Assembly: GCA_039796775.1 (NCBI GenBank)
Contig: JBDKJD010000004.1
Span: 6,103 to 70,102, forward strand
Length of the DNA stretch: 64,000 nucleotides
Direction of reading: 5' to 3'
Source: Candidatus Parcubacteria bacterium
GTDB taxonomy: Bacteria; Patescibacteriota; Minisyncoccia; Phycocordibacterales; UBA5272
In this document: positions 1 through 64,000 of the stretch, one piece after another
Numbering within the stretch: the stretch's first letter is position 1
How the letters are laid out: every line of letters begins with the position of its first letter
The notes under the pieces: generated by a model
The model's input: the letters and a program-made list of their open reading frames with translations, nothing else
Told to the model about the DNA's origin: nothing
Database searches by the model: none
Made by a program: the position numbers and the translations under genes

Positions 1-49
1 CTATCTCTGCTGCTCCTGATACTGATATGGTAATAGTCTGTGCTTTCAT
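1..49 (-). CDS. partial CDS (first ~16 codons MKAQTITISVSGAAEI..., runs off window), unknown product
   Basis: ATG at 49..47 (minus) with open frame to window edge, immediately preceded by the recurrent heptamer leader element. Confidence 0.3.
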   Translation of the reverse strand, partial: MKAQTITISVSGAAEI

Positions 50-96
50 GAAAACAGTATATAGTTACTGGTTACTAGTTGCTAGTGGACACACAG
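50..96 (-). promoter_or_regulatory. tandem-heptamer leader element (CCACTAG CAACTAG TAACCAG TAACTAT ..TATACT-6nt-ATG)
   Basis: 7-nt periodic xAACxAG units ending in a TAnACT hexamer 4-7 nt before the ATG; same architecture at 2992, 3313, 4018, 6008, 46504, 48078, 58604, 62081, 62376. Confidence 0.5.
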
Positions 97-183
97 AACG
101 AGGAGCTTAGAGTTCAGAACATAGAAAATAATACTCTCTTTCTCGATCTATATTCTATACTCTATGTTCTGCATTTCTTCTCT

Positions 184-1557
184 TTACTCGAGCTCCAACA
201 CATCCCCCTTCTCTGGCACTATAACATCTGTACCATATTCATTATGAATTCTTTGTCCCAGGAAATAAGTACTCTTCGGCTCACCAAGAACGATACACAC
301 TTTTTTTAAACTATTAGCTGTTGAGCCAACGAATTCAACTAAATGATCTGAGTCTTTGTGTGCAGAGAATCCATGTATATTAATCACACGAGCTCGTAGT
401 GGGACGACTTGATTATTAATTATTAATTCTGACTGACCATCAACTATCTTGCGGCCGAGCGTGTTAACAGCTTGATACCCAGCGATGATGATTGTATTAC
501 GTGGATCACTTAAATACTTTGCTTCATGATGAACGATACGACCACCATTACTCATACCACTTCCTGCTATGATTACTTTTGGTCTATGATCATTGTTGAT
601 TGACTTACTTTCTTCTGGGGAAGGAGTTTTAATCAAGCCCTTAAATGCGAAGACATCATCCCCTTTAACAAGCTCCCTCTCTATATCTTTGTTGAACCAG
701 TGTTCGTATTTTTTGTACACCTTTGTGATATTGATACCAAGAGGAGAATCAAGATACACTGGCACTTCTTTAATCTTACCCCCTTCAACTAATTCATTGA
801 ATGCGAGTAATATTTCTTGAGTTCTCTCTATTGAGAAAGCTGGGATGAGGACGGTGCCTCCTTTTTCGTAAGTAGAGGTAATGGCCTCTTTAAAAATATC
901 AATGCGCTTATCTTTGTCTTTGTGATTTCTGTCTCCATACACACTTTCTAAAACTAAATAATCAATATCATGAAGAAGTGTTGTATCTCTCATAAGCGGT
1001 GACGGTGTATTTCCTAAATCCCCAGTGAAGGCTATTGTTTTATTCTTGTATGTGATAACAATCATTGAGCTACCTAGAATATGTCCAGCGTCTTTAAACG
1101 TGACTTTGATATCACCTTCTTCTCCTCTGATAGTGAGCGTCTCTTCATAGGTGACCACATCTGACCATAAACGCATCGAAGCGAACACGTCTTTTTCTTC
1201 ATAGAGAATAGGCAGATGATGTCTCTCGCTTTCCTTATGAAGAATACCCATTGAGTCCATCAAGATTAACTCTGCCATTTCTCGTGTCGGCTCTGTACTG
1301 ATAATCTTACCACTGAATCCATCGCGCACGAGTTTCGGTATTCTGCCTACATGATCCAAGTGAGCATGTGTGACAAAAAGATATTCAACCTCGTGTGGAT
1401 TGTATGCAAAATCTTCATGATTAATAGGTAAAGCATTATATTCACCTTGAACAAGTCCACAGTCGATGAGAATCTTTTTGCCTCCAACTTCAACTAAGAA
1501 GTTAGACCCCGTTGGCATTTGTGCCCCACCGTGAAAGGTAATACGAAAAGTAGACAT
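184..1557 (-). CDS. MBL-fold metallo-hydrolase with beta-CASP RNA-metabolising domain (RNase J / CPSF-like ribonuclease)
   Basis: 457-aa ORF; HxHxDH motif (THAHLDH), beta-CASP-type downstream His/Asp motifs, overall RNase J-like architecture. Confidence 0.75.
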   Translation of the reverse strand: MSTFRITFHGGAQMPTGSNFLVEVGGKKILIDCGLVQGEYNALPINHEDFAYNPHEVEYLFVTHAHLDHVGRIPKLVRDGFSGKIISTEPTREMAELILMDSMGILHKESERHHLPILYEEKDVFASMRLWSDVVTYEETLTIRGEEGDIKVTFKDAGHILGSSMIVITYKNKTIAFTGDLGNTPSPLMRDTTLLHDIDYLVLESVYGDRNHKDKDKRIDIFKEAITSTYEKGGTVLIPAFSIERTQEILLAFNELVEGGKIKEVPVYLDSPLGINITKVYKKYEHWFNKDIERELVKGDDVFAFKGLIKTPSPEESKSINNDHRPKVIIAGSGMSNGGRIVHHEAKYLSDPRNTIIIAGYQAVNTLGRKIVDGQSELIINNQVVPLRARVINIHGFSAHKDSDHLVEFVGSTANSLKKVCIVLGEPKSTYFLGQRIHNEYGTDVIVPEKGDVLELE

Positions 1558-1565
1558 TGTGATAA

Positions 1566-1922
1566 TTATTTATGGTTACGAATAAAAGCGTAGTAAGCTC
1601 CAGCCACACCAAGTATATAATCAAGGATAGTATCCCAATATTCTAACCAAGAAGAAAATACAAGAACGCCTCTATTGTACTCATATAATTCCCACACGAC
1701 AGCAACAATAGAGATAGAGATTATCAAAAGTTTTTTTGATAAGGGTTTATTGTAATAATTAAAAACACTCATCACTAAATATCCAATCAAGAACCCTCCG
1801 AGAAAATGCATCGGTATATCAAGAAGAGGTAATTCGTGATACAAGTTAGCTGGCTCAAAAACATATCGAGAAATGAGGAATGTGGTTAAGAGTAACGATA
1901 AGGCTAAAAGAATATGTTTCAT
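1566..1922 (-). CDS. small integral membrane protein, unknown function
   Basis: 118-aa ORF with 3-4 hydrophobic helices; no recognisable catalytic motif. Confidence 0.4.
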   Translation of the reverse strand: MKHILLALSLLLTTFLISRYVFEPANLYHELPLLDIPMHFLGGFLIGYLVMSVFNYYNKPLSKKLLIISISIVAVVWELYEYNRGVLVFSSWLEYWDTILDYILGVAGAYYAFIRNHK

Positions 1923-2379
1923 TATTCTAGCAGTATATCATGCTTGATGTTTGATTAAGAAAAGAAAAAACTACACAATGTGTAGTTTTTTCTTAGATAC
2001 TTAGGACATCTTCCTGATGTTTTAAGTCAGGTGGGTGAGAAACGAATGAGACCTCGGTCAACATTACAATATTCTATAACCCGAAAGATGTTTATCCAGA
2101 AAAATACCTAAGTATCTATCATTATTATATTCTTGAAAAAGAAAAAGTAAAGCCGAATTATTTTAATGTAAAAAGTTTATTTTTCAGAACTTACTTTTGA
2201 AAGTACGTGTCATTTTCTTGCTAGAAAATGCACTCCCTCTCGCCTACCCGGCTCCGAGAAACTTTCAAAAGTAAGTTCTCTTGTTGGAGCGGTAAACACA
2301 AGAGCGGCGCCTACGGCGCCGCTCTTGTTTCGTACATTCTACACTCTGTATTCTACGTTCTAGAGTCTAGCATCTTAAA

Positions 2380-2991
2380 CTATTCTGCAAGTCCGTCTAG
2401 ATTCACATCATAAAGCATTGCTTCTGTCACGAGACGATAGTTCATGATCTCTTCCTTAGTAAACCACAGATCTACCTCTCTTTGATACGCTCCTTCACCA
2501 TCTGCCGGATCAGTGCAGTGTATTAGATTACGCATGCCACGAGATCCATCAACATCACAAAGGTAATAAGAGTCGAGCGCATAGTCTCCTCGTATTGTAC
2601 CTGAGTCAGCTGTTGTAGGCTCAGTACCACCAACCAGACGCTTCACTACAGCTTGAGCCTGATTCCCTTCTATAACAAGAGACACTACAGGTCCAGCACA
2701 CATGTAGTGCACCATGGCACGAATAATATCCTTTCCATATTCAATCGCTTCTTTGTCGATGGTATGACCAAGTTTCTTTTTGTTCTCAAGAATATTAGTC
2801 CCTTTTTTGAGATACCAAGCATCATCTTTATTGTAATGCTTCCACAACGTCTCTTCGTTGACCATATGCATTTTCATGCCAACAATTTTAAGACCAATTC
2901 TTTCGAAACGCTTAACTATTTCACCGACTAAGCCACGCTGTACCGCGTCTGGTTTAAGGATAATAAATGTTCTTTCTTTTTTTGGATGCAT
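2380..2991 (-). CDS. ndk: nucleoside diphosphate kinase
   Basis: N-terminal ERTFIILKPDAVQRGLVGEIVKRFE and conserved NDK core; ends on TAG. Confidence 0.9.
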   Translation of the reverse strand: MHPKKERTFIILKPDAVQRGLVGEIVKRFERIGLKIVGMKMHMVNEETLWKHYNKDDAWYLKKGTNILENKKKLGHTIDKEAIEYGKDIIRAMVHYMCAGPVVSLVIEGNQAQAVVKRLVGGTEPTTADSGTIRGDYALDSYYLCDVDGSRGMRNLIHCTDPADGEGAYQREVDLWFTKEEIMNYRLVTEAMLYDVNLDGLAE

Positions 2992-3030
2992 AGAAATAGT
3001 TACTGGTTACTAGTTGATAGTTAATAGTTT
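2992..3030 (-). promoter_or_regulatory. tandem-heptamer leader element upstream of ndk
   Basis: mRNA sense CTATTAA CTATCAA CTAGTAA CCAGTAA CTATTTCT-ATG; no Shine-Dalgarno. Confidence 0.5.
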
Positions 3031-3108
3031 TAATGTTTCTATACTAACAAAAACAAAGCAAAAAACCAAGCAACAATGCTCGGTTTTTTGTTATTTCTCT
3101 TTGAATCT

Positions 3109-3312
3109 TTAGTGCGCGACGTATGGAAGGAGTCCCATGAATCTTGCGCGCTTGATAGCATTAGCGAGAGCTCTTTGATTCTTAGCTGTTAGCCCTGTCT
3201 TTCTGCGATTAAGCATACGAGCGTGAGGGTTCAAGAACTTTACTAGAATCTCAGTGTCCTTGTAGTCGATAAACTTTATATTGTTTGCATTAAAGTGATC
3301 TTGTTTTTTCAT
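3109..3312 (-). CDS. rpsR: 30S ribosomal protein S18
   Basis: IDYKDTE...RRKTGLTAKNQRALANAIKRARFMGLLPY signature. Confidence 0.9.
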   Translation of the reverse strand: MKKQDHFNANNIKFIDYKDTEILVKFLNPHARMLNRRKTGLTAKNQRALANAIKRARFMGLLPYVAH

Positions 3313-3352
3313 AGAGATAGTTAATGGTTGATAGTTACTAGTTAATAGTTTT
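3313..3352 (-). promoter_or_regulatory. tandem-heptamer leader element upstream of rpsR
   Basis: sense AACTAG TAACTAT CAACCAT TAACTAT CTC-ATG. Confidence 0.5.
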
Positions 3353-3553
3353 TACTTCTTATTTACCCTAAGCAAAGATGGGTAGGATTTATTTAGTCTG
3401 AGGTGGTCTTAAAGTCGGTAATACTTTTTTTCTAAACTAAGAAAATTGTTTTAGTTGCGAGAAGCTTAGAAATTTTACGACGGAGATGTAGGGACACTAC
3501 ACTGACTGAGTAAAATTTCGTAGCGACGAAGCAGATGAAATAATTTTATGTGT

Positions 3554-4012
3554 TTAGAATGGGATGTCGTCGATGTTAACATTAGCATCTCCATAATCGA
3601 TCGTATCTAAATCTGGCGCTTGGCTAGCAGCAGCTTGTTGCTGAGGAGCGACAGCGTCGCTACCTGCTTGTGCTAGGCCACCTGACTTAGGACCGAATTG
3701 TACGGCGTCTGCTACAATTTCTGTTCTATACTTTTTCTCATTAGTAGTTTTGTCATCCCAGCTACGTGTCTGGATACGACCTTCTATCATGACACCTTGT
3801 CCTTTCTTAAGGTACTGAGCACTTGTCTCTGCCTGACGACCGAAGACTACGATGTTGTGATACTCAACTTGTTCTTGTTTTGCACCATTTGCATCTTTGT
3901 ACACACGGTTAGTAGCGAGAGAAAATGATGTTACTTTATTTCCATTTGGGAGTGATCTCATTTCTGGATCACGAGTCAAATTTCCATAAAGATATACTTT
4001 GTTTAAATACAT
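3554..4012 (-). CDS. ssb: single-stranded DNA-binding protein
   Basis: OB-fold SSB core, Gly/Gln-rich linker and acidic C-terminal tail ...DDIPF. Confidence 0.9.
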   Translation of the reverse strand: MYLNKVYLYGNLTRDPEMRSLPNGNKVTSFSLATNRVYKDANGAKQEQVEYHNIVVFGRQAETSAQYLKKGQGVMIEGRIQTRSWDDKTTNEKKYRTEIVADAVQFGPKSGGLAQAGSDAVAPQQQAAASQAPDLDTIDYGDANVNIDDIPF

Positions 4013-4077
4013 ACGAAGTGAGAGTAGTTAGTTATTAGTGATCAATGATTAGTATAACATCAAACACATGCTACAAA

Positions 4078-4578
4078 CTACTTAATCTCTTCAGCTGAAA
4101 CGACGACTTCTGCTTCAGCTGTTGTGTCGATATTAGCTTCCTTTGAAGCGGCAATATCTTCATCTGACGGTCCGTCTTCGTTATCAATAAGAGATTCTGC
4201 TTTAACTACTGGGGCACGCTTGGTGTACACAGTATTCTCAGCGACAGTACGAACGACGATATATCTCACCACCTCTTCGTCTAGCTTGATCCCTTTTTCA
4301 AGAGTGGCTACTTTGTCACCAGCAAGCTCGAACTTTATCCAACCGAAATATCCTTCATTAAAACGAACATTCACATTCTTCTGAACTCTTATCATTTCGT
4401 AAGCGAGCTCGCGCATATACGGAGCCTCTTCTGAAATGAAGCTACCTCCTAGAGTAGCAATAGACTGCTTAAGCGTTTCAGCTTTCTTAAGCGCAGTGGC
4501 TTCATCTAATTTATTGTCAAAAATAAAAGAGATTTCATATACACGGCTGTCTACTATGGTTTCATTATTTTCAGTCAT
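4078..4578 (-). CDS. rpsF: 30S ribosomal protein S6
   Basis: YEISFIF...GG.F...YMRELAYEM pattern; canonical rpsF-ssb-rpsR order; acidic C-terminal extension; ends on TAG. Confidence 0.85.
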   Translation of the reverse strand: MTENNETIVDSRVYEISFIFDNKLDEATALKKAETLKQSIATLGGSFISEEAPYMRELAYEMIRVQKNVNVRFNEGYFGWIKFELAGDKVATLEKGIKLDEEVVRYIVVRTVAENTVYTKRAPVVKAESLIDNEDGPSDEDIAASKEANIDTTAEAEVVVSAEEIK

Positions 4579-4661
4579 AGGGACATATTATACCATTATT
4601 TTAAGCAAAAAGAAAGATCCGACGATGTGGGGTCTTTTTAGGCAAGAAGTTTGTTATCTTT

Positions 4662-5069
4662 TCACACGAACACTGAAATACGTTTACTTTTGAGGTGATG
4701 TAAATCACTATACGCGTCTGCTTCGATAACCTTATCGACCAACGTTCCACTTTGCTCATTGATAATCGTGTTCTGCAAAAGACGAGCAAAGCGATTGTTG
4801 GGATTATTCCAACCCCACATGAGATGGTGAGTACCATTTTCTTGGTTTTCTTTCATGAGAAGAAAAACTTTGTCTCTTTGTCCTTTGCGAGAACGAGAAA
4901 GTCTGAGCAATCCAAGCTTTTGAAGCTTACTTTCTTCTTCGAGATCAAAACAAAGCTTGCGCCCTGCGATTGTGACTAAGATGCAACCTTTGCGTTTTTG
5001 GTGTAGAGCAACGTGAGTAACATACCCCCAAACGGAGGTATATGGTGAATACTTCATGATTTTCTCCAA
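4662..5069 (-). CDS. hypothetical protein
   Basis: 135-aa ORF, no recognisable motif. Confidence 0.35.
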   Translation of the reverse strand: MEKIMKYSPYTSVWGYVTHVALHQKRKGCILVTIAGRKLCFDLEEESKLQKLGLLRLSRSRKGQRDKVFLLMKENQENGTHHLMWGWNNPNNRFARLLQNTIINEQSGTLVDKVIEADAYSDLHHLKSKRISVFV

Positions 5070-5161
5070 TATGAGTGAACTGAACTATCTCTATCCTCTA
5101 CCTTTTTGAGCGCATTGTCAACTTGGGGGAATAGTAAAGGGGTTATTTAATAGAGAAATAG

Positions 5162-6007
5162 TTATTCTGGTATAGAAAACATTCTCTTCACATTCTCTAA
5201 CACCTGTATACGCATCGTCTCCATATCTTCGTTTCTGAGCACTGCCATACGAGCAACCACTTCTTGCACTTTAAGTGAATCATTTCTCTCCCCTCTGAAT
5301 GGAGCAGGTGTCGCATATGGGCTATCTGTCTCTGCAATAATCATAGTTGGGGGTAAAAATCTGACAACATCATCGTAATCTTTGGTAAACGTAATAACTC
5401 CGGAGAAGCTCATAGTGAATCCAATCTCAATAAACCGCTTAGCTATGTCGATGTCTCCTACAAAAAAATGTGCATTGCCTCGCAATTTAGTCCCGTACTT
5501 TTTCTTGGCGCCTTCAAGCATAAAAAGCATGTCTTCATACGCATCCATCGTGCCTTTACTTGGTCTACCGTGGAGCATGAGGGGTAAGTTAAGTTCTACA
5601 GCAAGATGTATCTGCTCTTCAAAAATTCTCTTCTGTCTGTCTGCTTCAGCGTCTTTATTCCAAGATAAGCCCTTCTCTTTCTTATCTCTATCAAAAAATG
5701 TCTCAACATAGTGGTAATCGAGTCCACATTCCCCTATTGCGACAACCTTTTTACTCTTAGCTAAGTCGCGATAAAACCCTGCATCAAATTCCTCCGTGAC
5801 ATTGTCTGCTGGATGATGCCCGACACTTGCGAAAACATGCTCACACTTCTCAGCTAAAGCAACCGCTTTTGTACTCTCTTCTTTATCTGTACCAACGGTT
5901 ATAGCCCCAACACCATAGGACTTCATAGAAGCGAGCACCTGGTCTCTATCTTCATCATACTTTCTGTCATGGAGATGCGCATGGGCATCAAAGAGAGCGT
6001 AGTTCAT
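5162..6007 (-). CDS. tatD: TatD-family metal-dependent hydrolase/DNase
   Basis: N-terminal FDAHAHL, internal GECGLDYH and later His/Asp ligands typical of TatD amidohydrolase fold. Confidence 0.85.
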   Translation of the reverse strand: MNYALFDAHAHLHDRKYDEDRDQVLASMKSYGVGAITVGTDKEESTKAVALAEKCEHVFASVGHHPADNVTEEFDAGFYRDLAKSKKVVAIGECGLDYHYVETFFDRDKKEKGLSWNKDAEADRQKRIFEEQIHLAVELNLPLMLHGRPSKGTMDAYEDMLFMLEGAKKKYGTKLRGNAHFFVGDIDIAKRFIEIGFTMSFSGVITFTKDYDDVVRFLPPTMIIAETDSPYATPAPFRGERNDSLKVQEVVARMAVLRNEDMETMRIQVLENVKRMFSIPE

Positions 6008-6050
6008 GGGGGGGGTAGTTATTAGTGGTTAGTGGTTAGTGGTTAGAAAT
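6008..6050 (-). promoter_or_regulatory. tandem-heptamer leader element upstream of tatD
   Basis: sense CTAACCA CTAACCA CTAACCA CTAATAA CTACCCCCCC-ATG. Confidence 0.5.
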
Positions 6051-6150
6051 AAGTATACATCATACTCATTAGGTGCAATCGGTGACATCTTCTTAGATAA
6101 AAGAAAACAGCTCATATGGGAGCTGTTTTTGGGGACAGATTTTTCATCTG

Positions 6151-6704
6151 TTACTTGATAGGGGTTGGAGACTTCGTGCCTGATCTTACCATACTAAGCT
6201 CTAGCCGTGTCTCCATCAGAAGTTTACCTAAATGATTCTGTCCCTGACGAGAAGAGTCTGGATATACGGCGACACCAAAAAAGGCATCTCCCCACCAATT
6301 CGTTTCTTCTAGATGTTTCCCTACTGTTGACAGGAGAAAATCTCCAAGTTTTGGGTTGCCATAAATTTTGACCAAAGAATTTGTTTCATGACGGACAATT
6401 TACGCTCCTCCCACTCCTCTTCTGTATATGCCCACAGATGTCGCTTTTGGCCCAAAGTTTTGGCTTGTTTTGGAGACACAAAAACAAACTGAGATCGCAA
6501 ATATCTTTGATCTTGTTGAACGGTTGAAAACTTGGCAGCTTGATAGGCATTCTCGCTTGATGGGTAAATCACACCCTCAAAGACAACTTGGCATGGCCAC
6601 ATGTTGGAAAGTGGTCTATATTCGCCAAAAAATCCTCCTATTTTTGTCGCGCTGATTTCTTGAATCAATTGCGCTTTCTTGCTAAGAGAAAGTTGAGCAT
6701 TCAT
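6151..6704 (-). pseudogene. NADAR (YbiA/DUF1768-like N-glycosidase) domain gene split by a frameshift into two overlapping ORFs
   Basis: ORF 6321..6704 carries NADAR N-terminal half (GEYRPLSNMWPC..YPSSENAYQAAKF), ORF 6151..6375 carries the C-terminal half (ETNWWGDAFFGVAVY...GQNHLGKLLMETR); frames overlap 6321-6375. Confidence 0.55.
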
Positions 6705-6773
6705 GGTAACACTCCTTCAAAGATCAACTAAACAAAGAACCATAATGAATCCTAATAGTAACTTATAGATAAA

Positions 6774-8198
6774 TCAAAGTCTGCCGAACAACGGAGATTC
6801 TGGCATCTTGTTTTCACGAATACATTCTAAAATCTTCGCTGAAGTTCGTGGCATGAATGACACTAATTCACACACAATAACATCAAGCTCTGAGAGACAA
6901 TGATAGAGCATTTCTTTTCCTTTTACTTCGTCGACTTTTATAACCTTAAAAGGTTCATTAGAAGCAATATATTCATCAAGTGTACGCATACGATTCATTA
7001 CTTGTTTTAAAGCTAGATTCATATCATGATTATCTTCTATGAGTGTTACCATCTTTGGCTGACCGAGAGTCACACCATTTGTTGTAACCATTTTCATCAC
7101 GCGACTTGTTAAATTACCAATGCCATTTACTAGATGAGCTGTGTATGAAGCTCGTATTGAATCGATAGTAATGTCTCCATCTTCAAATGAAGGTATCTCA
7201 TGAAGAAGCACAAAGCGAAGCGCTTCCCCGGCCAAATCACCGCACACGGGACGAAACATTTCTATTACTTCATTCGGATCTATCACATTACCGAGTGATT
7301 TACTCATCTTCTGTCCTCCTGATGTGATATGCCCGTGAACGAGTATTTTCTTTGGAAGAGCCAAGCCTGCTGAGAGAAGCATTCCTGGCCAAATAGCCGC
7401 ATGGAAACGAAGAATATCCTTGCCGATAATATGAGTAGTGTTACTCCATCTCTCATTATCAAATGACTCGGTGCCATACCCGATCGCTGTAATATAGTTA
7501 GAGAGTGCGTCACACCATACATACATGACATGCTCTTCATCTCCTGGAACTGGTATACCCCAACCAATCTTAGACCTCGGTCGAGAGAAAGAAACCTTTT
7601 CTAACCCTCTATCAATAAATGCCAGAATTTCGTTCTCACGACTCTTCGGGAATACCTGCATCTCACCGCTCACCATAGCTTCTTTTATTCTGGTTGTATA
7701 CTTTGGTAAATCAAAAAAATAATTCTCTTCTTCGACTTCTTCTGGAGCCTTGAGATGCGCTTGACACTCTCCCTTTTCATTAAGATCTGAATCTTTTTTG
7801 AACTCTTCACATCCTACACAATAGAGAGCTTTGTATTTTTCTTTTGTTATGTCGCCATTTTCTACGAGCTTATTCCATATCGCTTGCGCACCTTTGTAAT
7901 GTTTCTCTTTGTCACTTGTGCGTACAAAATAATCAGGTATAACTGAAAGCTCTTTGTCGAGTGACTTAAAAGCTTCTGCATAAGCATCTACGAAGTCTTG
8001 CACGTCTATTCCTTTTTCTTTAGCTTTCTCTTGTATCTTCTGACCATGCTCATCCATTCCTGTAATGAAAAAAGTGTCTCCTTGTTGTCTAGAATATCTC
8101 GCAAGAGTATCAGCCATGACGAATTCAAAAGCATGCCCTATATGAGGAGCACCGTTTGCATACGCAATTGCTGTGGTGATTAATGTTTTATTCGACAT
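6774..8198 (-). CDS. metG: methionyl-tRNA synthetase (short form)
   Basis: HIGH motif (APHIGHAFE), KMSKS motif, MetRS Zn-knuckle region; likely start MSNKTLITT at 8198 (ORF track extends artificially to 8297 into neighbour). Confidence 0.9.
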   Translation of the reverse strand: MSNKTLITTAIAYANGAPHIGHAFEFVMADTLARYSRQQGDTFFITGMDEHGQKIQEKAKEKGIDVQDFVDAYAEAFKSLDKELSVIPDYFVRTSDKEKHYKGAQAIWNKLVENGDITKEKYKALYCVGCEEFKKDSDLNEKGECQAHLKAPEEVEEENYFFDLPKYTTRIKEAMVSGEMQVFPKSRENEILAFIDRGLEKVSFSRPRSKIGWGIPVPGDEEHVMYVWCDALSNYITAIGYGTESFDNERWSNTTHIIGKDILRFHAAIWPGMLLSAGLALPKKILVHGHITSGGQKMSKSLGNVIDPNEVIEMFRPVCGDLAGEALRFVLLHEIPSFEDGDITIDSIRASYTAHLVNGIGNLTSRVMKMVTTNGVTLGQPKMVTLIEDNHDMNLALKQVMNRMRTLDEYIASNEPFKVIKVDEVKGKEMLYHCLSELDVIVCELVSFMPRTSAKILECIRENKMPESPLFGRL

Positions 8199-9234
8199 GA
8201 TCTTTTTTCTTCCTAACATCGTCAGCAAGTTCCATGAAGATGGCAGCCACAGGGACCGCGAGAAGTACCCCCCAAATACCTGCAAGCTTAGCTCCAACCA
8301 AAAGTGCGATAATCACCACAATAGAAGGAACACCGACTAATTTGTTCATCACCTTTGGATAGAGAACATGGTTTTCAAGTTGACCAATAATAAGATACAC
8401 AATTGCAACAATTCCTAAAAGGGACGCTCCTCCGTGCATCCACGCAATAAAAAGTGCCGGAATGGTAGCGAGTGATAATCCAACTACAGGAATAAGTTCT
8501 CCAAAAAAAGCAAACATAGCTAGGAGTGCAGCATAGGGCACGTCGAGAATTTTGAGTGGAATGTAAACAAGGAGGGCGACTATACATGAAAGTAGTAATT
8601 GGCCTTGCATCCACATGCCGATTTTATTTTGAGTTCTTACCCAAAGGTCTGTAATGTATTCTTCTTTTCTCTTAGGTACGATGAGGCGTAGGAACTTCTG
8701 AACACCGTTTTCTTCAAGAGCTAAGTAAAAGGCCAAAATAAAAGTAAGAGCAACATTAACCAACCCTCCAAGGAGAGACGCAGTGGTTGCGAACACTCCA
8801 CTTGATCCAAAGAATGTATTCTTGAGCACTGTTAATATTTGACCTTTTGATATATCTCTTCCTAACTCTTGAACAGCCAAAGATAAATCTCTGAATCCCA
8901 TATCTCTTCCAAAAATTCTTATCGAGTCAAGAAGTGAAGGGAGTGTCTTAATAAATTTAGCTACATCATCAGCCAAAGGGGGCAGTAATACAAACACAAC
9001 GAGTGCCATGACTGAGATAATGGCTATAAATATTGCTCCAACTGAGACACCTCTAGGAATAGAGTGTCGCGATAGGAATTTTACCGGCACTTCAATCGCT
9101 GAAGCCAAAATAATCGCCACCAAGATAACAATCACTAGTTCACTCAAGTAGAACAAAGTAAAAAGAAGTATAAGAAACAGTATGGTTCTTATAATTGACC
9201 CGCTAGAGATAGAAATTGTAATAGATTCTTTCAT
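8188..9234 (-). CDS. AI-2E family transporter (PerM/UPF0118)
   Basis: 348-aa, ~8 TM helices with the AI-2E/UPF0118 topology and conserved Gly/Pro-rich TM segments. Confidence 0.75.
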   Translation of the reverse strand: MKESITISISSGSIIRTILFLILLFTLFYLSELVIVILVAIILASAIEVPVKFLSRHSIPRGVSVGAIFIAIISVMALVVFVLLPPLADDVAKFIKTLPSLLDSIRIFGRDMGFRDLSLAVQELGRDISKGQILTVLKNTFFGSSGVFATTASLLGGLVNVALTFILAFYLALEENGVQKFLRLIVPKRKEEYITDLWVRTQNKIGMWMQGQLLLSCIVALLVYIPLKILDVPYAALLAMFAFFGELIPVVGLSLATIPALFIAWMHGGASLLGIVAIVYLIIGQLENHVLYPKVMNKLVGVPSIVVIIALLVGAKLAGIWGVLLAVPVAAIFMELADDVRKKKDHVE

Positions 9235-9263
9235 AACGCTATTCTATCACAAACTGACGAAAG

Positions 9264-11120
9264 TTATTCTGTTACAAGAGAGGGGTTGGTTGGCCAATTT
9301 TCTCCTTTGATAAAGGTGGTGATCGGATCAAATGTAATCTTAATACGATTCTTAGATAATACTTCGTCAGCCTCTAAGACAATTGCTGATGTGATAGCAG
9401 GAGAGGTGCCTCTTTGACTAAGAGAAGGTTTGACTGCGAGACTCACCTCACCTGTTTTGGTTTCTCCACCATTAAGAGCTCCGGCATTAAAAGAAACAGT
9501 TCTTGTTCTAGCGTCATAAGAAAATGATTGACCGCTGCCATACACGTCTCTCCATGAAACATAAAAAGGAAGCGTGAAAGAAACTTTAGCATTCTTAATC
9601 GCATTTTGTGCACTAATAGAGAGCGAGACTGTGTAGGTTGTTTGATTATTAGCAACCGGTGGTATTGGACCTGTGTTGTTGAGTGACCCGTTTGCATATG
9701 AAGTTCTAGCTTCGAGTGAAGCACTTCCTTTGATCGCATATGTTTTAGAAAACACATTAGTCACATCAGAATCAGAAACATCAAGAGCTTCAGAGACTAA
9801 GGAGAGTGAAAGCGTTGGTGAGTTGAAGCCACTCGTGACAGTAGGCATACTCACCACAAGTGTTCCCTGACCTCCTGGTGGAAGAATTCTAAGATCAGGG
9901 AGTAACGAAGCATCCCATGTGATGGTTTTCTTTTGTGAATCATAATAACCTTTGTTTGGGGCAACATCATTGTAGATAATAGCGTCACCGTCAAGCGCTA
10001 GTCGTAATACTACATTCTCAAGAGGTTTTGATCCTGCATTCTTGTAACTAATAACCACTGTCACTCTATCGGCGTAGGTAATAGACTCGTCTCCTCCTAT
10101 TGTAGAAGAGAGGGAGAATTGAGTATCGAGTGGCGACTTTCTGAGTGTGACATCTTTGACCGTTGAAGAGTAAACAATGCCAAGCACTTTGTTGGAGTCA
10201 CTTTGTGAACCTAGTTTTGAAACAATAGAAGCAACCTCTCCTACTCTTCCCTTGAAAAATCCCTTCACAAAAAAACTATACTTTTCACCCTTCTTGATTG
10301 AAGGGATTTCCCATGAAGTAGTGCGTGGAAGTGGTGGACGCTCTTCGCTTGCCTTTTCAAAGGATTGAGGGAATGTGACGAGTAACACACTTTTAGGTGA
10401 TGATGTTGATGAATTATTCTCGACCGTGAATATAAACGTTCCTTCTTGTCCAACCGAGAGTACTTCTGGTCCTTTGACTGAGACAGAGACGGGTGGCGTC
10501 TCTATGATTACGTCCGTGGTTACGATTTTGTTAAACGTCGCATTAGATCCTGGTACTTTATATTCCAACTTCACTGTTATATCTCTACTCTCCCCTTCTC
10601 TACCATAAAGACTAAGAGAGAAGTCTTGTCGCTTGAACTCGTCTTTGGCAACAGCTCCGACCGGTCTCTTTTCTTGTATCTTCTCTTGTTCATCTTCAGA
10701 TGACGACCCCTGTTTGTACAATAATGTCAGAGTCACATCTTCAAGTGTCACCTTGTTGTTATTACGAAGTGTAACAACAAGCGGTACAGTATCCCCTCCT
10801 TCGACAAAAGGAGTTATCTCAAGCGTTGTATCTATGTTGGCTGCAGATACTACATTTTGAAGAGAGATAACTCTATATGCAGTAAAAAGAAGCACGAGAA
10901 GCAAAGTAATAAGGGAGAACAAAAAGAACATTAACCCAAAAGAAAATTTCTTATCTTCTTTTTTGACGAGAATAGGACCATCTTCTCCCCAGGATGTTGG
11001 GAGATCGACATTCTTGGTGGACTTCACCCGATGAATATCGGCATTAAAATCTTTATTTTTTGGATCATAGAGCTCATGCTCTATTCTATCAAGAGGGCTT
11101 ATAGTGTTATCTTTTTCCAT
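9264..11120 (-). CDS. large membrane-anchored Ser/Thr/Val-rich surface protein with repeated beta-rich domains
   Basis: 618-aa; N-terminal TM anchor (FFLFSLITLLLVLLF) followed by repetitive T/S/V-rich segments. Confidence 0.5.
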   Translation of the reverse strand: MEKDNTISPLDRIEHELYDPKNKDFNADIHRVKSTKNVDLPTSWGEDGPILVKKEDKKFSFGLMFFLFSLITLLLVLLFTAYRVISLQNVVSAANIDTTLEITPFVEGGDTVPLVVTLRNNNKVTLEDVTLTLLYKQGSSSEDEQEKIQEKRPVGAVAKDEFKRQDFSLSLYGREGESRDITVKLEYKVPGSNATFNKIVTTDVIIETPPVSVSVKGPEVLSVGQEGTFIFTVENNSSTSSPKSVLLVTFPQSFEKASEERPPLPRTTSWEIPSIKKGEKYSFFVKGFFKGRVGEVASIVSKLGSQSDSNKVLGIVYSSTVKDVTLRKSPLDTQFSLSSTIGGDESITYADRVTVVISYKNAGSKPLENVVLRLALDGDAIIYNDVAPNKGYYDSQKKTITWDASLLPDLRILPPGGQGTLVVSMPTVTSGFNSPTLSLSLVSEALDVSDSDVTNVFSKTYAIKGSASLEARTSYANGSLNNTGPIPPVANNQTTYTVSLSISAQNAIKNAKVSFTLPFYVSWRDVYGSGQSFSYDARTRTVSFNAGALNGGETKTGEVSLAVKPSLSQRGTSPAITSAIVLEADEVLSKNRIKITFDPITTFIKGENWPTNPSLVTE

Positions 11121-11166
11121 ACAACGTATATGTAGAATTGTATCTATGAGTATAGCAGACTTGTGA

Positions 11167-11721
11167 TTATAATTGTGATTCTTTGAGCACTTGTAATGTA
11201 TGACGCTTCACTCTTTCTTTGTTGAGAAGTACATGAGTATAGAGATCATGTGTCGTGTATGACTTATATTCTGTTATATCTTTGGCACCTATTATCATAG
11301 CGTCAGCATATCCAAGCTCAACCAACATCACATAATGAATAAGGAGTCTTGTCGTTTCTTCGTCATATGAAGCACTCGCTTCTAATAACGCATACATCTG
11401 ATCGTATAATCTTCTACTTGGACCTTGTCCTTTGATGAATCTATTAATAAGCGAAGTGATTGTGTCGTGTAATGTTGACTCCATCAGTATCTCTTCCCCA
11501 CCTACTACTCTCCATACTTCTTTGCCTCTTACTAAAGTAACTCTTGATAATTGCCTTGGGCGTATATGCGCTCTTAACTTACTCTCCAATTTTCTAATAC
11601 CTTTGGCGATAGCAATAATCAAACCGAACTCTCTTGTGAAAAGTTTAAAAGCTTTGTCATGTTCTCCTTGATCATAACTTTCGATAACAAAAGAATCTGT
11701 TGTGTATTTTTCTATAGCCAC
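11167..11721 (-). CDS. recO: DNA repair protein RecO (short form)
   Basis: N-terminal OB-fold pattern (..SFVIESYDQGEHDKAFKLFTREFGLIIAIAKGIRKLESKL..) matching RecO. Confidence 0.55.
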   Translation of the reverse strand: MAIEKYTTDSFVIESYDQGEHDKAFKLFTREFGLIIAIAKGIRKLESKLRAHIRPRQLSRVTLVRGKEVWRVVGGEEILMESTLHDTITSLINRFIKGQGPSRRLYDQMYALLEASASYDEETTRLLIHYVMLVELGYADAMIIGAKDITEYKSYTTHDLYTHVLLNKERVKRHTLQVLKESQL

Positions 11722-11748
11722 AATGGAAGAGATGTTAGAGCTTAGACA

Positions 11749-14700
11749 TTAGACAACAGATAAATACACCACACCAGAAGAAAGTTCGACCACGTTCTCG
11801 GTAAGCGATATGTCGACTTTAATTTCTTTTATTTTGCAAACAGAAAGAAGTGAAGACATGTCTCCAAAATCAAGATCTTTTGAGATAGTGAGAGTTATCT
11901 CATCTCCAGGGACGAGCCCTGCTTCTTTGCGAGCATCCTGTACTGCGCGCATTACCTTACGGAGATCCCCCTCTTTCTGCAACTCTTCGGTGATAGTTGT
12001 ATCTAAGGTTACATCTTCTACTTGGCTTACATCATACTTAACCTCTTTCACATTAAGCTCATCAAGTATGAGCTGTTTATATTCATCATCTAGTTTTTCT
12101 TTAAATGTGACAGAAAGGAGAGGCTGCTTAACATTAAGCTTAAGAGCTGTTCTTTTCATGAGTCCTAGGGAGACAAGTTCACGAGTCTTCTTCATCATAG
12201 TGAGAACTTCTTCTTCGATCATTCCTTCGCTTGGCCAGCTCTCTAGGTGTACAGATTCTTTCTCTTTGCTCACCGTCATATAGATACGCTCAGCCATAAA
12301 CGGCATAACAGGCGCTATAGCTTTTGAGAATACATCTAGGGCGTATGATAGTACTCCGTAGGTTTCTTTCTTTATCTCCTCACCTTCATCTCCTTTAAGT
12401 GCGCCTCTTGTGCGGCGTACATACCACACAGAAAGATCATCCACGAACTGATCGACTCCTCGAGTTGCTTCATCAAGAGTGTAGGAGTTATACCCACTAG
12501 TTGCGTCTCTTACAACCTCATGGACACGACTAAGTATCCACCTGTCTAGTACATTGTTTCCGACAGACATTCTTTCTGCACCGTCTATCTTATTCATCTC
12601 GTAGAGAGAGAGCACATTCTCAAGACGCTGTATAACTTTTTTGTACACCTCTTCCACACTCTTATCTGAGAACTCAACACTCTCACCCTTAATAACTGGC
12701 GATGATAAAAGAAAGTATCTAATTGCATCAACACCGAATTTTTCTACAAGTAGAAGCGGGTCAGTATAATTTTTCTTACTCTTACTCATTTTCTCTCCAC
12801 CTTCTGCAAGCACCACGCCATTTACAATGACATGTCTGTACGGCGCCTTATCAAAGAGTCCGACACTTAGATTGATGAGTGAATAGAACCAACCTCTTGT
12901 CTGGTCCATCCCTTCTGCGATAAAGTCAGCAGGAAAGTTTTTATCAAAGAGTTCTTTGTTCTCAAATGGATAATGAAGAGAAGCGAAAGGCATAGACCCA
13001 GATTCGTACCAACAATCAAACACATCAACTACACGCTTGTATTCTTTCCCATCAATCTCTAAGACAACCTCATCTATATACGGACGATGAAGATTAATAG
13101 CTCCAGTCTCATCTCTTGGGACGAGCAATAGATCAAGCTTTCTCACTTCTGCATTGCCTGGATAAAGCTTCGCACCTTCATGTTCGTCATCATGTATCAA
13201 CTCTTCTTCTGTTGTGAGAGTAGCTCCAGCAAAAATCATACGCGCAGGACCCCCGTGGGTAACGATGAGAATATTTTTTCCTTCATAGTTCTTCTCAAGA
13301 TCACAGAGTGCGGCCACGGAGCGATGCATCATCTCTTCGTGAGTCTCTCCGCCTTCTACACGAGTATCATATGCAACGAATGATCCAGGAAGAGAGGCGA
13401 AGTATTCATCCCTACTCTTCCCGTCAAAGATTCCCATGTCATACTCTCTCAGTCTTTCATCAAACTCAACCTTAACGCCAAGGATACTGCCAACAATCTC
13501 TGCTGTTTCCTTTCCACGAAGTACAGGAGACGCGACAATCATGTCTATCTTTTTGTCCTGAAGAAGTAGAGCGGCGTCTGTTGCCTGACTCATCCCCTTT
13601 TCCGTAAGATGATTATCTTTATTGGTGCCTTTATCTAAAATATTATTCACATTGCTCCACGCTTCTCCGTGACGCATGACATAGTAGGTGTTCTTTGGTT
13701 TATCTTTGCGAAGCTGCGCGAGCTCTTTCAAGGAACCCAAAACTTTTATATCTCCATCTTCGCTCTTCCACACAGGAAGTGGTGCCCCCCAATACCGTGT
13801 GCGAGATACAGCCCATTCACGAGCCCCTTCTAACCACTTGCCGAAACGGCCATCTTTAATATGTGACGGTGTCCAACCAATCTTACTATTTTCTTCTAGG
13901 AGTTTGTCTTTGATTTTTGGAACATCGATAAACCATGACGATGTCGCATAGTTAAGAAGCGGTGTAGAACATCTCCAGCAGAGTGGATATGAGTGGACTA
14001 TCTTATGCTTCTCAAAAAGCTTCCCGTTATGGGCGAGCCATTTAATGATTTCAATATCAGCTGATTGAGTATCATCCTTCTTCTTCACTTTCATTCCAGC
14101 AAAATCAGTCACAGCATCTGTGAATGTTCCATCCATCTTCACGTGCTTAATAATTGGTATCTTGTTAGCTTTTGCTAATTCCATGTCATCTGCTCCAAAG
14201 GCTGGAGCTTCGTGCGCGACACCTGTTCCTGTGTCGTCGGTGATGAAGTCTGCGTGCCATATCTTCCAAATGTTTTCTTTGTTCTCAAGAGAGACGTCTT
14301 TGAAGTAAGCAAATGGTGGGAGGTATGACTTACCTATCAAACTATTAACATCTACTATTTCTCCTACGGTAAACACCTTTCCTTTGAAAGTTTCTTCCAC
14401 TCGACTTTTAGCCAGAATAAAGGTTGCACCTTCTTCCCCTTCTACATTCATTACTTTTACATACTCTATATCTTTATGGATTGCGAGTGCTGTATTTCCA
14501 GGAAGAGTCCACGGTGTTGTAGTCCACGCGAGAACATATGTTCCCAGCTCATCACAAAGCTCAAACTTCACAGTTACTGAGAGATCTGTGACATCATGAT
14601 ACTCAAGACCAACCTCTGATTGAGCAAGCGGGGTCTCACATCTCGGACAGATATGCATCATCTTATTCCCTTCATATGCGAGACCCTTCGTATAGAGTTC

Positions 14701-15198
14701 TTTCCACGCCCACCAAATACTTTCTGTATAGGTGTGATCCATCGTCTTGTACGGATGCTCCATATCAACCCATCTTCCAAGACGGGGAACTATTCTTTTC
14801 CACTCTGCATCATATTGTAGAACTGACGCAGCAGCCTCATGATTAAACTTTCCTATTCCATACTCTTCAATGTCTTTCTTCGACGCGAGTTCGAGTTTCT
14901 TCTCTATCAAGTTCTCAATTGGAAGCCCATGACAATCCCAACCCCATACACGACGAACACTGTTCCCCTTCATTGTTTGATATCTTGGAATCGCATCTTT
15001 GATGGTACCTGCCAAGATATGTCCCATATGTGGAAGACCTGTTGCAAACGGAGGCCCGTCATAAAAAGTAAAATCTCCTTTTGGTACATCTCCGCCTGGA
15101 GTCTCGAGCGACTTTTCAAAAATCTTTTTCTCTTGCCAGAAAGCCAATGTCTCTAACTCTTTCTCGTTAATAGTTTTTGGGGTTGGGGTATCGTTCAT
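11749..15198 (-). CDS. ileS: isoleucyl-tRNA synthetase (eukaryote/archaeal type 2) carrying an inserted histidine-phosphatase (PGAM-like, RHG) domain
   Basis: PPFATGLPHMGHIL (HMGH), WAVSRTRYWGAPLPVW, KMSKSKKN; ~165 extra residues (aa ~504-665, nt 13204-13689) with RHGE...THGG histidine-phosphatase signature between PLPVW and LHRPYIDE. Confidence 0.9.
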   Translation of the reverse strand: MNDTPTPKTINEKELETLAFWQEKKIFEKSLETPGGDVPKGDFTFYDGPPFATGLPHMGHILAGTIKDAIPRYQTMKGNSVRRVWGWDCHGLPIENLIEKKLELASKKDIEEYGIGKFNHEAAASVLQYDAEWKRIVPRLGRWVDMEHPYKTMDHTYTESIWWAWKELYTKGLAYEGNKMMHICPRCETPLAQSEVGLEYHDVTDLSVTVKFELCDELGTYVLAWTTTPWTLPGNTALAIHKDIEYVKVMNVEGEEGATFILAKSRVEETFKGKVFTVGEIVDVNSLIGKSYLPPFAYFKDVSLENKENIWKIWHADFITDDTGTGVAHEAPAFGADDMELAKANKIPIIKHVKMDGTFTDAVTDFAGMKVKKKDDTQSADIEIIKWLAHNGKLFEKHKIVHSYPLCWRCSTPLLNYATSSWFIDVPKIKDKLLEENSKIGWTPSHIKDGRFGKWLEGAREWAVSRTRYWGAPLPVWKSEDGDIKVLGSLKELAQLRKDKPKNTYYVMRHGEAWSNVNNILDKGTNKDNHLTEKGMSQATDAALLLQDKKIDMIVASPVLRGKETAEIVGSILGVKVEFDERLREYDMGIFDGKSRDEYFASLPGSFVAYDTRVEGGETHEEMMHRSVAALCDLEKNYEGKNILIVTHGGPARMIFAGATLTTEEELIHDDEHEGAKLYPGNAEVRKLDLLLVPRDETGAINLHRPYIDEVVLEIDGKEYKRVVDVFDCWYESGSMPFASLHYPFENKELFDKNFPADFIAEGMDQTRGWFYSLINLSVGLFDKAPYRHVIVNGVVLAEGGEKMSKSKKNYTDPLLLVEKFGVDAIRYFLLSSPVIKGESVEFSDKSVEEVYKKVIQRLENVLSLYEMNKIDGAERMSVGNNVLDRWILSRVHEVVRDATSGYNSYTLDEATRGVDQFVDDLSVWYVRRTRGALKGDEGEEIKKETYGVLSYALDVFSKAIAPVMPFMAERIYMTVSKEKESVHLESWPSEGMIEEEVLTMMKKTRELVSLGLMKRTALKLNVKQPLLSVTFKEKLDDEYKQLILDELNVKEVKYDVSQVEDVTLDTTITEELQKEGDLRKVMRAVQDARKEAGLVPGDEITLTISKDLDFGDMSSLLSVCKIKEIKVDISLTENVVELSSGVVYLSVV

Positions 15199-15480
15199 AA
15201 TAATTAATTAGTTGATAGAAAAAAGAAAACTCGCCCTCATGAACTACGATTTCTCATAGTTCACAAGGACGAGCATTCTTAAATGTCGTGGTACCACCTT
15301 GGTTTATGTTCGCATCGTTAAGAAAAAGTTTTTTTCTTAACGATGCGAACAACTCATTTGTATTGGGTTCTACTTAGTATTTCCATAGGTCTTGCCTATG
15401 GGAATACTTTTCTTCCCATAACTCCGGGGTGATTAGTCCCATCAACGTTATATAGTTACTATTCTATAGTATTGATAATA
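15199..15480 (-). promoter_or_regulatory. T-box riboswitch leader (Ile specifier) with intrinsic terminator upstream of ileS
   Basis: On minus strand: specifier-like loop GGGACUAAUCACCCC (AUC+A), T-box sequence AAGGUGGUACCACG, then terminator CUCGUCCUUGUGAACUA...UAGUUCAUGAGGGCGAG followed by UUUUCUUUUUU just before the ATG; plus a 21-bp perfect hairpin (15311-15355). Confidence 0.7.
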
Positions 15481-15513
15481 AAACACAAGGATGAAAGAAA
15501 AGAGTAAAGTACA

Positions 15514-16017
15514 TTAGGATAGAGATGATATCTTTTCTTTATCTAAAAGAGCAATGTTATCTGCTGTAAAAACAGGAGTATACAATCTAACTGAAACATA
15601 CAGATTTTTATCAAAAGTAACAAGAGGAACTCCTATAGCTAAAGAGTGTGCAGCTATAGTAAGATCTGTTGTTCTTAAAAAGTTATCCCTAATCTTTTTC
15701 TTAACCTCTTCTTTGCTGTGAAACTTATGGACGGCTTTAATAAAACTCAAGAAAGACAACTTAAGGACCACTACACCGGGATCAAAAATAAATTTAGTAA
15801 TAGCTTTTTGCACATCCTCTGGATGATAACCTTTTCTTAACAAAACAATAGCTGTCTCTTCTATGCTCGTCTCACTAACAAAAATTCTTTTCTTTTTTCC
15901 TAAGTCTGATCCTATCTTTCTCACAAAATCTGCCGCAGCAGAACTTAACTCTTCATCAGGAACAAGTAGACCTATGACAACATTGGAATCGATCAGGAAG
16001 CCACTATACTGATCCAT
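15514..16017 (-). CDS. PIN-domain ribonuclease (VapC-like toxin)
   Basis: N-terminal FLIDSNVVIG.. and C-terminal TDLTIAAHSLAIGVPLVTFDK acidic-quartet pattern. Confidence 0.7.
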   Translation of the reverse strand: MDQYSGFLIDSNVVIGLLVPDEELSSAAADFVRKIGSDLGKKKRIFVSETSIEETAIVLLRKGYHPEDVQKAITKFIFDPGVVVLKLSFLSFIKAVHKFHSKEEVKKKIRDNFLRTTDLTIAAHSLAIGVPLVTFDKNLYVSVRLYTPVFTADNIALLDKEKISSLS

Positions 16018-16117
16018 ATCTTAGTTCAGACAAAATTTGCGCTGCACTTTTTTCAGATTTTATTTTAGGTAACTTTATTTTAAGCAAATTGCTTTTTATA
16101 ACAGTTTTTTTATTCAT
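16004..16117 (-). CDS. small ORF (37 aa, MNKKTVIKSNLLKIKLPKIKSEKSAAQILSELRYGSV) overlapping PIN gene start; putative antitoxin
   Basis: ATG at 16117, stop overlaps PIN start by 14 nt (typical TA coupling); not in ORF track (<60 aa). Confidence 0.25.
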   Translation of the reverse strand: MNKKTVIKSNLLKIKLPKIKSEKSAAQILSELRYGSV

Positions 16118-16203
16118 AAAATAATGATAACACTTTGGTTAAAAAATAAAAAGGTTATCTATAAATCACTAATTACTCCCCACTTCGCTAAAGCGTAGCG
16201 GGA

Positions 16204-16237
16204 TGATTTTCAGGCGATGTCCCCAGCCTGAAAATCA
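16204..16237 (-). other. 12-bp perfect inverted repeat (TGATTTTCAGGC-10nt-GCCTGAAAATCA) overlapping argS stop codon
   Basis: seen directly; no U-tract after it, so not a canonical terminator. Confidence 0.3.
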
Positions 16238-17971
16238 CATTCTCTCAGGCGCATTACATCCAAGAACATGGAGCCCGTCCTTGAGAATATACTTCACTCT
16301 TCTCACAATAGCTAAGCGATGAGCATTCCCCTCCACATCTTCCTCTACAATAATCTGATTCGATGCATAATAACTATTAAATGATTGGGCGATAGTAAAA
16401 AGATAACTCACGAGCTTCTGTGGTGAGAGTGTATCGATAACGTCTGTGAGCACTTCTTCGTAATGAAGCAACTCTCTTTCAAGTGATGTAGCTGCGAAAT
16501 TACCAAACTCTGGATTCTCGACACCACCCTTCTCAAGAAGTGATGAAGTACGTGCATGCGTATACATGAGGTACGGACCAGAGTCTCCTTCAAATGACAA
16601 TGACGTCTCAGGGTCAAAGTTAATATTGATACCCGGCTTTGAACGAAGCACTGCCACACGAAGTGCAGAGAGTGCAACATCTCGCACAAGACTATCTTTT
16701 TCTTCATCACTTAAGTGCGCAATTTTGTCACTACTTTTTTCTCTTACTTCTTCTTCGACTGCAGCAATAACATCAAGCGCAAGCGGTACACCACCTAAGC
16801 GACTAGACATCTTAGCTCCTTTAAAGAGCATGCGACCGTGAGGTACGTGTATACTTTTATCAGCCCACGATTTCCATGTGGCATCTATCTTTGAAGTCGC
16901 ATCAAGAACAACCTTGAAGTGGTGCGTCTGTTCTGTGTCTGTTATAAAATATGATACATCAACATTTCCGTACTCAGTAAACTTTTTGTAAATAAGCCCT
17001 ATATCTTTCGCTTCGTAGGTTGGGTGCCCTTCGCTATTAATGAATACTGAGGTATTAATATCTTTTCTCTCTTCATCTGGAACATAGACGATTGCACCCT
17101 GACTTTCAGTAAACACTTTCCCTTCTCCAGTGTGATTAAGAACAATTTCTTTCCCGATCTCTTCAACATCACTTTCAAAAATAACTTTTCCCATTTTTGA
17201 GCCAAGGCTTTCGAGTGCGTTTTCAAAATAGATAGTATTAATGCTTCTTGCTTTGTGCCATAACTCTACATCTTCTCCAGAATTTTTCTCATAAAGATTC
17301 TTAGCGATCTGTCGCATCTCTTTTTCTGCTTCTTGATTTTCTTTTGCAAGAGCTACTCCACGCACGTAACAGGTTCCGAAATAATCTACTATCTTTGACT
17401 CTTCTTCAAGCGAATGATCTTGTAAAAGAAAATTAATATCAGGTGACACACCCTCTTCTTTATCCTTCTTCCAAATATAAATAGCCTTGGCGATACCAAA
17501 AGAAATGTCAGATGGGAAACATAGTACTTGGGGTTGTGTCCCTCCTCTTGCTACAGCACGAGTAACAAACTCTCCGACAATATTATTCATCAAGTGCCCA
17601 ATATGGAACGGCTTAAAAAGGTTCGGAGATGAGTGCTCAACAAGAATTTTTTTTCCTTTTAATCTTATAGAGATTTCTTTTTCTTTGTTTTCTTCTCGGA
17701 TCTTTTCGTCTGTTAAGAAAAAATTAATAAACCCAGGACCTGCGATTTCTATTTTAGAAATAACGCCCTTTTCTTTTAAAGCAATCTCGAGTTTCGCAAC
17801 AAACTCATCAGCAAGAGCTTTTGGAGAAACACCTCGCGGTTTAGCAAGAACAAGACATACGTTAGTAGCGTAGTCACCATAAGCAATATCAGAAGGGGTC
17901 TCAAGAATAAATGACACATTTTCTCCTCCTAATTTCTGTATTTCATTTTTTATGACATCATATGCATTCAT
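16235..17971 (-). CDS. argS: arginyl-tRNA synthetase
   Basis: ArgRS N-terminal add-1 domain, HIGH motif (PFHIGHLMNN), C-terminal DALM anticodon-binding domain. Confidence 0.9.
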   Translation of the reverse strand: MNAYDVIKNEIQKLGGENVSFILETPSDIAYGDYATNVCLVLAKPRGVSPKALADEFVAKLEIALKEKGVISKIEIAGPGFINFFLTDEKIREENKEKEISIRLKGKKILVEHSSPNLFKPFHIGHLMNNIVGEFVTRAVARGGTQPQVLCFPSDISFGIAKAIYIWKKDKEEGVSPDINFLLQDHSLEEESKIVDYFGTCYVRGVALAKENQEAEKEMRQIAKNLYEKNSGEDVELWHKARSINTIYFENALESLGSKMGKVIFESDVEEIGKEIVLNHTGEGKVFTESQGAIVYVPDEERKDINTSVFINSEGHPTYEAKDIGLIYKKFTEYGNVDVSYFITDTEQTHHFKVVLDATSKIDATWKSWADKSIHVPHGRMLFKGAKMSSRLGGVPLALDVIAAVEEEVREKSSDKIAHLSDEEKDSLVRDVALSALRVAVLRSKPGININFDPETSLSFEGDSGPYLMYTHARTSSLLEKGGVENPEFGNFAATSLERELLHYEEVLTDVIDTLSPQKLVSYLFTIAQSFNSYYASNQIIVEEDVEGNAHRLAIVRRVKYILKDGLHVLGCNAPERM

Positions 17972-18010
17972 GTCTCTATACTACATCATTTGTTATATAT
18001 TAAAAAGAAA

Positions 18011-18042
18011 GAGCCAGAATTTGCGTACGCAAATTCTGGCTC
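18011..18042 (-). terminator. 32-nt perfect palindrome (GAGCCAGAATTTGC GTAC GCAAATTCTGGCTC) between tmk and argS
   Basis: 14-bp stem, followed on minus strand by U-rich tract. Confidence 0.6.
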
Positions 18043-18060
18043 TCATGCATGCATGAGTAA

Positions 18061-18759
18061 TCAAAACTTTAAATTAAGCCGAGGCCTAATTTTTTCGACT
18101 ACCAGCTGGTGTACTTCAACACGGGTCAATTCATACCCATCATCACGTACGCATGGAATACTGAGCCAGTTAAATGTTTTGGCATAAAACATTCCTGCCT
18201 CATGTCCGTTTCGGACATATACTAGATCACGCTCTACTGCATCAAGCTGACCACCCGTTGACTGAGCTCTCAATTGTGCACGTTTCTGAGAAACCTCAAA
18301 CGGTAATTCAAGATATACGGTCACGTGCGGAGGTGGAAGCTTAAGCATTCCATACTCAAAATCATAGAGCCATCGACCAAACTTTTCTCTTTCTTCTTCT
18401 GTTGGAAACTTACCACCCTGGTGAAGTAAGTTGGATTCAACATATCGATCAAAGATCAAAATGTCATTTACTTGAATCAATTGCTCTAAATGTGGAAGAG
18501 ATTCTCTGCGATCTGCAGAGTAAAGTTGACTTGCGGCATATGGATCAACGTTTGCAAAGTTGTATACGTCTTTGTTGGGACCTTTCAGTGCCTCCCACAA
18601 AGCCCAACCCCCTGCGGTCTATTTATACCTTGGAAAGGAAACACTCCCGACGGTTTTTCCTTTCTCCGTAAACCACTTTTTAAGCATACTGCTTTGAGTT
18701 TCTTTACCAGAACCGTCTGACCCTTCAATAGCGATCAAAATTGTATCATTGCTTGACAT
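18061..18759 (-). CDS. tmk: thymidylate kinase, interrupted by a single in-frame TAG (18619-18621) between the P-loop segment and the rest
   Basis: ATG 18759 with AAGGAG RBS; MSSNDTILIAIEGSDGSGKETQSS..VSFPRYK-TAG-TAGGWALWEALKG...IFDRYVESNLLHQGG; whole conserved Tmk core in one frame. Confidence 0.7.
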
Positions 18760-18892
18760 GTCTTTTCTCCTTCACCTTTCGGTATGAATGTAAAATGAAC
18801 CTACATCTTAGCCTACAGTAAAGAAAGAGATGTCACAAGCAAACAAAAAAGGCAGATGTCAATCCGCCTTTTAACCCTTTCGGGAAAGAACT

Positions 18893-20518
18893 TTAATCTG
18901 CAAGAAGGGAAAGTTTGGCCTGAGTTGCCATCTCTCCAGCAAGCCGAGTGAGTTCAGCATCCTCCTTTGTGTCCACGAACCTCATTGCTGCCGCAATCCT
19001 CGGATATACCGAAGCGAACTTCTCATGCATTGTGAGAGTTACCCTGCGGTAACCAGGATGGCCTTCTGGCATGCTCCTGATTTCGTGAAGGTGGAAAGAT
19101 TCACGCGTGTTAACCGCTTCACGCCACCGCATACGGTGCCCGAGCAGGGTGGTGTACTGCGACTCCTGTTCGAACCCTTGCCTTTTAACTTCACCATACA
19201 ACTTTTCCGCGATATCGAACGCCTCAACGAACGGCTTTTCTAGTCCGGCCTCAATCACAACAGGCGGAATCTCGTAGCCGAGGAACGGCGTAAGATCCTG
19301 CCAGTCCATGCCGTCTACTGGGCGATGGCGCTGTAGGTCACGAAAAATCCCATAGTCCGTCACGTTTTCCCACTTGGTTTGTAGGAATTCGAACGAACGT
19401 CCTGGGCGATGGCGCCGGTTGTACCGGGTTCCAATTCCTGCTTGAAGGACTCTCACGAGTTGCTCCTGACTGAGGTTTTGGGCTTGCCGCATGACACTTT
19501 CGTAGCTTTGATCAGAACCTGTCCACAACAAGTCCGCGACAACAGACATCTCATCCTGAGGCCAGTGATTAACCAGGTTGACTTCGACACCAGGGGCAAT
19601 GATCTCTTCCGGAGATAGGTATTCCTTAGCAAGGACACGAACATCCTGCCGGATTTGTCGACGATAATTGATTGCTGCGCCACCGCGTTCAGGGATATCC
19701 GTGCGCTCAAAAAACTGAGGAGCTATGACACGAACTTGTTGGAGAAGCTTCTTCCCGAGCTCGTTGGCTTCCAGGAGATCAAGCGACGCAAGTCGCATGA
19801 TGAGATAGTCAAACGACTGCGCATTGCCGACAATGCCGACTGTCGAAGTCGTCGCAACAGGAAGCATGTTACGTGCCGCATCACATGCTTGGGCGCGGGT
19901 GGCACCCATCCATGCGACTCTTTCCCTTTTTTCTTCTGAAGGATCCGACAAAGAAAAGGGTGACTTCTTTCTGATGTACCCCGAAAGCTCCCGCACCACT
20001 TCTGAGTAGAGTGCGAAAATGCGGTCCATATCCGTGCGATACCTGTTGAGAAGCGTTTCTGGAAAATTCATCGGCACATAGTACCGATACACCAGCTTGC
20101 CGTCCTTGTCGTAAACCTGCACATCAAAGTAGATGTAACGGGTCGACTGTTCAAGGTAGGCAGCGAACCGCCCCCTTTCCAGGAACTTGGTCATGATGTT
20201 AGAGCATTGTTCGACGACGACCGAAAGCGGCATGAGCTGCTGCACCGAGTCGTCACCGTAGCCTGTAATCACACGCTTGAAGAGCCCGTTCAAGACATCA
20301 CCAGATTTACCGGCGAACTCTTTCAGGATCACCATCCGCATGTCGTCCCCCGTGCGGGAGAGACGAGCCATGGCGCCGGCGATCATCAAGGGTTCGGCTT
20401 CGCGAGAGAAGGCATACACCTACCCTTGCGGATCAGTCGTGATCTTGGCCAGATAATTCAAGCCAAATTCGGTAGGAACAGCAATGCTGCCCTCCATGCG
20501 AAAATACTCTTGTTCCAT
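18893..20518 (-). CDS. thyX: ThyX (Thy1, flavin-dependent thymidylate synthase)-like protein with two tandem ThyX-like domains; GC-rich; interrupted by one in-frame TAG (20420-20422)
   Basis: ATG 20518 with GAAAGGAAAT RBS; MEQEYFRMEGSIAVPTEFGLNYLAKITTDPQG-TAG-VYAFSREAEPLMIAGAMARLS..; ARNMLPVATTST...N.QSFDYLIMRL and second-half RHRPVDG / RMRWREAVNTRESFHLHEIRS resemble ThyX motifs; ~50 % GC vs ~36 % flanks. Confidence 0.55.
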
Positions 20519-20602
20519 TTTTATTTCCTTTCGAGAATTGTAACAGGTTGATGAAAAAACTACCCTACTACATCCTACAGGTTTTATTCTTTAAAAGCAA
20601 AA

Positions 20603-21022
20603 CTACTTTCCCGTACTCCCAAACCCCCCTTCCCCACGGAGAGAGTCTGATAATTCAGTTACTTCTTCAATATCTGGGAACTCTACTTTTTGAATAATCA
20701 TCTGTGCAACTTTGTGACCATGGGAGAATGTATATGCTTCATCTGAGAGATTGTGTATCATTATTTTTATATCTCCTCTATATCCTGCGTCAATTACTCC
20801 ACCTAGTGTCTTAATACTTTTAGCACCAATTGATGACTTGTCCCAGATAAGACCAACACACCCCTCTTCTATTTCACACGCGATTCCAGTTGGAACAAAA
20901 AGTGTCTCGTGAGGATTAATCGTATGTTCTCCATATGCATAAAAATCAATCCCAGCATCATCATGATGTGCACGAGTAGGTAACTTTGCTTCATCATAAA
21001 GACGTTTGATTTTAAGTTTCAT
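20603..21022 (-). CDS. dut: dUTP diphosphatase
   Basis: dUTPase motifs (AGIDFYA, GLIWDKSSIG, GVIDAGYRGDIKIMIHN, RGEGGFGSTGK). Confidence 0.9.
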   Translation of the reverse strand: MKLKIKRLYDEAKLPTRAHHDDAGIDFYAYGEHTINPHETLFVPTGIACEIEEGCVGLIWDKSSIGAKSIKTLGGVIDAGYRGDIKIMIHNLSDEAYTFSHGHKVAQMIIQKVEFPDIEEVTELSDSLRGEGGFGSTGK

Positions 21023-21090
21023 AGTAGAAGTATAACAAAAAGAAAAAAGACTGGGCGTAGAGCTCAGTCTTTATTAACGTAACTACAGTA

Positions 21091-22203
21091 TTACCAGGAA
21101 GTAAACTGCTTTGGAAGCTGAGTTTTAGTCTGGCCACTGTAATTACCTAAAGCAGCATATGAAACTGTTTTAGAGCGCATAGTCTCATACTCAAAACGAG
21201 CAAGCGGTTTTTTGTGTCGCAAAAACTCATTCTGTGGAGCAAAAACTTCAAGTGTTGCTGTTCCGAAGAAACCAGGATCAAAGAATCCTGCGAAATGTGT
21301 GAAGAAAAAACCAAGACGAGTATCGAGCGCTTTCAATTCCGCTGTGTGCCCATCTGGAATCTTCAGCATTTCATTAGTAGATAGAAGATAGTACCTTCCT
21401 TTTTCGATACAGACAACACCGTCTGCTTCCCCACCCCCAAAGCGATCCGCATGCACTTCTTCGAAGTAATCACGAGGGTTGAGGTCACGATCAGCAAGAT
21501 TAAGTGGCTTTGCAGTATTCCTTGCTTTATACCCAACATGGGTCTCAGGCTCTGCACACAAGGTACAGAGCACAGAGCCATTATGAGTAAACAACGGTAG
21601 ATATTCTTGGTTGTACGCTTCTTGATTTTGACGACGATACAAGAGATCATTATTTTGAAGGACCTCTTCGAGATCTCGCGGTGTAAAACGAGTGTCGCCA
21701 TCAAAAACACGAAGTTGGTTGTAGCACTCCTTGTTGGTAAAAACAATTGGGTATGCAAGGGGTTGAAGCACAAGCCACAGTTCACCGGTATAACCACGAT
21801 GCCTCACATCAACAGAATCAAACATGTGGACACCATCAGCAAGAGACCGGACGAACAAGAAATTTCTACCAGAACTCGATTTTGCATTCAGATACCCATA
21901 CATTCCTGGAGAGAAGTTGATATCGACGCTTGCTTTGGCAAGATAGGTAGAACCAACCTCCATCACATCTCCGAGATTAATTCTCGAAGCGCCCATTTTT
22001 GGCAGAAGGTTGCGAATCGTTTCATTTTCAAGCTCACTTGGGGAAAGGAGGCGGTTCACACGATACGCTTCACCTGTTGTCGTGAGATCAACTGAAGCGG
22101 GACCGATATGATTTTCAGAAAAACCTGCAAGTGGTTTAATTCTTTTGTTAAGAACAAGATTTTTGAGATCGGTTTGACTAAAAACACCAATGGAGGAAGT
22201 CAT
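21091..22203 (-). CDS. dcd: 2'-deoxycytidine 5'-triphosphate deaminase (long tandem-domain DCD family)
   Basis: two dCTP-deaminase-like halves (SVDLTTTGEAYRV..; FFDPGFFGTATLEVFAPQNEF); ORF track extends to 22272 but first plausible start is MTSSIG. Confidence 0.6.
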   Translation of the reverse strand: MTSSIGVFSQTDLKNLVLNKRIKPLAGFSENHIGPASVDLTTTGEAYRVNRLLSPSELENETIRNLLPKMGASRINLGDVMEVGSTYLAKASVDINFSPGMYGYLNAKSSSGRNFLFVRSLADGVHMFDSVDVRHRGYTGELWLVLQPLAYPIVFTNKECYNQLRVFDGDTRFTPRDLEEVLQNNDLLYRRQNQEAYNQEYLPLFTHNGSVLCTLCAEPETHVGYKARNTAKPLNLADRDLNPRDYFEEVHADRFGGGEADGVVCIEKGRYYLLSTNEMLKIPDGHTAELKALDTRLGFFFTHFAGFFDPGFFGTATLEVFAPQNEFLRHKKPLARFEYETMRSKTVSYAALGNYSGQTKTQLPKQFTSW

Positions 22204-22264
22204 GACAAAATTCCTTGTAAAAAAACAACTCAACCGTAAAGGTTGTACAGTAATAACACTATCA

Positions 22265-22300
22265 TATAACAAAAAAATCTGCGAATGCAGATTTTTTTGT
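22265..22300. terminator. bidirectional hairpin AAAAAAATCTGC GAA TGCAGATTTTTTT
   Basis: perfect 12-bp stem flanked by A/T runs on both strands, between rplK and dcd. Confidence 0.6.
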
Positions 22301-22343
22301 TAATTCTCATACAAATAATGGGAGGGTTTTATATAGTTTTGAA

Positions 22344-22757
22344 TTATTTTACCTTAATACCAGCTGAACGTGCTGTACCTTCGATAATCTTCATCGCTTG
22401 TTCAACGGTGTTAGCAGTGAGGTCTTTCATCTTGATCTCTGCAATCTCTCTCACTTTTTCTTTTGTGATAGTTCCTGCATTACCTTTTGAATTACCTTTA
22501 GCCACGTTAGCTCCCTTCATAACAAGTGAAGTTGCAGTTGGGGTCTTGATAACGAAATCATATGTACGGTCTTCGTACACATAAATTTTCACTGACATTC
22601 TCCCCTGCTGACCAGCTGTAGCTGCGTTAAACTTGTTAACGAAGTCACCGATCTGTACACCTGCCTGGCCGAGAGCTGGACCAAGTGGAGGAGCAGGAGT
22701 AGCTTTCCCTGCTTCTATCTGAACTTTTACGTACTTTGTAATTTTCTTTGCTGCCAT
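22344..22757 (-). CDS. rplK: 50S ribosomal protein L11
   Basis: PAPPLGPALGQAGVQI.. L11 signature. Confidence 0.9.
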   Translation of the reverse strand: MAAKKITKYVKVQIEAGKATPAPPLGPALGQAGVQIGDFVNKFNAATAGQQGRMSVKIYVYEDRTYDFVIKTPTATSLVMKGANVAKGNSKGNAGTITKEKVREIAEIKMKDLTANTVEQAMKIIEGTARSAGIKVK

Positions 22758-22821
22758 AATAGTTTATATAATGTTTTGTAATGCTAACACATTTTTTCTA
22801 AAGTTTCAATATGATTCCAAC

Positions 22822-23367
22822 TTAGACTTTCTTAACCTGAAGAAAATCAAGCTCAACCGGAGTTTCTCTTCCGAACATGTTAACGAATACTTTTAATTTA
22901 CCTCTTGCTTTATCTACTTCTCCAACTTTTCCTTCAAAATCCTTGAAAGGTCCGTCTACAATACCCACAAGCTCCCCTATACCGATTTCGATATCATGAG
23001 TAGTCTCTTGTGTCTTCATGCGACCGAAGAGGAAGTCAATTTCATTTTGAGTAAGAGGAACTGGTGTTGTTCCTGCGCCAACGAATCCAGTCACTCGAGG
23101 GGTGTTACGTACAACATACCAACTGTTGTCATCTACAATCATATCTACGAGAACGTACCCTGGATACACCTTCTCTTCTACTTCTACTCTTTTGGTACCT
23201 TTTACTTTTATCTTTTTCTCTAGAGGGACAACAACGTCAAAGATCTTGTCTTGCATTTGAAGTGACTCAATACGTTGTTTGAGATTTCTTTGTACAGCAT
23301 TTTCATATCCACTGTAGGTATGAATAGCATACCAGTGACGCTCCCCTGTAAATTCTTGTTTGGCCAT
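22822..23367 (-). CDS. nusG: transcription termination/antitermination factor NusG
   Basis: NGN domain (HWYAIHTYSGYENAV) and KOW domain (GELVGIVDGPFKDFEGKV). Confidence 0.9.
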   Translation of the reverse strand: MAKQEFTGERHWYAIHTYSGYENAVQRNLKQRIESLQMQDKIFDVVVPLEKKIKVKGTKRVEVEEKVYPGYVLVDMIVDDNSWYVVRNTPRVTGFVGAGTTPVPLTQNEIDFLFGRMKTQETTHDIEIGIGELVGIVDGPFKDFEGKVGEVDKARGKLKVFVNMFGRETPVELDFLQVKKV

Positions 23368-23413
23368 ATAGTTAAGATGAATTAAAGATTATTAGATAAG
23401 AATAAAGTGTTAA

Positions 23414-23593
23414 CTACGCTACCAATCGAGAGAGTAGCTCTTTGAACCCGATATCTGTCGCCCAAAGTAACACTGCAACAAGGAGTGAAATGACAATAAC
23501 AAGAATCGTATAGAGTACTGTTATCTGACGTGTAGGGAATACAACCTCCTTGAGTTCTTGTTTTGTTTCTTTTAAATACTGCAATAATTTCAT
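23414..23593 (-). CDS. secE: preprotein translocase subunit SecE
   Basis: MKLLQYLKETKQELKEVVFPTRQ + single TM; conserved secE-nusG-rplK order (ORF track start 23662 is probably too long). Confidence 0.75.
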   Translation of the reverse strand: MKLLQYLKETKQELKEVVFPTRQITVLYTILVIVISLLVAVLLWATDIGFKELLSRLVA

Positions 23594-23644
23594 AAATAAA
23601 TAGTTATTATAAATAGTGAACAGATTCGAACCCTTTATTCTAAA

Positions 23645-23665
23645 AAACACCCCGAGGGGCATTAC
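23645..23665 (-). terminator. short GC hairpin CCCC-GAG-GGGG followed by U6 on minus strand
   Basis: seen directly. Confidence 0.4.
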
Positions 23666-23700
23666 TTATACCTTATATAATACTTCCCTCAAAAGAAAAA

Positions 23701-23738
23701 GTCAAGCCCCTTTAGGGTGGCTCGACTTTTTATTACAG
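23701..23738. terminator. bidirectional hairpin GTCAAGCC..GGCTCGAC with T-runs on both sides
   Basis: seen directly. Confidence 0.45.
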
Positions 23739-23740
23739 AA

Positions 23741-23765
23741 AGTAGTTTTACTACTTTCTACGGAA
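23741..23765. other. perfect 8-bp inverted repeat GAAAGTAG-TTTTA-CTACTTTC
   Basis: seen directly. Confidence 0.4.
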
Positions 23766-23790
23766 GTCAGCACGATGGAGCTGCAATAAA

Positions 23791-23830
23791 GTCAAAGAAG
23801 GCGCCGTAAGGCGCCTTCTTTGACTTTATT
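23791..23830. terminator. perfect 15-bp hairpin GTCAAAGAAGGCGCC GTAA GGCGCCTTCTTTGAC followed by T-rich tract (terminator for 23855..24646 and plus-strand read-in)
   Basis: seen directly. Confidence 0.65.
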
Positions 23831-23854
23831 ATTTTTACCCCTTAACGCTTTTAA

Positions 23855-24646
23855 TTATTTCAAAACGTAAGTGATAGAAACATTAGACTTGATCACATTC
23901 TCACCTTGAGGGAGAGATACAGCTTCAGCTCTCATAGACCCTGCCATATCCATAGGCATAGGCATAGCTGCGCTTTTAGCATACATCATTGGCATATATC
24001 CACCATCACTATCGCTAAAGGATACGATAGCTCCAAGCGACACCCCAAGAGATGACGCCAACTCTTCTGCTTTTCTCTCTGCTTCTTTGATGGCTTTTTC
24101 TTTGGCTTCTGCTTTGTATTCTTCGATAGAGTCTACAGTGAAGTCTGGGCCTGAGATTTCTGTGATGTTAGCCTTCCCCACAAGACCCAAGACTTCACCT
24201 GCTTGATCAACCTTGCGAACCTTTACTGTAACTGATTGAGATACTTGATAGCCTGATATCTTTGGAGTATATGAAGGGCATACATATCCATTACATACAG
24301 GGTTCTCATATTCTGGATAAACATTATATGAATTAGTCTTAATATCTTTTTCTTCAACGGAGAGAACTTTGAGTTCACCGAGTGCTGCTTTTATTTTGCT
24401 CTCAACCATTTTTTGTGCCTCCGGTACGGTCTTTGCTTTTTCTCTTACTGTAAACATTACTGTTGCAACGTCTGGCTTAGTTGTCACTTCTGCCTCCCCT
24501 GTGACGGTGACTGTTGCCATCTGACCATTAGGATATTTCATCTCATTAAAAGAAGCTAAACCAAAAGCAAATGCGGCGAATGCGACTCCAAAAAGAGCTG
24601 CAGTCCCTGCAATCCACGTATATTTTTTGTAATTATTTAATTCCAT
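23855..24646 (-). CDS. SIMPL/DUF541-family periplasmic protein (membrane-anchored)
   Basis: N-terminal TM, ..ATVTVTGEAEVTTKPDVA..SQSVTVKVRKVDQAGEVL.. pattern typical of SIMPL family. Confidence 0.5.
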   Translation of the reverse strand: MELNNYKKYTWIAGTAALFGVAFAAFAFGLASFNEMKYPNGQMATVTVTGEAEVTTKPDVATVMFTVREKAKTVPEAQKMVESKIKAALGELKVLSVEEKDIKTNSYNVYPEYENPVCNGYVCPSYTPKISGYQVSQSVTVKVRKVDQAGEVLGLVGKANITEISGPDFTVDSIEEYKAEAKEKAIKEAERKAEELASSLGVSLGAIVSFSDSDGGYMPMMYAKSAAMPMPMDMAGSMRAEAVSLPQGENVIKSNVSITYVLK

Positions 24647-24663
24647 GATTCTAAAGTATTATT

Positions 24664-25764
24664 TTATAAACGACCAAGTGAATACATATAGCCGAGTAAT
24701 AAAAGTATAACAAACAGCATCACAGAGGCCAAAACACTCATCGAGTGATCCACTTTTGAAGGCGTCTCGTCTTCAGGAACTGCTTGATTGCTTGGGTTAT
24801 TAGATGTCGCAACATAGGTATCAATTACAGGAGTTGTGACCGTAGTTACGGGAGTTGGTGCTGGTGTTATGGTGAATAGAGATGTGCCTTTTTTCTCTGT
24901 GAGCATCACCTCCTCTTTGAAGTGTGCATCGACACTTTCTTGCTTTGTGTCTTCTCTTATTACTTCGTGAGTTTTATTTGTCACAAGAGTAGTATCCTCC
25001 ATTTCTTTTATCTGTTCTGGTGAATGCTCTTTGTGGAAAGTTGACTTATATTTAGCGAATGACCACACATGAGGAGAAGACTCGAAAGGAAGCAGGGGTA
25101 GATCTTCTGGAATTGCTACTTCTTTTTTAATACTAGGAATATCTTTTGTTTCTACAAGAGATGTTCTTTCTTCTCTATTGTTAGTATTCTCTAATGACAT
25201 CAGATTGCTCTTAACTTCTGACTGTATCTCCTTTTGCTCACCAATCTCTTTAATCGACTCAGATGTATTATTGTTTGATGAAATATTAATCTCTTCTTTT
25301 TTAATCTTAGGCAACTCAGCAACATCTGTCACAATATTTGATAGATCCCCCTCCTCCTCTCCATCTGCCCTAATAAAAGAAATTTTTTCTTCTCCTTTTG
25401 ACGCTACGATATTCGCTGATGTAACGTCTGGCGTCACAGAAGATTCCTCTATCTTCACTACAGTATCTGGTTGTGCTGATTCTGTAATAGTTGTAGAAGG
25501 CACCTCCAAAGAAGGATCTGTTAGGGGTATCTGTGTCTCGACTTTAGGTTCATTGATTCCTTGTTCTTGAAGAGATGTTTGAGGTGTAGTAGGCACACCA
25601 TTTGCAATAACAGATTGTCTGCCTTTGAATAACAATTCAGCTTCTTTGATATGCTTCTCATCCCAAAGGGACGCTGTGAGAATAGTTCTTAGCGTTTCTA
25701 TCGTCAATTCCTTGTGACGAGACATGAGCTCATCAAGTGATTGCTCTACGGTTGAGAGATTCAT
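24664..25764 (-). CDS. hypothetical tail-anchored membrane protein, acidic/Ser-Thr-rich
   Basis: 366-aa ORF with single C-terminal TM (MSVLASVMLFVILLLLGYMY). Confidence 0.4.
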   Translation of the reverse strand: MNLSTVEQSLDELMSRHKELTIETLRTILTASLWDEKHIKEAELLFKGRQSVIANGVPTTPQTSLQEQGINEPKVETQIPLTDPSLEVPSTTITESAQPDTVVKIEESSVTPDVTSANIVASKGEEKISFIRADGEEEGDLSNIVTDVAELPKIKKEEINISSNNNTSESIKEIGEQKEIQSEVKSNLMSLENTNNREERTSLVETKDIPSIKKEVAIPEDLPLLPFESSPHVWSFAKYKSTFHKEHSPEQIKEMEDTTLVTNKTHEVIREDTKQESVDAHFKEEVMLTEKKGTSLFTITPAPTPVTTVTTPVIDTYVATSNNPSNQAVPEDETPSKVDHSMSVLASVMLFVILLLLGYMYSLGRL

Positions 25765-25799
25765 GAACTAAGTATAGCAACTACTTGATACCTGTCTCC

Positions 25800-27794
25800 C
25801 TATCTTGACTGAAGACTATTAACAAGCGCTCGTATCTCTTGATTATTAGGATTTCTCTTTAAGAGTTCCGCAGCAAGCGGGACAGCCGCTTCTCTATTAC
25901 CCCCATCACGAAGTGATAGTGCCAAGAAGTATGCCACGTTCTCATTATTCTGATCTCGTTCGAGAGCTGCTCTTAGGGCGAGTATTGCGTTTTGATAATC
26001 ACGAGCTGCGTAGAAAAGGAGGCCTGCTTGTGTATAAGCAAGTGGATCATTAGGAGCGCTCTTAATCGCTTCAATAGCATAAGAGATCGCTTGTTCGATT
26101 TGATTATCACTAGCTGAAAGCTGACTCATGAGATAGAGCGCATCTGCAAAGTTCTGCTTCTTCTTAAGCGCTTCTCCTAACCACTCTTTGGCCACATCTC
26201 TTGTTCCTGCTGATGTTTCAAGGCGTGCTTGCATCAAGTATAGGAATGGATTATTTGGATAAAGATCAATCGCTTCCTTATAAGACTTCTTGGCATTTTC
26301 ATATCCTCCTATTCTGTCAAAAGGAATAGCGAGCTCATATGCACGTCCGAGAGAAACATAGTTCTGATAATTAGAAGGATTAAGGTTTCTCGCTTTGAGG
26401 GCTGCATCTACTGCTTCTTGAGATTTGATAAGATAAGCATTCTTGAGAGCTTCCTGATCCTCTGACGCTTGAGAGACAAGATTACGATTAGAGGTGATGG
26501 CGTATTCTACTTTTGCTCTATAGAACCCATCATACTCATATATTCCTGCTGCTTTTTTGATCAACGCTTCAGCTTGCTCAACAGTAGGAGCAGATTGAGC
26601 TTGTGCAAGGAGTGAAAACGCTCTTGCCTTCTCAACACTCACATATGCTTGCACGATGAACAATACAGCAAGTGGTACAAGAAGGAATCCTAGTTTTTTA
26701 TGAGGGTGAAATTCTGTAAGCTTTGCTTTAGCGATTCCTAAACCACAAATCACCATCCACATTACAAGCATTGAATACGACAACGGTACAAGAAGCGCCA
26801 TTCCCAAGAAATACAGCAAAGTGACAAACAAGAGACCCGATGTCTTATGTTCCATCCCCTCTTTGTGTTGGCGATAACTGATAAAGGTACTATAGATAGC
26901 CGCAAGCACAAACAAAAGAAATGAGAGCATTCCAAAAATACCAATGGTCACAAAGAGTGTAGACACAGTATCTGCTCCTTGCAAGAATTCATACCCGAAG
27001 AATTGAGAATTGATAACGTCTTGCGGTCGATACAATTGCCACGCTCGAGAGAAGTTACCAGGACCAACACCGAAGAGACCATCTTCAACAAGAACATTCT
27101 TACCTACCAGAAGGGTACTTTTGAGGTTTGGACGAATACTGTTTTCTGTTGAAATACTCACAGCCCAAGAAATGAAGAGTAGTCCAGTGATGAGCATGAA
27201 TGCTTTGTAACGTTTTTTAAGAGACCCTTTCGCTACATAAAAGAGTACAGCAACAGAGAAGAGCCCTATGTACGTAGCAAAAGACACTGATGAAGAGAAT
27301 GAAGAGAAGAGCCCTTTGGCAACAGTGAGTAATTGTCCACCAATCATAAGTGCTGTCACAAAAACAAGAGCAGATACTGAGAGAATAGCGAGAATAGCTA
27401 CTTTTAATTTTTGACGAATTAATTCAGGGAGCGCTCTTACTAAATACATAATCACAGGAAGTGTAAGGAGGGATGCTCCTGAATAATGATTCAAGCCGTC
27501 TCCGAACAGGAATATTTTTGGGGATGAGGAGAACAAAATAGAAGCAACAACTGAAAAAGCAAAAGCGAAATAGCCCAAGAATTCTAACTTCGAAACAGTA
27601 TGCCATGTTCTTGTAAGAAGAGCGTTAGCAACATACGCAGTTGAAGCGACCGCAACCACAATCATCATGAATACAAAATACGTCGTATCTGCAGGGAGAC
27701 TTGTTTTTGGAATAAAAAACAACGGCGAAGCAACCACGATGAGCACTGTTGCGTATTGATAAATTTTTGAAAGAGATGATAATAAAATATTCAT
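25800..27794 (-). CDS. O-antigen ligase/Wzy-like polytopic membrane domain fused to C-terminal TPR repeats
   Basis: ~10 TM helices N-terminally, then repeated AxxxY/TPR-like units (RAYEL.., YYRAKVEYAI, ALRAALERDQNN). Confidence 0.6.
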   Translation of the reverse strand: MNILLSSLSKIYQYATVLIVVASPLFFIPKTSLPADTTYFVFMMIVVAVASTAYVANALLTRTWHTVSKLEFLGYFAFAFSVVASILFSSSPKIFLFGDGLNHYSGASLLTLPVIMYLVRALPELIRQKLKVAILAILSVSALVFVTALMIGGQLLTVAKGLFSSFSSSVSFATYIGLFSVAVLFYVAKGSLKKRYKAFMLITGLLFISWAVSISTENSIRPNLKSTLLVGKNVLVEDGLFGVGPGNFSRAWQLYRPQDVINSQFFGYEFLQGADTVSTLFVTIGIFGMLSFLLFVLAAIYSTFISYRQHKEGMEHKTSGLLFVTLLYFLGMALLVPLSYSMLVMWMVICGLGIAKAKLTEFHPHKKLGFLLVPLAVLFIVQAYVSVEKARAFSLLAQAQSAPTVEQAEALIKKAAGIYEYDGFYRAKVEYAITSNRNLVSQASEDQEALKNAYLIKSQEAVDAALKARNLNPSNYQNYVSLGRAYELAIPFDRIGGYENAKKSYKEAIDLYPNNPFLYLMQARLETSAGTRDVAKEWLGEALKKKQNFADALYLMSQLSASDNQIEQAISYAIEAIKSAPNDPLAYTQAGLLFYAARDYQNAILALRAALERDQNNENVAYFLALSLRDGGNREAAVPLAAELLKRNPNNQEIRALVNSLQSR

Positions 27795-28065
27795 ACTAAA
27801 TTACTTTTGCTTTATATTGTTAATGATACAGTTTAGTATACTACTTTTAGTGCTAAATTAATGTGGAAACATCACAAAATAAAAAGCTAAAAGAGAGTAT
27901 ACTGAGACTGCGGTCAACATATGGAAACCATAAACAACAACCCCCTCTCTAACAATACACCGATTTCAGTCAAAAAATACATACGCCACTTCTATTTGGC
28001 TTGTATCATCATTTTATTATTCGTTGTGATTTTTGGAATTCTTTATATGAACGGAAAAAGTATTT

Positions 28066-29649
28066 ATGAAAATGGTATCTAGAATATTTGAGTCACTCCC
28101 TCCTCTTTTTGTCCCTCTTTCAAAAAAAATCTCTGGAGAAATCACCTGTCTTCCTCAAGTGAAAGACATGTACGCAAAAAATAATTCCCCGTATTATATA
28201 CAACCTACTTGCATCGTCTATCCAAAATCAAGTTCTGACATAAAAGCAGTACTTCATTTCGCTAAAGAATACTCGATGCCTGTCACGGTGCGTGGACTTG
28301 GCGCAAGCACACTTGGTGGATCTCTCGGGGATGGCATCATTGTTGATATGTCGCGATATTTTAATTCGATACGACACATTAACATGTTGGACCAAGTTGT
28401 CACCTTCGATACTGGCATCACCACACGCACACTTATTGAACAGTTAGATAACATAGGGTATGAGATCCCGACACTTCTTGGAGAAGAGACCACATCCTTT
28501 GGAGGACTCTTCGCCACCAGAAGCGCGTCCCCTTATTCATTCTTTCATGGGAGCATTCGTGATTGGGTCACAGAGGTCACAGTCATGTTAGACAACGGCG
28601 AAGAACATGTTATAGGAGAAGGCATAGCCCCAAGCGGGAGATTGCTCGCTATCTATCAACAATTATTCAAACGACTAGGTGAAGAGTCACCTCATCTACG
28701 GGCATTCAATGCCAATCAAGGTGAAGACGCTACTGGATATTATGTTTGGAATACATCGATTGGCCCTCGTCAGCTCATCGATCAATTGTGTGGTAGTGAA
28801 GGGACGCTTGCAATTGTAACCTCTTTTAAGTGCAGAATTATACAGAAGCGTCCTCATACCGTAGTGTCATATCTCCCCTTACTTGAACATGAAATAGAGA
28901 GCGCTGTAGCTATCGCCAAAAAACACGGAGCTGAAGGACTGTTTTTGTATGACGAAGCGTATATGGAGCTCATCAAACGTTACAGGCCAGGACTTTCTCC
29001 TTTATTCTTAAATGCAGAATATTGCCTCATTGCCATACATAAAGATTTCAATAAAAAGAAATTACATGATCGTGTCGCACTCTTCCATTCACAATTACCT
29101 CTCGATGAACTTTCTATAAAAGCAGATTCTGACATAGAAAGAGCAGATACAATCATGAGCTATTCTTTTGTACATTCATTGTTTAATGAATACAGCAAGG
29201 GTTCACTTGTGACACTTTCTTCATTTGAAGGATTAGTTACCAAACCTCACACCATACAAGCCGTCATAAAAACCCTAACTCAGGAACTTGAGACCAAAGG
29301 ATATGTGAGCTCAGTCACAGGATATGTCGGTAGTTCACATATTGGATGTACTGTATTAGTTGACCCATTCAGTGACACCTATAAGGAAACATTTGTCGCA
29401 TTGCACTCGACACTCTTTACTATAATCTCTCCATTGGTATCAGGGGTTTCTATACACAGCGGAGACGGTATCACTAAGACTCCTTTTATAGAACAGATCT
29501 ACAATGAACGCATGTTCAACTTCTTCAAAGAAATAAAATCAATATGGGACCCGGGATTCATCCTCAATCCAGGCAAGAAGACAACAATCACGCTCGCATA
29601 TATTCAAAAATACTTACACGCAAAAGTTAAGACTAATTACCGACCTTAG
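28066..29649 (+). CDS. FAD-linked oxidase (PCMH-type FAD-binding domain oxidoreductase)
   Basis: VTVRGLGASTLGGSLGDGIIVDMSRY FAD_binding_4-type motif; 527 aa. Confidence 0.65.
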   Translation: MKMVSRIFESLPPLFVPLSKKISGEITCLPQVKDMYAKNNSPYYIQPTCIVYPKSSSDIKAVLHFAKEYSMPVTVRGLGASTLGGSLGDGIIVDMSRYFNSIRHINMLDQVVTFDTGITTRTLIEQLDNIGYEIPTLLGEETTSFGGLFATRSASPYSFFHGSIRDWVTEVTVMLDNGEEHVIGEGIAPSGRLLAIYQQLFKRLGEESPHLRAFNANQGEDATGYYVWNTSIGPRQLIDQLCGSEGTLAIVTSFKCRIIQKRPHTVVSYLPLLEHEIESAVAIAKKHGAEGLFLYDEAYMELIKRYRPGLSPLFLNAEYCLIAIHKDFNKKKLHDRVALFHSQLPLDELSIKADSDIERADTIMSYSFVHSLFNEYSKGSLVTLSSFEGLVTKPHTIQAVIKTLTQELETKGYVSSVTGYVGSSHIGCTVLVDPFSDTYKETFVALHSTLFTIISPLVSGVSIHSGDGITKTPFIEQIYNERMFNFFKEIKSIWDPGFILNPGKKTTITLAYIQKYLHAKVKTNYRP

Positions 29650-30043
29650 GTTTTTTGATGAGCGGTTCCACATGAGATTTTGGATCATAACTTTTTCTCA
29701 CGATATCACGAGCCCAGATACGAAACTCTTTCCCCCATTCCCCGTTGACTCTAAAACCGATAGAAATCAACACGTCTGTACTATATACAAGTGTTGTTCT
29801 TGAGACTTTCTTTTTCCCTTCTAGTTGAGTAACTACTATTTCTCTTTCGTTCAAAGGCTTCACAAGTTCTTTGTCAGCAAAAATTTTCTTCAAATGATCA
29901 TTAATGGTTGGAACACTTTTGCCATAAATGCGAGCTATTCTCTTTTGAGTGCTCCACACTTCTTGATCTATCAAGAAGACCCCCTCCTTAACAAGATGAG
30001 GTTGTATATCAACATGTACTTGGGGTAATGAATTCTTATACAT
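29633..30043 (-). CDS. RhuM-family protein, N-terminal fragment only (truncated)
   Basis: VWSTQKRIARIYGKSVPTINDHLKKIFADKEL and YSTDVLISIGFRVNGEWGKEFRIWARD match RhuM N-domain; only 136 aa, overlaps 3' end of FAD oxidase gene by 17 nt. Confidence 0.6.
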   Translation of the reverse strand: MYKNSLPQVHVDIQPHLVKEGVFLIDQEVWSTQKRIARIYGKSVPTINDHLKKIFADKELVKPLNEREIVVTQLEGKKKVSRTTLVYSTDVLISIGFRVNGEWGKEFRIWARDIVRKSYDPKSHVEPLIKKPKVGN

Positions 30044-30054
30044 AGAGCGCAGGC

Positions 30055-30687
30055 TTATGCATGCATAGTATCACGCTCTTCAAAGCGTTGATAGTCTTTT
30101 TTGAATAACTTTTGAGCTATATGGAATATCGTATACGTGATAAAAAAAGCAGCGAATACATCGATCGTATAGTGAAGATGTGAGAGGAGAACGATAATAC
30201 CATTTGTTACCGCTGCAACAATAAAAATAATTCTCAAATAAAGATGATTCCAAAAGATAAGCGCAATCAAAAATGGTAATCCTGTATGGCCAGAAAAGAA
30301 AAGATCGTTCCCAGAGGTGATGAAGTCGAGTAACCTTGATTCCAAATCAAGCTTGGTCGGATAAGGGCCAATATGAGTCATAGAGACGAAGAACGCTCGT
30401 ATGATAATGAATAGCGATACCGCCTTGATGAGAAATGGTGCTACTTTTTTGAATCGTATAGCAAGCGCAACGACAAAAAGTGTCAGCATAATAGCTCCGT
30501 GCACAAAGAGAATCTCAAAATCATATACACGTGTATTACTCAGTATGATATCTTCAACATAATTACTCGCTTTCACTTCTGCGAATCTGCTCGCAATATG
30601 TGTCGCGTACACACTGATAAAGAAAAGTACTATCGCTTCTAACAGTGAGGTGTAATATTTATCTTGCACGTCTGGAGTACTTGCCAT
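30055..30687 (-). CDS. PAP2-superfamily (PAP2_C-like) membrane phosphatase-like protein
   Basis: 6 TM helices; FSGHTG and SHLHYTIDV motifs. Confidence 0.5.
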   Translation of the reverse strand: MASTPDVQDKYYTSLLEAIVLFFISVYATHIASRFAEVKASNYVEDIILSNTRVYDFEILFVHGAIMLTLFVVALAIRFKKVAPFLIKAVSLFIIIRAFFVSMTHIGPYPTKLDLESRLLDFITSGNDLFFSGHTGLPFLIALIFWNHLYLRIIFIVAAVTNGIIVLLSHLHYTIDVFAAFFITYTIFHIAQKLFKKDYQRFEERDTMHA

Positions 30688-30692
30688 AAGAA

Positions 30693-31265
30693 CTATTGGA
30701 ATTCTAACTGATTCACAATATTTTCATATGCTTTCACAATAGGATCATTTGTTGTTATATAGGTAACAGAGAAGAGATATACCGTATCCCCTCGTGTGAA
30801 GGCAACACTATCCCCTTTATACAACCCATCCCATGTATATGAGAGAGCTTCTTTGTTGTTGAGGACTATTGGTCTTCCTGCTCCTTTTGAGAATATGTAC
30901 GGAGATGCTTTCCTCAAGAAAGTATCTGTATCTTCTGTCGAAGTTTTTTGATACACATGAAGCGTGATAGTAGGCGGAGCCTCTCCAGGAACTGTTGCGG
31001 TATTTGAGAAGAACGCTTTAGCGGAATCAGTATTCTCAAAAATCACAATATTTGGCTGTCCAGGTTGAGCGTTGCTCTCACTTTTCATCATTTCTCCATA
31101 TGCTGCTGGGTACAAAAAACTAACGCCTCCGACAACCGCTCTTTTGGCGGTGAGTGATGTCTCTCCCCCTTCGTTTATTTGTCTATTCTTAATAACAAAA
31201 ATGAGTGCAAAAATAAGCACAATCACTCCGCACAAAGCCAAAAAATTATGTTGATGCTTTTTCAT
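30693..31265 (-). CDS. hypothetical membrane-anchored secreted protein
   Basis: N-terminal TM/signal anchor, no motif. Confidence 0.4.
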   Translation of the reverse strand: MKKHQHNFLALCGVIVLIFALIFVIKNRQINEGGETSLTAKRAVVGGVSFLYPAAYGEMMKSESNAQPGQPNIVIFENTDSAKAFFSNTATVPGEAPPTITLHVYQKTSTEDTDTFLRKASPYIFSKGAGRPIVLNNKEALSYTWDGLYKGDSVAFTRGDTVYLFSVTYITTNDPIVKAYENIVNQLEFQ

Positions 31266-31290
31266 AACAAAAGTATAACAAAATTTATTC

Positions 31291-32136
31291 TTAATCTATT
31301 TTAAAATATGTGGACGAGATATTTTTTAATGCGATGACGTTGTAATATCTCGCTTTAGCGATACGAGAAGCATCTATTCTTGATACTACAAAATCTTTAT
31401 CATAGACATAGCTTATGAATCCTTTTGATTCCAAAAAAGTAATCACATCTTGTGGATGATATCCAAATCTTTCATATGCATGCTTTTCTATTTCATAGTA
31501 CACGGCTTTTACTCTCTCTAACACATCACAAGCTCCGATGAGTGCCGGAAGCTCGCTCCCTTCTATGTCTAACTTAAGAAGATCAATTTTCTCTACATCA
31601 TAGAGCAATGACGCGAGAGTATTTCCAGTTACTTCAAGCGGACCGTTCTCTTCGACTGAATTCATATCATTCACATAATAATCTGAGAATCTCACTGATT
31701 GGTTGGTATCTGTTACTGCAACATGTAAGGCTGTGACATTCTTACATTCATTATCGTGTATATTTTTCTTTAAGAAACTAAATGTTCTAGGATGAGCTTC
31801 ATATGCATACACATGACCTCTATCCCCGACTATTTTTGATGCGGTGATAGTGAGTGTGCCCAAATGAGCACCACAATCAACAACCACATCCCCCTCTTTC
31901 AAAAATTTCTCAAAAAATAACTCTTCATCTTTTTCTCTTTCTTTGTGAGTCCATAACCAAAAAGCATACGGCGAATAAAACACTCTCATCGTATACCACT
32001 TTCTAGTGAACTTGAAAAAGTGGGAGAGTCTCGCTCTATAGAGTGCATACTGTAATAAGGGAACTATATTCCCTTTCTTTAGCGCTTTATACACGAAGAG
32101 CTTCTCTCGTAATGTTTTGAAGTATCTCCACTTCAT
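31291..32136 (-). CDS. FkbM-family SAM-dependent methyltransferase
   Basis: VVDCGAHLGTLTI..GHVYAYEAHPRTF..LKLDIEGSE pattern. Confidence 0.7.
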   Translation of the reverse strand: MKWRYFKTLREKLFVYKALKKGNIVPLLQYALYRARLSHFFKFTRKWYTMRVFYSPYAFWLWTHKEREKDEELFFEKFLKEGDVVVDCGAHLGTLTITASKIVGDRGHVYAYEAHPRTFSFLKKNIHDNECKNVTALHVAVTDTNQSVRFSDYYVNDMNSVEENGPLEVTGNTLASLLYDVEKIDLLKLDIEGSELPALIGACDVLERVKAVYYEIEKHAYERFGYHPQDVITFLESKGFISYVYDKDFVVSRIDASRIAKARYYNVIALKNISSTYFKID

Positions 32137-32140
32137 AGCG

Positions 32141-33199
32141 TTAGAGAATTAACATTGAGTCTCCGAATGAATAGAACTTGAACTTCTCTTTTATGGCTAT
32201 CTTGTAAAGATCTATTAAATGTTTATCGGACCCCTTATGCGCAAGGAACGCTTCGACGAGCATCATGAGCGATGACTGCGGCAAATGAAAGTTGGTGATA
32301 AGATGATCTACCATCTCGAAGCGATACGGAGGATGGATAAAAATAGTTGTCACATCTTCTGCCTTCTCGCCTATTGTGTGATCTCTTATATACGACTCAA
32401 GGGTGCGCACCGATGTTGTACCAACTGCGATGATGGGTGTTTTGTTTTCTTTTGCTTTAAGTAAGCGCTTTGCTGTGTCTTCGCTTACCACATACCGCTC
32501 CAAGTGAAGTGCATTATTCTTGAAGTTATCGTCCGTGAGCGGCTTAAAGGTGCCTAAACCAACGTGAAGCGTCACACCCGCTTTCTCTATATTCTTTTCT
32601 TTGAGACTAGCGAATACTTCTTCGGTGAAGTGAAGGGACGCAGTGGGAGCTGCTATCGAGTATGCCTCCTTCCCAAATATCGTCTGATACCTGGCACGCA
32701 CCTTCTCCTCTGTCATCTCTACCCCTTGTATATAGTGCGGGAGTGGTGTCTCACCATAAGTATCAAGAAACTGACGAAAAGTAGCTATACCAAAAAGAGG
32801 CTTAAGAACAAAGACATTCTCGTCCTGTTTCTCAATATGAAATGTATATGCTCCATCATGAGATACTAATTGTTGCCCTACCTCAATTTTTCTGTCGACA
32901 ATCGCTGGGATAATCTCTTCCCCTTCTCGCCACAAGTTCATGAGGAAGAGCACTTCGACCTTTCCTCCTGTTTCTTTATGGAGATACACTCGCGCCGGCA
33001 CCACCCTAGTCTCATTAAGCACAAGGAGTGATTTTTCAGGGAGATACTTTGTGATATTTTTGAAATGATCAAAATGTATAGCACCTGTCTTCGTATCAAA
33101 TACAAAAAGCCTCGACTCATCACGCTTGTCGCTTGGGGCGTTACCTATAAGCTCTTCACTTAGTTCAAATGAATAAAGAGGGTCGTTGAGAGAAGTCAT
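32141..33199 (-). CDS. queA: S-adenosylmethionine:tRNA ribosyltransferase-isomerase
   Basis: YSFELSEELIGNAP...RDESRLFVFD, VLNETRVVPARV, QueA core. Confidence 0.85.
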   Translation of the reverse strand: MTSLNDPLYSFELSEELIGNAPSDKRDESRLFVFDTKTGAIHFDHFKNITKYLPEKSLLVLNETRVVPARVYLHKETGGKVEVLFLMNLWREGEEIIPAIVDRKIEVGQQLVSHDGAYTFHIEKQDENVFVLKPLFGIATFRQFLDTYGETPLPHYIQGVEMTEEKVRARYQTIFGKEAYSIAAPTASLHFTEEVFASLKEKNIEKAGVTLHVGLGTFKPLTDDNFKNNALHLERYVVSEDTAKRLLKAKENKTPIIAVGTTSVRTLESYIRDHTIGEKAEDVTTIFIHPPYRFEMVDHLITNFHLPQSSLMMLVEAFLAHKGSDKHLIDLYKIAIKEKFKFYSFGDSMLIL

Positions 33200-33223
33200 G
33201 GGGAAATACTACCACAAAGAGCG

Positions 33224-33470
33224 TCACTTGCGTAAAGAAACTACACGGAGTAACTCTTGTAGATAGACAGTCTCTGTATGAGAATTAGCGTATGAAAAGA
33301 CACCTAAATAGGAATGTATCTTTGCAACCAAATTATCTCTTAAGGTGGCGTTCTTGTTATATGAATATACTCCCTCTCGTAACTTACGCGAAATACGTCT
33401 CTTAGTCTTCGTGCGCACAACACGTGCATGCGGTAATATTACATATCCTAAAAAATCTATCCCCTGTTTT
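33224..33470 (-). pseudogene. reverse-transcriptase remnant (motif 7 / thumb-X domain only; group II intron or retron-type)
   Basis: KQGIDFLGYVILPHARVVRTKTKRRISRKL and IHSYLGVFSYANSH resemble RT domain 7 and maturase X-domain GWxNYY; N-terminal RT domains absent. Confidence 0.4.
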
Positions 33471-33480
33471 ACTTTTCTTA

Positions 33481-33545
33481 TTCGCCCCACTGCGTAACTA
33501 CGCAGTGGGGCGAATAAAGTACAGCAACTACGTTGCTGTACTTTC
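33481..33545. repeat. two consecutive perfect 13-bp hairpins (GCCCCACTGCGTA-AC-TACGCAGTGGGGC; AAAGTACAGCAAC-TAC-GTTGCTGTACTTT)
   Basis: seen directly; located where the RT N-terminus would be. Confidence 0.6.
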
Positions 33546-33690
33546 ATGCTAAAACTTCTCGGCGAACACCATAGCGCGGAAACGAACCAGAAACCTTGTT
33601 CCAGTTCACGCTCACTTGACCATCGTGATCCAGGTTCACATACGGAACGTTGCTATCGACATCACACGAACCACTATTTTGTATATATGC
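33546..33690 (-). pseudogene. decayed partial duplicate (~80 % identity over ~130 bp) of the 3' end of the gene at 33920..34644
   Basis: ctcggcgaacaccatagcgcggaaacgaacca..acttgaccatcgtgatccagg aligns with 33932-34060. Confidence 0.55.
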
Positions 33691-33871
33691 ATCCATTACA
33701 CCGATTGTATATTGCTATACGTTCTGAGTTTATTCTTGTTGATGCAAGCATTGTGCTGTATCTTGATATACATACATATATACAAGCAGTTTTATATAAT
33801 CAGCAAACTACCATTCTCTCACTTTTGTGAGTAAACTGGCTTAACAGCTGATAGTCAAAAGTATAGTATAA

Positions 33872-33893
33872 AAATAGGCGATGTTATACAACA
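33872..33893 (-). terminator. hairpin GGCGATGTT-ATACA-ACATCGCC followed by U-rich tract on minus strand
   Basis: perfect 8-bp stem immediately after the stop of 33920..34644. Confidence 0.55.
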
Positions 33894-33919
33894 TCGCCTA
33901 AGTGAAAAAGAAAAAAGTA

Positions 33920-34644
33920 TTAAGCAGAAACTGCTCGGCGAACACCATAGCGTGGAAACGAACCATAAACCTCGCGCCAACCCACGCCCACTTGACCATC
34001 GTGATTCAAGCGCACGAACGGAACGCCGCCGTCAGCATAGCGCGAACCACCACAGAAGGTGCCGCCAATGACGTCGAGATGTTTACCTGTTTCGTCAAAG
34101 TATTTGTCTTCAAGCAACAGGCGCTCGGGGAGCGTCATTCCGATTTTCATATAAGGATCAGCAACTCGCACAGCTTGTCCCAAAAATTCAGAATCTGGTT
34201 CAATTCCACCAAGAACCCAAATGGCATAATGCCCATGTGCACTCGTGCGGACATTCACTGTAACAATAGTGTCGAGACTTTCTTCACCGGAATACTTCCA
34301 CTTTGGAAAAGGCCACGCCGCGTAGACCTTTTCACAAGTCAAACCTTTGGCGATGATGAGAAGTCTGTGCGCAACGCTTGGGCAAGGCGGAATGCGAACC
34401 TGCGAGAAGTCCACATCCCAGTTATGGCGCTTTTTGTAAAACGCTTGCCAGTCGAGACGCATGGGAGTAAATTCGTCAAGCACATTTTGAATGCCTCTCG
34501 CAAATTTTTCTTCATTTCATTTTTGTGCGCTTGCCAGTACTTGAGCTGTTCAATGTTCAAAATCTCAGCAAGAAACATTGCGATGAAAGAAGCCAAGTCA
34601 ATAATGACTTTAGCCAAATAGCGTGAGTTCGTGTCATTGTTCAT
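33920..34644 (-). pseudogene. GC-rich hypothetical gene split by a frameshift (ORFs 34339..34644 and 33920..34483 overlap in different frames)
   Basis: N-terminal ORF MNNDTNSRYLAKVIIDLASF.. and C-terminal ORF ..LDEFTPMRLDWQAFYKKRHNWD.. overlap; ~50 % GC. Confidence 0.4.
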
Positions 34645-34689
34645 GACATATTCTCCTTATGCTTACAGTTCGAACCGAAAGGTTCAATT

Positions 34690-34750
34690 AAACCAAAGCA
34701 GAAAACCTTAAAAATTTGATTTAAAAGCTTTCTGCTTTGGTTTAATTGTG
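34690..34750 (-). terminator. 15-bp perfect inverted repeat AAACCAAAGCAGAAA...TTTCTGCTTTGGTTT downstream of pyrG
   Basis: seen directly. Confidence 0.4.
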
Positions 34751-34812
34751 GATTATAGTATGTAAAGAACAGGTATATATTATAACACATAATATTACTA
34801 TGTGTCAAATTC

Positions 34813-36492
34813 TTATTGCCTATTTTTCTTGAGCGCGGCTTTAATAAACGCAGTAAAGAGCGGATGTGGGGCAAGCGGTCGCGCTAGTAACTCAGGATGG
34901 AATTGTGTTCCGACAAAGAACGGGTGCACAGTCTTTGGTAACTCTGCAATTTCCATCAAATGCCCACTTGGTGAGATACCGGAAAATACTAGGCCCTTTT
35001 TTTCTAATATCTCTACATACTCACTATTCACTTCATAGCGATGACGATGGCGTTCTTTGATTATATATTTGCCTCCTTTTTCGTTACCTACTTTGGCATT
35101 CTTGTATGCGTCATAACTTATTGTGCCTTTCTTGAGCACGCAGTCATACACTCCTAGCCTCATAGAGCCTCCGAAGTTCCCTTCTCGTATCTTTTGCTTC
35201 TGATCTTCCATAGTTGCGATAATTGGGTAGGTGGTACTTGGATTCACTTCGACTGTGTGCGCGTCTTTTAATGAAGCTACAGAGCGAGCATATTCAATGA
35301 CGAGCAATTGCATCCCATAACAAAGACCAAAGTACGGTATCTTATTCTCACGCGCAAACTGTATAACATTAATCTTGCCCTCAATACCAGTTGACCCGAA
35401 TCCGCCTGGAACCAAAATACCGTCCACATCTCTAAGAAGCTTCTTGCACGCATCACGCCCACGCTTACCTTCAAACTGCTTAGCGTTAAGCCATATAAGA
35501 CGCGGCTTAACATTAAGAGAAAATGATGAGAACTTCACAGCCTCTATCACAGATACATACGCATCAGATAATACGAAATCTCCAGTATTAAAATACTTAC
35601 CGACAACAGCAATCACTACTTCTTTTTTAACAGTGTGAACCTTCTTAGCAAAAGTGCTCCATTCTTTGAGATTAGTTTTCTTGGGAGTAAGTGAAAGCGT
35701 AGCTTCAAGAAGGGTCCCTAATCTATCCTTTTCAAAATTAAGCGGTACATCATAAATGCTCTTAATATCAGGCGCAGATATTATATGCTCGACAGGAATA
35801 TTACATGAAATGGAAAGCTTCTCTTTACGCCTTGTATCAAGCGGAGTCTCCGCACGTGCGATGATAAAGTCAGCGTGAAGACCGTATGAATTGAGCTGAT
35901 GCACAGCATGCTGAGTAGGACGGGTCTTCATCTCCCCGACCGTTCCTGGAATCGGGAGATACGAAACCATAATCACCACCACGTCATCCTTGTGTCTAAT
36001 CTTAAGCACGCGCGCAGCCTCGATGAACATAATATTCTGATAGTCTCCAACTGTTCCACCTATTTCAATAATAGAAATATCTGACTTGCTGGTACGGGCC
36101 GATTCTTGTATGCGGTCTATGATTTCGTCACGCACATGAGGGACTGCTTCAACGCACTTGCCACCGTACTTGAGCGCTCGCTCTTTTTCTATCACAGAAG
36201 AATACACCATTCCGGAAGTCATATAATCAGCATGATGGGCATCTTTGTTTAAAAATCTCTCATAATTCCCCATATCTTGATCAGTCTCCAGACCTGAATC
36301 AAGCACAAACACTTCTCCGTGTTCAGTCGGATTCATGGTACCTGCGTCCACATTAAGATATGGATCTGCTTTTATGATATTGACCTTATATCCCTTAGCC
36401 TGAAAAATGGTCCCAATAGAAGAGGTGGTGATTCCTTTACCAACACCTGACATGACTCCACCTATAACGAAGATATACTTGTGGCGCTTCAT
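34813..36492 (-). CDS. pyrG: CTP synthase
   Basis: KYIFVIGGVMSGVGKGITTSSIG amidoligase P-loop and C-terminal GATase domain (GLCYGMQ, HRHRYEVN). Confidence 0.9.
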   Translation of the reverse strand: MKRHKYIFVIGGVMSGVGKGITTSSIGTIFQAKGYKVNIIKADPYLNVDAGTMNPTEHGEVFVLDSGLETDQDMGNYERFLNKDAHHADYMTSGMVYSSVIEKERALKYGGKCVEAVPHVRDEIIDRIQESARTSKSDISIIEIGGTVGDYQNIMFIEAARVLKIRHKDDVVVIMVSYLPIPGTVGEMKTRPTQHAVHQLNSYGLHADFIIARAETPLDTRRKEKLSISCNIPVEHIISAPDIKSIYDVPLNFEKDRLGTLLEATLSLTPKKTNLKEWSTFAKKVHTVKKEVVIAVVGKYFNTGDFVLSDAYVSVIEAVKFSSFSLNVKPRLIWLNAKQFEGKRGRDACKKLLRDVDGILVPGGFGSTGIEGKINVIQFARENKIPYFGLCYGMQLLVIEYARSVASLKDAHTVEVNPSTTYPIIATMEDQKQKIREGNFGGSMRLGVYDCVLKKGTISYDAYKNAKVGNEKGGKYIIKERHRHRYEVNSEYVEILEKKGLVFSGISPSGHLMEIAELPKTVHPFFVGTQFHPELLARPLAPHPLFTAFIKAALKKNRQ

Positions 36493-36567
36493 TATTTATT
36501 TTTAAAGAATAGCATATATTTCAAATTAAAAATACCTTTCCAGTAACAATATTAGCTAAAAATATAA

Positions 36568-37401
36568 TCACCGTGTTAGTTTTTTAAAAAGAATTCTTAA
36601 AAACTGAACAAGTGTTACATTATTTTCTTTCACACCATCAAAAAGCTTCTTTTCGTCATCTGTCATATCTTCAAAGACTTCACTAAAATCCCCTCTTACA
36701 TAATGACCAACAAGTGCCTGTAAGACAATATCTTCTGGCACACCAAACTCTTTTGAAAAACCATGAACCGCTTCTCTTGTTGCTGTTTTTTCAAAAAAAT
36801 ATGTTTGATGATTCTTAAAGTCTTTATCAAAATTGCTATACATTTTCCTATCACCACCTCTTTTTATATATTCTACCAAAACATGATCTGCTACAAACTC
36901 TGTAACGGCTTCATTTAAAGCAACGAATGTTCTGGTGTCATCAAGAAAATGTTCTTTTGCGTTAAGTTTTCTACACCCCTCTAAACCCTTACCTCCTCTT
37001 CCAGAAAAAGAGTGGACTAGTTCATGTAAAATTATTTTTAAAATACCCAACTCTGATGTTTGGTCTGACAGAAGCTCAGAACTAACGCCGATAGAACCAC
37101 TATCATAATATGCCAAACCACCAGAGTGATTCATACGTTTAGAATAATTAACAAATATATCTTCGCCAATAATTCTACGTATTCTTTCTTTTATTTTTAA
37201 AAATTGAGCATAGGGGTCTGCATCGTCACCTACTATAGACTTGAGATGAATCTCTCTAAAAATATCTATTAGTAAATCAATATTTAACTTTTCTAAAATA
37301 TTTTTTAACTCAGCAGTTTTCTTTTCAACGTAGTCCATCTCTTCCTCGCTTTTGATCGGAACATTGACATCAAATTGTGGCTCATGTTTTCTTCCAAACA
37401 T
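36568..37401 (-). CDS. HExxH putative zinc metallopeptidase-like protein (paralog of 40443..41237)
   Basis: ILHELVHSF + downstream NEAVTEFVADHVLVEYIKRGGD; ~35 % identity blocks shared with 40443..41237. Confidence 0.5.
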   Translation of the reverse strand: MFGRKHEPQFDVNVPIKSEEEMDYVEKKTAELKNILEKLNIDLLIDIFREIHLKSIVGDDADPYAQFLKIKERIRRIIGEDIFVNYSKRMNHSGGLAYYDSGSIGVSSELLSDQTSELGILKIILHELVHSFSGRGGKGLEGCRKLNAKEHFLDDTRTFVALNEAVTEFVADHVLVEYIKRGGDRKMYSNFDKDFKNHQTYFFEKTATREAVHGFSKEFGVPEDIVLQALVGHYVRGDFSEVFEDMTDDEKKLFDGVKENNVTLVQFLRILFKKLTR

Positions 37402-37404
37402 AAC

Positions 37405-38481
37405 CTAACCTCTTAAGAGCTTAATCTTTACCAGTGCAACGACATACATACTCTCAGCCCACCCAAGTGGAATATTTTCATTAGGATTCTCTGTATGAGA
37501 GTACCAGAGCTCTGGGATAAGGCCTTCTTTGTTAATTGTTTTACCTGCTCGCTCTAAATACCCTTCTGCTTTTACTCTATCTCCTAATTCTGCATAAATG
37601 ATAGCGAGCCACGCAAGACCCATAGACCACTCAGCCTCTTCAGAGTAGCCGTCTACCTCGTTCTTGTTATAGTATCTGTCGTTTCTGTAACGAATAACCC
37701 CCATATCACGAGTAAGAAAATATTCTACATTCGATAGAATTTTTTCTCTCTCTTCTTTAGTGACAACATCGAATGGGAATATAAGCGATAAAAGCGCTAA
37801 GTCACAAAAACGAGTAGCTGTCTCGCGCGGCAAAAGCGCACGAAGGGCTCGCTCCCCTTTTTCTATCATCTCGCTTGGGATGACGATATACGGCAAGTCT
37901 TTTGCAGTCTTAAGAGCACGCACACACGCTCCAATGGATGATGCGCGCACCTCTTGGTTCTCTTCCCAGATACCAGAGTCAGCGTCTTGCCAATACTCGA
38001 TGTTGTTAAGATAATCCACAAGAAGCTGCACAAGGGCACGGTCTTCGTCTGTCTCTACAACCGAATGTCCAGACACTTCGCAATCAGCAATAAGATACAA
38101 GGTCTCGGCGACTGCGTCATTTTGTTTATTCCCCCACTCTTCCCAATATTCATCAAATGTCTCTGGGTTATAGCGGGCGTGAATATATTGATATGTTGCA
38201 AACGGTCTATTCTCCACAGCCCAGCTAATCTTTTCTTTATGCTTCTGTAATATTTTGAGAAGCGCACGAGCAGCATCCTGTACCATATTCCACTCACCTG
38301 TCCACTTGAATCCAAGAGTCATGAAATAAATGTCCCTAAGCCATGCCTTGTTGTATCCAGTTGCGACGTCATGCGCTGATGCTGTGAAGAGCCCGGTCGG
38401 GGCACGCAACTTACGCACCTGATCTAGATGCCAAGTAATCGCTGATTCAAAATTAAAATGATCAAAAGAATGATTTGACAT
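37405..38481 (-). CDS. glycoside hydrolase family 15 (glucoamylase/glucodextranase-like) protein
   Basis: GYNKAWLRD, ADSGIWEE and (alpha/alpha)6-barrel-type repeats. Confidence 0.65.
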   Translation of the reverse strand: MSNHSFDHFNFESAITWHLDQVRKLRAPTGLFTASAHDVATGYNKAWLRDIYFMTLGFKWTGEWNMVQDAARALLKILQKHKEKISWAVENRPFATYQYIHARYNPETFDEYWEEWGNKQNDAVAETLYLIADCEVSGHSVVETDEDRALVQLLVDYLNNIEYWQDADSGIWEENQEVRASSIGACVRALKTAKDLPYIVIPSEMIEKGERALRALLPRETATRFCDLALLSLIFPFDVVTKEEREKILSNVEYFLTRDMGVIRYRNDRYYNKNEVDGYSEEAEWSMGLAWLAIIYAELGDRVKAEGYLERAGKTINKEGLIPELWYSHTENPNENIPLGWAESMYVVALVKIKLLRG

Positions 38482-38493
38482 TGTTACAGTATA

Positions 38494-38871
38494 CTAGGCC
38501 ACCGATCGATTATCACCAACGCTATACCTTGTATCAAGAATGTCACCATTCGCAGCTTTGGTTGCCTTAACTCCAGAAACTTCAATACCCATTCGAAGAA
38601 GTTCGGTGTTTCTTTTAGCTAGTTCTAAACCTATTTCTTCTTGTTTTATTTCTAATTCAAAGTATTCAATAAGTTTTAAAGTTGCACTTTCTAAAATATA
38701 TCGCTCTCTGCTCATATCTTCTTTGGGCTTCTGTCTTATTTCAAGAAGAATAGCGTTGGCCTCATGAAGTTTTTCTCTTAGACCTCCTTTGACCTCTTCG
38801 ATACGGTCAAATACATCTTGGGGGTTGTGTAGTGCTTGTTCTGGGGAGGTTGTTTGATGTATAGATTCCAT
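38494..38871 (-). CDS. hypothetical coiled-coil protein
   Basis: 125-aa ORF, heptad-rich. Confidence 0.35.
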   Translation of the reverse strand: MESIHQTTSPEQALHNPQDVFDRIEEVKGGLREKLHEANAILLEIRQKPKEDMSRERYILESATLKLIEYFELEIKQEEIGLELAKRNTELLRMGIEVSGVKATKAANGDILDTRYSVGDNRSVA

Positions 38872-38940
38872 ATGACTAAAGTATACACTATTCTAAAATA
38901 ACCTTTATTTGGAGGGTGTGTCATTTTATTTATACCTATA

Positions 38941-39438
38941 ATGTATTACTATAGAGTTATGAAAAAATTGTGGAATATGCCCGACATGCCCGTATGGAGT
39001 GTCTCAACATGTGATAAAAACGGTATGCCGAATATGAATATTTGTACGTACATGACCCCTGTTTCTATGCAGCCCAAGAAATATGTTATCGCTGTATATC
39101 ACAACACCAAGACATATGAGAATATCCAAAACGGAGATCGTATCTTGGTACAATTATTATCTGAAGAACAAGTATCTCTTGTGAGACGATTAGGTAAAAA
39201 ATCAACTCTCACCTATCCTCAAAAAATGAATTCGATTATCAAAATAGCTTGCAAAGATGAATCTTTTTCTTTTCTACCTCAAAGCGTTGGGTACTTTATT
39301 CTCAAAAAGGAATCTAATTTGATACCTGCAGGTGATCACGACATCGCAATTTGTAATGTAGAAAAAACAGTATATCTCAACCCTTTATCTAAAGTCCTTA
39401 CTCTTTCTTATTTACAAGAAAAACAAATTATTGCTTAA
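38941..39438 (+). CDS. flavin reductase-like (FMN-binding split-barrel) domain protein
   Basis: VWSVSTCDKNGMPNMNICTYMTPVSMQPKKYVIAV matches flavin reductase domain pattern. Confidence 0.5.
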   Translation: MYYYRVMKKLWNMPDMPVWSVSTCDKNGMPNMNICTYMTPVSMQPKKYVIAVYHNTKTYENIQNGDRILVQLLSEEQVSLVRRLGKKSTLTYPQKMNSIIKIACKDESFSFLPQSVGYFILKKESNLIPAGDHDIAICNVEKTVYLNPLSKVLTLSYLQEKQIIA

Positions 39439-39623
39439 GTTTAGTGGCACTAAATATAGTAACCAGCGCTGTATTCAGGAGTTGCAGGATACACCCCATA
39501 CCACGACAGAAAACAAGTGCCTTGCCTTAAAAAGAAGTTAGTGAAGTTAAAACTGAGTAAAAGTCTTGATATTACTTAAATAAACATGCAATTAAGTATT
39601 ATTCGCCAAATTGACTTTCTCTA

Positions 39624-39872
39624 TTAAACGTCTTTATGACTTCTCTCATTAACTAGAGGGGTATTTTTTAGTATAATAATCAAACCTCCTCGTTCATTTG
39701 TTTTGAAAGTACACTGTGATCCAGTTTCCTTTTCAAAAATTTCTAGAGCTTCTTTCACTACATTAATTCTCTCAAATTGGTTATAGGAAGATTTTGTAAT
39801 AAATGGCCTAATACGATTGTGTATCCTGTTACCGATGTGTTCCCATTCCTCTTTCGCACTGAGTGTACTCAT
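39624..39872 (-). CDS. hypothetical small protein
   Basis: 82-aa ORF. Confidence 0.3.
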   Translation of the reverse strand: MSTLSAKEEWEHIGNRIHNRIRPFITKSSYNQFERINVVKEALEIFEKETGSQCTFKTNERGGLIIILKNTPLVNERSHKDV

Positions 39873-39878
39873 TCTTAC

Positions 39879-40415
39879 TTACCCGCCAACCTTAAGAGTC
39901 CTATAAGATTCTCTGAAAACATCCAGGACATCCTCTAAGGTTTTCTCTCTGGTCTCTCCATCAATTTTTGTAAGCCACTTACCCCTCTTCTGCTGAGGAA
40001 CAAGAATATGGGGCATTGATGCATGGGAAATAACTAAATCAAATGAATCATCTTTAAAAGGTAAACTTCTGGCGTCTGTAACTATACCCTGTGGGTGATT
40101 AACACCAAGTTCTTCTTGTTCTATGTCAACAGCAACAACACGAGATCCATATTTTTGCTCACAGTATTCATCAAAAAAGTGATTTGCTGAGCCCAAATCT
40201 AGAATACTTTTATTTTGTAATAATCCATCCCGTAATTCAAGGTCTCTAAAATAAAAACCTACTTCTGCTCTTGCGTCATTTAGCTTTTCTAAATTATTAC
40301 TAACCTTATATTTCTGTTGAAGAGACTCAAGTATGTCTGAATCTAAAACGGACTGAAGATTATCAATTTTATTGAGTCTTTTATACGAACCCTCTTCACT
40401 TGCTTGCCTTTCCAT
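39879..40415 (-). CDS. class I SAM-dependent methyltransferase
   Basis: ILDLGSANHFFDEY (motif I), VVAVDI, FDLVISHASM. Confidence 0.6.
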   Translation of the reverse strand: MERQASEEGSYKRLNKIDNLQSVLDSDILESLQQKYKVSNNLEKLNDARAEVGFYFRDLELRDGLLQNKSILDLGSANHFFDEYCEQKYGSRVVAVDIEQEELGVNHPQGIVTDARSLPFKDDSFDLVISHASMPHILVPQQKRGKWLTKIDGETREKTLEDVLDVFRESYRTLKVGG

Positions 40416-40442
40416 TTCCCTAGTATATCATTTCTGAAATAA

Positions 40443-41237
40443 CTAAACTTTAGAAATAGTATCTTCAAAAGAACTAGCATCATGAGAAAAATAGGCTCTT
40501 ACATACGCACCGAAAACAACACTCTCTGGGACTCCCTCCTTCTTTGCGAAATCAGAAATCATTTGAAGAGCTTCTACCCTTTCTTCTATATACCCTTTAA
40601 CAGTTCTTTGGTGGCTTGTGTGTCCAAATCGATTCAAGTCACCGCTCCTTTTTAGGTATTCTTCATACACGTAGTCTGCTATTAACTCTGTAAAACCTTC
40701 ATTTATGGGAACATTTATCTCTTTATCTTCAATCATATACTTAAACCCTGTAGTTTTTTTCTTTTTTTGATTTACTGCACATGCGTGAACATACTCATGG
40801 ATATACGTTGACAATATTCTACGATAATCTTTTTTATAGTCTTGGTCAAAAGTAAATTTGGCAGCATTAATTTTTATTTCTCTATCATTATGCCAACCAC
40901 TAGCAGATCTTGAAGCATCAAAAATAACATCTGTTTTAATAGCACCCTCAACAACAACTAAATCACTATTTGATTTTTTAAGTAGCTCATTAATTATTGA
41001 ATTAATCTGGTTAATATCAAATGAGTCGATTATTCTTTTCGTTTGATCAATTAACACCAATTCTTGCCTATTTACTCTTTGCAATCCCTGTGGCTCTTTA
41101 AATGAATTTTCCATTCCGTAAGTATACCAGTTCCACCCTCCTGTGTAATTAGCGAATGGGTATGTAAACGTTGTATCCAAAAAGCCCAGAGCAAATAGGG
41201 ACTTTTTAGTTTTTATGAATTTGTGTGCCTTATCCAA
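40443..41237 (-). CDS. HExxH putative zinc metallopeptidase-like protein (paralog of 36568..37401)
   Basis: YIHEYVHA + NEGFTELIADYVYEEYLKRSGD; start codon uncertain (ORF track start is TTG). Confidence 0.5.
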   Translation of the reverse strand: MDKAHKFIKTKKSLFALGFLDTTFTYPFANYTGGWNWYTYGMENSFKEPQGLQRVNRQELVLIDQTKRIIDSFDINQINSIINELLKKSNSDLVVVEGAIKTDVIFDASRSASGWHNDREIKINAAKFTFDQDYKKDYRRILSTYIHEYVHACAVNQKKKKTTGFKYMIEDKEINVPINEGFTELIADYVYEEYLKRSGDLNRFGHTSHQRTVKGYIEERVEALQMISDFAKKEGVPESVVFGAYVRAYFSHDASSFEDTISKV

Positions 41238-41535
41238 CTTTCATTCGCTGTCGCTCATTACAGTTTTGTGCCTCTCGCGCTGCTACGCTCGAAACCTACG
41301 TCCTCTCTTCGAGGACTTCGGCCACGGTTCTCAACACTCGCTTCGCTCACTGCTCTCCTCCACAGGGAAACCGCCTTACCTCACGGTACAACTTACTAGC
41401 CGTCCCCGACCCCCTTCCCACGGATAGGCACGCCAAAAGTAAAATCCCTCAGCAATGAGGGGTTTTACTTTTGGCGTACTGTCGTAGACGGGGTTAGAAC
41501 TCAGATAACAGAGAAATAATTCACCCTACTTGGGT
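41238..41535. ncRNA. GC-rich (~55 %) 300-nt intergenic element with extensive secondary structure; candidate structured ncRNA (identity unknown)
   Basis: 20-bp near-perfect hairpin GCCAAAAGTAAAATCCCTCA-GCAA-TGAGGGGTTTTACTTTTGGC (41431-41480); motif ACAGGGAAACCGCC reminiscent of RNase P CR region but no full match found by eye. Confidence 0.3.
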
Positions 41536-42786
41536 TTACGTTATATTAAAGTTTGCATTTTTAAATGTGGAATTTACTTTTTCAAAAAACTTACTCAGGT
41601 CATGTTCCTCGGCTTCTAATTCTCGCATATCAATAGTGACAACTTCATTACTCATTCCCTTTGGGTATGTATCTGGAATAACACTTCTAACCCCCGATTT
41701 CAAAAATTGATTTATTATCCACCTTATTTCTTCTGCATTATTTTCCTCAGTTTTAAAATTATAATTTACAATACTAGGATTTTCAGAAATAATTTCTTCC
41801 AAGAATTCTTCAGGGTTTCTGCTAGGTGTCACCCCTAAACTCCTAGCAAGACTGTGCCATTCGTTAATTGCTCTATTTCTTGCCTCTGCATCTTTAAGGA
41901 ATAAAATCTTTGGCAGTGGAGAAGCCCAAGTGTATTTATTTTTCTTTAAAAAATCTAGATTATCTTGATAAAGAGAAAGTTTATGTGCTTTATGTCTTAG
42001 AAGGTAAGCTAATGCTCTATAAAACCCCTTGCCCGTAACAAATACTTTTCCATCTTCCAAGACCACAGAATCTGGATTAAACAGGGTTTCACCTTTTTCA
42101 ATAAAACGAAGTTCTCCTGTCGTATTATCTTGTAAAGCATTTTCAGTATATAAAAGCTCCCCCTTATAAATTAAAGCTTGGTTGATTGTGCATTCAACTG
42201 TCTGGTAATACGCTTTCAAATACTCTTCCAGGTCTCCAACGACCCTTGTGCCAGCTATACCTGATTTATATTTATTACCCACACTCTTGTCATCCACAAC
42301 GACATCAACATCATTTATTGGTAATTCAGAATCAATCAAACGAGAATCATAATTAGGGTTACTTTGTGAAGCGTGTAACTTAAGAGCAAGTCGAGCGATT
42401 CCACCATAGATTGCAGTGTGTTCGTCACTAAAGATGTCACCGCCTTCAAAATTTCTATTTATGTAATCTTTAAATAACGAACCATCTGGCAATTCTAAAT
42501 TATCAACGGGAATACTTTGCAACTTAACATCTTTTTCAAATTCAGTATTATGTTTAAAATTATTCCTTGAAAACTCAAGTAAATGATACCTCACAGAAAG
42601 CACATCTGATTGATCTACTCCATTATTTTTCACATATTCCGACCAATTTCTAACCAAGCCTAAAAGCTCTTTTCTTTGTTCAAAAGTTAAATCCTTTGCA
42701 GTTCTAATTTCTTTAGCAACAATAAGAGCCAAATCTTCAAGTTCAGTATTTATATTTCTTACAGCTTCTGGTATTTTTTCTAACAT
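41536..42786 (-). CDS. hypothetical protein with weak nucleotidyltransferase-like motif
   Basis: 416 aa; IYGGIARLAL ... DVDVVVDD resembles hG[GS]...DxD of pol-beta NTases but spacer is long. Confidence 0.35.
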   Translation of the reverse strand: MLEKIPEAVRNINTELEDLALIVAKEIRTAKDLTFEQRKELLGLVRNWSEYVKNNGVDQSDVLSVRYHLLEFSRNNFKHNTEFEKDVKLQSIPVDNLELPDGSLFKDYINRNFEGGDIFSDEHTAIYGGIARLALKLHASQSNPNYDSRLIDSELPINDVDVVVDDKSVGNKYKSGIAGTRVVGDLEEYLKAYYQTVECTINQALIYKGELLYTENALQDNTTGELRFIEKGETLFNPDSVVLEDGKVFVTGKGFYRALAYLLRHKAHKLSLYQDNLDFLKKNKYTWASPLPKILFLKDAEARNRAINEWHSLARSLGVTPSRNPEEFLEEIISENPSIVNYNFKTEENNAEEIRWIINQFLKSGVRSVIPDTYPKGMSNEVVTIDMRELEAEEHDLSKFFEKVNSTFKNANFNIT

Positions 42787-42963
42787 TACAAAAGTATACC
42801 ATTTCCAATCTAGGTGTTTTTTGCGAAAGAGTACAAAAAATAACCGTTGATTTTACTGATTTTTCGAATTGGTGTACCCTTCGGAGTACCTCAGGACAAT
42901 CCGTTTACAACTCAAGAAGAAAATACCTCTTTCATTGAAAGAGGTATTTTCTTCTGTAAACGG

Positions 42964-43036
42964 TGTGCCTATCCGGATTTGAACCGGAACTGAGGGCTCC
43001 ACAAGCCCGCGTGCTAACCATTACACTATAGGCACC
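42964..43036 (-). tRNA. tRNA-His (GUG) with genomically encoded G-1
   Basis: cloverleaf: acceptor GTGCCTA/TAGGCAC preceded by extra G, anticodon loop TTGTGGA, T-arm TCCGG-TTCAAAT-CCGGA. Confidence 0.8.
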
Positions 43037-43183
43037 ATATACATTATTCGCTTCCGAATAAGGATTATACTCTAACACATATTTAATATTTTTTGAAGGG
43101 TGACACATCCTAATAATAAATGCTAGGATTACATTCTGTCGCTCTTTTGAGCTCTTTGTAAGAATTAACAAAAGGAGATCGCA

Positions 43184-43822
43184 ATGAAGATAGTTCACCT
43201 TCTCATGATTACAACAATGTTCGCTACACCTGGTTTCGCGTCTACTTTGACACCAAGAGCATGTGTCGATATTTACAGTATTTTGTGTACTGTTCATCAC
43301 GCACCCTTGCAAGATAAAGCAAATACACAGCTAGCTTCTATTCCTAGCGAAGAACCAGCTAACGAAATCCCACCACCAAGACAACACAGAAGTGTATCGG
43401 TTGGCTTTGGTGGATGGAGCGATCACCAAACCGGCAACAAGCCTAACCTGTTCAATCAAGAAAACCCAACCCTTGAGCTTGATATCTGGCTCCCTGTGAC
43501 ATTTCTCGGAGGTCAACCATTTGTTGGTGCTGGTCGTGTATTTAAAAACAGCAGAAATGGCGCCACTGATTACTTCACAATAGCTAATGAGTGGAAGCTT
43601 TTGTCAGGGAAACATGTTGACCTCTGTGGTGGTGTTGGAGCTGTGTACGCTAAGTACAGAGATGAGATGGCTAAACCAGGAAAAAGAAGAGTAGCCGAAG
43701 GAGAAGTACCCCTTCTCTACGGATGTATTGATTTCAATCACTATCTACTGCGTAATTATTCGATAAGAGTAGTTCCACTTGGGTCAAAAATAACCTATCT
43801 ACATTTGGTACGTCACTGGTGA
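43184..43822 (+). CDS. hypothetical secreted protein
   Basis: N-terminal signal peptide (MKIVHLLMITTMFATPGFAS), 212 aa. Confidence 0.45.
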   Translation: MKIVHLLMITTMFATPGFASTLTPRACVDIYSILCTVHHAPLQDKANTQLASIPSEEPANEIPPPRQHRSVSVGFGGWSDHQTGNKPNLFNQENPTLELDIWLPVTFLGGQPFVGAGRVFKNSRNGATDYFTIANEWKLLSGKHVDLCGGVGAVYAKYRDEMAKPGKRRVAEGEVPLLYGCIDFNHYLLRNYSIRVVPLGSKITYLHLVRHW

Positions 43823-43928
43823 ACTCATGTTCACAAAAGCCCTCGAGAATTTCTCGAGGGCTTTTAATTTTAACAAAATATAGAGAAACAAAAACTACAC
43901 TTATTAAGGTGTAGTTTTTGTATTAATG

Positions 43929-44011
43929 TGCCCAGGACTGGATTTGAACCAGCACACCTTAACGGCGCTACCACCTCAAGGTAGTGTGTCTACCAATTTC
44001 ACCACCTGGGC
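43929..44011 (-). tRNA. tRNA-Leu (GAG)
   Basis: acceptor GCCCAGG/CCTGGGC, anticodon loop TTGAGGT, long variable arm, T-arm GCTGG-TTCAAAT-CCAGT. Confidence 0.8.
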
Positions 44012-44150
44012 ATATATAATTTACTTTAAAATAAAATACTACTTTAGTCTCGTATTGTTGTATTTTATTCTTACAATTAAGTGAGGTAAGAAAATACTAT
44101 CATAAAAAACAATAAAAACAAAACAGACTTTTGGTCTGTTTTGTTTTTTA

Positions 44151-44576
44151 TTATTGTGTTTCTTCTGCCACCTCTTCAACAACTGCTTCGACTGTTGTTG
44201 TTGCCCCCTTCTTCACAACACGAGTATCTTTCTTTAACTTGCGACGCACATCACGAAGCGCTTTGTCTCTAACATAATAAAGCTTGCTTCTTCGTGTCTT
44301 GTTGCGACGGACAATTTCAATCTTATCAATAAGTGGAGAGAAGAGTGGATATACGCGCTCTACACCAACACCTGAGGCTACACGGCGGAGTGTAAATGTT
44401 GCCCCCATTTCTGTACCATGCTTACGAGCAAGGAGTATACCTTCAAAAGCTTGGAGACGTGTCTTACCGTCAGCTTCTTTAATTTTGTTCCAAACACGAA
44501 GTGTGTCCCCAGAAGAAAAATCAAGTGCTTTACGAGCTTCAATATCTACCGGCGCGAAAGAAATAGTTGTTTTCAT
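44151..44576 (-). CDS. rplS: 50S ribosomal protein L19
   Basis: FSSGDTLRVWNKIKEADGKTRLQAFEGILLARKH..TFTLRRV.. L19 signature. Confidence 0.85.
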   Translation of the reverse strand: MKTTISFAPVDIEARKALDFSSGDTLRVWNKIKEADGKTRLQAFEGILLARKHGTEMGATFTLRRVASGVGVERVYPLFSPLIDKIEIVRRNKTRRSKLYYVRDKALRDVRRKLKKDTRVVKKGATTTVEAVVEEVAEETQ

Positions 44577-44653
44577 AATAAATGCAATTAGTGGAGAATA
44601 TAGTATCACAAAAAGCGAGTATTTGCAATATCTTCTTAATATTCTCTTTTTGT

Positions 44654-45391
44654 TTAATCTTTTTTGAGAAAACCAAGCGATGTAAGACTTTCTCTCATGT
44701 CATCTGGGACAGGAGTAATAAATGTTTTCTCTTCTTGTCCTTCCATGTCTTTTGGAATAGTAATGGTGAGTGAATATGCATGAAGCATAGACCTCGGTGC
44801 TATTTTTTTGCCATCAAAAGACCCATAGAGGTCGTCACCTATAATCGGGTGTCGTATCCCTCTAAAATGGGCTCTAATCTGATGGGTTCTCCCGGTGACC
44901 GGATACACTTCTACATAACTATAAAACTTGCCTTCATGATTCACTCTTTCTAAGACTTTATACCTTGTGATAGCCTCTCTCTCCTCCCCTCTCATATCAT
45001 CAGAGAAAGGGTCAACAATAGTACGCTTGCGGAAGTCTGACTTTGCTCTCGCAAGAGGAATGCTAATCATTCCTGTATCATGCTTAATACTGCCTTCAAC
45101 TATTGCTCTATACACTTTTCTAGTTGTGTGATCATGAAATTGTTTTTTTAATGTTGTGAAAGCGATTGCATCTTTTGCCAAAATGAGAACACCGCTTGTC
45201 TCTCTATCTATTCTATGCACAACACCCTCTCTCCCCTCATCTCCAACATGTGTGACGTCATACGTTTCTTTCATCCAATCAGCAACAGTATATTCTTCTT
45301 GACGACCATCTGGGTGCACAATAATACCAACAGGCTTGTTGATGACTACAACATGAGTATTTTCAAAAATGATAGGTATAGTAAACTTCAT
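44654..45391 (-). CDS. RluA-family pseudouridine synthase
   Basis: HRIDRETSGVLILAK and TGRTHQIRAHF motifs. Confidence 0.8.
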   Translation of the reverse strand: MKFTIPIIFENTHVVVINKPVGIIVHPDGRQEEYTVADWMKETYDVTHVGDEGREGVVHRIDRETSGVLILAKDAIAFTTLKKQFHDHTTRKVYRAIVEGSIKHDTGMISIPLARAKSDFRKRTIVDPFSDDMRGEEREAITRYKVLERVNHEGKFYSYVEVYPVTGRTHQIRAHFRGIRHPIIGDDLYGSFDGKKIAPRSMLHAYSLTITIPKDMEGQEEKTFITPVPDDMRESLTSLGFLKKD

Positions 45392-45423
45392 GATCCTAGT
45401 AAAAAAGAGTATGAAATCATACT

Positions 45424-45496
45424 CTTTTTAGGGTGGGCGATGAGGGATTCGAACCCCCGACCTTCGCAGTGTAAATGCGCTGCTCTACCAACTGAG
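45424..45496 (-). tRNA. tRNA-Val (UAC)
   Basis: acceptor GGGCGAT/ATCGCCC, D-arm GCTC-AGTTGGTA-GAGC, anticodon loop TTTACAC, T-arm GGGGG-TTCGAAT-CCCTC. Confidence 0.75.
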
Positions 45497-45568
45497 CTAA
45501 TCGCCCTTTTTCTTTTATGCAATAATACTACACTATTTTGTTTTTTTTTGCTAGTATGATAAACACTT

Positions 45569-45640
45569 GCCCTTGTAGTTAAATGGATATAACTGCGGAC
45601 TTCTAAGCCGTTATTCTAGGTTCGATTCCTAGCGAGGGCA
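45569..45640 (+). tRNA. tRNA-Arg (UCU)
   Basis: acceptor GCCCTTG/CGAGGGC, D-arm GTTA..TAAC, anticodon loop CTTCTAA, T-arm CTAGG-TTCGATT-CCTAG. Confidence 0.6.
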
Positions 45641-45647
45641 CAACAAA

Positions 45648-45683
45648 CAAAAAAAGCATTCATTATTTCAATGAATGCTTTTG
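45648..45683. terminator. perfect hairpin AAAAGCATTCATT-ATTTC-AATGAATGCTTTT (bidirectional)
   Basis: seen directly between tRNA-Arg and convergent gene 45696..46232. Confidence 0.6.
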
Positions 45684-45695
45684 ATCAGGGTTTAA

Positions 45696-46232
45696 TTAAG
45701 CTTCAACAAACATATCCCCTCGTACTACGAACTTAACTCCTTTTGTCACAGCGCACCCTTCATGCCAAACGGCGTTAGGGGTTTGAGGGAACATGATAAG
45801 CGACCCTTTTTTAGGGCGATACGTTTGTGGTTCCTCTTTTACAGATCTCTCCCAAAACCTTGTCTCTCCTCCAACGAAATCATCATTAAGGGAGATAAGC
45901 ATCGTTGTGTTTGTTTTTTGTTGTCTACTTCCATCTTTATGCGGTTTAAAAAATTGACCTGGACCATATCGAGATATTCTGAACTCGTTATGGATATAGG
46001 ACAAACGAACAAGAGAAGATAATCGTTCTCTAAGAGTACCCATTAACCACTCATCATCAAAAATTATCTGACTGTTATTTCTGATAGTTTTATTATCTTG
46101 ATAACTCCCATCTTTTTGAAGAGTTCCAATAGATGTGAACTCACAATTTTTGTAACGAGCAAGTACATTATCACACTCACTGTGTGATAAAAATTGAGGA
46201 AACAAAGTATACATAACACCTCCTACGTACAT
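45696..46232 (-). CDS. 2OG-Fe(II) oxygenase superfamily protein (prolyl 4-hydroxylase-like)
   Basis: HKDG (HxD) ... WHEG second His, jelly-roll spacing. Confidence 0.55.
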   Translation of the reverse strand: MYVGGVMYTLFPQFLSHSECDNVLARYKNCEFTSIGTLQKDGSYQDNKTIRNNSQIIFDDEWLMGTLRERLSSLVRLSYIHNEFRISRYGPGQFFKPHKDGSRQQKTNTTMLISLNDDFVGGETRFWERSVKEEPQTYRPKKGSLIMFPQTPNAVWHEGCAVTKGVKFVVRGDMFVEA

Positions 46233-46269
46233 CTATTTACAAGCCCACTCTTGTTGTTAAAAAAAGCAA

Positions 46270-46503
46270 CTATTCGTAAATAACTTCTCTCCCTAGTCTG
46301 TCTTCTAATTTTCTGCCAAGCATTCTGCGTGCATCCCCTGTGCCGCATACCAACACTTCACCGTTCCCAATTTTGTGAATGATTGAATCTAGAATGTCGT
46401 TGATTGCATGAGTGATGTCTTTTTCTATAAGCACTTTGCCGAGCGGTATAACTTCGCCGTCAAAGGTACAGTAATCTTGATGAATACAAAGATGATGCTT
46501 CAT
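46270..46503 (-). CDS. hypothetical small protein
   Basis: 77-aa ORF directly preceded by heptamer leader element. Confidence 0.35.
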   Translation of the reverse strand: MKHHLCIHQDYCTFDGEVIPLGKVLIEKDITHAINDILDSIIHKIGNGEVLVCGTGDARRMLGRKLEDRLGREVIYE

Positions 46504-46566
46504 GGTAACAGTGTACCGTTACTAGCTACTCGTTACTAGTGGAGATCTATTGCGCGCAGAAACAAT

Positions 46567-47154
46567 TTACCCTAAAACTTTATAAAGCGTATAGAGCACT
46601 ACAAGAAAAACTGTTGCTGCCATAGCTAGTCTTGTATGCTTCTTTATAAACTCTCTAGCTTCATCTCCCCACTCATATGCCAAATATGCAACGATTGCCG
46701 CTCTCAAAAATCTCGCACAAAATGTAGCCAAAAGAACAAGCAATAAACTAGCACCGAATATTCCAGCAATAAAAGAAAAGATTCTATCTGGTAACGGTGT
46801 GAACGCTGTCATGAACTGCGCAACAAAAACATTATCACTATAAATAATTTTTGCTTTGTCCACAAAAGAAGAGATTCCAAACATATCAATCACACGTTCA
46901 CCAAATTTTTGAAATAAGATAAACCCTATGCAGTAAGTCACAAAAGCTCCGAGCGTAGAACCGAGCGCTGAGATAAAAGATAGCAATTTCCAAGAAATAT
47001 CTTTTCTATAAGAAAGAATGATAAGAATGTATGCTTCTACTAAGATAGGAGAAAAAGATTGTTCAAAAAAAGCTAGAAAAAAGGTGATCGCCTTCACTCT
47101 CTTTGATTGAGCGAGTCGAGCAATATAATGATCTGTCTTGTTGACGATGTTCAT
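46567..47154 (-). CDS. DedA/YqaA (SNARE-associated) family membrane protein
   Basis: TM topology and FTPLPDR motif. Confidence 0.5.
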   Translation of the reverse strand: MNIVNKTDHYIARLAQSKRVKAITFFLAFFEQSFSPILVEAYILIILSYRKDISWKLLSFISALGSTLGAFVTYCIGFILFQKFGERVIDMFGISSFVDKAKIIYSDNVFVAQFMTAFTPLPDRIFSFIAGIFGASLLLVLLATFCARFLRAAIVAYLAYEWGDEAREFIKKHTRLAMAATVFLVVLYTLYKVLG

Positions 47155-47528
47155 TATTTTAGACGAGTACCATTCTTAAGTGTTTGTGTAGGACTAAAAA
47201 GCGCTAGACCGTTTTCATCATTTCCCGCTACTATCATCCCTTGTGACTCATACCCTCGTAACACTCTCGGAGCTAAGTTGGTCACGAATGGGAATTGTTT
47301 GCCAAGAAGATCCTCTTGAGATTTGAACTCTCGTATTCCGGAAAGAATTTGTCGTGGTTGTTCTTCTCCTAGATCTACTTTTAGGATGTAAAGTTTATCC
47401 GCTCCTTCTACTATATCAACAGAGAGCACTTTTCCTACTCGTATCTCTACTTTTTGAAAGTCATCTATGGTAATAAAATTCTTCTTTTCTTCTAGAGTTT
47501 CTGTGTTTTTTTCTTCTGTGTTCATCAT
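47154..47528 (-). CDS. tRNA-binding domain protein (Trbp111/CsaA, MetRS C-terminal-like)
   Basis: IDDFQKVEIRVGKVLSVDIVEGADKLYILKVDLGEE...GMIVA OB-fold pattern. Confidence 0.7.
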   Translation of the reverse strand: MMNTEEKNTETLEEKKNFITIDDFQKVEIRVGKVLSVDIVEGADKLYILKVDLGEEQPRQILSGIREFKSQEDLLGKQFPFVTNLAPRVLRGYESQGMIVAGNDENGLALFSPTQTLKNGTRLK

Positions 47529-47612
47529 GTGAGTATATAAGCGCCACAGAGACTAAGCAAGAAAATACTAAATCCATTACTCTTCACTTTTTATTCCTTA
47601 ACCTTTATCCCA

Positions 47613-48077
47613 TTACCAAGAATCGTTCCCTTTCTCATCGCTACTATCTTCATCATCTTCTACAGCGTCATCTTCTTCGTATGTTCCTGGGCCATTTGTC
47701 TTATCCAAATATCGTTGAAGAGTGATAGCTGCTGCTTGATCATCAACATCATGAGAACCTTCTTTGCCTGGTTGTCTTCTCGCTTCAACAGTTGAGAACC
47801 ATTCTTTTTCGAACACCACTTTTACATCAATCGCTTCTTCTATTCTTAGACCAAAAGCTCTCGCTTCTTTTGCTATAGCATTTGGTTTGCCATGTTGATC
47901 AACGCTTTCACCGATGACAACAGTAGAGAATCTCATTTCTCTGATGAGTTCTAGAGTATCTTTTAACAATGTGGCGTCATTGGGTGACACCATAAGAGGA
48001 AATGCCAATCTCCCCTCATCGTCAGATTGAGCAAAGCCGACTTTCTTTGAACCATAATCAATGCCTAAATATTTCAT
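47613..48077 (-). CDS. ruvX: Holliday-junction resolvase-like YqgF/RuvX
   Basis: MKYLGIDYGSKKVGFAQSD... RNase H-like YqgF motif; acidic C-terminal tail. Confidence 0.8.
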   Translation of the reverse strand: MKYLGIDYGSKKVGFAQSDDEGRLAFPLMVSPNDATLLKDTLELIREMRFSTVVIGESVDQHGKPNAIAKEARAFGLRIEEAIDVKVVFEKEWFSTVEARRQPGKEGSHDVDDQAAAITLQRYLDKTNGPGTYEEDDAVEDDEDSSDEKGNDSW

Positions 48078-48406
48078 AACGATAGTGTATAGCGATTAGT
48101 CTTTGGTGACTAGTGGACACCATCTTATGTAACTGGGTGTAATTATTTACACAATAAGAACTCTTTCTCTTTACTTCTGTCTTTGCTTCTAAACTTTTCA
48201 TCACTTAGTACATGTATTCTTTGGTACATGAGTAGTAGGGAATGGGGGGTTGAAAGAGGTCTCTTGCGGAATCATGATTTTGTAGAGGGGAATGCAAAAC
48301 AGACGACGCTTCGTGCCGACCATATTTTGGGCGGGAATTTGAATTCCGAATTTTGGCGGGGATTGTGGGACGAAGTTGGAACACTTTTAACAAAACAAAA
48401 GGTTTG

Positions 48407-48979
48407 TTAACCAACAACTTTTTCATAATAGTCTGGTACTAGCCTTTTTAAAAATAGAAGAAGCAGTTCACCAGTTTTCTGTGTAAGCAATTCTTCCTCT
48501 GAAAACATTGTGTTTGATAATTCTTCACCTAGTACATCTCTTATTTGTGCTTCATCTGTAAAGTATATAGCACTCGTGAGATGACAACCAGTTCTATTGT
48601 CTTCAAGAAATTTATTTCCAGATGCCCCATGAACTGTAACGTCTAGTATTAAAACCTGCCCACCCTTCAAAGTGCTTTTCCTTAATGTATATTTTGATGA
48701 ATTTTTTGGATAAGGAAAATCAAGACATCTCTCAACATCTAGGTCATCGATAGTAACCATGCTTTGAGTATCTTTATTCCACCCTGCAGAAACTTGACCC
48801 TTGGTTGGAGCTCCCTCTCTGTTGAGGATATTACCTGTTCCATTTATCAAAACATGAACTCTTGGATCCTGCAAAATTCTTTTATAAGACTCTTCAACAG
48901 GAGAAAGGGCTTCTTGTTTATTTTCTGGGGCAATATTGGTTTTAACATCTCTAGCTTTTAAATGTTCATCTTTTGTCAC
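48407..48979 (-). CDS. hypothetical protein
   Basis: 190-aa ORF (GTG start), no confident motif. Confidence 0.35.
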   Translation of the reverse strand: MTKDEHLKARDVKTNIAPENKQEALSPVEESYKRILQDPRVHVLINGTGNILNREGAPTKGQVSAGWNKDTQSMVTIDDLDVERCLDFPYPKNSSKYTLRKSTLKGGQVLILDVTVHGASGNKFLEDNRTGCHLTSAIYFTDEAQIRDVLGEELSNTMFSEEELLTQKTGELLLLFLKRLVPDYYEKVVG

Positions 48980-49236
48980 TTCATACCTTGAAGTTTTTTT
49001 AGCTAAAGAAAGAAAATCTTCAGCATCTTTCTTACCTTCACCCCTTGACTCCGTAACTCTTTTAAATCTTTTGCAAGACCATTTCTATAATTATTAGGTG
49101 ATTGTTCCATGGACTTAATAATAACACAAATTATAGTCAGTACTTCTTGACTCCTTGTAAAACAAGTGTTTTTAGAGTAGTATCCCCCTTATGAACCCCT
49201 TTAGTGTTGATCTTCTCAAAGTTCTCAAGCTTCTCA

Positions 49237-49260
49237 AGTAGGAGGCGGTGAGATTCGCTC
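49237..49260. repeat. degenerate 24-nt copy of the 3' end (T-arm + acceptor) of tRNA-Ser located 8.5 kb away; candidate distal att site of an island
   Basis: ggaggCggtgagattcg--ctcac vs tRNA-Ser 57798-57823 ggaggAggtgagattcgAActcac, same orientation. Confidence 0.35.
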
Positions 49261-49366
49261 ACAAATCTGCCTCGTCACGTTGTTCCTCGAAGCAGATTCG
49301 CGACCCCTATTCTCATCTCACGCAAACCACGCAGGTGGTTTGCTACTGCGCCTCGCTTGTGAATAA

Positions 49367-49400
49367 AAAACCCAGTAACTACTGGGTTTTTTATTCAAGC
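49367..49400. terminator. perfect hairpin AAAAAACCCAGTA-ACT-ACTGGGTTTTTT (bidirectional) flanking GC-rich cassette; preceded by second hairpin GCAAACCAC-GCAG-GTGGTTTGC (49321-49342)
   Basis: seen directly. Confidence 0.55.
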
Positions 49401-49405
49401 GGCAA

Positions 49406-50489
49406 GCGGTGTATTTTAAAAATAGCTCGAACGGAATTCTGCCCTCGCCGCGCTTTGCGCGGCTCGGGTGTGGCGGAGCAAAAATGAGCGGCTCCGCCGC
49501 GCACACTGACAATTTTAAGTTTTTCTTTGGCGGAATACAAATTCGAGCGTGCGGAGCACGCACAAAATAGTTCTTTACAAAAAGAAGCGCGCCAGAGGTC
49601 CGGTGGACATGGCGCGCGTGGTTGGAAGCGGCGCACAGCTGTGCTTCCGCTAGGCGCTAGGAGAGGGCGCTGGCAAGTCGAGCGACGATCCCGCGATATT
49701 TCACGAGTTCGTTTTTGGGGATTCGACACTCGTTCTCGCCTTCGAGTGCAGCGACGGCGATTTGCGCATTCGGAAACAAACGCACCCACGTCCGCCGTTG
49801 AACCTTCTCGGTGAGCTCGATGATCTGTTTGCCGTCGATGAAGCCACTGGACGAAAACATGTCCTCGTCGGTGAGAACGATCTCGTGGCGAACGGCTTCC
49901 GTGCCGATGTCCTCATCGAAGTAGAGCTTGCCGAACTCCATCTCGCTATCCCACTCGCGGAAGTTGTCCTTGGAGGTCGGCTCCAGTTCGGGGACGAGCG
50001 ACATCATGAGCGCCTGAAGCTCCTTGGCGGTGTACACGCCGCCGGTTTTCGGGGCGATGAAAATCCACGGTGTGGCTCCAGTAGCCGTCCCTGCCTGGTA
50101 GATAGTTCCGCTCCGGCGCGCCGACGATCGTGATGTTCGGATTGTTTTGCAGTGCTTTTCGAACGTGCGTGAGTTTGCTCATCGTGTGGTCCTCCTTTCA
50201 AGGTACAGGGGTTGAATTACCAATCTAAGCGACATGCCTGGATTTCAAATCAAGGTAGCATATTACACAATAAAAGTCAATAGGCGGCAAGATTGCCGAC
50301 TATTGAAAAAACCTTATGAAAAAATTTCTTTTGCCCTTACAAAATATGGTTTGAGCCGATTTGTTTTTAGGTTCTTTGGCAGTTTGGAGTGTGCGCGGCG
50401 GAGCCGCTCATTTTTGCCCCGCCACACCCGAGCCGCGCAAAGCGCGGCGAGGGCAGAATTCCGTTCGAGCTGTTTTTAAAATACACCGC
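49406..50489. mobile_element. GC-rich (~60 %) ~1.1-kb cassette bounded by ~102-bp near-perfect terminal inverted repeats (49406-49507 and 50388-50489; 2 mismatches), carrying one frameshifted ORF and no transposase
   Basis: revcomp of right repeat equals left repeat except t/c and a/g; each repeat contains internal palindromes (GCCGCGC-TTT-GCGCGGC); interior composition foreign to the ~36 % GC host. Confidence 0.5.
49657..50182 (-). pseudogene. GC-rich hypothetical gene inside the IR cassette, split by a frameshift (ORFs 49946..50182 and 49657..50037)
   Basis: strong RBS AAGGAGGACCACACG-ATG; MSKLTHVRKALQNNPNITIVGAPERNYLPGRDGYWSHTVD.. then frame change near ttttcatcgccccgaaaaccggc into ..FIAPKTGGVYTAKELQALMMSLVPELE..ARLASALS. 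Confidence 0.4.
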
Positions 50490-50496
50490 ATATGCA

Positions 50497-50550
50497 TTTA
50501 AAACCACAAGATTCTTTTTCGTGGTTTTAAATGCATATGCGGGCCATATG
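50497..50550. other. 20-bp-stem perfect palindrome GCATATGCATTTAAAACCAC-loop-GTGGTTTTAAATGCATATGC immediately outside right IR
   Basis: seen directly. Confidence 0.6.
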
Positions 50551-50649
50551 AGTTAAGTACCCACTAGCTCAAGCATCACAAGGATGTTTTAGTGTCTTTT
50601 CCAGACTCTAAAATATGTATGTGGGTCGCTATTACCTTAAGACAAAATA

Positions 50650-51321
50650 CTACATTCCTACAATCTGTATCACTAATACTGCAATCTTTTTCTTGTCTTC
50701 ATCAGACAGAGAAACCTTAGAACCTTCTAGTCTAAAATTAAAATAATCGTCACTAATAAGATATGCACCTATGAATTCAGTCATGTCTTCTAAGGTATTC
50801 ATACTAAGCAGGCCAGTATCTCTGTTTTGTCTATGATATACATTCATATCTGCCAACCCGTTACAAACACCTTTAGTGTTGAGAAATGCATATAACTCTA
50901 GGTATGGGTGAAACTTTTCATCAATCTCATTTGAACCATTCAAGAAGTTAACAAGAGCTTGTTCATATCCTGTTTGATTTTGAAAAACATGAGCAGATTC
51001 ATGAGCCAATTTGATGAGAAGCTGTTCCTTAGCATTATCAACTCCCCAACCAAAACTATCTACACTTTCCCTGCGAAATGGCATAGCGCCGAGAGATATT
51101 TGAGAAGATCCGTCTTCAAGTCTCTTTGCGCTTGATTCAGGACTCGCTTCATTAACTACAAGAGTAGCGTTTACCCTGGAAAGAATTTTACCAACTCGTA
51201 AAGAATTTCTACTATTTTCATCTAGTAACACCTGATCCATAATTGAAGAAAGTCCAGAAAATAATCTTCTTGGCGCAGATTCTTGAGTTTCAGTATTACT
51301 TTTTGATTCTGGTCCTTTCAT
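50650..51321 (-). CDS. DUF4157-like HExxH domain protein (putative zinc metallopeptidase/toxin-associated domain)
   Basis: LAHESAHVFQNQTG resembles DUF4157 signature AHExxHVxQQ. Confidence 0.4.
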   Translation of the reverse strand: MKGPESKSNTETQESAPRRLFSGLSSIMDQVLLDENSRNSLRVGKILSRVNATLVVNEASPESSAKRLEDGSSQISLGAMPFRRESVDSFGWGVDNAKEQLLIKLAHESAHVFQNQTGYEQALVNFLNGSNEIDEKFHPYLELYAFLNTKGVCNGLADMNVYHRQNRDTGLLSMNTLEDMTEFIGAYLISDDYFNFRLEGSKVSLSDEDKKKIAVLVIQIVGM

Positions 51322-51457
51322 AAATTATGTATCTAGGTCGCTCCGATACTTTATTCTTATGGCGGAGAGTGTGGGTTAAGTACCCACACGTCTAGACCCC
51401 ATAAAGGTATTTTATCATCTTCTCCAAACTTTGAAATATGTATGTAGGCCGCTATGG

Positions 51458-51898
51458 TTATTTGAGAAATTCTTGAACTTTCCAAAGAAAAACAGACTGC
51501 CCACTCTGAATAATATGACCTCTTTCAAGAGGAACCCAGAAGCATTCAAACTTAGTCGGTTCACCTATACCATCATGATCTTCTTGACTAAACCATCTTT
51601 CAGGAAGTTCTTTTGTACTTTTTGCGAGATAAAAATGTCTTTCCTGAATCTCATTTCTGTAGGGAGAAATATCATATTGTGAAGTTCCTAAATACGCAAT
51701 GATTTCAAAGTCTTTTAAGCCTGTTTCTTCTGTAAGTTCTCTTAGTGCAGCAATTTCTAAAGACTCATTTTCTTCTACAGAACCCGCAGGAACTTGTAAG
51801 CCTACTTCTTCATATGAAAAATCTACATGACGAAAAACAAGAAGCTGGTTATTTTGTATTGCGTATACCACAACTTTCTTTTTAATTTGTTTATCCAT
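51458..51898 (-). CDS. NUDIX hydrolase
   Basis: Nudix box GSVEENESLEIAALRELTEETGL. Confidence 0.75.
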   Translation of the reverse strand: MDKQIKKKVVVYAIQNNQLLVFRHVDFSYEEVGLQVPAGSVEENESLEIAALRELTEETGLKDFEIIAYLGTSQYDISPYRNEIQERHFYLAKSTKELPERWFSQEDHDGIGEPTKFECFWVPLERGHIIQSGQSVFLWKVQEFLK

Positions 51899-52114
51899 AT
51901 ATATTAGGTATTCGGGTCTGCTCCGATACTTTTATATTATAGCGGGGGTCTTCGAGTTAGAACCTTTTGAGAACAAGACCTGTAAGGTTATTTTTAACTA
52001 TTCCAATTTATCACAATTGATGCATCTCGAGCACTGGAAAAAAGTGACAAAAGTGACACTTTTTAACTATATTAATTACACTTAACTGTCACTTTTTAAT
52101 AAAACAACTTAACA

Positions 52115-53074
52115 TTATTTCTTATTGTTTACTTTAAAATATAAGACCTTTTGTTCATACAGTGGTTTAAATATCCCATTTTCATATACAAACCTTGTTT
52201 TCATATACCCAGGAGGACAACATAACCCTGTATCCCACTCTTCCCCTTCTGAAGGAACCCAATGCATATAAAAACCATTATCGCTATCATTCTTAGTAAT
52301 ATCTAACCCTGTAAGTCCCGCATCTGCTGTAAAGATAATTTTATTACCTTTAACTACAATGATTTGATGAGGGCAATGATTACCACCTGTTCCACATAAT
52401 GATATTATAGTTTCATTTTTACCGTCTCCATCTACATCAAACTTTTCAAGCCCTACGATTGTATAACCTTCAGGAATAAAACGATAAGCAAGATCACCAT
52501 ATTCTTTTATTTGATCTTTGTATAACCAATCCCATTCAACCTTTCCATCACTACCAACCTTAAAAATTTCTTTATTTGATTTTACTAATGGTAAATCTTT
52601 AATTTCATTTGAATAATCTTTACTTGATAAAGTTATATCTTTAGTTGGAAAAGATTGATACCCTGTATCTAAAACGGCATAATCCATTTTATTCTTATCC
52701 TCTGGATCACCAGAACCCCAAGCGATATCTTTATCAGAAAAATATTTTAATGGCATACTCATTTCTGGAATTGTTCCAACAACACCAAAAGGAGATTCTT
52801 CACAATTAAATTCTCTTAAGAGTCTTACCCTTTCACTACTGATTTCTTCCTGAGTTGCGTTTGGATGATCTTTTAAGTATGTACTAGACCATTCAGCAAC
52901 AGACATTACATACTCTTCTGAGGAAGAAAATTTATCCGGGCACTTAAAAAATAAATTTTTATCAAATTTATAATAGTAGAACACTGAAAATAAAAACACA
53001 CCTAAAATCAAAAGGAAAAACCATAGAATATACTTTATTATTTGTTTTGATTTTATAATAATAGAAAATTTCAT
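52115..53074 (-). CDS. hypothetical membrane-anchored protein
   Basis: N-terminal TM (YILWFFLLILGVFLFSVFYYY), 319 aa, Cys-containing. Confidence 0.4.
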   Translation of the reverse strand: MKFSIIIKSKQIIKYILWFFLLILGVFLFSVFYYYKFDKNLFFKCPDKFSSSEEYVMSVAEWSSTYLKDHPNATQEEISSERVRLLREFNCEESPFGVVGTIPEMSMPLKYFSDKDIAWGSGDPEDKNKMDYAVLDTGYQSFPTKDITLSSKDYSNEIKDLPLVKSNKEIFKVGSDGKVEWDWLYKDQIKEYGDLAYRFIPEGYTIVGLEKFDVDGDGKNETIISLCGTGGNHCPHQIIVVKGNKIIFTADAGLTGLDITKNDSDNGFYMHWVPSEGEEWDTGLCCPPGYMKTRFVYENGIFKPLYEQKVLYFKVNNKK

Positions 53075-53084
53075 TTATTGATAA

Positions 53085-54011
53085 CTACTCTCTATATGAA
53101 TAAATATCTACCTGGTCATTACCATTTTTACAGAAAGCCTTAACAGAGTAACCACTTCTTGTTCCAACATTTCCAAATATTTCCATATAAGGAATATTTC
53201 CATTTCCATCTGCCCAAGTCCAAATACAAGTATCATAATTTTTTTGAATTTTGTACGGACTACTATTATCAGATCTTTCAATTAAATCCCAATATTTATT
53301 AACTTTTAGATTTGGGTCTATATATACATATCCAAAATCTGAAACACAAAATGAACTACCAGTCTTTGCCCTAATACTATTGATGTTATTAGTTATAACG
53401 TCACCAGAATTCATTTCAATACATGAAATAGAATTACCTTCTGCTGTTACGTCTCTGTATAAAGGAAGGTCTTGCCTTTGTTTTGAGCTATATTTCAAAT
53501 CACAAATTTTTACATCGTGTTCAGTAACACATTTCTCTGAGCTATATTTAACTCTACTTTTTTCATAGACGACATCAGATTGTTTTTTTAAATCAATACC
53601 CCTAGAATCATTTGAATTTGCATACACAGCAAAAGCCCACTGTTCTGAAGTACAGTTACCAGGATAACATCTATAGGCCATAGCAACATTATGACGGTCG
53701 TACCAAGCGTATTGATCGCAACTACTTTGATTACACCCAATATTATCCATTGGAAATATATCGTCCCTAGTCTCAGGTTTCTGGTTATAATCTAAAACCT
53801 GAGAACTATTGCTAGTTTTTGTATAGATATTTACTTGAGTATCCTGTTTGTCACTCTTCAAATAAAAATATCCAACAATAAGAACTACACCAACAATACC
53901 AATAAGCAAGAGTCTAATTCCCCATCCTATAAAAAACCCTAATAATGCCTGACCTGGTTCACTTATAAGTAAAACCCCTATAGCTATTATGATTAGCAGA
54001 AAAATTACCAT
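53085..54011 (-). CDS. hypothetical membrane-anchored Cys-rich protein
   Basis: two N-terminal TM segments then Cys-rich ectodomain, 308 aa. Confidence 0.4.
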   Translation of the reverse strand: MVIFLLIIIAIGVLLISEPGQALLGFFIGWGIRLLLIGIVGVVLIVGYFYLKSDKQDTQVNIYTKTSNSSQVLDYNQKPETRDDIFPMDNIGCNQSSCDQYAWYDRHNVAMAYRCYPGNCTSEQWAFAVYANSNDSRGIDLKKQSDVVYEKSRVKYSSEKCVTEHDVKICDLKYSSKQRQDLPLYRDVTAEGNSISCIEMNSGDVITNNINSIRAKTGSSFCVSDFGYVYIDPNLKVNKYWDLIERSDNSSPYKIQKNYDTCIWTWADGNGNIPYMEIFGNVGTRSGYSVKAFCKNGNDQVDIYSYRE

Positions 54012-54142
54012 GATTTACTTTATATTCTACTCTTATTTACAGATTATTCAATTTATTGCTCAACAAATAAACATCTTACAATGTAATCTTTTTTGGTTCT
54101 GCATAGACTATGCAGAGATTTTGGTTCTGTCATTAATATAAT

Positions 54143-55468
54143 ATGGAACAACAAGAAACATATGGACTAATGGGTAATATGACAATAGCTCCAGTACAAA
54201 AAATGAAGTATGTTTTGTACTCAAGAAAAAGTACGGAATCAGAAGAAAGACAAATTCTTTCTATTGATTCTCAGATTAAGGAAATGCTTAGATTAGCAGA
54301 AAGAGAAAATCTTGAAATAATAGATATTAGAAGAGAGTCTCATTCAGCAAAAGATTCAGGCCAAAGACCTGTATTTAAAGAAATATTAGAGGATATTAAA
54401 CGAGGTAGGTTTAATGGAATACTTGCATGGGATGCTTCTAGAATTAGCAGAAATGCAGGTGATCTAGGCTCTATTGTAGACCTTATGGATCAACAATTAC
54501 TTTTTCAAATACGAACCTATGGACAAACATTTTCAAATTCACCAAATGAAAAGTTTCTCTTGATGATTTTATGTTCTCAAGCAAAATTAGAAAATGACAA
54601 CAAAAGTGTAAATGTTAAGCGAGGATTGCGAACAAGAGTCGAAATGGGTTTATGGCCATGTCCTGCCCCTACTGGATATTTAAAAGAAAATAGAATGGAC
54701 AGAAAATGTCAAACACTTATAGACCCAGACAGAGGACATATTATTAAACAAGTTTTTGAGAAAGTTGCTTACGATAAATGGAGCGGTTTAAAAGTCTATC
54801 ACTGGTTAAAGTTTGATATGAATTTTAAAACAGCAGCAGGTCACAAAAATCTATCATTAGGCAATATTAATCTAATTCTAAAGAATACTTTTTACTACGG
54901 TGAATTTGAATATCCTCGTGGTAGTGGTAACTGGTACAAAGGAAGTCATAAACCATTAATCACTAAAGAACTCTTTGATCTTGTTCAGTCGCAATTATCT
55001 AGACAGGTAACAAGAACTGAATTTAACAGTAAAGAATTTGCTTTTACTAAACTTATGACATGTGGCTTATGTGGATCAGGAATATGTGCTGATGAAAAAA
55101 TAAAGAAGCAGAAAAATGGTAATGTTCACAGATATGTATACTATGGCTGTACTAAAGCCAAAGACAAGAATTGTAAATGTGGTTATACCAACGAAGAAGA
55201 TCTTATAAAACAGTTCCAGGAACTGCTAGATAAAATTGACTTAGACGAGATAGGAATGAAAGAAAAGATACGAACAGAGGTTGAAAGAATTAAGAGCTTT
55301 CAAAAGAGTGTTTTGGGAGATACACGACAAATTAAAATTAAAGATGTCGATATACGAAACTACGCTAAGTATATTTTGAAAGATGGGAAAGATCTAGAAA
55401 AACGAGAATTATTAGGTTGTTTTAAGAGTAAGATTTTATTGAATAATAAACAAATTAGTTTGATTTAA
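54143..55468 (+). CDS. large serine recombinase (resolvase domain + recombinase domain + zinc-ribbon)
   Basis: YSRKSTESEERQILSIDSQ catalytic-Ser region, recombinase domain, C-terminal CGLCGSG...YYGC zinc ribbon and coiled coil. Confidence 0.8.
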   Translation: MEQQETYGLMGNMTIAPVQKMKYVLYSRKSTESEERQILSIDSQIKEMLRLAERENLEIIDIRRESHSAKDSGQRPVFKEILEDIKRGRFNGILAWDASRISRNAGDLGSIVDLMDQQLLFQIRTYGQTFSNSPNEKFLLMILCSQAKLENDNKSVNVKRGLRTRVEMGLWPCPAPTGYLKENRMDRKCQTLIDPDRGHIIKQVFEKVAYDKWSGLKVYHWLKFDMNFKTAAGHKNLSLGNINLILKNTFYYGEFEYPRGSGNWYKGSHKPLITKELFDLVQSQLSRQVTRTEFNSKEFAFTKLMTCGLCGSGICADEKIKKQKNGNVHRYVYYGCTKAKDKNCKCGYTNEEDLIKQFQELLDKIDLDEIGMKEKIRTEVERIKSFQKSVLGDTRQIKIKDVDIRNYAKYILKDGKDLEKRELLGCFKSKILLNNKQISLI

Positions 55469-56232
55469 AAAGCACACACTGGTATAGGAATATTCATTTT
55501 AAGAATATCTTTAACTATTTCCATTTGATTTTGTCTCTTTTCCCAAAGAGGGTCCCCAGGACTTTCATTTAACGAAATTGTTATCATTGAAACGAGATCT
55601 CTGTGTTCAGCCAAAGCATTGAAAACGAATTTTAATAAATCTTCTTCTTGTAGATCTTTTGGATCATCTCCAGAAAAACCTTCTTCTTTGAAATCAAAAA
55701 AATCTAAATCAATATCTATTACACATTTACCGTTACTTTGCTTTATGCAATCTACTAACCCATAAATATCTGCCAGCTTTTTAAAAAAATGGAAATCTTT
55801 TTCTGGTAACCCAGTATGCCAGTCACCAGTTGAAGAATATATATAATAATGATTGAATACCTTTGCTTTTACGGCAAGATGTACAAAATTATCATATGTT
55901 ATACAAGGTCTCGTTTCTTTTCCTGTCCAAGGATCCCGAAAAGGACATTGCAAACTTTCATAAGTATTAAAATCTTTCAAGTTATCAAAAACGGAGAGAG
56001 CTTGTTCTAGGCACTCTGGCTCACCTAACCCTTCCCATCTACGAGCATCTGTGTGTTCATCTATGTGTATAAGATTGTGTTGTTTATCGGAAATGTTTTC
56101 ACATTGCAACCAACACCATAAAGCCAATCTATGGTTTGCCATTACATAGATATTATCCTCATTCCAAAGAAAAGTATTTTCATAAACCCGTGCGTATTGT
56201 TTTTTACTAGGTTCGATAATAAAAGGTGACAT
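55465..56232 (-). CDS. hypothetical protein with HxDxHxD motif (HIDEHTD) and IDIDLDFF segment; possibly UPF0489-like metal-dependent hydrolase
   Basis: 255-aa ORF immediately downstream (17-nt gap) of the AbiEii-like gene, same strand. Confidence 0.35.
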   Translation of the reverse strand: MSPFIIEPSKKQYARVYENTFLWNEDNIYVMANHRLALWCWLQCENISDKQHNLIHIDEHTDARRWEGLGEPECLEQALSVFDNLKDFNTYESLQCPFRDPWTGKETRPCITYDNFVHLAVKAKVFNHYYIYSSTGDWHTGLPEKDFHFFKKLADIYGLVDCIKQSNGKCVIDIDLDFFDFKEEGFSGDDPKDLQEEDLLKFVFNALAEHRDLVSMITISLNESPGDPLWEKRQNQMEIVKDILKMNIPIPVCAF

Positions 56233-56249
56233 ATGTTTTGTTTAATCAA

Positions 56250-57695
56250 TTAATATTTAGTATCAACATAATAACCATGACGACCATAGCAATTATTCCC
56301 AAATTTATCTTTGTGTGGATTTAATTTTCCATCTTGTTTTGATTTGGTAAACTTTTTATTACAATAACTACATTCGTATATATATTTTGTACTTGAAAAA
56401 CCACCAAATCTCTTAACTCTTGTAATTATCCTAGCTGGTGACTTTGCTGGTTTGTTTGGGTCAAAAAAGTAAGGCTTTTCTGGTTTTTCCCCAGACTTAC
56501 AAAGTTCAATCTGATATTTGGGATCAAATGTTTCTTCAGTGTTTTCTACTGACACCATTCTATCGGCTCTAAAAATTTTAATACTAGGAGAACTAAAACC
56601 ACCTCTTAATTTATAAGCGTATAAATATTCAAATTCAGTACCATCTTCTTTTCTCATATATTTTATTGAATACGGTTCAACAAAACGTTCTTCGCTAATG
56701 CCTTTTTCATTTCTATATTTAATTTTTATCACCTTCTGATCTCTCCCAGCTTTCATAATGGGCACTCTAAAATCTGGAGAAAAATAAATGGACGAGCGGT
56801 AACCGTTATCTGGATAAATTTTGAATAGATTTTCTAAATCTTCTAAAAAGAAAGTTATAGCATCTTCTATATCCAACAAAAATTCTTTAGAACATATGAC
56901 ACTTTTACCCCAAAACTCTCTAAAGTAGTCGAATGGTGTTTTAAGTAATATATCCTTAAGGTTATTAGGGTTTTTCCTAAAAATAGTTTTTTGTATTAAA
57001 ACTTCTACAACTTCTTCTTTATTTAGAGATCCTCCAAGTAATTTAATAGAATAAACGTAATCAAATAAATCGGGAGCATGTTGTCTTTGTAGTAAACATT
57101 TTAGTTTTGTTGCTACAATTTCTTCTAATTTCATACACGAAATTTCACACTGAAGATCGCCACTATCTGAATATGGATGAATTAGTTTAACTTTTTGAAT
57201 TGGTAATATTACTTTATCAAAACGTGTTATGTCCATTGATATTTTAATTTTTATAATATCTGGGTTACCATAAAAATCCTTAAAATAAAGTTTTGCCTCA
57301 TAAACCTTTAAGCCAGTTACAGGTTCTTGTCCTTCTTTAAATTTATCCTTTACCTTGTTGTCATCTTTTGTAAAAACAACACCATTTTTTTCCTGAATAA
57401 AATCACAAACTTTATTAAGTTCTTGAAGTAAAAAATCTGGGTCAACATCATTATGAATACCAAAATCAAGATCGTTCGAATAACGAGTATTTTCAAAATA
57501 TCCTTTTCGTAAAGCATTACCTCCTTTTAAAAAGAAAATATCTTTTAAATTACTAGCAGTAAAAATACCAAATAAAACCCAACCAAAAACATAATCCTTT
57601 TCTACGTGTGTGGGGTTTATTTCAAAATATTTAGCCTTTTCCTCTATTTCTTTCTTATCTATCATAGATAACTTAATTACAACATAAATAACCAT
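56250..57695 (-). CDS. AbiEii/DUF1814-family nucleotidyltransferase (abortive-infection/type IV TA toxin-like) with C-terminal Cys/His-containing extension
   Basis: EKDYVFGWVLFGIF...FLKGGNALRKGYFENTRYSNDLDFGI matches AbiEii N-terminal signature (LKGGTAL..R.SEDLDF); 481 aa. Confidence 0.6.
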   Translation of the reverse strand: MVIYVVIKLSMIDKKEIEEKAKYFEINPTHVEKDYVFGWVLFGIFTASNLKDIFFLKGGNALRKGYFENTRYSNDLDFGIHNDVDPDFLLQELNKVCDFIQEKNGVVFTKDDNKVKDKFKEGQEPVTGLKVYEAKLYFKDFYGNPDIIKIKISMDITRFDKVILPIQKVKLIHPYSDSGDLQCEISCMKLEEIVATKLKCLLQRQHAPDLFDYVYSIKLLGGSLNKEEVVEVLIQKTIFRKNPNNLKDILLKTPFDYFREFWGKSVICSKEFLLDIEDAITFFLEDLENLFKIYPDNGYRSSIYFSPDFRVPIMKAGRDQKVIKIKYRNEKGISEERFVEPYSIKYMRKEDGTEFEYLYAYKLRGGFSSPSIKIFRADRMVSVENTEETFDPKYQIELCKSGEKPEKPYFFDPNKPAKSPARIITRVKRFGGFSSTKYIYECSYCNKKFTKSKQDGKLNPHKDKFGNNCYGRHGYYVDTKY

Positions 57696-57720
57696 TGAAT
57701 ACTAGAATTTTGAAAAATAA

Positions 57721-57747
57721 AAACCATCATAATTGATGGTTTTTATT
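57721..57747. terminator. perfect hairpin AAAAACCATCA-TAAT-TGATGGTTTTT between tRNA-Ser and AbiEii-like gene
   Basis: seen directly. Confidence 0.55.
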
Positions 57748-57793
57748 TTCATTTAGTTTTCTATGCTCCTCGAGCACCAGAACCTAAACGACT

Positions 57794-57884
57794 TGGCGGA
57801 GGAGGTGAGATTCGAACTCACGGTCCGGTTACCCAGACTCTTGTTTTCAAGACAAGTGCAATAGACCAACTCTGCCACTCCTCC
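57794..57884 (-). tRNA. tRNA-Ser (UGA) with encoded CCA
   Basis: acceptor GGAGGAG/CTCCTCC, anticodon loop CTTGAAA, long variable arm, T-arm GTGAG-TTCGAAT-CTCAC, discriminator G + CCA. Confidence 0.8.
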
Positions 57885-58023
57885 GTATTTATTTGTTGCA
57901 TCACTTTATCATATTTTGAAACTAAAAACAATAAATTATGCATAATACTCTCTATAATGACAATCTAACCTAGTAGACTTCACACTAGTAAAAGACATTA
58001 TAATGTGGTAGTATTTTTCCATC

Positions 58024-58095
58024 GCTCTCGTAGTTCAATGGATAGAATGCAAGTTTGCGGTACTTGCGATCTAGGTTCGATTCCTGGCGAGAGCA
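58024..58095 (+). tRNA. tRNA-Arg (GCG)
   Basis: acceptor GCTCTCG/CGAGAGC, anticodon stem GCAAGT/ACTTGC with loop TTGCGGT, T-arm CTAGG-TTCGATT-CCTGG. Confidence 0.6.
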
Positions 58096-58098
58096 CAG

Positions 58099-58140
58099 AA
58101 TATAAAATACCCATCTAACAAAGTGATGGGTATTTTATAT
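58099..58140 (+). terminator. 17-bp perfect hairpin AATATAAAATACCCATC..GATGGGTATTTTATATT after tRNA-Arg
   Basis: seen directly. Confidence 0.5.
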
Positions 58141-58240
58141 TCTGCAGTATTAGATGTACGACACCTACGTGTCGCACATCAGGAATCGAATGGGGGGGTC
58201 GCGGAACTTTATCGACGAACACAGTGAGGAGAAGCTCTGT

Positions 58241-58253
58241 GACCGAACTTCCT
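58241..58253 (+). repeat. 13-nt direct repeat (TTCCTGGCGAGAG) of the tRNA-Arg 3' end, 159 bp downstream
   Basis: identical to 58082-58094. Confidence 0.5.
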
Positions 58254-58295
58254 GGCGAGAGAAAGGAAGTGCATATCCCTATGTCAGATCAGAAA

Positions 58296-58325
58296 ATCAA
58301 AATCCCCTTTCGGGGATTTTGATTT
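58296..58325 (-). terminator. rpsT terminator AATCAAAATCCCC-GAAA-GGGGATTTTGATT + U-tract
   Basis: perfect 13-bp stem 11 nt after rpsT stop. Confidence 0.65.
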
Positions 58326-58336
58326 TTATAATATAT

Positions 58337-58603
58337 TTACTTCGCAACCTTAGCTACTGCTTTTGCTAGACGGGATTTCTTACGGTCTGCTTGGCCTTTT
58401 TTGATTGTGCCACGCTTAGCTGCCTTGTCGAGCGCCTTGAATGCTAATGATAAATCTTTTTGTGCAGTTTTTGAATCTTTTGCGATAACGTCTTTGCGTA
58501 CAACTTTTACTGCTTCTTTCATAGTACGACGAAGAGTGTCATTAAACACTCTTTTGCGAGTACTTACACGAATTTGACGTTTTGCTGTTTTGGTAATTGC
58601 CAT
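58337..58603 (-). CDS. rpsT: 30S ribosomal protein S20
   Basis: Lys/Ala-rich helical 88-aa protein MAITKTAKRQIRVSTRKRVFN.. typical of S20. Confidence 0.85.
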   Translation of the reverse strand: MAITKTAKRQIRVSTRKRVFNDTLRRTMKEAVKVVRKDVIAKDSKTAQKDLSLAFKALDKAAKRGTIKKGQADRKKSRLAKAVAKVAK

Positions 58604-58761
58604 AAATGCTTGATATTAGTTACTAGTGCCTAAAGTTTTTGAATAGTATGATACTAACACATTTTTAATATTATGCAAAGAAAAAAGGAATAAACACACC
58701 TAACTCTAAGCAATAATATAACCCTCTAGCCACTAATCACGAACGACTATATACTGTTTTT

Positions 58762-59322
58762 ATGATTGGATATCTTTCTGGAAAAATAATCGAATCTTTT
58801 GGTGATCACGTACTCCTCGATGTAAATGGTGTTGGGTACAAAATATTAGTCCCCGTCTCCCTGGCTGTCTCAGCAGAAAAAGGAGACGCTCATGCTTTTT
58901 TTGTACACACACATGTACGAGAAGATCAATTAACCTTGTATGGTTTCAGAGAAAGTTTAGAGCTCTTTGTTTTTGAAAAACTTATCAGTGTTTCTGGTAT
59001 TGGACCTAAAAGCGCACTTTCCATGTTGTCACTCTCCTCGCCTTCTTCTATCGCTTCTTGTATAGAGCAAGGTGACGCTGAGCAATTATCACGTACTCCA
59101 GGGGTAGGTAAAAAAACCGCTGAAAAAATTATCCTCGAATTACGTGGCAAATTAACCCACCTCATCACAACCGAACACTCCAAAGAAGAAGACGAGGTAA
59201 GGCTAGCTCTTGAAGCGCTAGGTTATGGAACTAAAGAAATTAATGCTGTTATAAAAAAAATAGACATCGAAAAAAAATCAACGAGCGCCATTATCAGAGA
59301 AGCTCTCAATCTTTTACATTAA
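58762..59322 (+). CDS. ruvA: Holliday junction DNA helicase RuvA
   Basis: MIGYLSGKI... OB domain, two HhH motifs (GIGPKSA.., PGVGKKTAEKI), C-terminal domain III. Confidence 0.85.
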   Translation: MIGYLSGKIIESFGDHVLLDVNGVGYKILVPVSLAVSAEKGDAHAFFVHTHVREDQLTLYGFRESLELFVFEKLISVSGIGPKSALSMLSLSSPSSIASCIEQGDAEQLSRTPGVGKKTAEKIILELRGKLTHLITTEHSKEEDEVRLALEALGYGTKEINAVIKKIDIEKKSTSAIIREALNLLH

Positions 59323-59328
59323 TTTCTT

Positions 59329-60609
59329 ATGTTAGAACAAATCCTTCGCCTCATTGAGCGTTATATACCAAAAAAAATATATAGATTCTTCCAACCTTTT
59401 TATCATCTTGTGTTAGCCATTATTGGAACAGTGCTCTATAGAAAACCTTCTAGAAAAATAACAGTAATTGGTATAACTGGTACCAAAGGTAAATCTTCTA
59501 CAACTGAGTTTGTTAATGCCGTTCTTGAAGCAGCGGGCAAAAAGACAGCCATACTTTCTACCATTCGTTTCAAAATAGGTGACACAACCAAAGCTAACAA
59601 GTATAAGATGACCATGCCTGGGAGATTCTTTACACAGAAGTTTCTTCATGATGCAGTGCGGGCGCATTGCGAATATGCGATAGTGGAGATGACATCTGAA
59701 GGTGCTAAGTTCTTTCGCCACATTGGCGTTGAGATGGATGCACTCATCTTCACCAATCTCTCCCCTGAACACATAGAATCTCATGGTTCATTTAATAAGT
59801 ATAAGAATGCGAAGCTACGACTTGTGAAGCATTTAGCTAAAAGCAAAAAACCTAATCGTATGTCGATTGCCAATATCGACAATGAACATGGTCACTCTTT
59901 TCTCATCCATGATGTAGAAAAAAATATTGGCTACTCTCTAAAAGAAGTCAACCTACTTGAGGAAAATACTTCTCTTAGTAGAATAGAGTACAAAGGAGTA
60001 GAGATGGTCATACCTCTTCCTGGAAGATTCAATATTTTAAACGCACTCTCTGCTATCAAACTTGCTGAGGAGTACGCTATACCTTTAGAAACAATCAAGA
60101 TAGGACTCGAAGGTCTCACCATAATTCGTGGAAGAGTGGAGCGAGTCGAGGCAGGTCAAGACTTTACTGTTATAGTTGACTACGCTCACACAGATGACTC
60201 TCTCAAAAAACTGTATGATGCATTCCCTTCTTCTCGTAAGATAGCAGTGCTTGGATCAACTGGAGGTGGACGTGATTCTTGGAAGCGTCCTGTGCTTGGA
60301 AAGATTGCAGATGAAAACTGTGATGAAATAATCATTACTAATGAAGACCCGTACGACGAGGATCCGATGCACATCATTAACGCTGTTGCGTCCGGCGTGA
60401 CACGACACACACCGATAATTATTGAAAACAGAAGAGAAGCTATTGCAAAAGCATTACAACTAGCAAGGACTGGGGACACAGTACTCATCACCGGTAAAGG
60501 CACTGACCCGTATATAATGGGACCAAATGGAAGCAAGGAAGAGTGGGATGACGTAACCGTGGCGAAAGAAGAACTGGAGAAGCTCTTGGCTCTTGGCCGT
60601 CAGTATTAA
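59329..60609 (+). CDS. Mur ligase family protein (MurE/MurT-like; no N-terminal MurE domain)
   Basis: GITGTKGKSST P-loop, DYAHTDDSL, C-terminal ITGKGTDPY. Confidence 0.6.
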   Translation: MLEQILRLIERYIPKKIYRFFQPFYHLVLAIIGTVLYRKPSRKITVIGITGTKGKSSTTEFVNAVLEAAGKKTAILSTIRFKIGDTTKANKYKMTMPGRFFTQKFLHDAVRAHCEYAIVEMTSEGAKFFRHIGVEMDALIFTNLSPEHIESHGSFNKYKNAKLRLVKHLAKSKKPNRMSIANIDNEHGHSFLIHDVEKNIGYSLKEVNLLEENTSLSRIEYKGVEMVIPLPGRFNILNALSAIKLAEEYAIPLETIKIGLEGLTIIRGRVERVEAGQDFTVIVDYAHTDDSLKKLYDAFPSSRKIAVLGSTGGGRDSWKRPVLGKIADENCDEIIITNEDPYDEDPMHIINAVASGVTRHTPIIIENRREAIAKALQLARTGDTVLITGKGTDPYIMGPNGSKEEWDDVTVAKEELEKLLALGRQY

Positions 60610-60656
60610 GCAAAAAACAAAGCCGCGCTACGCGCGGCTTCTCACTTCACAATGAC

Positions 60657-61003
60657 TCAAATAGTAACCCCTGCTCGTGCAAGTGAATCCTTGATTTCCT
60701 GCATTCTCGCAGGGCCGATGCCACGAATCTTCTGACCATTTCTCAGTTTTTCAACCAAAGCACCAATGGTCGTGAAGGGCATATTTTGATACAGCACGAG
60801 ACGTGTATTTTTGCTCAAGCCAAATCTTAGACGCAACTCATCAACTTCTTCTTTCAAAAGTGAAGGTTTGATCTTTGGTGGAGTGGGTACTGGCACTGTT
60901 TTACTAACAGCCTTGAGTGCTTTTTTTGCCGCGCGTTTAACGCGGTGATTTCTTTTGTTACGGGTGGATGCTCTTATTTTTTTCTTGGACTTGGTTCTAG
61001 CCA
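60657..61003 (-). CDS. basic HhH-motif DNA/RNA-binding protein
   Basis: Lys/Arg-rich N-terminus (MARTKSKKKIRASTRNKRNHRVKRAAKK) + HhH (IRGIGPARMQEI); ORF track extends to 61091. Confidence 0.35.
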
Positions 61004-61131
61004 TGATGGCCTCCATTAAAAACATGATAATCCTCTTTCGAGGGCCTATGTGGATACTCTCACATTCCTCAACCTCTTTCAAGTCTTGCATTTTTCTATC
61101 ATCTACTGTCTACTGTCTTTAATCTACTCTT

Positions 61132-62052
61132 ATGCCAGAACTTCCAGAAGTACACACAACAGTAACGGGGCTGCAGAAAGTATTGCCTGGGCTTTCTATT
61201 ACCGATGTGTGGTCTGATATGTGGAGCACTTCGAAGCTAACGAGGAATACGATCAAAGACAAAACGTACTTTCCCTACTTTAAAAAATACACACTTAATC
61301 AAAAGGTGCTTCAAGTTCGTCGTCGAGCAAAACATATTCTCATCGACCTTAAAAACGGGTTCACCATTATCATGCACATGAAGATGACGGGGCATATCAT
61401 GTACGGCAGTTATAGGCAGGATAAAAAATATAATGGACGCGAATGGAGCTGGGTGCCAGTTAAAAAGAACACGCCCTTATCTGATCCTTACAACCGGCAC
61501 ATCCACGTTGTCTTCATGCTTTCAGATGGCAAGCAGCTAGTCTTCTGTGACCCCAGAAAGTTCGGCACCATAGTAGTAGAAAAAACAGATACGTTACACA
61601 AGGAGAGATTGGCGCACCTTGGACCAGAGCCTCTTGAAACGACATTCACCCAAAATGACTTCAAGGAACGGATTATGAAATCCCCTACTCGGGCAATCAA
61701 AACAGTGCTCATGGATCAATCTATCATTGCAGGTATTGGCAATATTTACTCTGATGAAATGTTACACAGAGCTCATATTCTTCCAACTCGAACAGCAAAG
61801 TCTCTTACTGGGATGGAATGGAAACTTCTCTTCACTTCAATGAAGGAGGTCCTTGTGAAAGGAATAGATTTTGGTGGCGACTCAACGAGTGACTATCGCA
61901 ACATTACTGGTGCGCGTGGCGCTTTTCATGAAAATCATCTCGTCTACCTTCGCACCAAGAAACCGTGTCTTACAAAAAAGTGTGGCGGGATAATTGAGAA
62001 GTTAACCCTCGGAGGCCGCAGTGCACACTTTTGCAGAACCTGTCAGCGCTGA
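61132..62052 (+). CDS. mutM: formamidopyrimidine-DNA glycosylase (Fpg/Nei family)
   Basis: N-terminal MPELPEV, H2TH motif, C-terminal CxxC...CxxC zinc finger. Confidence 0.85.
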   Translation: MPELPEVHTTVTGLQKVLPGLSITDVWSDMWSTSKLTRNTIKDKTYFPYFKKYTLNQKVLQVRRRAKHILIDLKNGFTIIMHMKMTGHIMYGSYRQDKKYNGREWSWVPVKKNTPLSDPYNRHIHVVFMLSDGKQLVFCDPRKFGTIVVEKTDTLHKERLAHLGPEPLETTFTQNDFKERIMKSPTRAIKTVLMDQSIIAGIGNIYSDEMLHRAHILPTRTAKSLTGMEWKLLFTSMKEVLVKGIDFGGDSTSDYRNITGARGAFHENHLVYLRTKKPCLTKKCGGIIEKLTLGGRSAHFCRTCQR

Positions 62053-62080
62053 TTCAGCTAAAGATTTAGATTTTACCTCT

Positions 62081-62120
62081 CCACTAGCAACTAGTAACTA
62101 GTAACTGTAAACTAGAGCCC
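62081..62120 (+). promoter_or_regulatory. tandem-heptamer leader element in plus orientation (CCACTAG CAACTAG TAACTAG TAACTGT AAACTAG AGCCC-ATG)
   Basis: same element as at minus-strand genes but in sense orientation on plus strand, abutting a small ORF. Confidence 0.5.
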
Positions 62121-62279
62121 ATGGGAGTCATTCTTAAAATTTTCTTTGGGTTCTGGATAATATGGATACTCTGGTACATAACAGGAGGACCTCTTCGAGA
62201 CGATAAGACTAAGCCATATATTGGCCCTAATGCTTCTGGACAATTAGAAACATTTGGAACATCTTCAAAACCTAGATAA
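62121..62279 (+). CDS. small hydrophobic ORF (52 aa, MGVILKIFFGFWIIWILWYITGGPL...)
   Basis: ATG immediately after heptamer leader; not in ORF track (<60 aa). Confidence 0.3.
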   Translation: MGVILKIFFGFWIIWILWYITGGPLRDDKTKPYIGPNASGQLETFGTSSKPR

Positions 62280-62408
62280 TCAGGTAGCGGACTGGCGTTT
62301 TTGTCAAATATTTGATAGGATAATGTGACGTTATTTGTCTTTTGTTTTTAGAAATATGTATTCTGTATTTTACTAAGAACTAAAAACTAGTAACTAAAAA
62401 CTATTCCA

Positions 62409-62481
62409 GTCCCTATAGCTCAGTCGGTAGAGCAGCTGCCTTTTAAGCAGACGGTCGAAGGTTCGATCCCTTCTGGGGGCA
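62409..62481 (+). tRNA. tRNA-Lys (UUU)
   Basis: D-arm GCTC-AGTCGGTA-GAGC, anticodon loop CTTTTAA, T-arm GAAGG-TTCGATC-CCTTC, acceptor GTCCCTA/TGGGGGC (two G-U pairs). Confidence 0.75.
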
Positions 62482-62488
62482 CATGAAA

Positions 62489-62530
62489 CAATAAACATCT
62501 CTTTTACTGAAGAGGTGTTTATTGTTTTAA
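62489..62530 (+). terminator. 18-bp hairpin AAACAATAAACATCTCTT..AAGAGGTGTTTATTGTTT after tRNA-Lys
   Basis: one mismatch in stem. Confidence 0.5.
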
Positions 62531-62624
62531 TGTTGCTTCGCATACGGATCGAACCGAAGGCTCTTATTTTTAAGGAGTGAAGCGACTATAAAAATAATGA
62601 GTTTCGACTGAAAGGAGGGGCGAT

Positions 62625-62639
62625 CCCTTCTGGGGACTC
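62625..62639 (+). repeat. 15-nt direct repeat (CGATCCCTTCTGGGG) of the tRNA-Lys 3' end, 160 bp downstream
   Basis: identical to 62465-62479. Confidence 0.5.
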
Positions 62640-62777
62640 AAAAAGAAAACGCCTAATGGTGTATCTTTCTTTTTGAGTCCCCAAGAGTGAGCCAACTACT
62701 TGTCTTATTTAAGATAAGAGCAAAAACACCACCCTCTCCACTTCTCAGTCATTGGTTAGCACTATACACTACTTGGT

Positions 62778-63809
62778 ATGAATAAACCTTATCTGATAAG
62801 TGGTGGAATAGGGACACTTCTAATAATCATCTCCTTGATCTATTATTTCTATTCCAACAATGAAACATCACGTAATCAATGTGAGCAGGACATCATGATA
62901 TGTGCTGATGGGACAACGGTCGGAAGAGTGTATCCATCGTGTGAATTCGATATTTGTAAGGATTCAATATCCCCTATTATCACACAACAATTAGAATCAA
63001 AACCTATTGATGAAGCGAGTCTCTTGGAACAAGTCGCAACCAAAACACCAAAAGAAATACTACCCAAAAAAGAACGAGTTCCTCTCTCTGTTGCTCCCCC
63101 AAAAGACAACACACTAATTACTGTCATCGAAAAGACTCTTGGCTCTTTTGTGTCTTTGTTTTCTCAAAACAATACCCCTTCTTCATCAACAAATAACCAA
63201 ACCGTACCAAATAGTAACAACACTCCAACAAAAACATATAACGATGAGCGCTACTCAGTTAATAATGGCACAATTATAGATAGTAACGGTAACGCTGTCG
63301 CAGCCCTCCCACCTTCATCGTATACATCAACCAGTTCTGGTTCTTCATGGGAAACTCATACAGTGAACGCTATTAGTGTTGGATCAACAACTCCTGTGGT
63401 TGATGGTGTTCCTGTTGAAGGACAGGTTGGCAAATATTATATAAGTGAAAATTCTTTTGGTAATAGAGAGTTGTGCGAATTCTCAAACAGAATATACATA
63501 TTCGACTCTATCACTAATGATAAAGTGTTACTCTACGAAGAAAACACTTCAACCCTTTCACAAGACGATGAACGTGCATGTAATAGCGAAATATTCCTCC
63601 TAGCAACAGAGGAACAAAAACTTATTTTTAAATATCACACCATTAACACTAATATGATCTGTGAAAGCACGTGGAGTGCGCCTCATAATACATGGTATTT
63701 GAATGTAACCACCATCACTTCATCATCACGATACCCAATCAGCAACGAACGCTATGAAGATGCTGAGACAAAAGAACTTGTCTGTCGGTCCAATCTTGAG
63801 ACACAATAA
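62778..63809 (+). CDS. hypothetical membrane-anchored Ser/Thr/Asn-rich secreted protein
   Basis: N-terminal TM (GIGTLLIIISLIYYFY), Cys pairs and low-complexity S/T/N tracts. Confidence 0.45.
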   Translation: MNKPYLISGGIGTLLIIISLIYYFYSNNETSRNQCEQDIMICADGTTVGRVYPSCEFDICKDSISPIITQQLESKPIDEASLLEQVATKTPKEILPKKERVPLSVAPPKDNTLITVIEKTLGSFVSLFSQNNTPSSSTNNQTVPNSNNTPTKTYNDERYSVNNGTIIDSNGNAVAALPPSSYTSTSSGSSWETHTVNAISVGSTTPVVDGVPVEGQVGKYYISENSFGNRELCEFSNRIYIFDSITNDKVLLYEENTSTLSQDDERACNSEIFLLATEEQKLIFKYHTINTNMICESTWSAPHNTWYLNVTTITSSSRYPISNERYEDAETKELVCRSNLETQ

Positions 63810-63840
63810 CAATAGTATACCTACACCCTTCTTCTTGTTA

Positions 63841-64000
63841 TTAGAGCTTGAGTAGTAGCTTCTCTATCTCATCTTCTGTTGTCGTTATACCCTTGTGAGC
63901 ATTGATAAACGCATAGACTATGGATCGTGCGAAGTCTTCGCATTCTACTTTATTAAAACGAGTTGCCTTTTTGTGAAGAGTTGCTTCCCATATTGTTTTG
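63841..64000 (-). CDS. partial CDS (3' end only; C-terminus ...EDFARSIVYAFINAHKGITTTEDEIEKLLLKL), unknown product
   Basis: open frame from window edge to TAA at 63841-63843. Confidence 0.3.
   Translation of the reverse strand, partial: KTIWEATLHKKATRFNKVECEDFARSIVYAFINAHKGITTTEDEIEKLLLKL

Follow-up and report, generated by a model that had tools for sequence, protein, structure and literature searches.

Tandem heptanucleotide arrays in front of genes of a Paceibacteria-lineage genome fall into putative leader and promoter-spacer types

Results

Heptad arrays precede start codons in a genome poor in Shine-Dalgarno motifs

The stretch of DNA analysed here (64,000 nucleotides, in the following referred to as the window) belongs to a tiny-genome CPR/Patescibacteria bacterium of the Paceibacteria/'Nomurabacteria' lineage, and relatives of its SSB protein (61-90% identity) were all found in Paceibacteria, Nomurabacteria or Parcubacteria MAGs. 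Several of its genes, including ndk, rpsR, ssb, tatD, ruvX, rpsT and a tRNA-Lys gene, are directly preceded by tandem repeats of 7-nt units (TAACTAG, CAACTAT, TAACCAG and CTAACCA in the window). A preliminary description had listed ten loci with such TAACTAG-like heptamers in sense orientation just upstream of the start; all of them (10/10) were recovered, with degenerate arrays at ssb, ruvX and rpsT, and recO, ruvA and fpg were added as three further sites (Table 1). The identities of RuvX (E=2e-23), RuvA and S20 (rpsT) are based on Pfam. The LOG-like gene was identified from a related locus (L001), and an orthologous 191-aa gene shares its upstream architecture in many related genomes. The 77-aa ORF remained without a match in the Pfam search, the 52-aa ORF was called as a gene in a related locus (L082), and an Rfam search of the window returned tRNAs only and no other known RNA family.

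Table 1 Heptad arrays and associated promoter elements in the window.
Feature	Position	Strand	Description
LDcluster4/LOG-like gene	56..88	-	CCACTAG 82-88; CAACTAG TAACCAG TAACTA; -10 TATACT 56-61; 6-nt gap; ATG 49-47
ndk heptad leader	2996..3029	-	AACTATT AACTATC AACTAGT AACCAGT AACTAT, then TTCT; ATG 2991
ndk extended -10 TGTTAGTAT	3041..3049	-	directly after rpsR terminator hairpin 3059-3090
rpsR heptad array	3317..3352	-	ATG 3312
ssb	4018..4059	-	degenerate leader 4018-4040; extended -10 TGTTATACT 4051-4059; ATG 4012
tatD	6008..6057	-	-10 TATACT 6052-6057; CTAACCA x3 + CTAATAA CTA 6016-6046
tatD, nearest the start	6008-6015	-	C8 tract; ATG 6007
terminator upstream of tatD	6104-6129
recO (added site)	~11728-11762	-	nGTCTAA-type heptads; start 11721
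77-aa ORF	46510..46542	-	CCACTAG 46536-46542; -10 TACACT 46510-46515; 6-nt gap; ATG 46503
ruvX	48084..48116	-	CCACTAG 48110-48116; degenerate heptads; -10 TACACT 48084-48089; ATG 48077
rpsT	58609..58659	-	short degenerate array 58609-58629; TGTTAGTAT 58651-58659; ATG 58603
ruvA (added site, class-b-like)	58723..58755	+	CCTCTAG CCACTAA TCACGAA CGACTA TATACT (-10 box 58750-58755); 6 nt; ATG 58762
fpg (added site)	61100..61129	+	TCTACTG-type array abutting start 61132; 40-nt divergent spacer
52-aa ORF	62081..62113	+	CCACTAG 62081-62087; CAACTAG TAACTAG TAACTG; -10 TAAACT 62108-62113; 7-nt gap; ATG 62121
tRNA-Lys heptad array	62370..62404	+	ends 4 nt before mature tRNA-Lys (62409)

The enrichment of these arrays over chance is supported by several counts. 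A heptad-array scan of the window gave 13 strand-hits compared to ~1.9 (max 6) in dinucleotide-type shuffles. When the upstream regions of the window and of 81 related loci were combined, self-similarity at lag 7 was detected in 51/550 regions, while each of the other lags from 3 to 13 marked only 2-8 of the 550. Among intergenic tandem repeats, periods of 7, 14 and 21 made up 136/266. As had also been claimed, the array-bearing genes of the window lack a Shine-Dalgarno (SD) motif, with no GGAG, GAGG or AGGA at positions -17 to -5.

SD-like motifs are rare in this lineage in general, and about 30-38% of the genes look leaderless. Only 3/54 window genes (starts at 6704, 37401 and 43184) carry an SD-like motif, and SD-like 4-mers were counted in 13% of the genes of close relatives (7% in controls) and in 7% of those of distant relatives (8% in controls). 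AGGA/GGAG nevertheless still peak at 6-8 nt in ~5-7% of the genes, which suggests that the canonical anti-SD is retained. TAnA[CA]T shows a sharp peak 6-9 nt before the ATG throughout the clade; a matrix built from 156 of these sites contains a TGn extension and no -35 element. A scan for -35/-10 pairs gave no enrichment with an E. coli-type consensus. We therefore consider an extended -10 box (TGnTAtACT) without -35, placed 6 nt before the ATG, as the probable default promoter, and this short gap implies a leaderless mRNA. All transcription start sites referred to below were deduced from such -10-like boxes.

The arrays occur in two architectures

According to the preliminary description, every array is followed by a TAnACT hexamer 4-7 nt before the ATG. 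This anatomy turned out to be half right, and the sequence points to two architectures, a leader type and a promoter type. The hexamer lies at the described place in front of the partial gene at 49, ORF 46503, ruvX and ORF 62121, as well as at the previously unlisted ruvA. At ndk, ssb, tatD and rpsT a -10-like box is located upstream of the array instead, and rpsR shows no clear -10 box on either side of it. In addition, TAnACT 6 nt before the ATG is found genome-wide at many genes without any heptads.

In the leader type, an extended -10 element (TGnTAGTAT/TATACT) lies upstream, and the array would constitute a 5' leader of 30-45 nt (~40 nt in the case of rpsT). Counted from these boxes, transcription would begin at about 3034 (ndk), 4044 (ssb), 6045 (tatD) and 58644 (rpsT) on the minus strand. 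Two observations argue that these arrays are transcribed. Orthologs of ssb are either leaderless or carry a heptad insert of 35-55 nt behind the same rpsF-stop-TACACT box, and the TGnTAGTAT element of ndk, which follows a terminator, is conserved 35-55 nt upstream of this gene in most related genomes. The arrays of recO and fpg probably belong to the same form, and the one before tRNA-Lys is probably a pre-tRNA leader of ~33 nt behind a weaker, TG-adjacent TATTTT/TATTCT box.

The promoter-spacer type (class-b) is present at 4-5 sites and follows the layout TCCACTAG-N20-TAnACT-N6/7-ATG with the array filling the spacer. In 21 cases, the distance from CCACT[AG] to the -10 box is exactly 27 nt; the element accompanies 16/71 promoters without TGn but 0/144 promoters with TGn (Fisher p=6e-9). 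The CTA triplets of class-b sites are in register at -24, -17, -10, -3 and +4. At all five sites of the window the -10 box lies 6-7 nt before the ATG and no SD is present, so that the arrangement should yield a leaderless mRNA. Consequently, the proposal of a leaderless promoter with a heptad upstream element fits these 4-5 sites, where CCACTAG precedes TAnACT by exactly 27 nt, but does not extend to ndk, ssb, tatD and rpsT, whose arrays lie inside the inferred 5' UTR, nor to rpsR and tRNA-Lys. We also considered whether a class-b array could be the leader of a promoter further upstream; no conserved box was found upstream of CCACT, only T at -30 and -28. The heptads are dispensable for the class-b architecture, since the spacers of two such promoters in relatives (L002 and L040) are non-repetitive.

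Period and position are conserved in relatives, unit sequences are not

In 80 related genomes, the regions ahead of start codons are strongly enriched for period-7 arrays. A set of 65 start-proximal arrays was obtained from 39/81 genomes; they mostly comprise 4-5 units, and in most cases a gap of 3-7 nt (mode 5 nt) separates them from the start. The units vary by species, and the constant properties are the 7-nt period, a CTA core that is often in phase (41/65 arrays) and the depletion of G on the sense strand. A period-14 superstructure is also frequent. Several unrelated unit families can be present within one genome (e.g. L030 and L034). Conversely, 14-mers are common to non-orthologous genes and to different genomes, with identical 14-20-mers at unrelated genes, and the dialects AACTAGT, ATCTAAA/GTCTAAT and AATTACG recur at unrelated genes and across genomes.

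At individual genes, both persistence and turnover were observed. In comparison to the related locus L004, the array of rpsR is conserved although the flanking intergenic DNA is randomised, and at tatD, L004 has CTAACCC units where the window has CTAACCA, which represents a concerted change. Orthologs of recO with arrays were found in L004, L010 and L041, and orthologs of ssb and ndk exist without periodic arrays. A quantitative alignment of rpsR from the near-identical pair L016/L019 revealed equal array length and one substitution; by eye, the length is also equal for ssb in L012/L025 and L026/L030 and for rpsR in L023/L028. A metagenome scan for copy-number variants, using the tatD flanks as anchors, gave 0 hits. 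Besides the start-proximal positions, arrays of the relatives occur in convergent spacers, and complementary array pairs are found on both sides of terminator hairpins or behind stop codons.

The array orientation follows the gene. Arrays of plus-strand genes lie at 61100 and 62081, and in L014 and L034 the rplT arrays occupy the opposite strand. The in-phase CTA is thus not accounted for by lagging-strand primase initiation sites, as the orientation does not track the replication strand. An exact TAACTAG 17-mer was further detected in 38 viral contigs with a GC content from 24% to 65%; as its occurrence is not restricted to CPR hosts, it is uninformative with respect to phage mimicry.

The arrays are G-poor and locally unstructured

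On the sense strand, the arrays contain 7% G and 20% C, and C exceeds G in 47 of the 65 arrays compared to 12 with the opposite bias (p=5e-6). NTG triplets are depleted (24 vs 35.5±4.6 expected). The local unpaired probability of the arrays is raised (0.64 vs 0.53, p=5e-7), while the difference is not significant in a wider folding context (0.52 vs 0.48, p=0.10). By base composition and local folding, the arrays agree with the kind of A/C/U-rich, unstructured leader that directly adjoins the AUG in the omega sequence discussed below. Window arrays do not behave as hairpin arms: duplex energies were no better than shuffled (z above -2.4) and complementary partners were missing, also near the ndk array. 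A need for stop codons in each of the three sense frames does not explain the period either, as only 28/65 arrays show them; the stronger three-frame stop enrichment on the antisense strand (48/65) results from the CTA core.

Discussion

Proposed function and alternative explanations

Our best reading, to which we assign a probability of about 0.5, is that the arrays provide an unstructured and start-codon-free leader for SD-independent initiation, complemented by a promoter-spacer variant. The elements are STRR-like tandem heptanucleotide arrays that take up at most the final 50 bp ahead of a gene's functional 5' end. In the first form, represented by ndk, rpsR, ssb, tatD, rpsT, probably recO and fpg, and the pre-tRNA-Lys, the array would be located between promoter and AUG. 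Such a G-poor, nearly NUG-free, stop-rich and locally unstructured leader could keep the mRNA accessible for initiation without an SD, either of the 30S/S1 type or dependent on the 5' end, and the first AUG after the array would be the one used. In the second form (LOG-like gene, ORF 46503, ruvX, ruvA and ORF 62121), three in-register heptads would be placed between TnTCCACT(A/G), with its putative reader, and a -10 box without TGn, again leading to a leaderless transcript. Slippage by 7 bp may create and homogenise the arrays, and selection would keep them.

The SD-replacing translation enhancer suggested in the preliminary description is plausible for the leader group but cannot apply everywhere, because one array precedes a tRNA. 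For the same reason, and given the complementary pairs at terminators and stop codons in relatives, translation cannot be the only role. Being G-poor and unstructured leaves the period of 7, the in-phase CTA and the recurring 14-20-mers unexplained. Moreover, spacer-form arrays should not be transcribed, yet their strand asymmetry equals that of the leader form.

One possible, though somewhat unlikely, alternative is that the arrays are a mutational by-product of 7-bp slippage without dedicated function, with selection merely purging start codons, SD-like sequence and structure near starts. Heptanucleotides are the most abundant class of long SSRs in prokaryotes, possibly reflecting a polymerase footprint, according to Mrazek 2007 (summarised in PMC4679880). 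The concerted change at tatD is a hallmark of slippage, and the arrays located behind stop codons, next to terminators or in convergent spacers, the orthologs functioning without arrays and the many different units fit this view as well. It is difficult to reconcile with arrays that persist at orthologous positions amid randomised flanks, the exact spacing of 27 nt between CCACT and the -10 box, the pronounced strand preference with respect to the gene and the same 14-mers at unrelated genes of different genomes; units differing at 1-2 positions also do not suggest recent slippage. In another alternative, a trans-acting factor, such as a cold-shock-domain/S1-type OB-fold protein or another regulator that binds RNA or DNA, would read one heptad per module, and the arrays would mark a regulon controlled at the transcriptional or post-transcriptional level. 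The strict period would agree with B. subtilis CspB, for which PMC4679880 cites the binding of one protein per heptamer, and the in-phase CTA core, the dialects spanning unrelated genes and genomes, the period-14 superstructure and a CPR bS1 with only 3-4 S1 domains (PMC9297842) point in the same direction. We still regard such a factor as unlikely, since unrelated unit families coexist in one genome, OB-fold proteins are weakly sequence-specific, and the arrays occur both in leaders and in the probably untranscribed DNA of class-b spacers. An extended version, in which CUA-core units of 7 nt (or 14 nt) form a clade-wide code that is read module by module by an S1/Csp-like OB-fold or other factor, replaces the SD in leadered mRNAs and also serves pre-tRNA leaders and, via complementary UAG-type arrays, 3' ends and terminators, appears more speculative still; if true, the arrays would be a trans-recognised expression signal beyond open RNA.

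Similarly doubtful is a device acting at the promoter level throughout, where repeated weak promoter-like or activator-binding units would tune the recruitment or escape of RNA polymerase. The fixed register among heptads, CCACT and -10 box, the restriction of class-b sites to promoters missing the TGn extension, the array before tRNA-Lys, which argues for a non-translational role, and the heptad repeats known from the Vibrio cholerae ctx promoter (TTTTGAT) would support it. However, leader-type arrays lie downstream of a conserved extended -10, the class-b spacers of L002 and L040 are non-repetitive, and the last unit, which lies anywhere between 4 and 9 nt from the ATG, cannot be a -10 box. 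Phase variation by changes in copy number, in turn, is suggested by repeats between promoter and start, as in hmw (PMC4679880) and uspA2 (PMC12721329), and by the three perfect units and C8 tract of tatD, but we judge it highly improbable: the targets are housekeeping functions (ribosomal proteins, ssb, ndk, ruvX, ruvA, recO, a tRNA), most arrays are imperfect, array length is kept between close pairs, and the class-b spacing is fixed. There is equally little to be expected from a non-canonical SD/anti-SD interaction in which CUA units pair with a changed 3' tail of the 16S rRNA or elsewhere in the rRNA. The anti-SD sequence CCUCCU is reportedly absent in about half of the Parcubacteria (PMC9297842) and the CTA core is common, but CTA, in contrast to AGGA/GGAG, is not sharply concentrated at any distance from the ATG, the units differ within and between genomes, and one array precedes a tRNA. 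A 16S gene was present neither in the window nor in the 81 related loci, nor on the 11-16 kb Logan contigs that were looked up.

Altogether, the window and 80 relatives point to three expression routes: leaderless transcription from an extended -10, the TCCACTAG promoter class, and heptad leaders instead of an SD. CPR/Patescibacteria account for a large share of bacterial diversity and their expression signals are hardly known. Gene finders mis-call CPR starts because they are tuned to SD motifs; start-codon and operon annotation in CPR MAGs could hence be improved, and design rules may be derived for the expression of genes in CPR organisms or of genes taken from them.

Comparison with known systems

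Leaderless promoters of Actinobacteria and Deinococcus have a -10 box TANNNT ~7 nt before the start codon, with Cortes 2013 cited in the literature on this subject. About one third of the genes in this clade and the class-b sites resemble them: the -10 box is separated from the ATG by 6-7 nt, an SD is lacking, and the -35 is weak or absent. They differ by the TGn extension or by TCCACTAG 27 nt upstream with heptad spacers, and neither TGn-type nor TCCACTAG-heptad promoters were found described for CPR in the searched literature. On the side of translation, G-poor CAA/ACAAUUAC-repeat enhancers such as the TMV omega leader reportedly act in E. coli without an SD via S1, as attributed to Gallie and Kado in 1989 and to Tzareva et al. 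in 1994. The leader-type arrays share with omega an A/C/U-rich, nearly G-free and unstructured sequence with short direct repeats right before the AUG. Omega is viral, is built from 8-nt and 3-nt repeats and has been shown to act experimentally; omega-type action may thus serve as a working model for the leader-type arrays by resemblance, not by membership.

Contingency SSRs, namely the 7-bp repeats of H. influenzae hmw (PMC4679880) and the AGAT repeats of M. catarrhalis uspA2 (PMC12721329), as well as the ctx repeats are also short tandem repeats located either upstream of promoter elements or between these and the start, where they influence expression. At hmw and uspA2 the repeats are perfect, variable in copy number and associated with surface or virulence genes, and in ctx TTTTGAT forms ToxR-binding sites far upstream. 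The repeats described here, by contrast, are imperfect, equal in length within the close pairs compared and found at housekeeping genes.

The closest precedents are already known, namely cyanobacterial STRRs and the TAACTGA repeats of Beggiatoaceae. STRR heptanucleotides, and heptamer repeats near starts or promoters in Nostoc PCC 7120 (PMC2670836; bioRxiv 10.1101/2022.06.06.494920), are likewise dispersed intergenic 7-bp tandem repeats with several unit families per genome, some forming hairpins between genes and some lying <=30 nt from start codons, as is the case for recO. STRRs belong to another phylum, have other units and are often much longer, and neither a connection with leaderless promoters nor a CCACT-N-TAnACT architecture is described in the STRR literature.

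Direct repeats of the heptamer TAACTGA before start codons were reported in 2015 for marine Beggiatoaceae, some cyanobacteria and Bacteroidetes (MacGregor 2015, PMC4679880), so that calling start-codon-abutting heptamer repeats in SD-poor contexts novel, as in the preliminary description, was overstated. TAACTGA itself was not found as a unit in the window, where TAACTAG, CAACTAT and similar units take its place; the arrays are the same kind of element without being members of the TAACTGA family. Related heptamers are rarely repeated in Beggiatoaceae (PMC4679880), while many unit families exist across the present clade. Further differences are the CPR host with its predominantly leaderless genes, the location of some arrays in a promoter spacer of fixed register, and the complementary array pairs that flank terminators in relatives of the window. 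The common features are numerous (PMC4679880): tandem 7-nt units (2-6 copies in the published case), nearly all intergenic and forward, that end a few nt before the start and overlap the position of the SD, with SDs being rare in these spacers; downstream genes that include ribosomal proteins and share no common function; no predicted self-structure; and stop codons in the forward frames. S1 and Csp proteins have been put forward in connection with the TAACTGA repeats (PMC4679880). With the arrays described here, the unexplained occurrence of heptamers in front of start codons has a second case that is phylogenetically independent, and in which the same gene with and without array, together with many unit dialects, provides natural variation that makes this puzzle testable.

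Heptad arrays upstream of start codons

Reading the window in the orientation of the downstream genes, we recovered tandem 7-nt units of the TAACTAG, CAACTAT, TAACCAG and CTAACCA types at all ten sites where the preliminary description had placed such arrays directly 5' of a start (the partial LOG-like gene at 49, ndk, rpsR, ssb, tatD, ORF 46503, ruvX, rpsT, ORF 62121 and tRNA-Lys); in three cases (ssb, ruvX and rpsT) the array is degenerate. A simple heptad-array scan gave 13 strand-matches in the window versus ~1.9 (maximum 6) in shuffled sequence, and printing and classifying the upstream regions added three arrays, at recO, ruvA and fpg. The claim that array-bearing genes lack a Shine-Dalgarno (SD) sequence also stood, as SD-like 4-mers were found at only 3 of 54 window genes, none of which carries an array.

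A protein search with SSB identified 80 related loci sharing 61-90% identity; every one belongs to a MAG of Paceibacteria, 'Nomurabacteria' or Parcubacteria. Clade-wide signals were counted in the window plus these loci (1.36 Mb). The proposed enrichment of heptad arrays upstream of starts extends to these relatives: of 550 upstream regions, 51 showed self-similarity at lag 7, compared with 2-8 for any other lag between 3 and 13, and among 266 intergenic tandem repeats identified by TRF, 136 have a period of 7, 14 or 21. Start-proximal arrays (<=25 nt from the start; n=65) occur in 39 of 81 genomes; most comprise 4-5 units and end 3-7 nt before the start (mode 5 nt). Their sense strand is 7% G and 20% C, with C exceeding G in 47 arrays and G exceeding C in 12 (p=5e-6).

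Coordinates of heptad-associated features (window coordinates unless a related locus, L-number, is named)
Feature	Locus	Position	Strand	Remark
Array	recO	~11728-11762	minus	absent from preliminary description
Array	ruvA	58723-58755	plus	absent from preliminary description
Array	fpg	61100-61129	plus	absent from preliminary description
-10-like box TGTTAGTAT	ndk	3041-3049		upstream of array
-10-like box TGTTAGTAT	rpsT	58651-58659		upstream of array
-10-like box TGTTATACT	ssb	4051-4059		upstream of array
-10-like box TATACT	tatD	6052-6057		upstream of array
Purine-rich TAGAAnn heptads	ndk, RNase J-like gene	147-170, 2330-2360	minus-strand sense	directly after stops
Complementary arrays round GC-rich terminator hairpin	L034	4250-4380		UAG-type 5' side, CUA-type 3' side
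Complementary arrays round GC-rich terminator hairpin	L031	16517-16636		UAG-type 5' side, CUA-type 3' side
Complementary arrays round GC-rich terminator hairpin	L037	14486-14600		UAG-type 5' side, CUA-type 3' side
Complementary arrays round GC-rich terminator hairpin	L050	816-940		UAG-type 5' side, CUA-type 3' side
Complementary arrays round GC-rich terminator hairpin	L008	14417-14573		UAG-type 5' side, CUA-type 3' side

Putative leaderless promoters and two array architectures

Across the window and the 80 loci, TAnA[CA]T is sharply concentrated 6-9 nt upstream of the ATG. An alignment of 156 sites of this kind yields an extended -10 promoter, TGnTAtACT, without a -35 signal, and an E. coli-style -35/-10 scan likewise gave no enrichment. 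The short distance to the ATG implies leaderless mRNAs for ~30-38% of genes. SD-like 4-mers barely exceed the control (13% versus 7% in close relatives, 7% versus 8% in distant ones). Where a leaderless-type -10 box is missing, AGGA/GGAG still forms a peak at canonical spacing (~5-7% of such genes), which makes it probable that some of these species, at least, have kept the anti-SD. According to Tsurumaki et al. 2022 (PMC9297842), the CCUCCU motif is undetectable in about half of Parcubacteria.

The preliminary description had assigned every array a TAnACT hexamer 4-7 nt before the ATG. This applies to the gene at 49, ORF 46503, ruvX and ORF 62121, and additionally to ruvA, all of which share the layout T-CCACTAG, two heptads, 6 nt, TAnACT, 6-7 nt, ATG. 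The box of ndk, ssb, tatD and rpsT instead lies upstream of the array, and at rpsR no clear -10 box was found on either side. Since the box of ndk and tatD directly follows the terminator-like hairpin of the preceding gene, we infer that arrays of this leader form are part of a ~30-45 nt 5' UTR. Between the tatD array and its ATG lies a C8 homopolymer (6008-6015), a potential slippage tract, where the closest relative (L004) has CCCC. The probable tRNA-Lys leader (~33 nt) consists of heptads; other window tRNAs (58024-58096, 45569-45641, 45432-45506) carry an extended -10 box TGnTAGTAT 9-17 nt before the mature 5' end, implying very short pre-tRNA leaders.

In the spacer form, CCACT[AG] is located exactly 27 nt 5' of the -10 hexamer in 21 cases, with neighbouring distances at background. 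Of 71 leaderless promoters without TGn, 16 have the element, versus 0 of 144 with TGn (Fisher p=6e-9). We infer that the CCACT region takes the place of the TGn contact that these promoters lack; sigma region 4, the alpha subunit or an activator are candidate readers. The consensus, TnTCCACT(A/G)G-yAACTA-nnnACTA-nTnnCTA-TAtACT, keeps CTA at -24, -17, -10 and -3 and then at +4 within the -10 box. Heptads are not required for this architecture, since two such promoters, in L002 and L040, have spacers that are non-repetitive. A promoter of similar form (CCACTTC...TACACT, 7 nt, ATG) precedes the longest ORF at 62778-63809; on the identical Logan contig, however, the publicly called gene begins at 62895 and is 304 aa long, so the true start is uncertain.

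Conservation and turnover of the arrays

In ssb orthologs, two arrangements occur behind a common TACACT box that lies downstream of the rpsF stop: the ATG comes after 6-8 nt, or it comes after a heptad array of 35-55 nt, as though the array had been inserted between promoter and start. Here the period is kept across species and the unit is not (CCATTAG x7, ATCTAAA, TTACCAA, AGCTAAA, AAATTTA, GAAAATT, AAACTAG, TCTACAT, AATTACG). For ndk, most species keep the promoter TGnTAGTAT 35-55 nt before the gene; the G-poor leader behind it shows heptad periodicity in many of these species, though not in every one.

The rpsR array has changed little relative to L004, in a spacer that is otherwise randomised. 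The tatD units changed in concert (CTAACCA x3 in the window, CTAACCC x4 in L004), which indicates homogenisation by slippage. In addition, exact 14-mers are common to arrays of non-orthologous genes and different genomes, forming array 'dialects': the AACTA(G/T)(T/C)AAC family precedes six different genes in eight genomes, and five sites across three genomes carry ATCTAAAATCTAATGTCTAA. Array length is unchanged at rpsR in the one alignable near-identical species pair (L016/L019) and, judged by eye, in other close pairs. Altogether, these comparisons point to selection acting on the arrays and away from hypervariable, contingency-like behaviour.

Heptads in other intergenic contexts

Heptads also follow stop codons. 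In the window, the first-listed purine-rich set (TAGAACG TAGAATA CAGAGTG TAGAATG) is succeeded by a GC-rich terminator hairpin, and the second (CAGAACA TAGAGTA TAGAATA) lies within the hairpin CAGAACATAGA...TCTATGTTCTG. In relatives, G/U-rich UAG-type arrays occur after stops. Such an array is frequently complementary to an A/C-rich one on the far side of a GC-rich terminator hairpin, and the two then fold into an extended stem of high stability (predicted MFE -45 to -63 kcal/mol in the five tabulated loci), possibly a bidirectional terminator or processing module. No such complementary partners were found near the window arrays. Array density is 0.34 per kb in convergent and 0.50 per kb in tandem spacers; in divergent spacers, arrays are rare (based on crude gene calls). 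Given their occurrence after stops, round terminators and in convergent spacers, heptads appear to be general intergenic building material of the clade, with start-proximal G-poor arrays as the commonest use.

Exact (TAACTAG)n arrays were also present in 38 IMG/VR viral contigs (GC 24% to 65%), some long or inverted around TATATATA (e.g. L087, L095, L099, L117); such repeats are thus not confined to CPR genomes. Separately, a ~1 kb island at ~49300-50250 (50-59% GC versus ~38% in the genome) could be of foreign origin or the product of a chimeric assembly. Alongside many overlapping spurious ORFs, it has one plausible ORF of 126 aa (49657-50037, minus strand); Rfam gave no match. A near-perfect ~60-nt hairpin downstream of it (50484-50544) gave only weak matches to miRNA-precursor models in a permissive Rfam scan and was set aside as a mere stable inverted repeat.

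Possible function of the arrays

We favour, at roughly even odds (about 0.5), a composite reading in which leader-type arrays would act as open, start-codon-free 5' UTRs permitting SD-independent initiation at the first AUG, by analogy with G-poor omega-type, S1-dependent leaders; spacer-type arrays would belong to a second leaderless promoter class, and slippage would generate and homogenise both. Array leaders are predicted to be more unpaired than other upstream regions in local context (-45 to +20; 0.64 versus 0.53, p=5e-7), a difference that is not significant at -100 to +20. NTG triplets are fewer than expected from composition (24 versus 35.5±4.6). Of the 65 arrays, 28 have stops in all three sense frames and 48 in all three antisense frames, versus 17.3±3.1 and 21.4±3.5, respectively, when columns are permuted. 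The antisense excess is due to the CTA core, of which 41 of the arrays hold three or more in-phase copies.

Several features fall outside the composite reading, namely the strict 7-nt period, the CTA core, the 14-mers that arrays share and the tRNA leader. They keep two other models alive: mostly neutral slippage, which we consider doubtful, and recognition of the arrays by a binding factor, which seems unlikely. Phase variation, against which the stable array lengths speak, is very improbable, and so is pairing of the arrays with rRNA.

Comparison with known systems

Literature searches on leaderless genes, SD sequences or heptamers in Patescibacteria/CPR returned nothing relevant. The closest precedent is found in Maribeggiatoa (MacGregor 2015, PMC4679880), where repeats are mostly forward, end one to a few nt before start codons, precede ribosomal-protein genes among others and coincide with SD motifs in only ~10% of repeat-bearing spacers; that study also reports them in cyanobacteria and Bacteroidetes and discusses S1, Csp and CsrA as readers. 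As cited there, Mrazek 2007 described heptanucleotides as the most abundant class of long SSRs. Cyanobacterial STRRs are 7-bp repeats able to form intergenic hairpins (PMC2670836), and in Nostoc, heptamers close to the starts of recF and recO were probed experimentally with no clear mechanism emerging (bioRxiv 10.1101/2022.06.06.494920). Heptamers before starts are therefore an already known, unexplained phenomenon; new here are the lineage, the diversity of units, the link to a genome that looks largely leaderless and the CCACT-N-TAnACT promoter form.

Follow-up and report, generated by a model that had tools for sequence, protein, structure and literature searches.

Why does the isoleucyl-tRNA synthetase (IleRS) of a Parcubacteria bacterium carry an enzyme of another superfamily in the middle of its chain, and what would that enzyme do there? 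The question arose from a sequence-only reading of a 64-kb stretch of DNA (the window), which described a PGAM/RHG histidine phosphatase inside a type-2 ileS and proposed an alignment to IleRS structures, a profile search against His_Phos_1, a survey of related genomes and a structure prediction of the full protein. The gene (ileS, 11749..15198, minus strand) is a single open frame encoding 1149 aa, a type-2 IleRS with a nested phosphatase, and is the sole IleRS gene visible in the window. The interval 13204-13689, where the domain had been placed, shows many stops when translated on the plus strand, as expected because ileS lies on the minus strand.

Judged by its nearest structures, which are type-2 enzymes, and by its C-terminal DUF5915 domain, the host protein is a type-2 IleRS. 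It scores 825.4 bits against the NCBIfam ileS model TIGR00392 (cut-off, 621.4), and Pfam recognizes tRNA-synt_1 in two halves, Anticodon_1 and, at the C-terminus, DUF5915. The nearest structures are the IleRS2 of P. megaterium, yeast IleRS and T. thermophilus IleRS; the top structural match is the first of these (8C8V, E=1e-68), the Foldseek order agrees with the sequence order, and sequence matches in the PDB reach E=1e-64 to 1e-68 for type-2 enzymes versus 1e-19 to 1e-22 for type-1 enzymes. The HMGH form of the HIGH signature (15019..15030, minus strand; aa 57-60), the KMSKS signature (12778..12792, minus strand; aa 803-807), WAVSRTRYWGAPLPVW (aa 462-477) and LHRPYIDE (aa 703-710) all lie where the sequence-only reading had put them, as do the two phosphatase motifs described below, and 77 homologues show no variation in the CP1 editing-site motifs WTTTPWT and GTGxAHxAPAFGxxD. 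The gene order around ileS is housekeeping-like (argS-ileS-recO-...-metG), with argS as the conserved upstream neighbor (16235..17971, minus strand; assigned by Pfam and synteny) and a recO-like gene as the conserved downstream neighbor (11167..11721, minus strand; Pfam RecO_N and synteny). Other proteins of the same genome, such as NDK, also seem to bear inserts.

Alignment to IleRS structures placed the insertion point at the tip of a CP3 loop. Residues 501 and 702 of the window protein correspond to residues 483 and 489 of T. thermophilus IleRS, and about 200 residues thus stand in for the 5-6 residues that form the loop at the CP3 tip in type-2 IleRS; human, yeast, C. albicans and P. megaterium IleRS likewise have 5-6 residues at this position in the alignment, and the insert-less sister IleRS of locus L050 reads ELEKASGVKVTDLHKDV. 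The CP3 of C. albicans IleRS spans residues 473-534, and CP3 varies among IleRS in its zinc site and topology (PMC7191050). Since Candida residues 421-499 align to window residues 420-497 and Candida residues 505-534 align from window residue 701 on, the alignment puts the insert within CP3, at a point that falls between residues 499 and 505 of the Candida enzyme. In the predicted model, the N-terminal half of CP3 (13696..13785, minus strand; about aa 472-501) forms strands at 476-479 and 484-486 and a helix at 490-496, and the C-terminal half, which begins at the LHRPYID motif (13006..13095, minus strand; about aa 702-731), forms a beta hairpin at 712-722. The zinc-knuckle cysteines of CP3 that flank the insert are kept on both sides in distant members of the family and lost in the window protein. 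The extra segment reported by the sequence-only reading is therefore real, but its size is about 200 rather than about 165 residues (13096..13695, minus strand; aa 502-701). Likewise, the phosphatase does occupy 13204-13689 (aa 504-665), but the lower limit was set too high: the fold runs some 27 residues further, to about aa 692, and the domain proper (13123..13692, minus strand; aa 503-692) equals the whole of a free-standing protein.

The assignment of this segment to the histidine phosphatases was borne out by profile, catalytic residues and fold. His_Phos_1 (PF00300) matches aa 506-662, between the two tRNA-synt_1 halves, with E=4e-34 and 118.4 bits, far above the cut-off of 21.7. The insert contains YYVMRHGEAWSN (aa 505-516), which includes the RHG motif (13666..13674, minus strand) formed by R509, the predicted phospho-acceptor nucleophile H510, and G511; R509 and H510 align to R9 and H10 of PhoE (1EBB). 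R561, the second phosphate-binding Arg (13516..13518, minus strand), aligns with the Arg of the PhoE sgRalET motif, the predicted general acid/base E585 (13444..13446, minus strand) with the Glu of its DERLRE motif, and the second catalytic His, H648 (THGG; 13255..13257, minus strand), contained in IVTHGGPARMIFAG (aa 645-658), with the His of its VTHG motif. On these motifs, the insert is a branch 1 (PGAM-like) histidine phosphatase. AlphaFold folded the insert confidently, both alone (pLDDT 92, pTM 0.89) and within the full-length IleRS (pLDDT 90-96 for the insert; overall pTM 0.66), and Foldseek matched the model with probability 1.00 and TM 0.72-0.77 to PspA, GpgP, PhoE and TIGAR. The closest solved relatives, PhoE, PspA, GpgP, CobC, HFP and TIGAR, are all small-molecule phosphatases.

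The insert scores below the cut-off of every NCBIfam equivalog. A phosphoglycerate mutase identity was thus rejected (dPGM_arch, 90.8 versus 225; pgm_1, 25.3 versus 81.7; GpmB, 62.8 versus 261), as were the named phosphatase subfamilies CobC (86.2 versus 162.9), PspA (56.6 versus 350) and SixA (39.7 versus 74.5). At the positions where dPGM enzymes carry the motifs ERHYG and HGNSLR, the window insert reads REYDMG and THGGPAR.

Could two adjacent genes have been fused by assembly or gene calling? Some entries would invite this explanation: two database proteins (P0001 and P0004) are fragments, and one contig (L045) is chimeric. The in-frame insert recurs, however, with identical junctions in hundreds of independent assemblies from differing projects and assemblers, so that it is neither a misjoin nor an adjacent gene, just as the sequence-only reading had held, and the fragment entries are explained by frameshifts on long-read contigs. 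We regard the artefact as refuted, with next to no probability left to it. PF00300 was present in 120 of the 120 best full-length matches (64-100% identity, 1138-1214 aa). When the insert itself was the query of an exhaustive search, IleRS with the domain at the same place made up the majority of the 150 best representatives (50% identity clusters). A locus search in genomes, using a single protein as query, found 42 GTDB species genomes (Paceibacteria/Parcubacteria) that match the entire insert and its flanks, with the insert in frame and an IleRS reading frame that is continuous in nearly all of them. These surveys show a nested architecture evidently inherited across many Paceibacteria (Parcubacteria) lineages. 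An earlier impression that the nested form was rare, based on 7 matches in a word-indexed search with the insert only, was overturned by the full-length and exhaustive searches.

Several apparent exceptions dissolved on inspection. The 218-aa P0001 was considered as a natural split gene, but the ileS of its contig (L001) consists of four overlapping ORFs, typical of frameshift errors. An occurrence outside the CPR was suggested by L045 ("Actinomycetota"), where GC content drops from 71% to 54% at the contig end and the gene is frameshifted, which is why we consider the contig chimeric, and by L035 and L042, which are 2-3 kb contigs in bins of other phyla and probably reflect mis-binning. A seemingly insert-less close relative (L046) has a run of N at this position followed by the conserved linker LPKNEEFEVDLHRP, and the insert is therefore merely unassembled there. 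Phage genomes contained generic homologues only, at about 30% identity.

To assess selection on the domain, we used 151 IleRS, namely the 120 closest database sequences and 31 more distant full-length cluster representatives, all of them with the domain in frame. R509, H510, R561, E618 and H648 are 100% conserved in this set, E585 and R626 99%, G511 97% and N516 95%, which clearly points to purifying selection on the phosphatase active site. The domain has a cap subdomain resembling that of PhoE and PspA in the model, and its cap region is poorly conserved in the 151 IleRS; such a cap would fit broad specificity and would equally fit a substrate recognized mainly through its terminal phosphate, for example an RNA end. 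Identity is 0.58 in near and 0.36 in distant relatives for the insert, and 0.56 and 0.35, respectively, for the anticodon-binding and C-terminal region. The insert is 174-198 aa long across the family, and its GC content is the same as that of the remainder of the gene. These data bear on the idea that the insert is a passenger or purely structural, captured from a neighboring gene and tolerated in a permissive loop with no relevant activity. The variability of CP3 in zinc site and topology (PMC7191050), the position of the insert at a loop tip and the apparent inserts in further proteins of the genome, including NDK, would fit such a passenger. Yet sequences that share only some 35% identity have the same catalytic residues throughout, as do almost all tandem copies, the insert has diverged no more than the anticodon-binding region, and a free-standing homologue is kept exactly where the insert is absent. 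We therefore disfavor the passenger as very improbable.

In sister lineages, at all seven loci examined, the gene for this free-standing homologue lies after argS and ahead of an ileS that lacks the insert. It is a protein of about 190 aa (180-197 aa), 42-48% identical to the nested domain and with matching N- and C-termini. The two align end to end, from MKLNNKYY..RHGE to ..ELN, and the alignment with the insert starts at residue 4 of the free-standing protein and reaches its last residue. The order at the seven loci is argS, phosphatase, 0-3 other genes, ileS and recO, and the ileS products there (946-987 aa) lack PF00300. At L049, L050/L051, L052 and L057 the phosphatase gene stops 2-6 nt upstream of ileS; at L053 an 85-nt gap separates the two, at L058 a single gene and at L055 three genes. 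Conversely, no separate His_Phos ORF was seen near an intact nested ileS at more than 40 loci with flanks of up to 6-10 kb per side (less on short contigs), nor was a second His_Phos ORF present elsewhere in the 64-kb window; this complementary pattern applies to 7 loci with the free-standing form and some 45 with the nested form, where the flanks reach 6-10 kb at most. We infer that a gene fusion or fission connects the nested with the neighboring-gene form, both being versions of the same enzyme pair. In a neighbor-joining tree of IleRS the forms without the insert occupy two separate positions, one on a long branch, and the tree therefore does not polarize fusion versus fission; a tree of the phosphatase domains gave no resolution as to the monophyly of the nested copies.

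In variant IleRS the domain follows the HYPF motif, precedes the anticodon-binding domain or is repeated in tandem, with 2-4 copies at different sites. They form one clade (100% bootstrap) in the IleRS tree, and one variant cluster has six members on contigs of up to 1.06 Mb. The variants checked keep the catalytic residues in every complete copy, save for E618/R626 of one P0200 copy and N516 of one P0128 copy.

From these observations, we think it probable that the domain is an autonomous PhoE-like phosphomonoesterase (predicted) tied to IleRS by operon or fusion. Its predicted mechanism proceeds through phospho-His510; the phosphate would be held by R509, R561 and H648, and E585 would serve as acid/base. 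The phosphatase is elsewhere a polypeptide of its own, is found at two or three further positions in IleRS and is present in two or more copies, which suggests indirectly that its chemistry is independent of an exact placement beside the aminoacylation site; the module would be autonomous, and its amount and location would be coupled to those of IleRS. The sequence-only reading had suggested that the domain could act on a phosphorylated nucleotide, a tRNA end or a regulatory alarmone. Our own guess, weakly held, is that the substrate may be a small phosphomonoester, most likely of nucleotide type, such as a product or by-product arising near adenylate formation; we think this more probable than tRNA or protein. 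Adjacency in an operon need not prove shared function in streamlined genomes, and proximity alone could account for the capture of a phosphatase gene rather than another.

The same variants weigh on the notion that the domain is a metabolite sensor, in which H510 would be phosphorylated by a glycolytic donor (2,3-bisphosphoglycerate or PEP) and its state would tune IleRS activity, so that a cell poor in regulators could match translation to its energy supply. The invariance of the phospho-acceptor His and its partner residues, the emergence of the insert from CP3, the base of which borders the active site, and kinship to mutases, which carry a stable phospho-His, are all consistent with sensing. 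An unfused form and 2-4 copies at differing sites are nevertheless hard to square with a defined allosteric path, and the dPGM-specific models score far under their cut-offs, making a sensor quite improbable.

Further information on the context of the pair came from the region upstream of ileS. We identified a predicted Ile-specific T-box leader with a very short Stem I (15262..15454, minus strand), which covers the full length of the Rfam model RF00230 with 43.4 bits (E=1.5e-8), a score below the gathering score of 93, most of Stem I being absent. The leader contains an AUC (Ile) specifier (15432-15434, minus strand) in the specifier loop GGGAC-UA-AUC-A-CCCC, in which the specifier is followed by a purine, and the T-box core AGGUGGUACCACGAC (15285-15299, minus strand). 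An intrinsic-terminator-like hairpin of 20 bp with a U-run follows (15219..15274, minus strand), 20 nt upstream of the ileS start codon, as expected for the mutually exclusive terminator of a T-box. The leader is kept upstream of ileS in L002, L005 and L008, and the core motif is present in 15 related loci. The leader and the housekeeping gene order lend indirect support to ileS as the putative working IleRS gene of the cell. It is a housekeeping-type gene with a predicted T-box control and with its synthetic and editing motifs intact.

A predicted T-box sensing the free 3′ end of tRNA(Ile), which would drive expression in part of the family, lends some appeal to tRNA-end repair as the function of the phosphatase. 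On this proposal, the enzyme would strip a blocking phosphate or pyrophosphate from the 3′ end of tRNA(Ile), or of tRNAs generally, such as the 3′-phosphate left by a cyclizing nuclease or the 3′-pyrophosphate left by toxSAS-type toxins, and IleRS would deliver it. Blocked CCA ends are a real physiological lesion, as toxSAS toxins pyrophosphorylate the tRNA 3′-CCA end and block aminoacylation (bioRxiv 10.1101/2021.04.30.441581; PMC11559606). Moreover, within the 150 best-matching relatives of the domain, the association is with IleRS specifically, it is kept in three forms (neighboring gene, nested domain and multiple copies), and a weakly conserved cap would suit recognition of a terminal phosphate only. 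By contrast, we know of no member of the histidine phosphatase superfamily that acts on RNA ends, and the closest structures all belong to small-molecule phosphatases. The window domain has a net charge of −13 and the pI in the family ranges from 4.8 to 10, which leaves no conserved basic surface for RNA binding, although this is weak evidence given the variable charge. One of the insertion sites lies just before the anticodon-binding domain, presumably far from the acceptor end, and repairing a single tRNA species would afford little protection. On balance, we consider tRNA-end repair unlikely.

The sites used by the variants also bear on a role as a protein phosphatase guarding IleRS, which would undo phosphorylation of the synthetase or of a further translation factor; a HipA-like kinase toxin that modifies the KMSKS loop is one example of what it might counter. 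In GltX and TrpS the corresponding loop is the target of HipA-type kinases, and three of the insertion sites flank KMSKS in the sequence, at about −100, −55 and +65 residues. Members of the superfamily do dephosphorylate proteins, with SixA a weak match to the insert, and the RHG domain of mycobacterial MutT1, which acts on sensor kinases, provides a precedent (PMC12407098). Conserved kinase, toxin or hydrolase partner genes were nonetheless absent near ileS in the loci compared. SixA is not known to have the cap subdomain that the insert shares with PhoE and PspA, and we know of no report of IleRS phosphorylation; protein dephosphorylation is thus improbable. That the phosphatase is a dedicated partner of IleRS with a task specific to translation, whether it clears phosphate or pyrophosphate from blocked tRNA 3′ ends or reverses toxin-mediated phosphorylation of the synthetase, is unlikely but not negligible. 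If true, it would be the first repair phosphatase within, or co-encoded with, an aminoacyl-tRNA synthetase, and the variation among operon, nested and multicopy forms would then stem from an arms race in these episymbionts.

Aminoacyl-tRNA synthetases belong to the most thoroughly studied enzymes, and time and again their additional domains have led to new biology. In the present case, a complete enzyme from a different superfamily is housed in the IleRS of a large branch of the candidate phyla radiation, whose members have very few characterized functions. The link between phosphatase and IleRS, nested or neighboring, seems to be undescribed: like the sequence-only reading, which knew of no such fusion, our full-text literature searches found no aminoacyl-tRNA synthetase–phosphatase fusion or IleRS-linked phosphatase, and the proteins stand in public databases with automatic Pfam labels. 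The operon-neighbor counterpart, the alternative sites and copy numbers and the T-box leader are additions of the present analysis. The family offers a natural experiment in the passage from neighboring gene to nested domain, or the reverse, and reveals the loops at which a class I synthetase can take up a module of 190 residues. It also raises a testable question, namely which phosphorylated molecule needs handling wherever IleRS is made. As to annotation, GenBank labels phosphatase-bearing IleRS "hypothetical protein" or "class I tRNA ligase family protein", there is no NCBIfam model for them, and the embedded domain could be mistaken for phosphoglycerate mutase in metabolic reconstructions.

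Among known systems, the closest to the domain are the broad-specificity phosphatase PhoE/YhfR of Geobacillus stearothermophilus (1EBB, 1H2E) and the related small phosphatases PspA (4IJ5), GpgP (Rv2419c; 4PZ9), CobC and HFP (9MMH). They share its fold and catalytic set (RHG, second Arg, Glu and second His) and have a similar size, about 200 aa with a short cap. By sequence, PhoE outscores all other solved structures (E=1.6e-13), and Foldseek TM scores for the group are about 0.75. PhoE-type phosphatases are free-standing enzymes with known or broad substrates, whereas the window domain is nested in, and its relatives are encoded upstream of, an aminoacyl-tRNA synthetase. The host, in turn, is collinear throughout with type-2 (eukaryote-like, mupirocin-resistant) IleRS (8C8V, 1ILE, 7D5C, 6LDK), sharing their signatures, editing domain, CP3 and DUF5915, but these have 5-6 residues where the window protein has 200, and T. 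thermophilus IleRS, together with many insert-bearing relatives, keeps the CP3 zinc-knuckle cysteines that the window protein lacks. The joining of such a domain to another enzyme has parallels. In the RNase H/acid phosphatase of the Rv2228c type (NF005567, among the best NCBIfam matches of the insert at 87 bits), a PhoE/CobC-like domain is joined to a nucleic-acid enzyme, as here, and mycobacterial MutT1 combines a Nudix with an RHG domain (PMC11784022), again a fusion to a nucleotide-handling enzyme. Both are end-to-end fusions of only partly understood purpose, with other partner enzymes, while the window domain is nested in a surface loop. IleRS with an N-acetyltransferase domain (NF040702) is a precedent for an unrelated catalytic domain, with a dedicated annotation model, but its added domain is a GNAT, and the window protein, at 305 bits against a cut-off of 1999, is not a member. 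Finally, class I synthetases classically accept extra modules in the connective-polypeptide loops of their Rossmann fold. The known class Ia insertions serve editing, tRNA binding or zinc binding, and none of those known to us is a complete enzyme of a foreign superfamily with its own active site. Set beside the CP1 editing domain, CP2, CP3 and the leucine-specific domain of LeuRS, the phosphatase of the window protein makes use of CP3.

The ileS gene forms a single ORF of 1149 codons at positions 11749..15198 of the window, on the minus strand. The sequence-only reading had placed a histidine phosphatase interval at 13204-13689 within this one synthetase ORF; the interval corresponds to aa 504-665 of an unbroken 1149-codon frame, and every motif cited in that reading was found in the ORF at the position given. 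The proposed family was borne out by Pfam, which assigned His_Phos_1 to aa 506-662 (E=4e-34, 118 bits against a cut-off of 21.7) and split tRNA-synt_1 into two pieces, the first covering aa 17-504 and the second lying beyond the phosphatase segment. The protein also matched Anticodon_1 and DUF5915 (Pfam) and was identified as ileS by NCBIfam (825 bits, cut-off 621). Because the Pfam and NCBIfam matches are combined with a single ORF and with motifs in place, the observation is real and well past chance. The synthetase retains both the HIGH and the KMSKS signature, and its editing-site motifs show no variation among 77 homologues; judged by these intact motifs, the host enzyme looks fully functional.

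The insertion was mapped by aligning aa 417-833 of the window protein with solved IleRS structures. In this structure-sequence alignment, aa 501 lies opposite residue 483 of Thermus thermophilus IleRS and aa 702 opposite residue 489. An in-frame extra segment was thus upheld, but not its proposed size of ~165 residues, since the alignment gives ~200 residues (aa 502-701, referred to here as the insert). The type-2 IleRS of human, yeast, Candida and Priestia megaterium have 5-6 residues at this site. The CP3 subdomain of Candida IleRS comprises residues 473-534 (PMC7191050), and the insertion falls at the CP3 tip, between the equivalents of Candida residues 499 and 505. CP3 of T. thermophilus holds a zinc knuckle (PMC7191050); a CxxC...CxC pattern flanking the insert is kept in many distant insert-bearing IleRS, whereas the window IleRS has lost these cysteines. 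The full-length AlphaFold model (pLDDT 78.7, pTM 0.66) had P. megaterium IleRS2 as its top structural match, and the insert was its highest-confidence region, with 10-residue block means of 90-96. Modelled alone, the insert reached a pLDDT of 92 and a pTM of 0.89 and was similar to the small phosphatases PspA, GpgP, HFP, TIGAR and PhoE (TM ~0.75), PhoE being its top sequence match among solved structures. No curated NCBIfam subfamily cut-off was reached by the insert, phosphoglycerate mutase models included, and its weak matches to the latter could mislead automated metabolic reconstruction.

GenBank holds a protein identical to the window IleRS, named 'hypothetical protein', from a Candidatus Parcubacteria MAG, and the same architecture was found in 120/120 best matches to the window IleRS (64-100% identity). 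The GenBank label for relatives of the window ileS is 'class I tRNA ligase family protein'; the insert presumably upsets the rules by which names are assigned. An exhaustive search of 1.84 billion cluster representatives, with the insert as query, gave a top 150 that consisted mostly of IleRS carrying the domain at the same position, with insert identities of 31-51%. A survey of related genomes for the same insert yielded 42 loci among GTDB species genomes that match the insert and both flanks, under record titles naming Paceibacterota, Parcubacteria, Nomurabacteria, Kaiserbacteria, Vogelbacteria and 'Patescibacteria group'. The recurrence of one architecture across the 120 best matches and these 42 loci shows that the insertion is neither rare nor a misassembly, and agrees with the earlier view of a true in-frame insertion. 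IleRS frames were unbroken in nearly all of the GTDB loci with the insert, and the apparent exceptions were artefacts: one lies on a long-read contig and is frameshifted, and in another the insert is absent through unassembled sequence at a run of N. An apparent Actinomycetota case (locus L045; CAVYAD010000032.1, positions 90635-100629) was likewise rejected. The contig is assigned to Actinomycetota, its GC content shifts from ~71% to ~54% near the contig end, and the ileS found there, insert included, is of CPR type and frameshifted; L045 is probably a chimeric long-read assembly.

To gauge selection on the phosphatase domain, residue conservation was counted in 151 full-length IleRS. R509, H510, R561, E618 and H648 (window protein numbering) were conserved in 100% of them, E585 and R626 in 99%, G511 in 97% and N516 in 95%, and the conserved key residues of the insert align to the catalytic residues of PhoE. 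Conservation of the insert was 0.58 among near relatives and 0.36 among distant ones, as compared to 0.56 and 0.35, respectively, for the anticodon-binding and C-terminal region. Insert length is confined to 174-198 aa, and base composition is like that of the remainder of ileS. By these comparisons, the nested phosphatase is evidently under selection. The alternative that the domain is an inert passenger is disfavoured, as its conservation speaks against it. The protein is an IleRS of normal appearance, and the histidine phosphatase nested in it is conserved and apparently catalytically complete.

A free-standing form of the phosphatase occurs in sister lineages. P0002, a free-standing 183-aa database protein, shares 48% identity with the insert in the best local alignment and 42% in the full alignment. 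Its family numbered 485 matches (E<=1e-10), of which the best 120 are 179-232 aa long; names among these 120 include Candidatus Staskawiczbacteria, Parcubacteria group, Patescibacteria group and 'broad specificity phosphatase PhoE'. In 7/7 independent loci examined, the phosphatase gene is located downstream of argS and upstream of ileS and shares their orientation. It ends 2-6 nt upstream of the ileS start in L049, L050/L051, L052 and L057, and is separated from ileS by an 85-nt gap in L053, by one unannotated gene in L058 and by a toxin-antitoxin pair and an HD_3 gene in L055. In the 6 loci with a complete ileS (the L049 contig stops inside the gene), the synthetase is 946-987 aa long and is without PF00300, and recO is found downstream of ileS in the free-standing loci, as in the window. 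The insert-less IleRS of L050 shares 50% identity with the window protein in the N-terminal part and 43% in the C-terminal part, which is about as close as distant insert-bearing IleRS; its sequence at the insertion point is ELEKASGVKVTDLHKDV, with a 7-residue loop in place of the insert. The free-standing proteins begin with MKLNNKYYxLRHGE and end with ...ELN. Because they align from the conserved KxKNxYY junction of the insert through its last strand, the insert is the counterpart of the whole free-standing gene. No separate His_Phos ORF was found around ileS (up to 6-10 kb per side) in >40 intact nested-form loci, nor any further phosphatase copy elsewhere in the 64-kb window. Given the position between argS and ileS in 7/7 loci and the lack of a separate copy near the nested form, these observations amount, in a limited sample, to a 'Rosetta stone' gene fusion together with conserved neighbourhood and complementary distribution. 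Genomically, the phosphatase is tied to ileS in one of two ways, encoded a short distance upstream or nested within it.

The domain also occupies other sites in IleRS. It follows the HYPF motif (~aa 745-755, window numbering) in the database proteins P0175, P0141 and P0228, and a second copy lies directly before the anticodon-binding domain (~aa 865-880) in P0135, P0141, P0228 and P0146. A tandem pair is found in CP3 of P0151, P0169, P0179 and P0191, and four copies are found in P0128, on a single truncated contig. The catalytic residues are kept in the complete copies checked, except for copy 1 of P0200 (E618/R626) and copy 3 of P0128 (N516). In domain comparison the second tandem copies are mutual nearest relatives, which makes this tandem duplication an old, inherited one. 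The six members of the P0141 cluster do not differ in length and lie on contigs of up to 1.06 Mb. In a neighbour-joining IleRS tree with the inserts masked, the five variant hosts included formed one clade with the ordinary-form P0190 (100% bootstrap), while insert-less IleRS fell in two places, a long-branch clade (100%) and L050 beside P0167 (89%). The tree is compatible with either fusion or fission, in one or more events. Among the best 150 relatives of the insert, just one fusion to a protein other than IleRS was seen, P0265/P0284 (579 aa, metagenomic), in which a QueC/QatC-like PP-loop ATPase is joined to a closely related histidine phosphatase domain with intact catalytic residues.

The window and its relatives share a housekeeping block of tmk, argS, ileS, recO, a membrane protein gene, an AI-2E transporter gene and metG, which continues with tatD, rpsF, ssb, rpsR and ndk; no conserved kinase, toxin or hydrolase partner was found in their ileS neighbourhood. 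A PIN-domain gene (15514-16017, minus strand) between argS and ileS in the window occupies the slot of the free-standing phosphatase of the sister lineages, where L055 has its RHH-ParE pair and HD_3 gene; this spacer between argS and ileS seems to be an insertion hot spot. A 37-codon ORF (16004-16117) overlaps the start of the PIN gene and could encode its antitoxin. The nucleoside diphosphate kinase of the window (2380-2991, minus strand; 203 aa) matches Pfam NDK (135 positions) in two stretches, suggesting an insertion of ~60 residues, and its homologues in L002 and L003 are likewise 205-206 aa long. The ThyX-type thymidylate synthase lies in a 508-codon ORF (18893-20419, minus strand) whose Thy1 domain covers only aa 14-235. 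At the same position, L002, whose IleRS is 90% identical, carries DHFR and ThyA (5396-6928), a case of analogous gene displacement among close relatives.

The ileS gene is preceded by a predicted leader with a T-box and a terminator (15219-15454, minus strand), which scored 43.4 bits (E=1.5e-8), below the Rfam gathering score of 93. Stem I is almost wholly absent, but a loop GGGAC-UA-AUC-A-CCCC carries the AUC Ile specifier at 15432-15434, and the canonical T-box core, AGGUGGUACCACGAC, lies at 15285-15299 (both minus strand); a strong terminator hairpin of 20 bp plus its U-run is located 20 nt upstream of the ileS start codon. The related loci L002, L005 and L008 keep the leader, and in 15 related loci the core motif precedes ileS by ~90 nt. 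A very short Stem I is typical of translational, not transcriptional, T-boxes (PMC7583486), and a terminator-type T-box of this kind in a CPR bacterium may merit a separate look. The predicted Ile T-box favours the window gene being the working IleRS and implies that the phosphatase would be induced in these lineages when tRNA(Ile) is uncharged.

As for function, the nested domain would be an active phosphomonoesterase acting via phospho-His510. Because the enzyme also exists as a separate protein, and within IleRS varies in site and copy number, it probably acts as an autonomous module that follows IleRS in dosage and location, and would not be a precisely aimed accessory to the aminoacylation site. 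All of the nearest structural relatives of the insert are phosphatases of small molecules and have a short cap, and the window domain is strongly acidic (net charge -13), a charge not conserved across the family; on these grounds we would guess at a small phosphomonoester substrate, perhaps of nucleotide type. Alternatively, the phosphatase could act at the tRNA 3' end, clearing a phosphate or pyrophosphate that blocks it. Lesions there do exist, as toxSAS toxins pyrophosphorylate the tRNA CCA end (bioRxiv 10.1101/2021.04.30.441581; PMC11559606). The domain might also undo phosphorylation of IleRS itself, or serve as a phospho-His sensor tuning IleRS activity. Action on tRNA ends or on the synthetase would, if true, sharply raise the interest of the system.

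A full-text literature search found nothing relevant, in line with the earlier statement that no aminoacyl-tRNA synthetase-phosphatase fusion of this kind was known to have been described. The sequences are already public with automatic Pfam labels, and the architecture is recorded in databases. The apparently undescribed part is the combination of three features: the nesting of a whole phosphatase in the CP3 subdomain of IleRS, the equivalence of the nested domain to an upstream operon gene, and the multi-site and multi-copy variants. Taken singly, the two parts are unremarkable: the host is a type-2 IleRS, and the insert belongs to the histidine phosphatase superfamily as a PhoE-like member. 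RHG phosphatase domains are known to be fused to other enzymes, for instance in RNase H/acid phosphatase and MutT1 (for MutT1, PMC11784022), and an IleRS with an extra domain is known from an NCBI model covering IleRS with a GNAT domain.

Follow-up and report, generated by a model that had tools for sequence, protein, structure and literature searches.

Thymidylate synthases are subject to non-orthologous displacement and lateral transfer, with thyA and thyX taking each other's place, and thymidylate kinase (Tmk) is normally indispensable. Phages often carry thyX, tmk or dut, and phages that recode TAG to glutamine (Gln), of the genetic code 15 type, are known. In E. coli, a purine directly after TAG favours suppression. 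Conserved in-frame stops in bacteria have been proposed to act as expression throttles. Belinky et al. 2021 (PMC7918605) report in-frame stops as widespread, with dN/dS below 1. Our literature search, directed at thyX or Parcubacteria genes with amber or other in-frame stop codons, returned only this general paper.

In the 64-kb stretch of DNA from a Candidatus Parcubacteria MAG analysed here (the window), the adjacent genes thyX and tmk, located in a cassette between rplK and argS, are each interrupted by a single in-frame TAG (Table 1). They resemble the nonsense-interrupted bacterial genes of PMC7918605 in that a conserved gene is intact but for one premature stop, the ancestral sense codon lies one mutation away and dN/dS relative to an orthologue is low. 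They differ from the conserved in-frame stops of PMC7918605 in that the stop is conserved in no second genome here and two adjacent pathway genes are affected. As in known cases of thyA/thyX displacement, the locus alternates among syntenic relatives between ThyA (with or without DHFR), a 453-aa ThyX and a 541-aa ThyX; here, however, a precise swap is resolved between genomes that are ~90% identical, conserved spacers with promoter-like and terminator-like elements bound it, and the incoming thyX carries a stop. With phage TAG-to-Gln recoding the locus shares TAGs at Gln positions of relatives and nucleotide-metabolism genes of a class often carried by phages, but here TAG is a common terminator, each gene has one TAG, no suppressor tRNA is seen and tmk is native.

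Table 1. Features of the thyX-tmk cassette and its flanks, in window coordinates.
Feature	Position	Strand	Remarks
tmk (dTMP kinase, mycobacterial/FPRY type)	18061..18759	-	232 codons, one interruption; start ATG 18759, end TGA 18061
In-frame TAG in tmk	18619..18621	-	codon 47, next base A
Terminator-like hairpin 3' of tmk	18009..18044	-	
'Long' thyX (FAD-dependent thymidylate synthase, two Thy1-like halves)	18893..20518	-	541 codons, one interruption; 52.7% GC; start ATG 20518, end TAA 18893
In-frame TAG in thyX	20420..20422	-	codon 33, followed at once by GTG (invariant Val34)
Terminator-like hairpin 3' of thyX	18847..18872	-	then conserved tmk upstream region (…CTGTAGGCT…)
Replaced segment (thyX coding region, RBS, stop-proximal spacer)	18850..20546	-	no similarity to L067
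dut-thyX spacer with promoter-like motif TTTGCTTTT...CCTGTAGGAT	20519..20602	-	kept in 7 lineages, with either thyX type
dut (dUTPase), intact	20603..21022	-	TAG end at conserved C-terminus ...GFGSTGK
dcd (long 2'-deoxycytidine 5'-triphosphate deaminase), intact	21091..22203	-	

The preliminary description of this DNA had placed the TAGs inside tmk and in the conserved N-terminal part of thyX and had treated each gene as one conserved protein, and full-length homologues do align across both stops. For tmk, the Pfam domain Thymidylate_kin (PF02223) spans the TAG, matching residues 11-171 (E 5.6e-16), and NCBIfam NF005923 also matches. The P-loop GxxGxGK(T/S) is present as IEGSDGSGKET and the DRY/lid motif as DRYVESN, identifying a thymidylate kinase over the full domain. 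Its best solved relative is M. tuberculosis TMPK (PDB 1g3u, E 5e-20), with which it has the FPRY...DRY(V)xSN architecture in common; FPRYGQS of that enzyme aligns with FPRYK*T of tmk, placing Q at the TAG site, and homologues carry K, Q, E or N there. The intact 239-aa counterpart (P0242) in L067, the closest relative found at about 90% nucleotide identity, is 90.6% identical to tmk in amino acids and 89% in nucleotides, and has CAG (Gln) at this site. All family-invariant residues are kept in tmk, which contains no second stop and no frameshift. Compared with L067, tmk has a dN/dS of 0.10, and the part after the TAG one of 0.07, as low as that of dut.

Pfam Thy1 (PF02511) matches thyX in two stretches (E 3.3e-24) that begin only at residue 47, downstream of the TAG. 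However, 17 homologues of 532-552 aa align over their whole length, from residue 1 on, with all invariant columns kept. The invariant G32 precedes the stop and the invariant V34, Y35 and F37 follow it, so that it lies inside the conserved protein. Conserved LEQSTRYI and LQRHRPVD hallmarks mark the gene as ThyX/Thy1, and the ThyX structure 3gwc matches its profile (E 8.7e-5). The five closest homologues have Q at the TAG site and more distant ones mostly P; the codon is CAG in L001, L002 and L003. Many homologues in Patescibacteria are Tmk-ThyX fusions of 770-800 aa that contain the long ThyX form, whereas here thyX and tmk are separate genes, in that order, each with its own terminator. Of the ribosome-binding sites reported upstream of both ATGs, AAGGAG at tmk was reproduced, and the one at thyX is a weaker AAGGAA.

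The two genes have different histories. By blastn, the window is 91% identical to L067 from 23287 to 20546 and 89% identical from 18850 to 18060, with nothing matching between; at the corresponding place L067 has a 453-aa thyX, as does L004. The GC content of the long thyX, already noticed as shifted in the preliminary description, compares with 39.2% for the window. These comparisons show the 541-codon thyX to be a foreign gene that precisely replaced the relatives' 453-aa thyX. The motif in the dut-thyX spacer probably represents a promoter. Searches for further relatives gave little: metagenome_contigs yielded none for thyX; viral contigs held only remote relatives of thyX and tmk (23-36% identity); and genome_contigs, a collection without the source MAG, returned for tmk only Clostridia sequences 32-40% identical and one Liptonbacteria locus. 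In metagenome_contigs (241 million metagenome records), a DNA pattern built to cover the family and carrying TAG at the tmk position had 0 matches.

Since CAG occupies the site in L067 tmk and in the nearest thyX homologues, both lesions are single C-to-T changes (CAG Gln to TAG). Each gene thus has a stop where intact orthologues have a sense codon one substitution away. Of the nonsense substitutions that could occur in each gene, 49% (thyX) and 38% (tmk) are expected to give TAG, which makes it unremarkable that both stops are TAG (p about 0.18); what is non-random is the location of the two lesions, in neighbouring genes of the same pathway. Relaxed constraint and further decay, expected of an established pseudogene, were not found, a state compatible only with a very recent event. 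The unrelaxed constraint in tmk implies that the lesions are very young (<~5% of divergence) or are tolerated through residual protein.

The changes could also be consensus errors, for instance from C-to-T deamination damage at low coverage, or alleles of a sub-population in which CAG is the dominant codon. Both are C to T at CAG, the species is known from one sampled population, and a matching Logan contig (SRR35185531_445801) was probably assembled from the reads of the MAG. Nevertheless, that contig is a separate assembly by a different assembler and is 100% identical over 14,744 nt, both TAGs included, which makes an assembler artefact unlikely. That two errors should both create stops, and do so side by side in a single pathway out of about 16,000 codons, would be improbable, and lesions of this sort in relatives are seen repeatedly in independent samples. 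We regard an error or minority variant as decidedly unlikely.

The use of TAG in the rest of the window is that of an ordinary stop codon. Of 61 large ORFs, 14 terminate with TAG, which makes it the second most frequent terminator; dut, ndk, rpsF and GH15 are among them, each ending where its family typically does. The dut homologues of L001 and L063 have the same C-terminus as dut here. A scan of the window in all six frames found no other conserved gene split by TAG. In-frame stop candidates at 37405 and 38494 were rejected as boundaries between separate genes (GH15, SprT-like), and one at 43331 as non-coding junk. With TAG a common genuine terminator in the window and in-frame TAGs confined there to thyX and tmk, genome-wide reassignment is very unlikely, as the preliminary description had argued from ndk and rpsF. 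In 52 other ORFs (15,718 codons), 0 of 147 CAG codons have become TAG, compared with 2 of 21 in thyX and tmk. This contrast (p about 0.016 under a genome-wide model) indicates that tolerance is specific to the locus and not a property of the whole genome. Pyrrolysine decoding was likewise rejected: UAG falls in tmk and thyX rather than in methylamine methyltransferases, the window has no tRNA-Pyl, and the relatives' residue is Gln or Lys. No GGQ motif of a release-factor gene was matched in the window.

Dedicated suppression or recoding would require that a tRNA-CUA, whether chromosomal, plasmid or phage-borne, reads UAG as Gln, or that the genes came from a donor with TAG=Gln, so that both would be fully translated, possibly conditionally. 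Both sites are Gln codons in the nearest relatives, and thyX was horizontally acquired. This proposal is difficult to reconcile with the 14 ORFs that end on TAG, and with the rarity of TAG among the 168 CAG-or-TAG positions, where it occupies just 2, both within the thyX-tmk cassette. The thyX gene itself has one TAG against 28 Gln codons (14 CAG, 14 CAA). The 7 tRNAs of the window include no tRNA-CUA, and about 2 kb of additional Logan sequence contains no tRNA at all; relatives on viral contigs are as remote as described above. A recoding donor, suggested in the preliminary description, is not supported: thyX is foreign and replaces the 453-aa gene, but tmk is native with CAG in L067, so a donor code cannot explain its TAG. 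Suppression or recoding is accordingly very improbable. Slighter still is the chance that the UAGs are read as Gln only when a suppressor tRNA is present, from a TAG-recoded phage or plasmid or from a chromosomal tRNA-Gln(CUA) outside the window, which would switch dTMP/dTDP synthesis conditionally; if true, this would be the first instance in a CPR bacterium of amber suppression gating host genes.

A less specialized form of decoding is leaky read-through, in which a near-cognate tRNA (Gln, Lys or Tyr) at UAG would yield low levels of full-length Tmk and ThyX, the genes would remain under selection and the stops would act as expression throttles. It would account for the low dN/dS of tmk on both measures and for the retention of all invariant residues in both genes, and PMC7918605 reports in-frame stops as widespread at dN/dS < 1. 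Both sites tolerate substitution, with Gln or Lys as the natural residue. A purine follows each premature TAG (TAG-A, TAG-G), whereas T follows natural TAG terminators in 9 of 14 cases and A in 0 of 14, a sample too small to weigh. For thyX, ribosomes may instead terminate and restart at the GUG directly after the TAG, but such a ThyX, beginning after residue 33, would be deprived of the invariant T16, G19 and G32. A low dN/dS over a dS of 0.45 is equally expected of a very recent knock-out. Programmed read-through, another option in the preliminary description, gained no positive evidence. The window holds no tRNA-CUA, RNA structure in 81-92-nt windows around or after each TAG is not significant (z -0.5 to -1.7), and the TAG is conserved in no relative, all of which have sense codons at both sites (Gln CAG in the nearest). 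The frameshift and TAA lesions in the cassettes of other lineages are, in addition, beyond rescue by UAG read-through. Leaky read-through is therefore on the unlikely side, although it is the alternative that we take most seriously.

Those lineages show how variable the cassette is. Between rplK and argS, syntenic relatives carry ThyA and HIT, ThyA and DHFR, ThyA with DHFR, SHMT and NDT, the 453-aa ThyX or the 541-aa ThyX. In L019, tmk has TAA in place of the invariant Glu of the IEGSDG motif. A dut frameshift is common to L063, L064 and L065, from three datasets, all of which lack tmk; L062 and L010 also have no tmk at the cassette locus, and L001 has two tmk-like genes, the second with a degenerate P-loop. 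In L015, the dcd gene call is 370 aa. Judged by these comparisons, the rplK-argS locus appears to be a hot spot of repeated exchange, damage and loss of dTMP-synthesis genes. The absence of tmk at the locus in L062, L063 and L010, together with the two tmk-like genes of L001, weakens the earlier assumption that tmk is essential and single-copy here. A phmmer search of the 64-kb window found no second tmk, thyA, thyX, DHFR, SHMT or NDT, and no MEN955... accession, the series of the source MAG (proteins MEN9552059/MEN9552060, locus tags RI935_436/437), appeared in a ThyA homologue search with accession look-up.

The sequences directly establish the two lesions and the codons from which they arose, the replacement of thyX, the damage in relatives and the ordinary role of TAG as a stop. 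We consider it probable that both TAGs are recent CAG-to-TAG changes that knocked out or strongly down-tuned a dispensable, high-turnover cassette with no change of the code; among the four unranked options of the preliminary description, recent pseudogenisation fits best. The damaged or reduced cassettes of relatives support such dispensability and turnover. According to this model, native tmk and the recently imported thyX would each have acquired a single-base nonsense mutation in this lineage not long ago. RF1 would be expected to terminate at both TAGs, as at the dut TAG in the same gene cluster, leaving fragments of 46 aa for Tmk and 32 aa for ThyX, presumably with little or no full-length protein, and both enzymes would be lost or severely reduced. 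The TAGs may persist because this reduced, symbiont-type bacterium can dispense with the thyX-tmk pair or needs it only at trace level, and dTTP would then have to be supplied from outside, by host or environment, or through a further gene copy in another part of the genome. Against a knock-out stand the functional appearance of both genes apart from the TAG, the low dN/dS and the lack of a backup in the window.

If recent inactivation is correct, the locus is an ordinary snapshot of reductive evolution, in which a thymidylate synthase and a kinase have just been knocked out or throttled. Such a loss would imply that a second copy exists as backup or that the cell depends on thymidine nucleotides from outside. 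Its importance would be much greater only if read-through or suppression were demonstrated. The locus also serves as an example of fast turnover of dTMP cassettes between rplK and argS in this clade and as a warning for annotation, in that the genes are recorded as fragments.

Elsewhere in the window, a NADAR gene is broken too, by a T4-to-T3 frameshift, and lesions thus persist in non-essential genes of this genome. In public records, thyX and tmk are annotated as 'hypothetical' fragments of 433/508 aa and 179 aa, respectively.

The dcd, dut, thyX and tmk genes of the window form a minus-strand cluster flanked by rplK and argS (see table). The tmk frame, read from ATG 18759, comprises 232 codons with a TAG at codon 47 as its sole interruption, and the 541-codon thyX frame from ATG 20518 is interrupted only by a TAG at codon 33. 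Both stops lie inside conserved proteins, because the Pfam thymidylate kinase match of tmk (residues 11-171) spans its stop and 17 full-length thyX homologues of 532-552 aa can be aligned from the first residue onward, with invariant residues G32, V34, Y35 and F37 surrounding the site. The Pfam Thy1 match of thyX begins downstream of the stop. In M. tuberculosis TMPK, the closest solved structure to tmk, FPRYGQS aligns with FPRYK*T. Translation and alignment thus bear out the preliminary description, which had placed a single in-frame TAG within the conserved protein of each gene. The deposited annotation (RI935_436/437, MEN9552059/60), on a 75,233-nt contig of a Candidatus Parcubacteria MAG in GenBank that is also held in IMG, gives truncated fragments of 179 aa and 433 or 508 aa.

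Coordinates of the cluster, its two stops and other features of the window
Feature	Positions	Strand	Remark
dcd	21091-22203	-	nucleotide-metabolism cluster
dut	20603-21022	-	nucleotide-metabolism cluster
thyX	18893-20518	-	nucleotide-metabolism cluster
thyX TAG	20420-20422	-	codon 33
tmk	18061-18759	-	nucleotide-metabolism cluster
tmk TAG	18619-18621	-	codon 47
NADAR-domain gene	6151-6704	-	frameshift at ~6363-6365
PIN-domain ORF	15514-16017	-	between ileS and argS
GC-rich island	49406-50489		~1.1 kb
Inverted repeats of island	49406-49507, 50388-50489		102 nt, 98% complementary

In the Logan assembly of run SRR35185531, window positions 18014-32757 recur with 100% identity, both TAGs included, which excludes an assembler-specific artefact. 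Since the Logan and MAG reads are probably the same, a read-level problem could still be shared by the two assemblies; we consider read-level error or polymorphism improbable.

The evidence speaks against recoding of TAG. The codon terminates 14 of the 61 large ORFs, in keeping with the earlier view that TAG is an ordinary terminator without genome-wide reassignment. These ORFs include a GH15 gene, rpsF, ndk and dut, the last of which ends at the conserved ...GFGSTGK. Dedicated suppression or recoding is made very improbable by this usage, by the absence of a CUA anticodon from the seven tRNAs of the window and from the additional Logan sequence, and by the 147 CAG and zero in-frame TAG codons of 52 other ORFs (15,718 codons). 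thyX and tmk together hold 19 CAG and 2 TAG; were CAG-to-TAG changes tolerated genome-wide, both events would land in these genes with p ~0.016. Viral collections yielded only 23-36% identical relatives of the interrupted genes, a further point against recoding. No significant RNA structure was found near either stop, and a family-wide DNA pattern for tmk with TAG at the same position had no match in 241 million metagenome records. Three same-frame ORFs split by TAG at 36568-38871 proved to be unrelated genes.

A full-length protein of 239 aa (P0242, IMG metagenome 3300079105) falls in the same 90% cluster as the tmk fragment, and its contig, L067, shares 91% DNA identity with window 23287-20546, which runs from nusG to dut, and 89% with 18850-18060 (tmk). 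Its tmk has CAG at the stop position. The five closest thyX homologues have Gln at the thyX site, encoded by CAG in the closest (contigs L001-L003). Because relatives carry CAG at both sites, each lesion is one C-to-T change in a Gln codon. That both are amber is uninformative, since TAG would result from 49% of the nonsense substitutions possible in thyX and from 38% of those possible in tmk.

The two genes differ in origin. L067 and a more distant syntenic relative, L004, carry another, 453-aa thyX at the same position; similarity between window and L067 ends ~27 nt before thyX begins and returns ~43 nt past its stop. The spacers on either side are conserved across all lineages regardless of thyX type, one with a promoter-like motif (TTTGCTTTT...CCTGTAGGAT), the other with a terminator hairpin whose loop reads TTGAC and, after it, ...CTGTAGGCT. 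As similarity breaks only around thyX and the spacers are conserved, the 541-codon gene (52.7% GC; nearest known relatives just 73-75% identical) is a precise single-gene replacement later than the split from the L067 lineage. The GC shift and foreign origin proposed earlier hold for thyX but, tmk being native, cannot explain the TAG of tmk. The spacers, with their conserved TGTAGG(A/C)T motif and hairpin, may serve as recombination anchors. Within the rplK-argS interval of the ~90%-identical window and L067, thyX alone has been exchanged (18850-20546). Most Patescibacteria homologues of the long ThyX are 770-800-aa Tmk-ThyX fusions (e.g. P0009-P0120), which underlines how tightly the two interrupted genes are coupled in function.

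Among syntenic relatives (flanks ~65-80% nucleotide identity, L11 protein identical), the rplK-argS segment is highly plastic. It contains ThyA + HIT + tmk; ThyA + DHFR + tmk; ThyA + DHFR + SHMT + nucleoside deoxyribosyltransferase + tmk + dut; 453-aa ThyX + tmk; 541-aa-type ThyX with or without tmk; or neither synthase nor tmk (L010). Comparison of window 18850-20546 and 17971-22344 with loci L004, L009-L018, L062, L063 and L067 points to an exchange hot spot for thymidylate-synthesis modules in syntenic Parcubacteria, the two ThyX types being unrelated to each other. In L010, whose locus is without tmk, a 349-aa ORF (13098-14147, -) with no Pfam match on record replaces the synthase. Single lesions recur in relatives: TAA replaces the invariant Glu of IEGSDG in L019 tmk (3595-4292), a more distant tmk is frameshifted at about codon 3 (L020, ~685-1381), L001 has a second tmk-like gene, whose P-loop is degenerate, and L063/L064/L065 (~147-565), from three datasets, share an identical dut frameshift and miss tmk.

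Two genuine amber nonsense codons, each separated from Gln by a single C-to-T change, interrupt a tmk that is native and a thyX that was imported recently. The probable explanation is that a dTMP cassette with high turnover, dispensable at present, was recently knocked out or knocked down. The plasticity of the segment and the lesions recurring in it suggest that the cassette behaves as dispensable or replaceable across the clade, and the broken NADAR gene in the window fits the persistence of lesions in dispensable genes. For the clustering of two stops in adjacent, functionally dependent genes, this is a better account than any mechanism acting in translation.

Function retained through leaky read-through is an unlikely alternative that draws on the pristine state of both genes, which keep every invariant residue, and on the tmk comparison with L067 (dS 0.45, dN 0.045, dN/dS 0.10, or 0.07 downstream of the stop; dut 0.13, similar). 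Either tmk has evolved neutrally since the stop for no more than a few per cent of the L067 divergence, or it would still be selected via some full-length protein. A purine directly follows both stops, and both sites naturally carry Gln or Lys, residues that would be inserted by near-cognate tRNAs. A GTG immediately after the thyX stop makes termination-reinitiation conceivable, but the product would be without invariant T16, G19 and G32. A leaky, still-useful gene accords with Belinky et al. 2021 (PMC7918605). The 64-kb window contains no backup tmk or thymidylate synthase. The type of event was already known and the instance is new, of mainly annotation and evolutionary interest.

Compared with L067, dcd has a dS of just 0.11, far below the 0.44-0.73 of its neighbours rplK, dut and tmk. 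Its dN/dS (0.36) exceeds theirs, and together these values suggest that it is covered by a recent recombination or gene-conversion tract. A -1 frameshift that shortens a T-run (T4 to T3), also present in Logan contig L066, breaks the NADAR-domain gene, leaving its N-terminal 127 aa and conserved C-terminus (…NWWGDAFFGV…GQNHLGKLLMETR…) in different frames. The GC-rich island (about 50-60% GC), edged by inverted repeats and containing small ORFs without Pfam match, looks like a small foreign, mobile or invertible element. A probable insertion of toxin-antitoxin type is the 167-aa PIN-domain ORF, whose place in L004 is taken by an ORF of just 29 aa.
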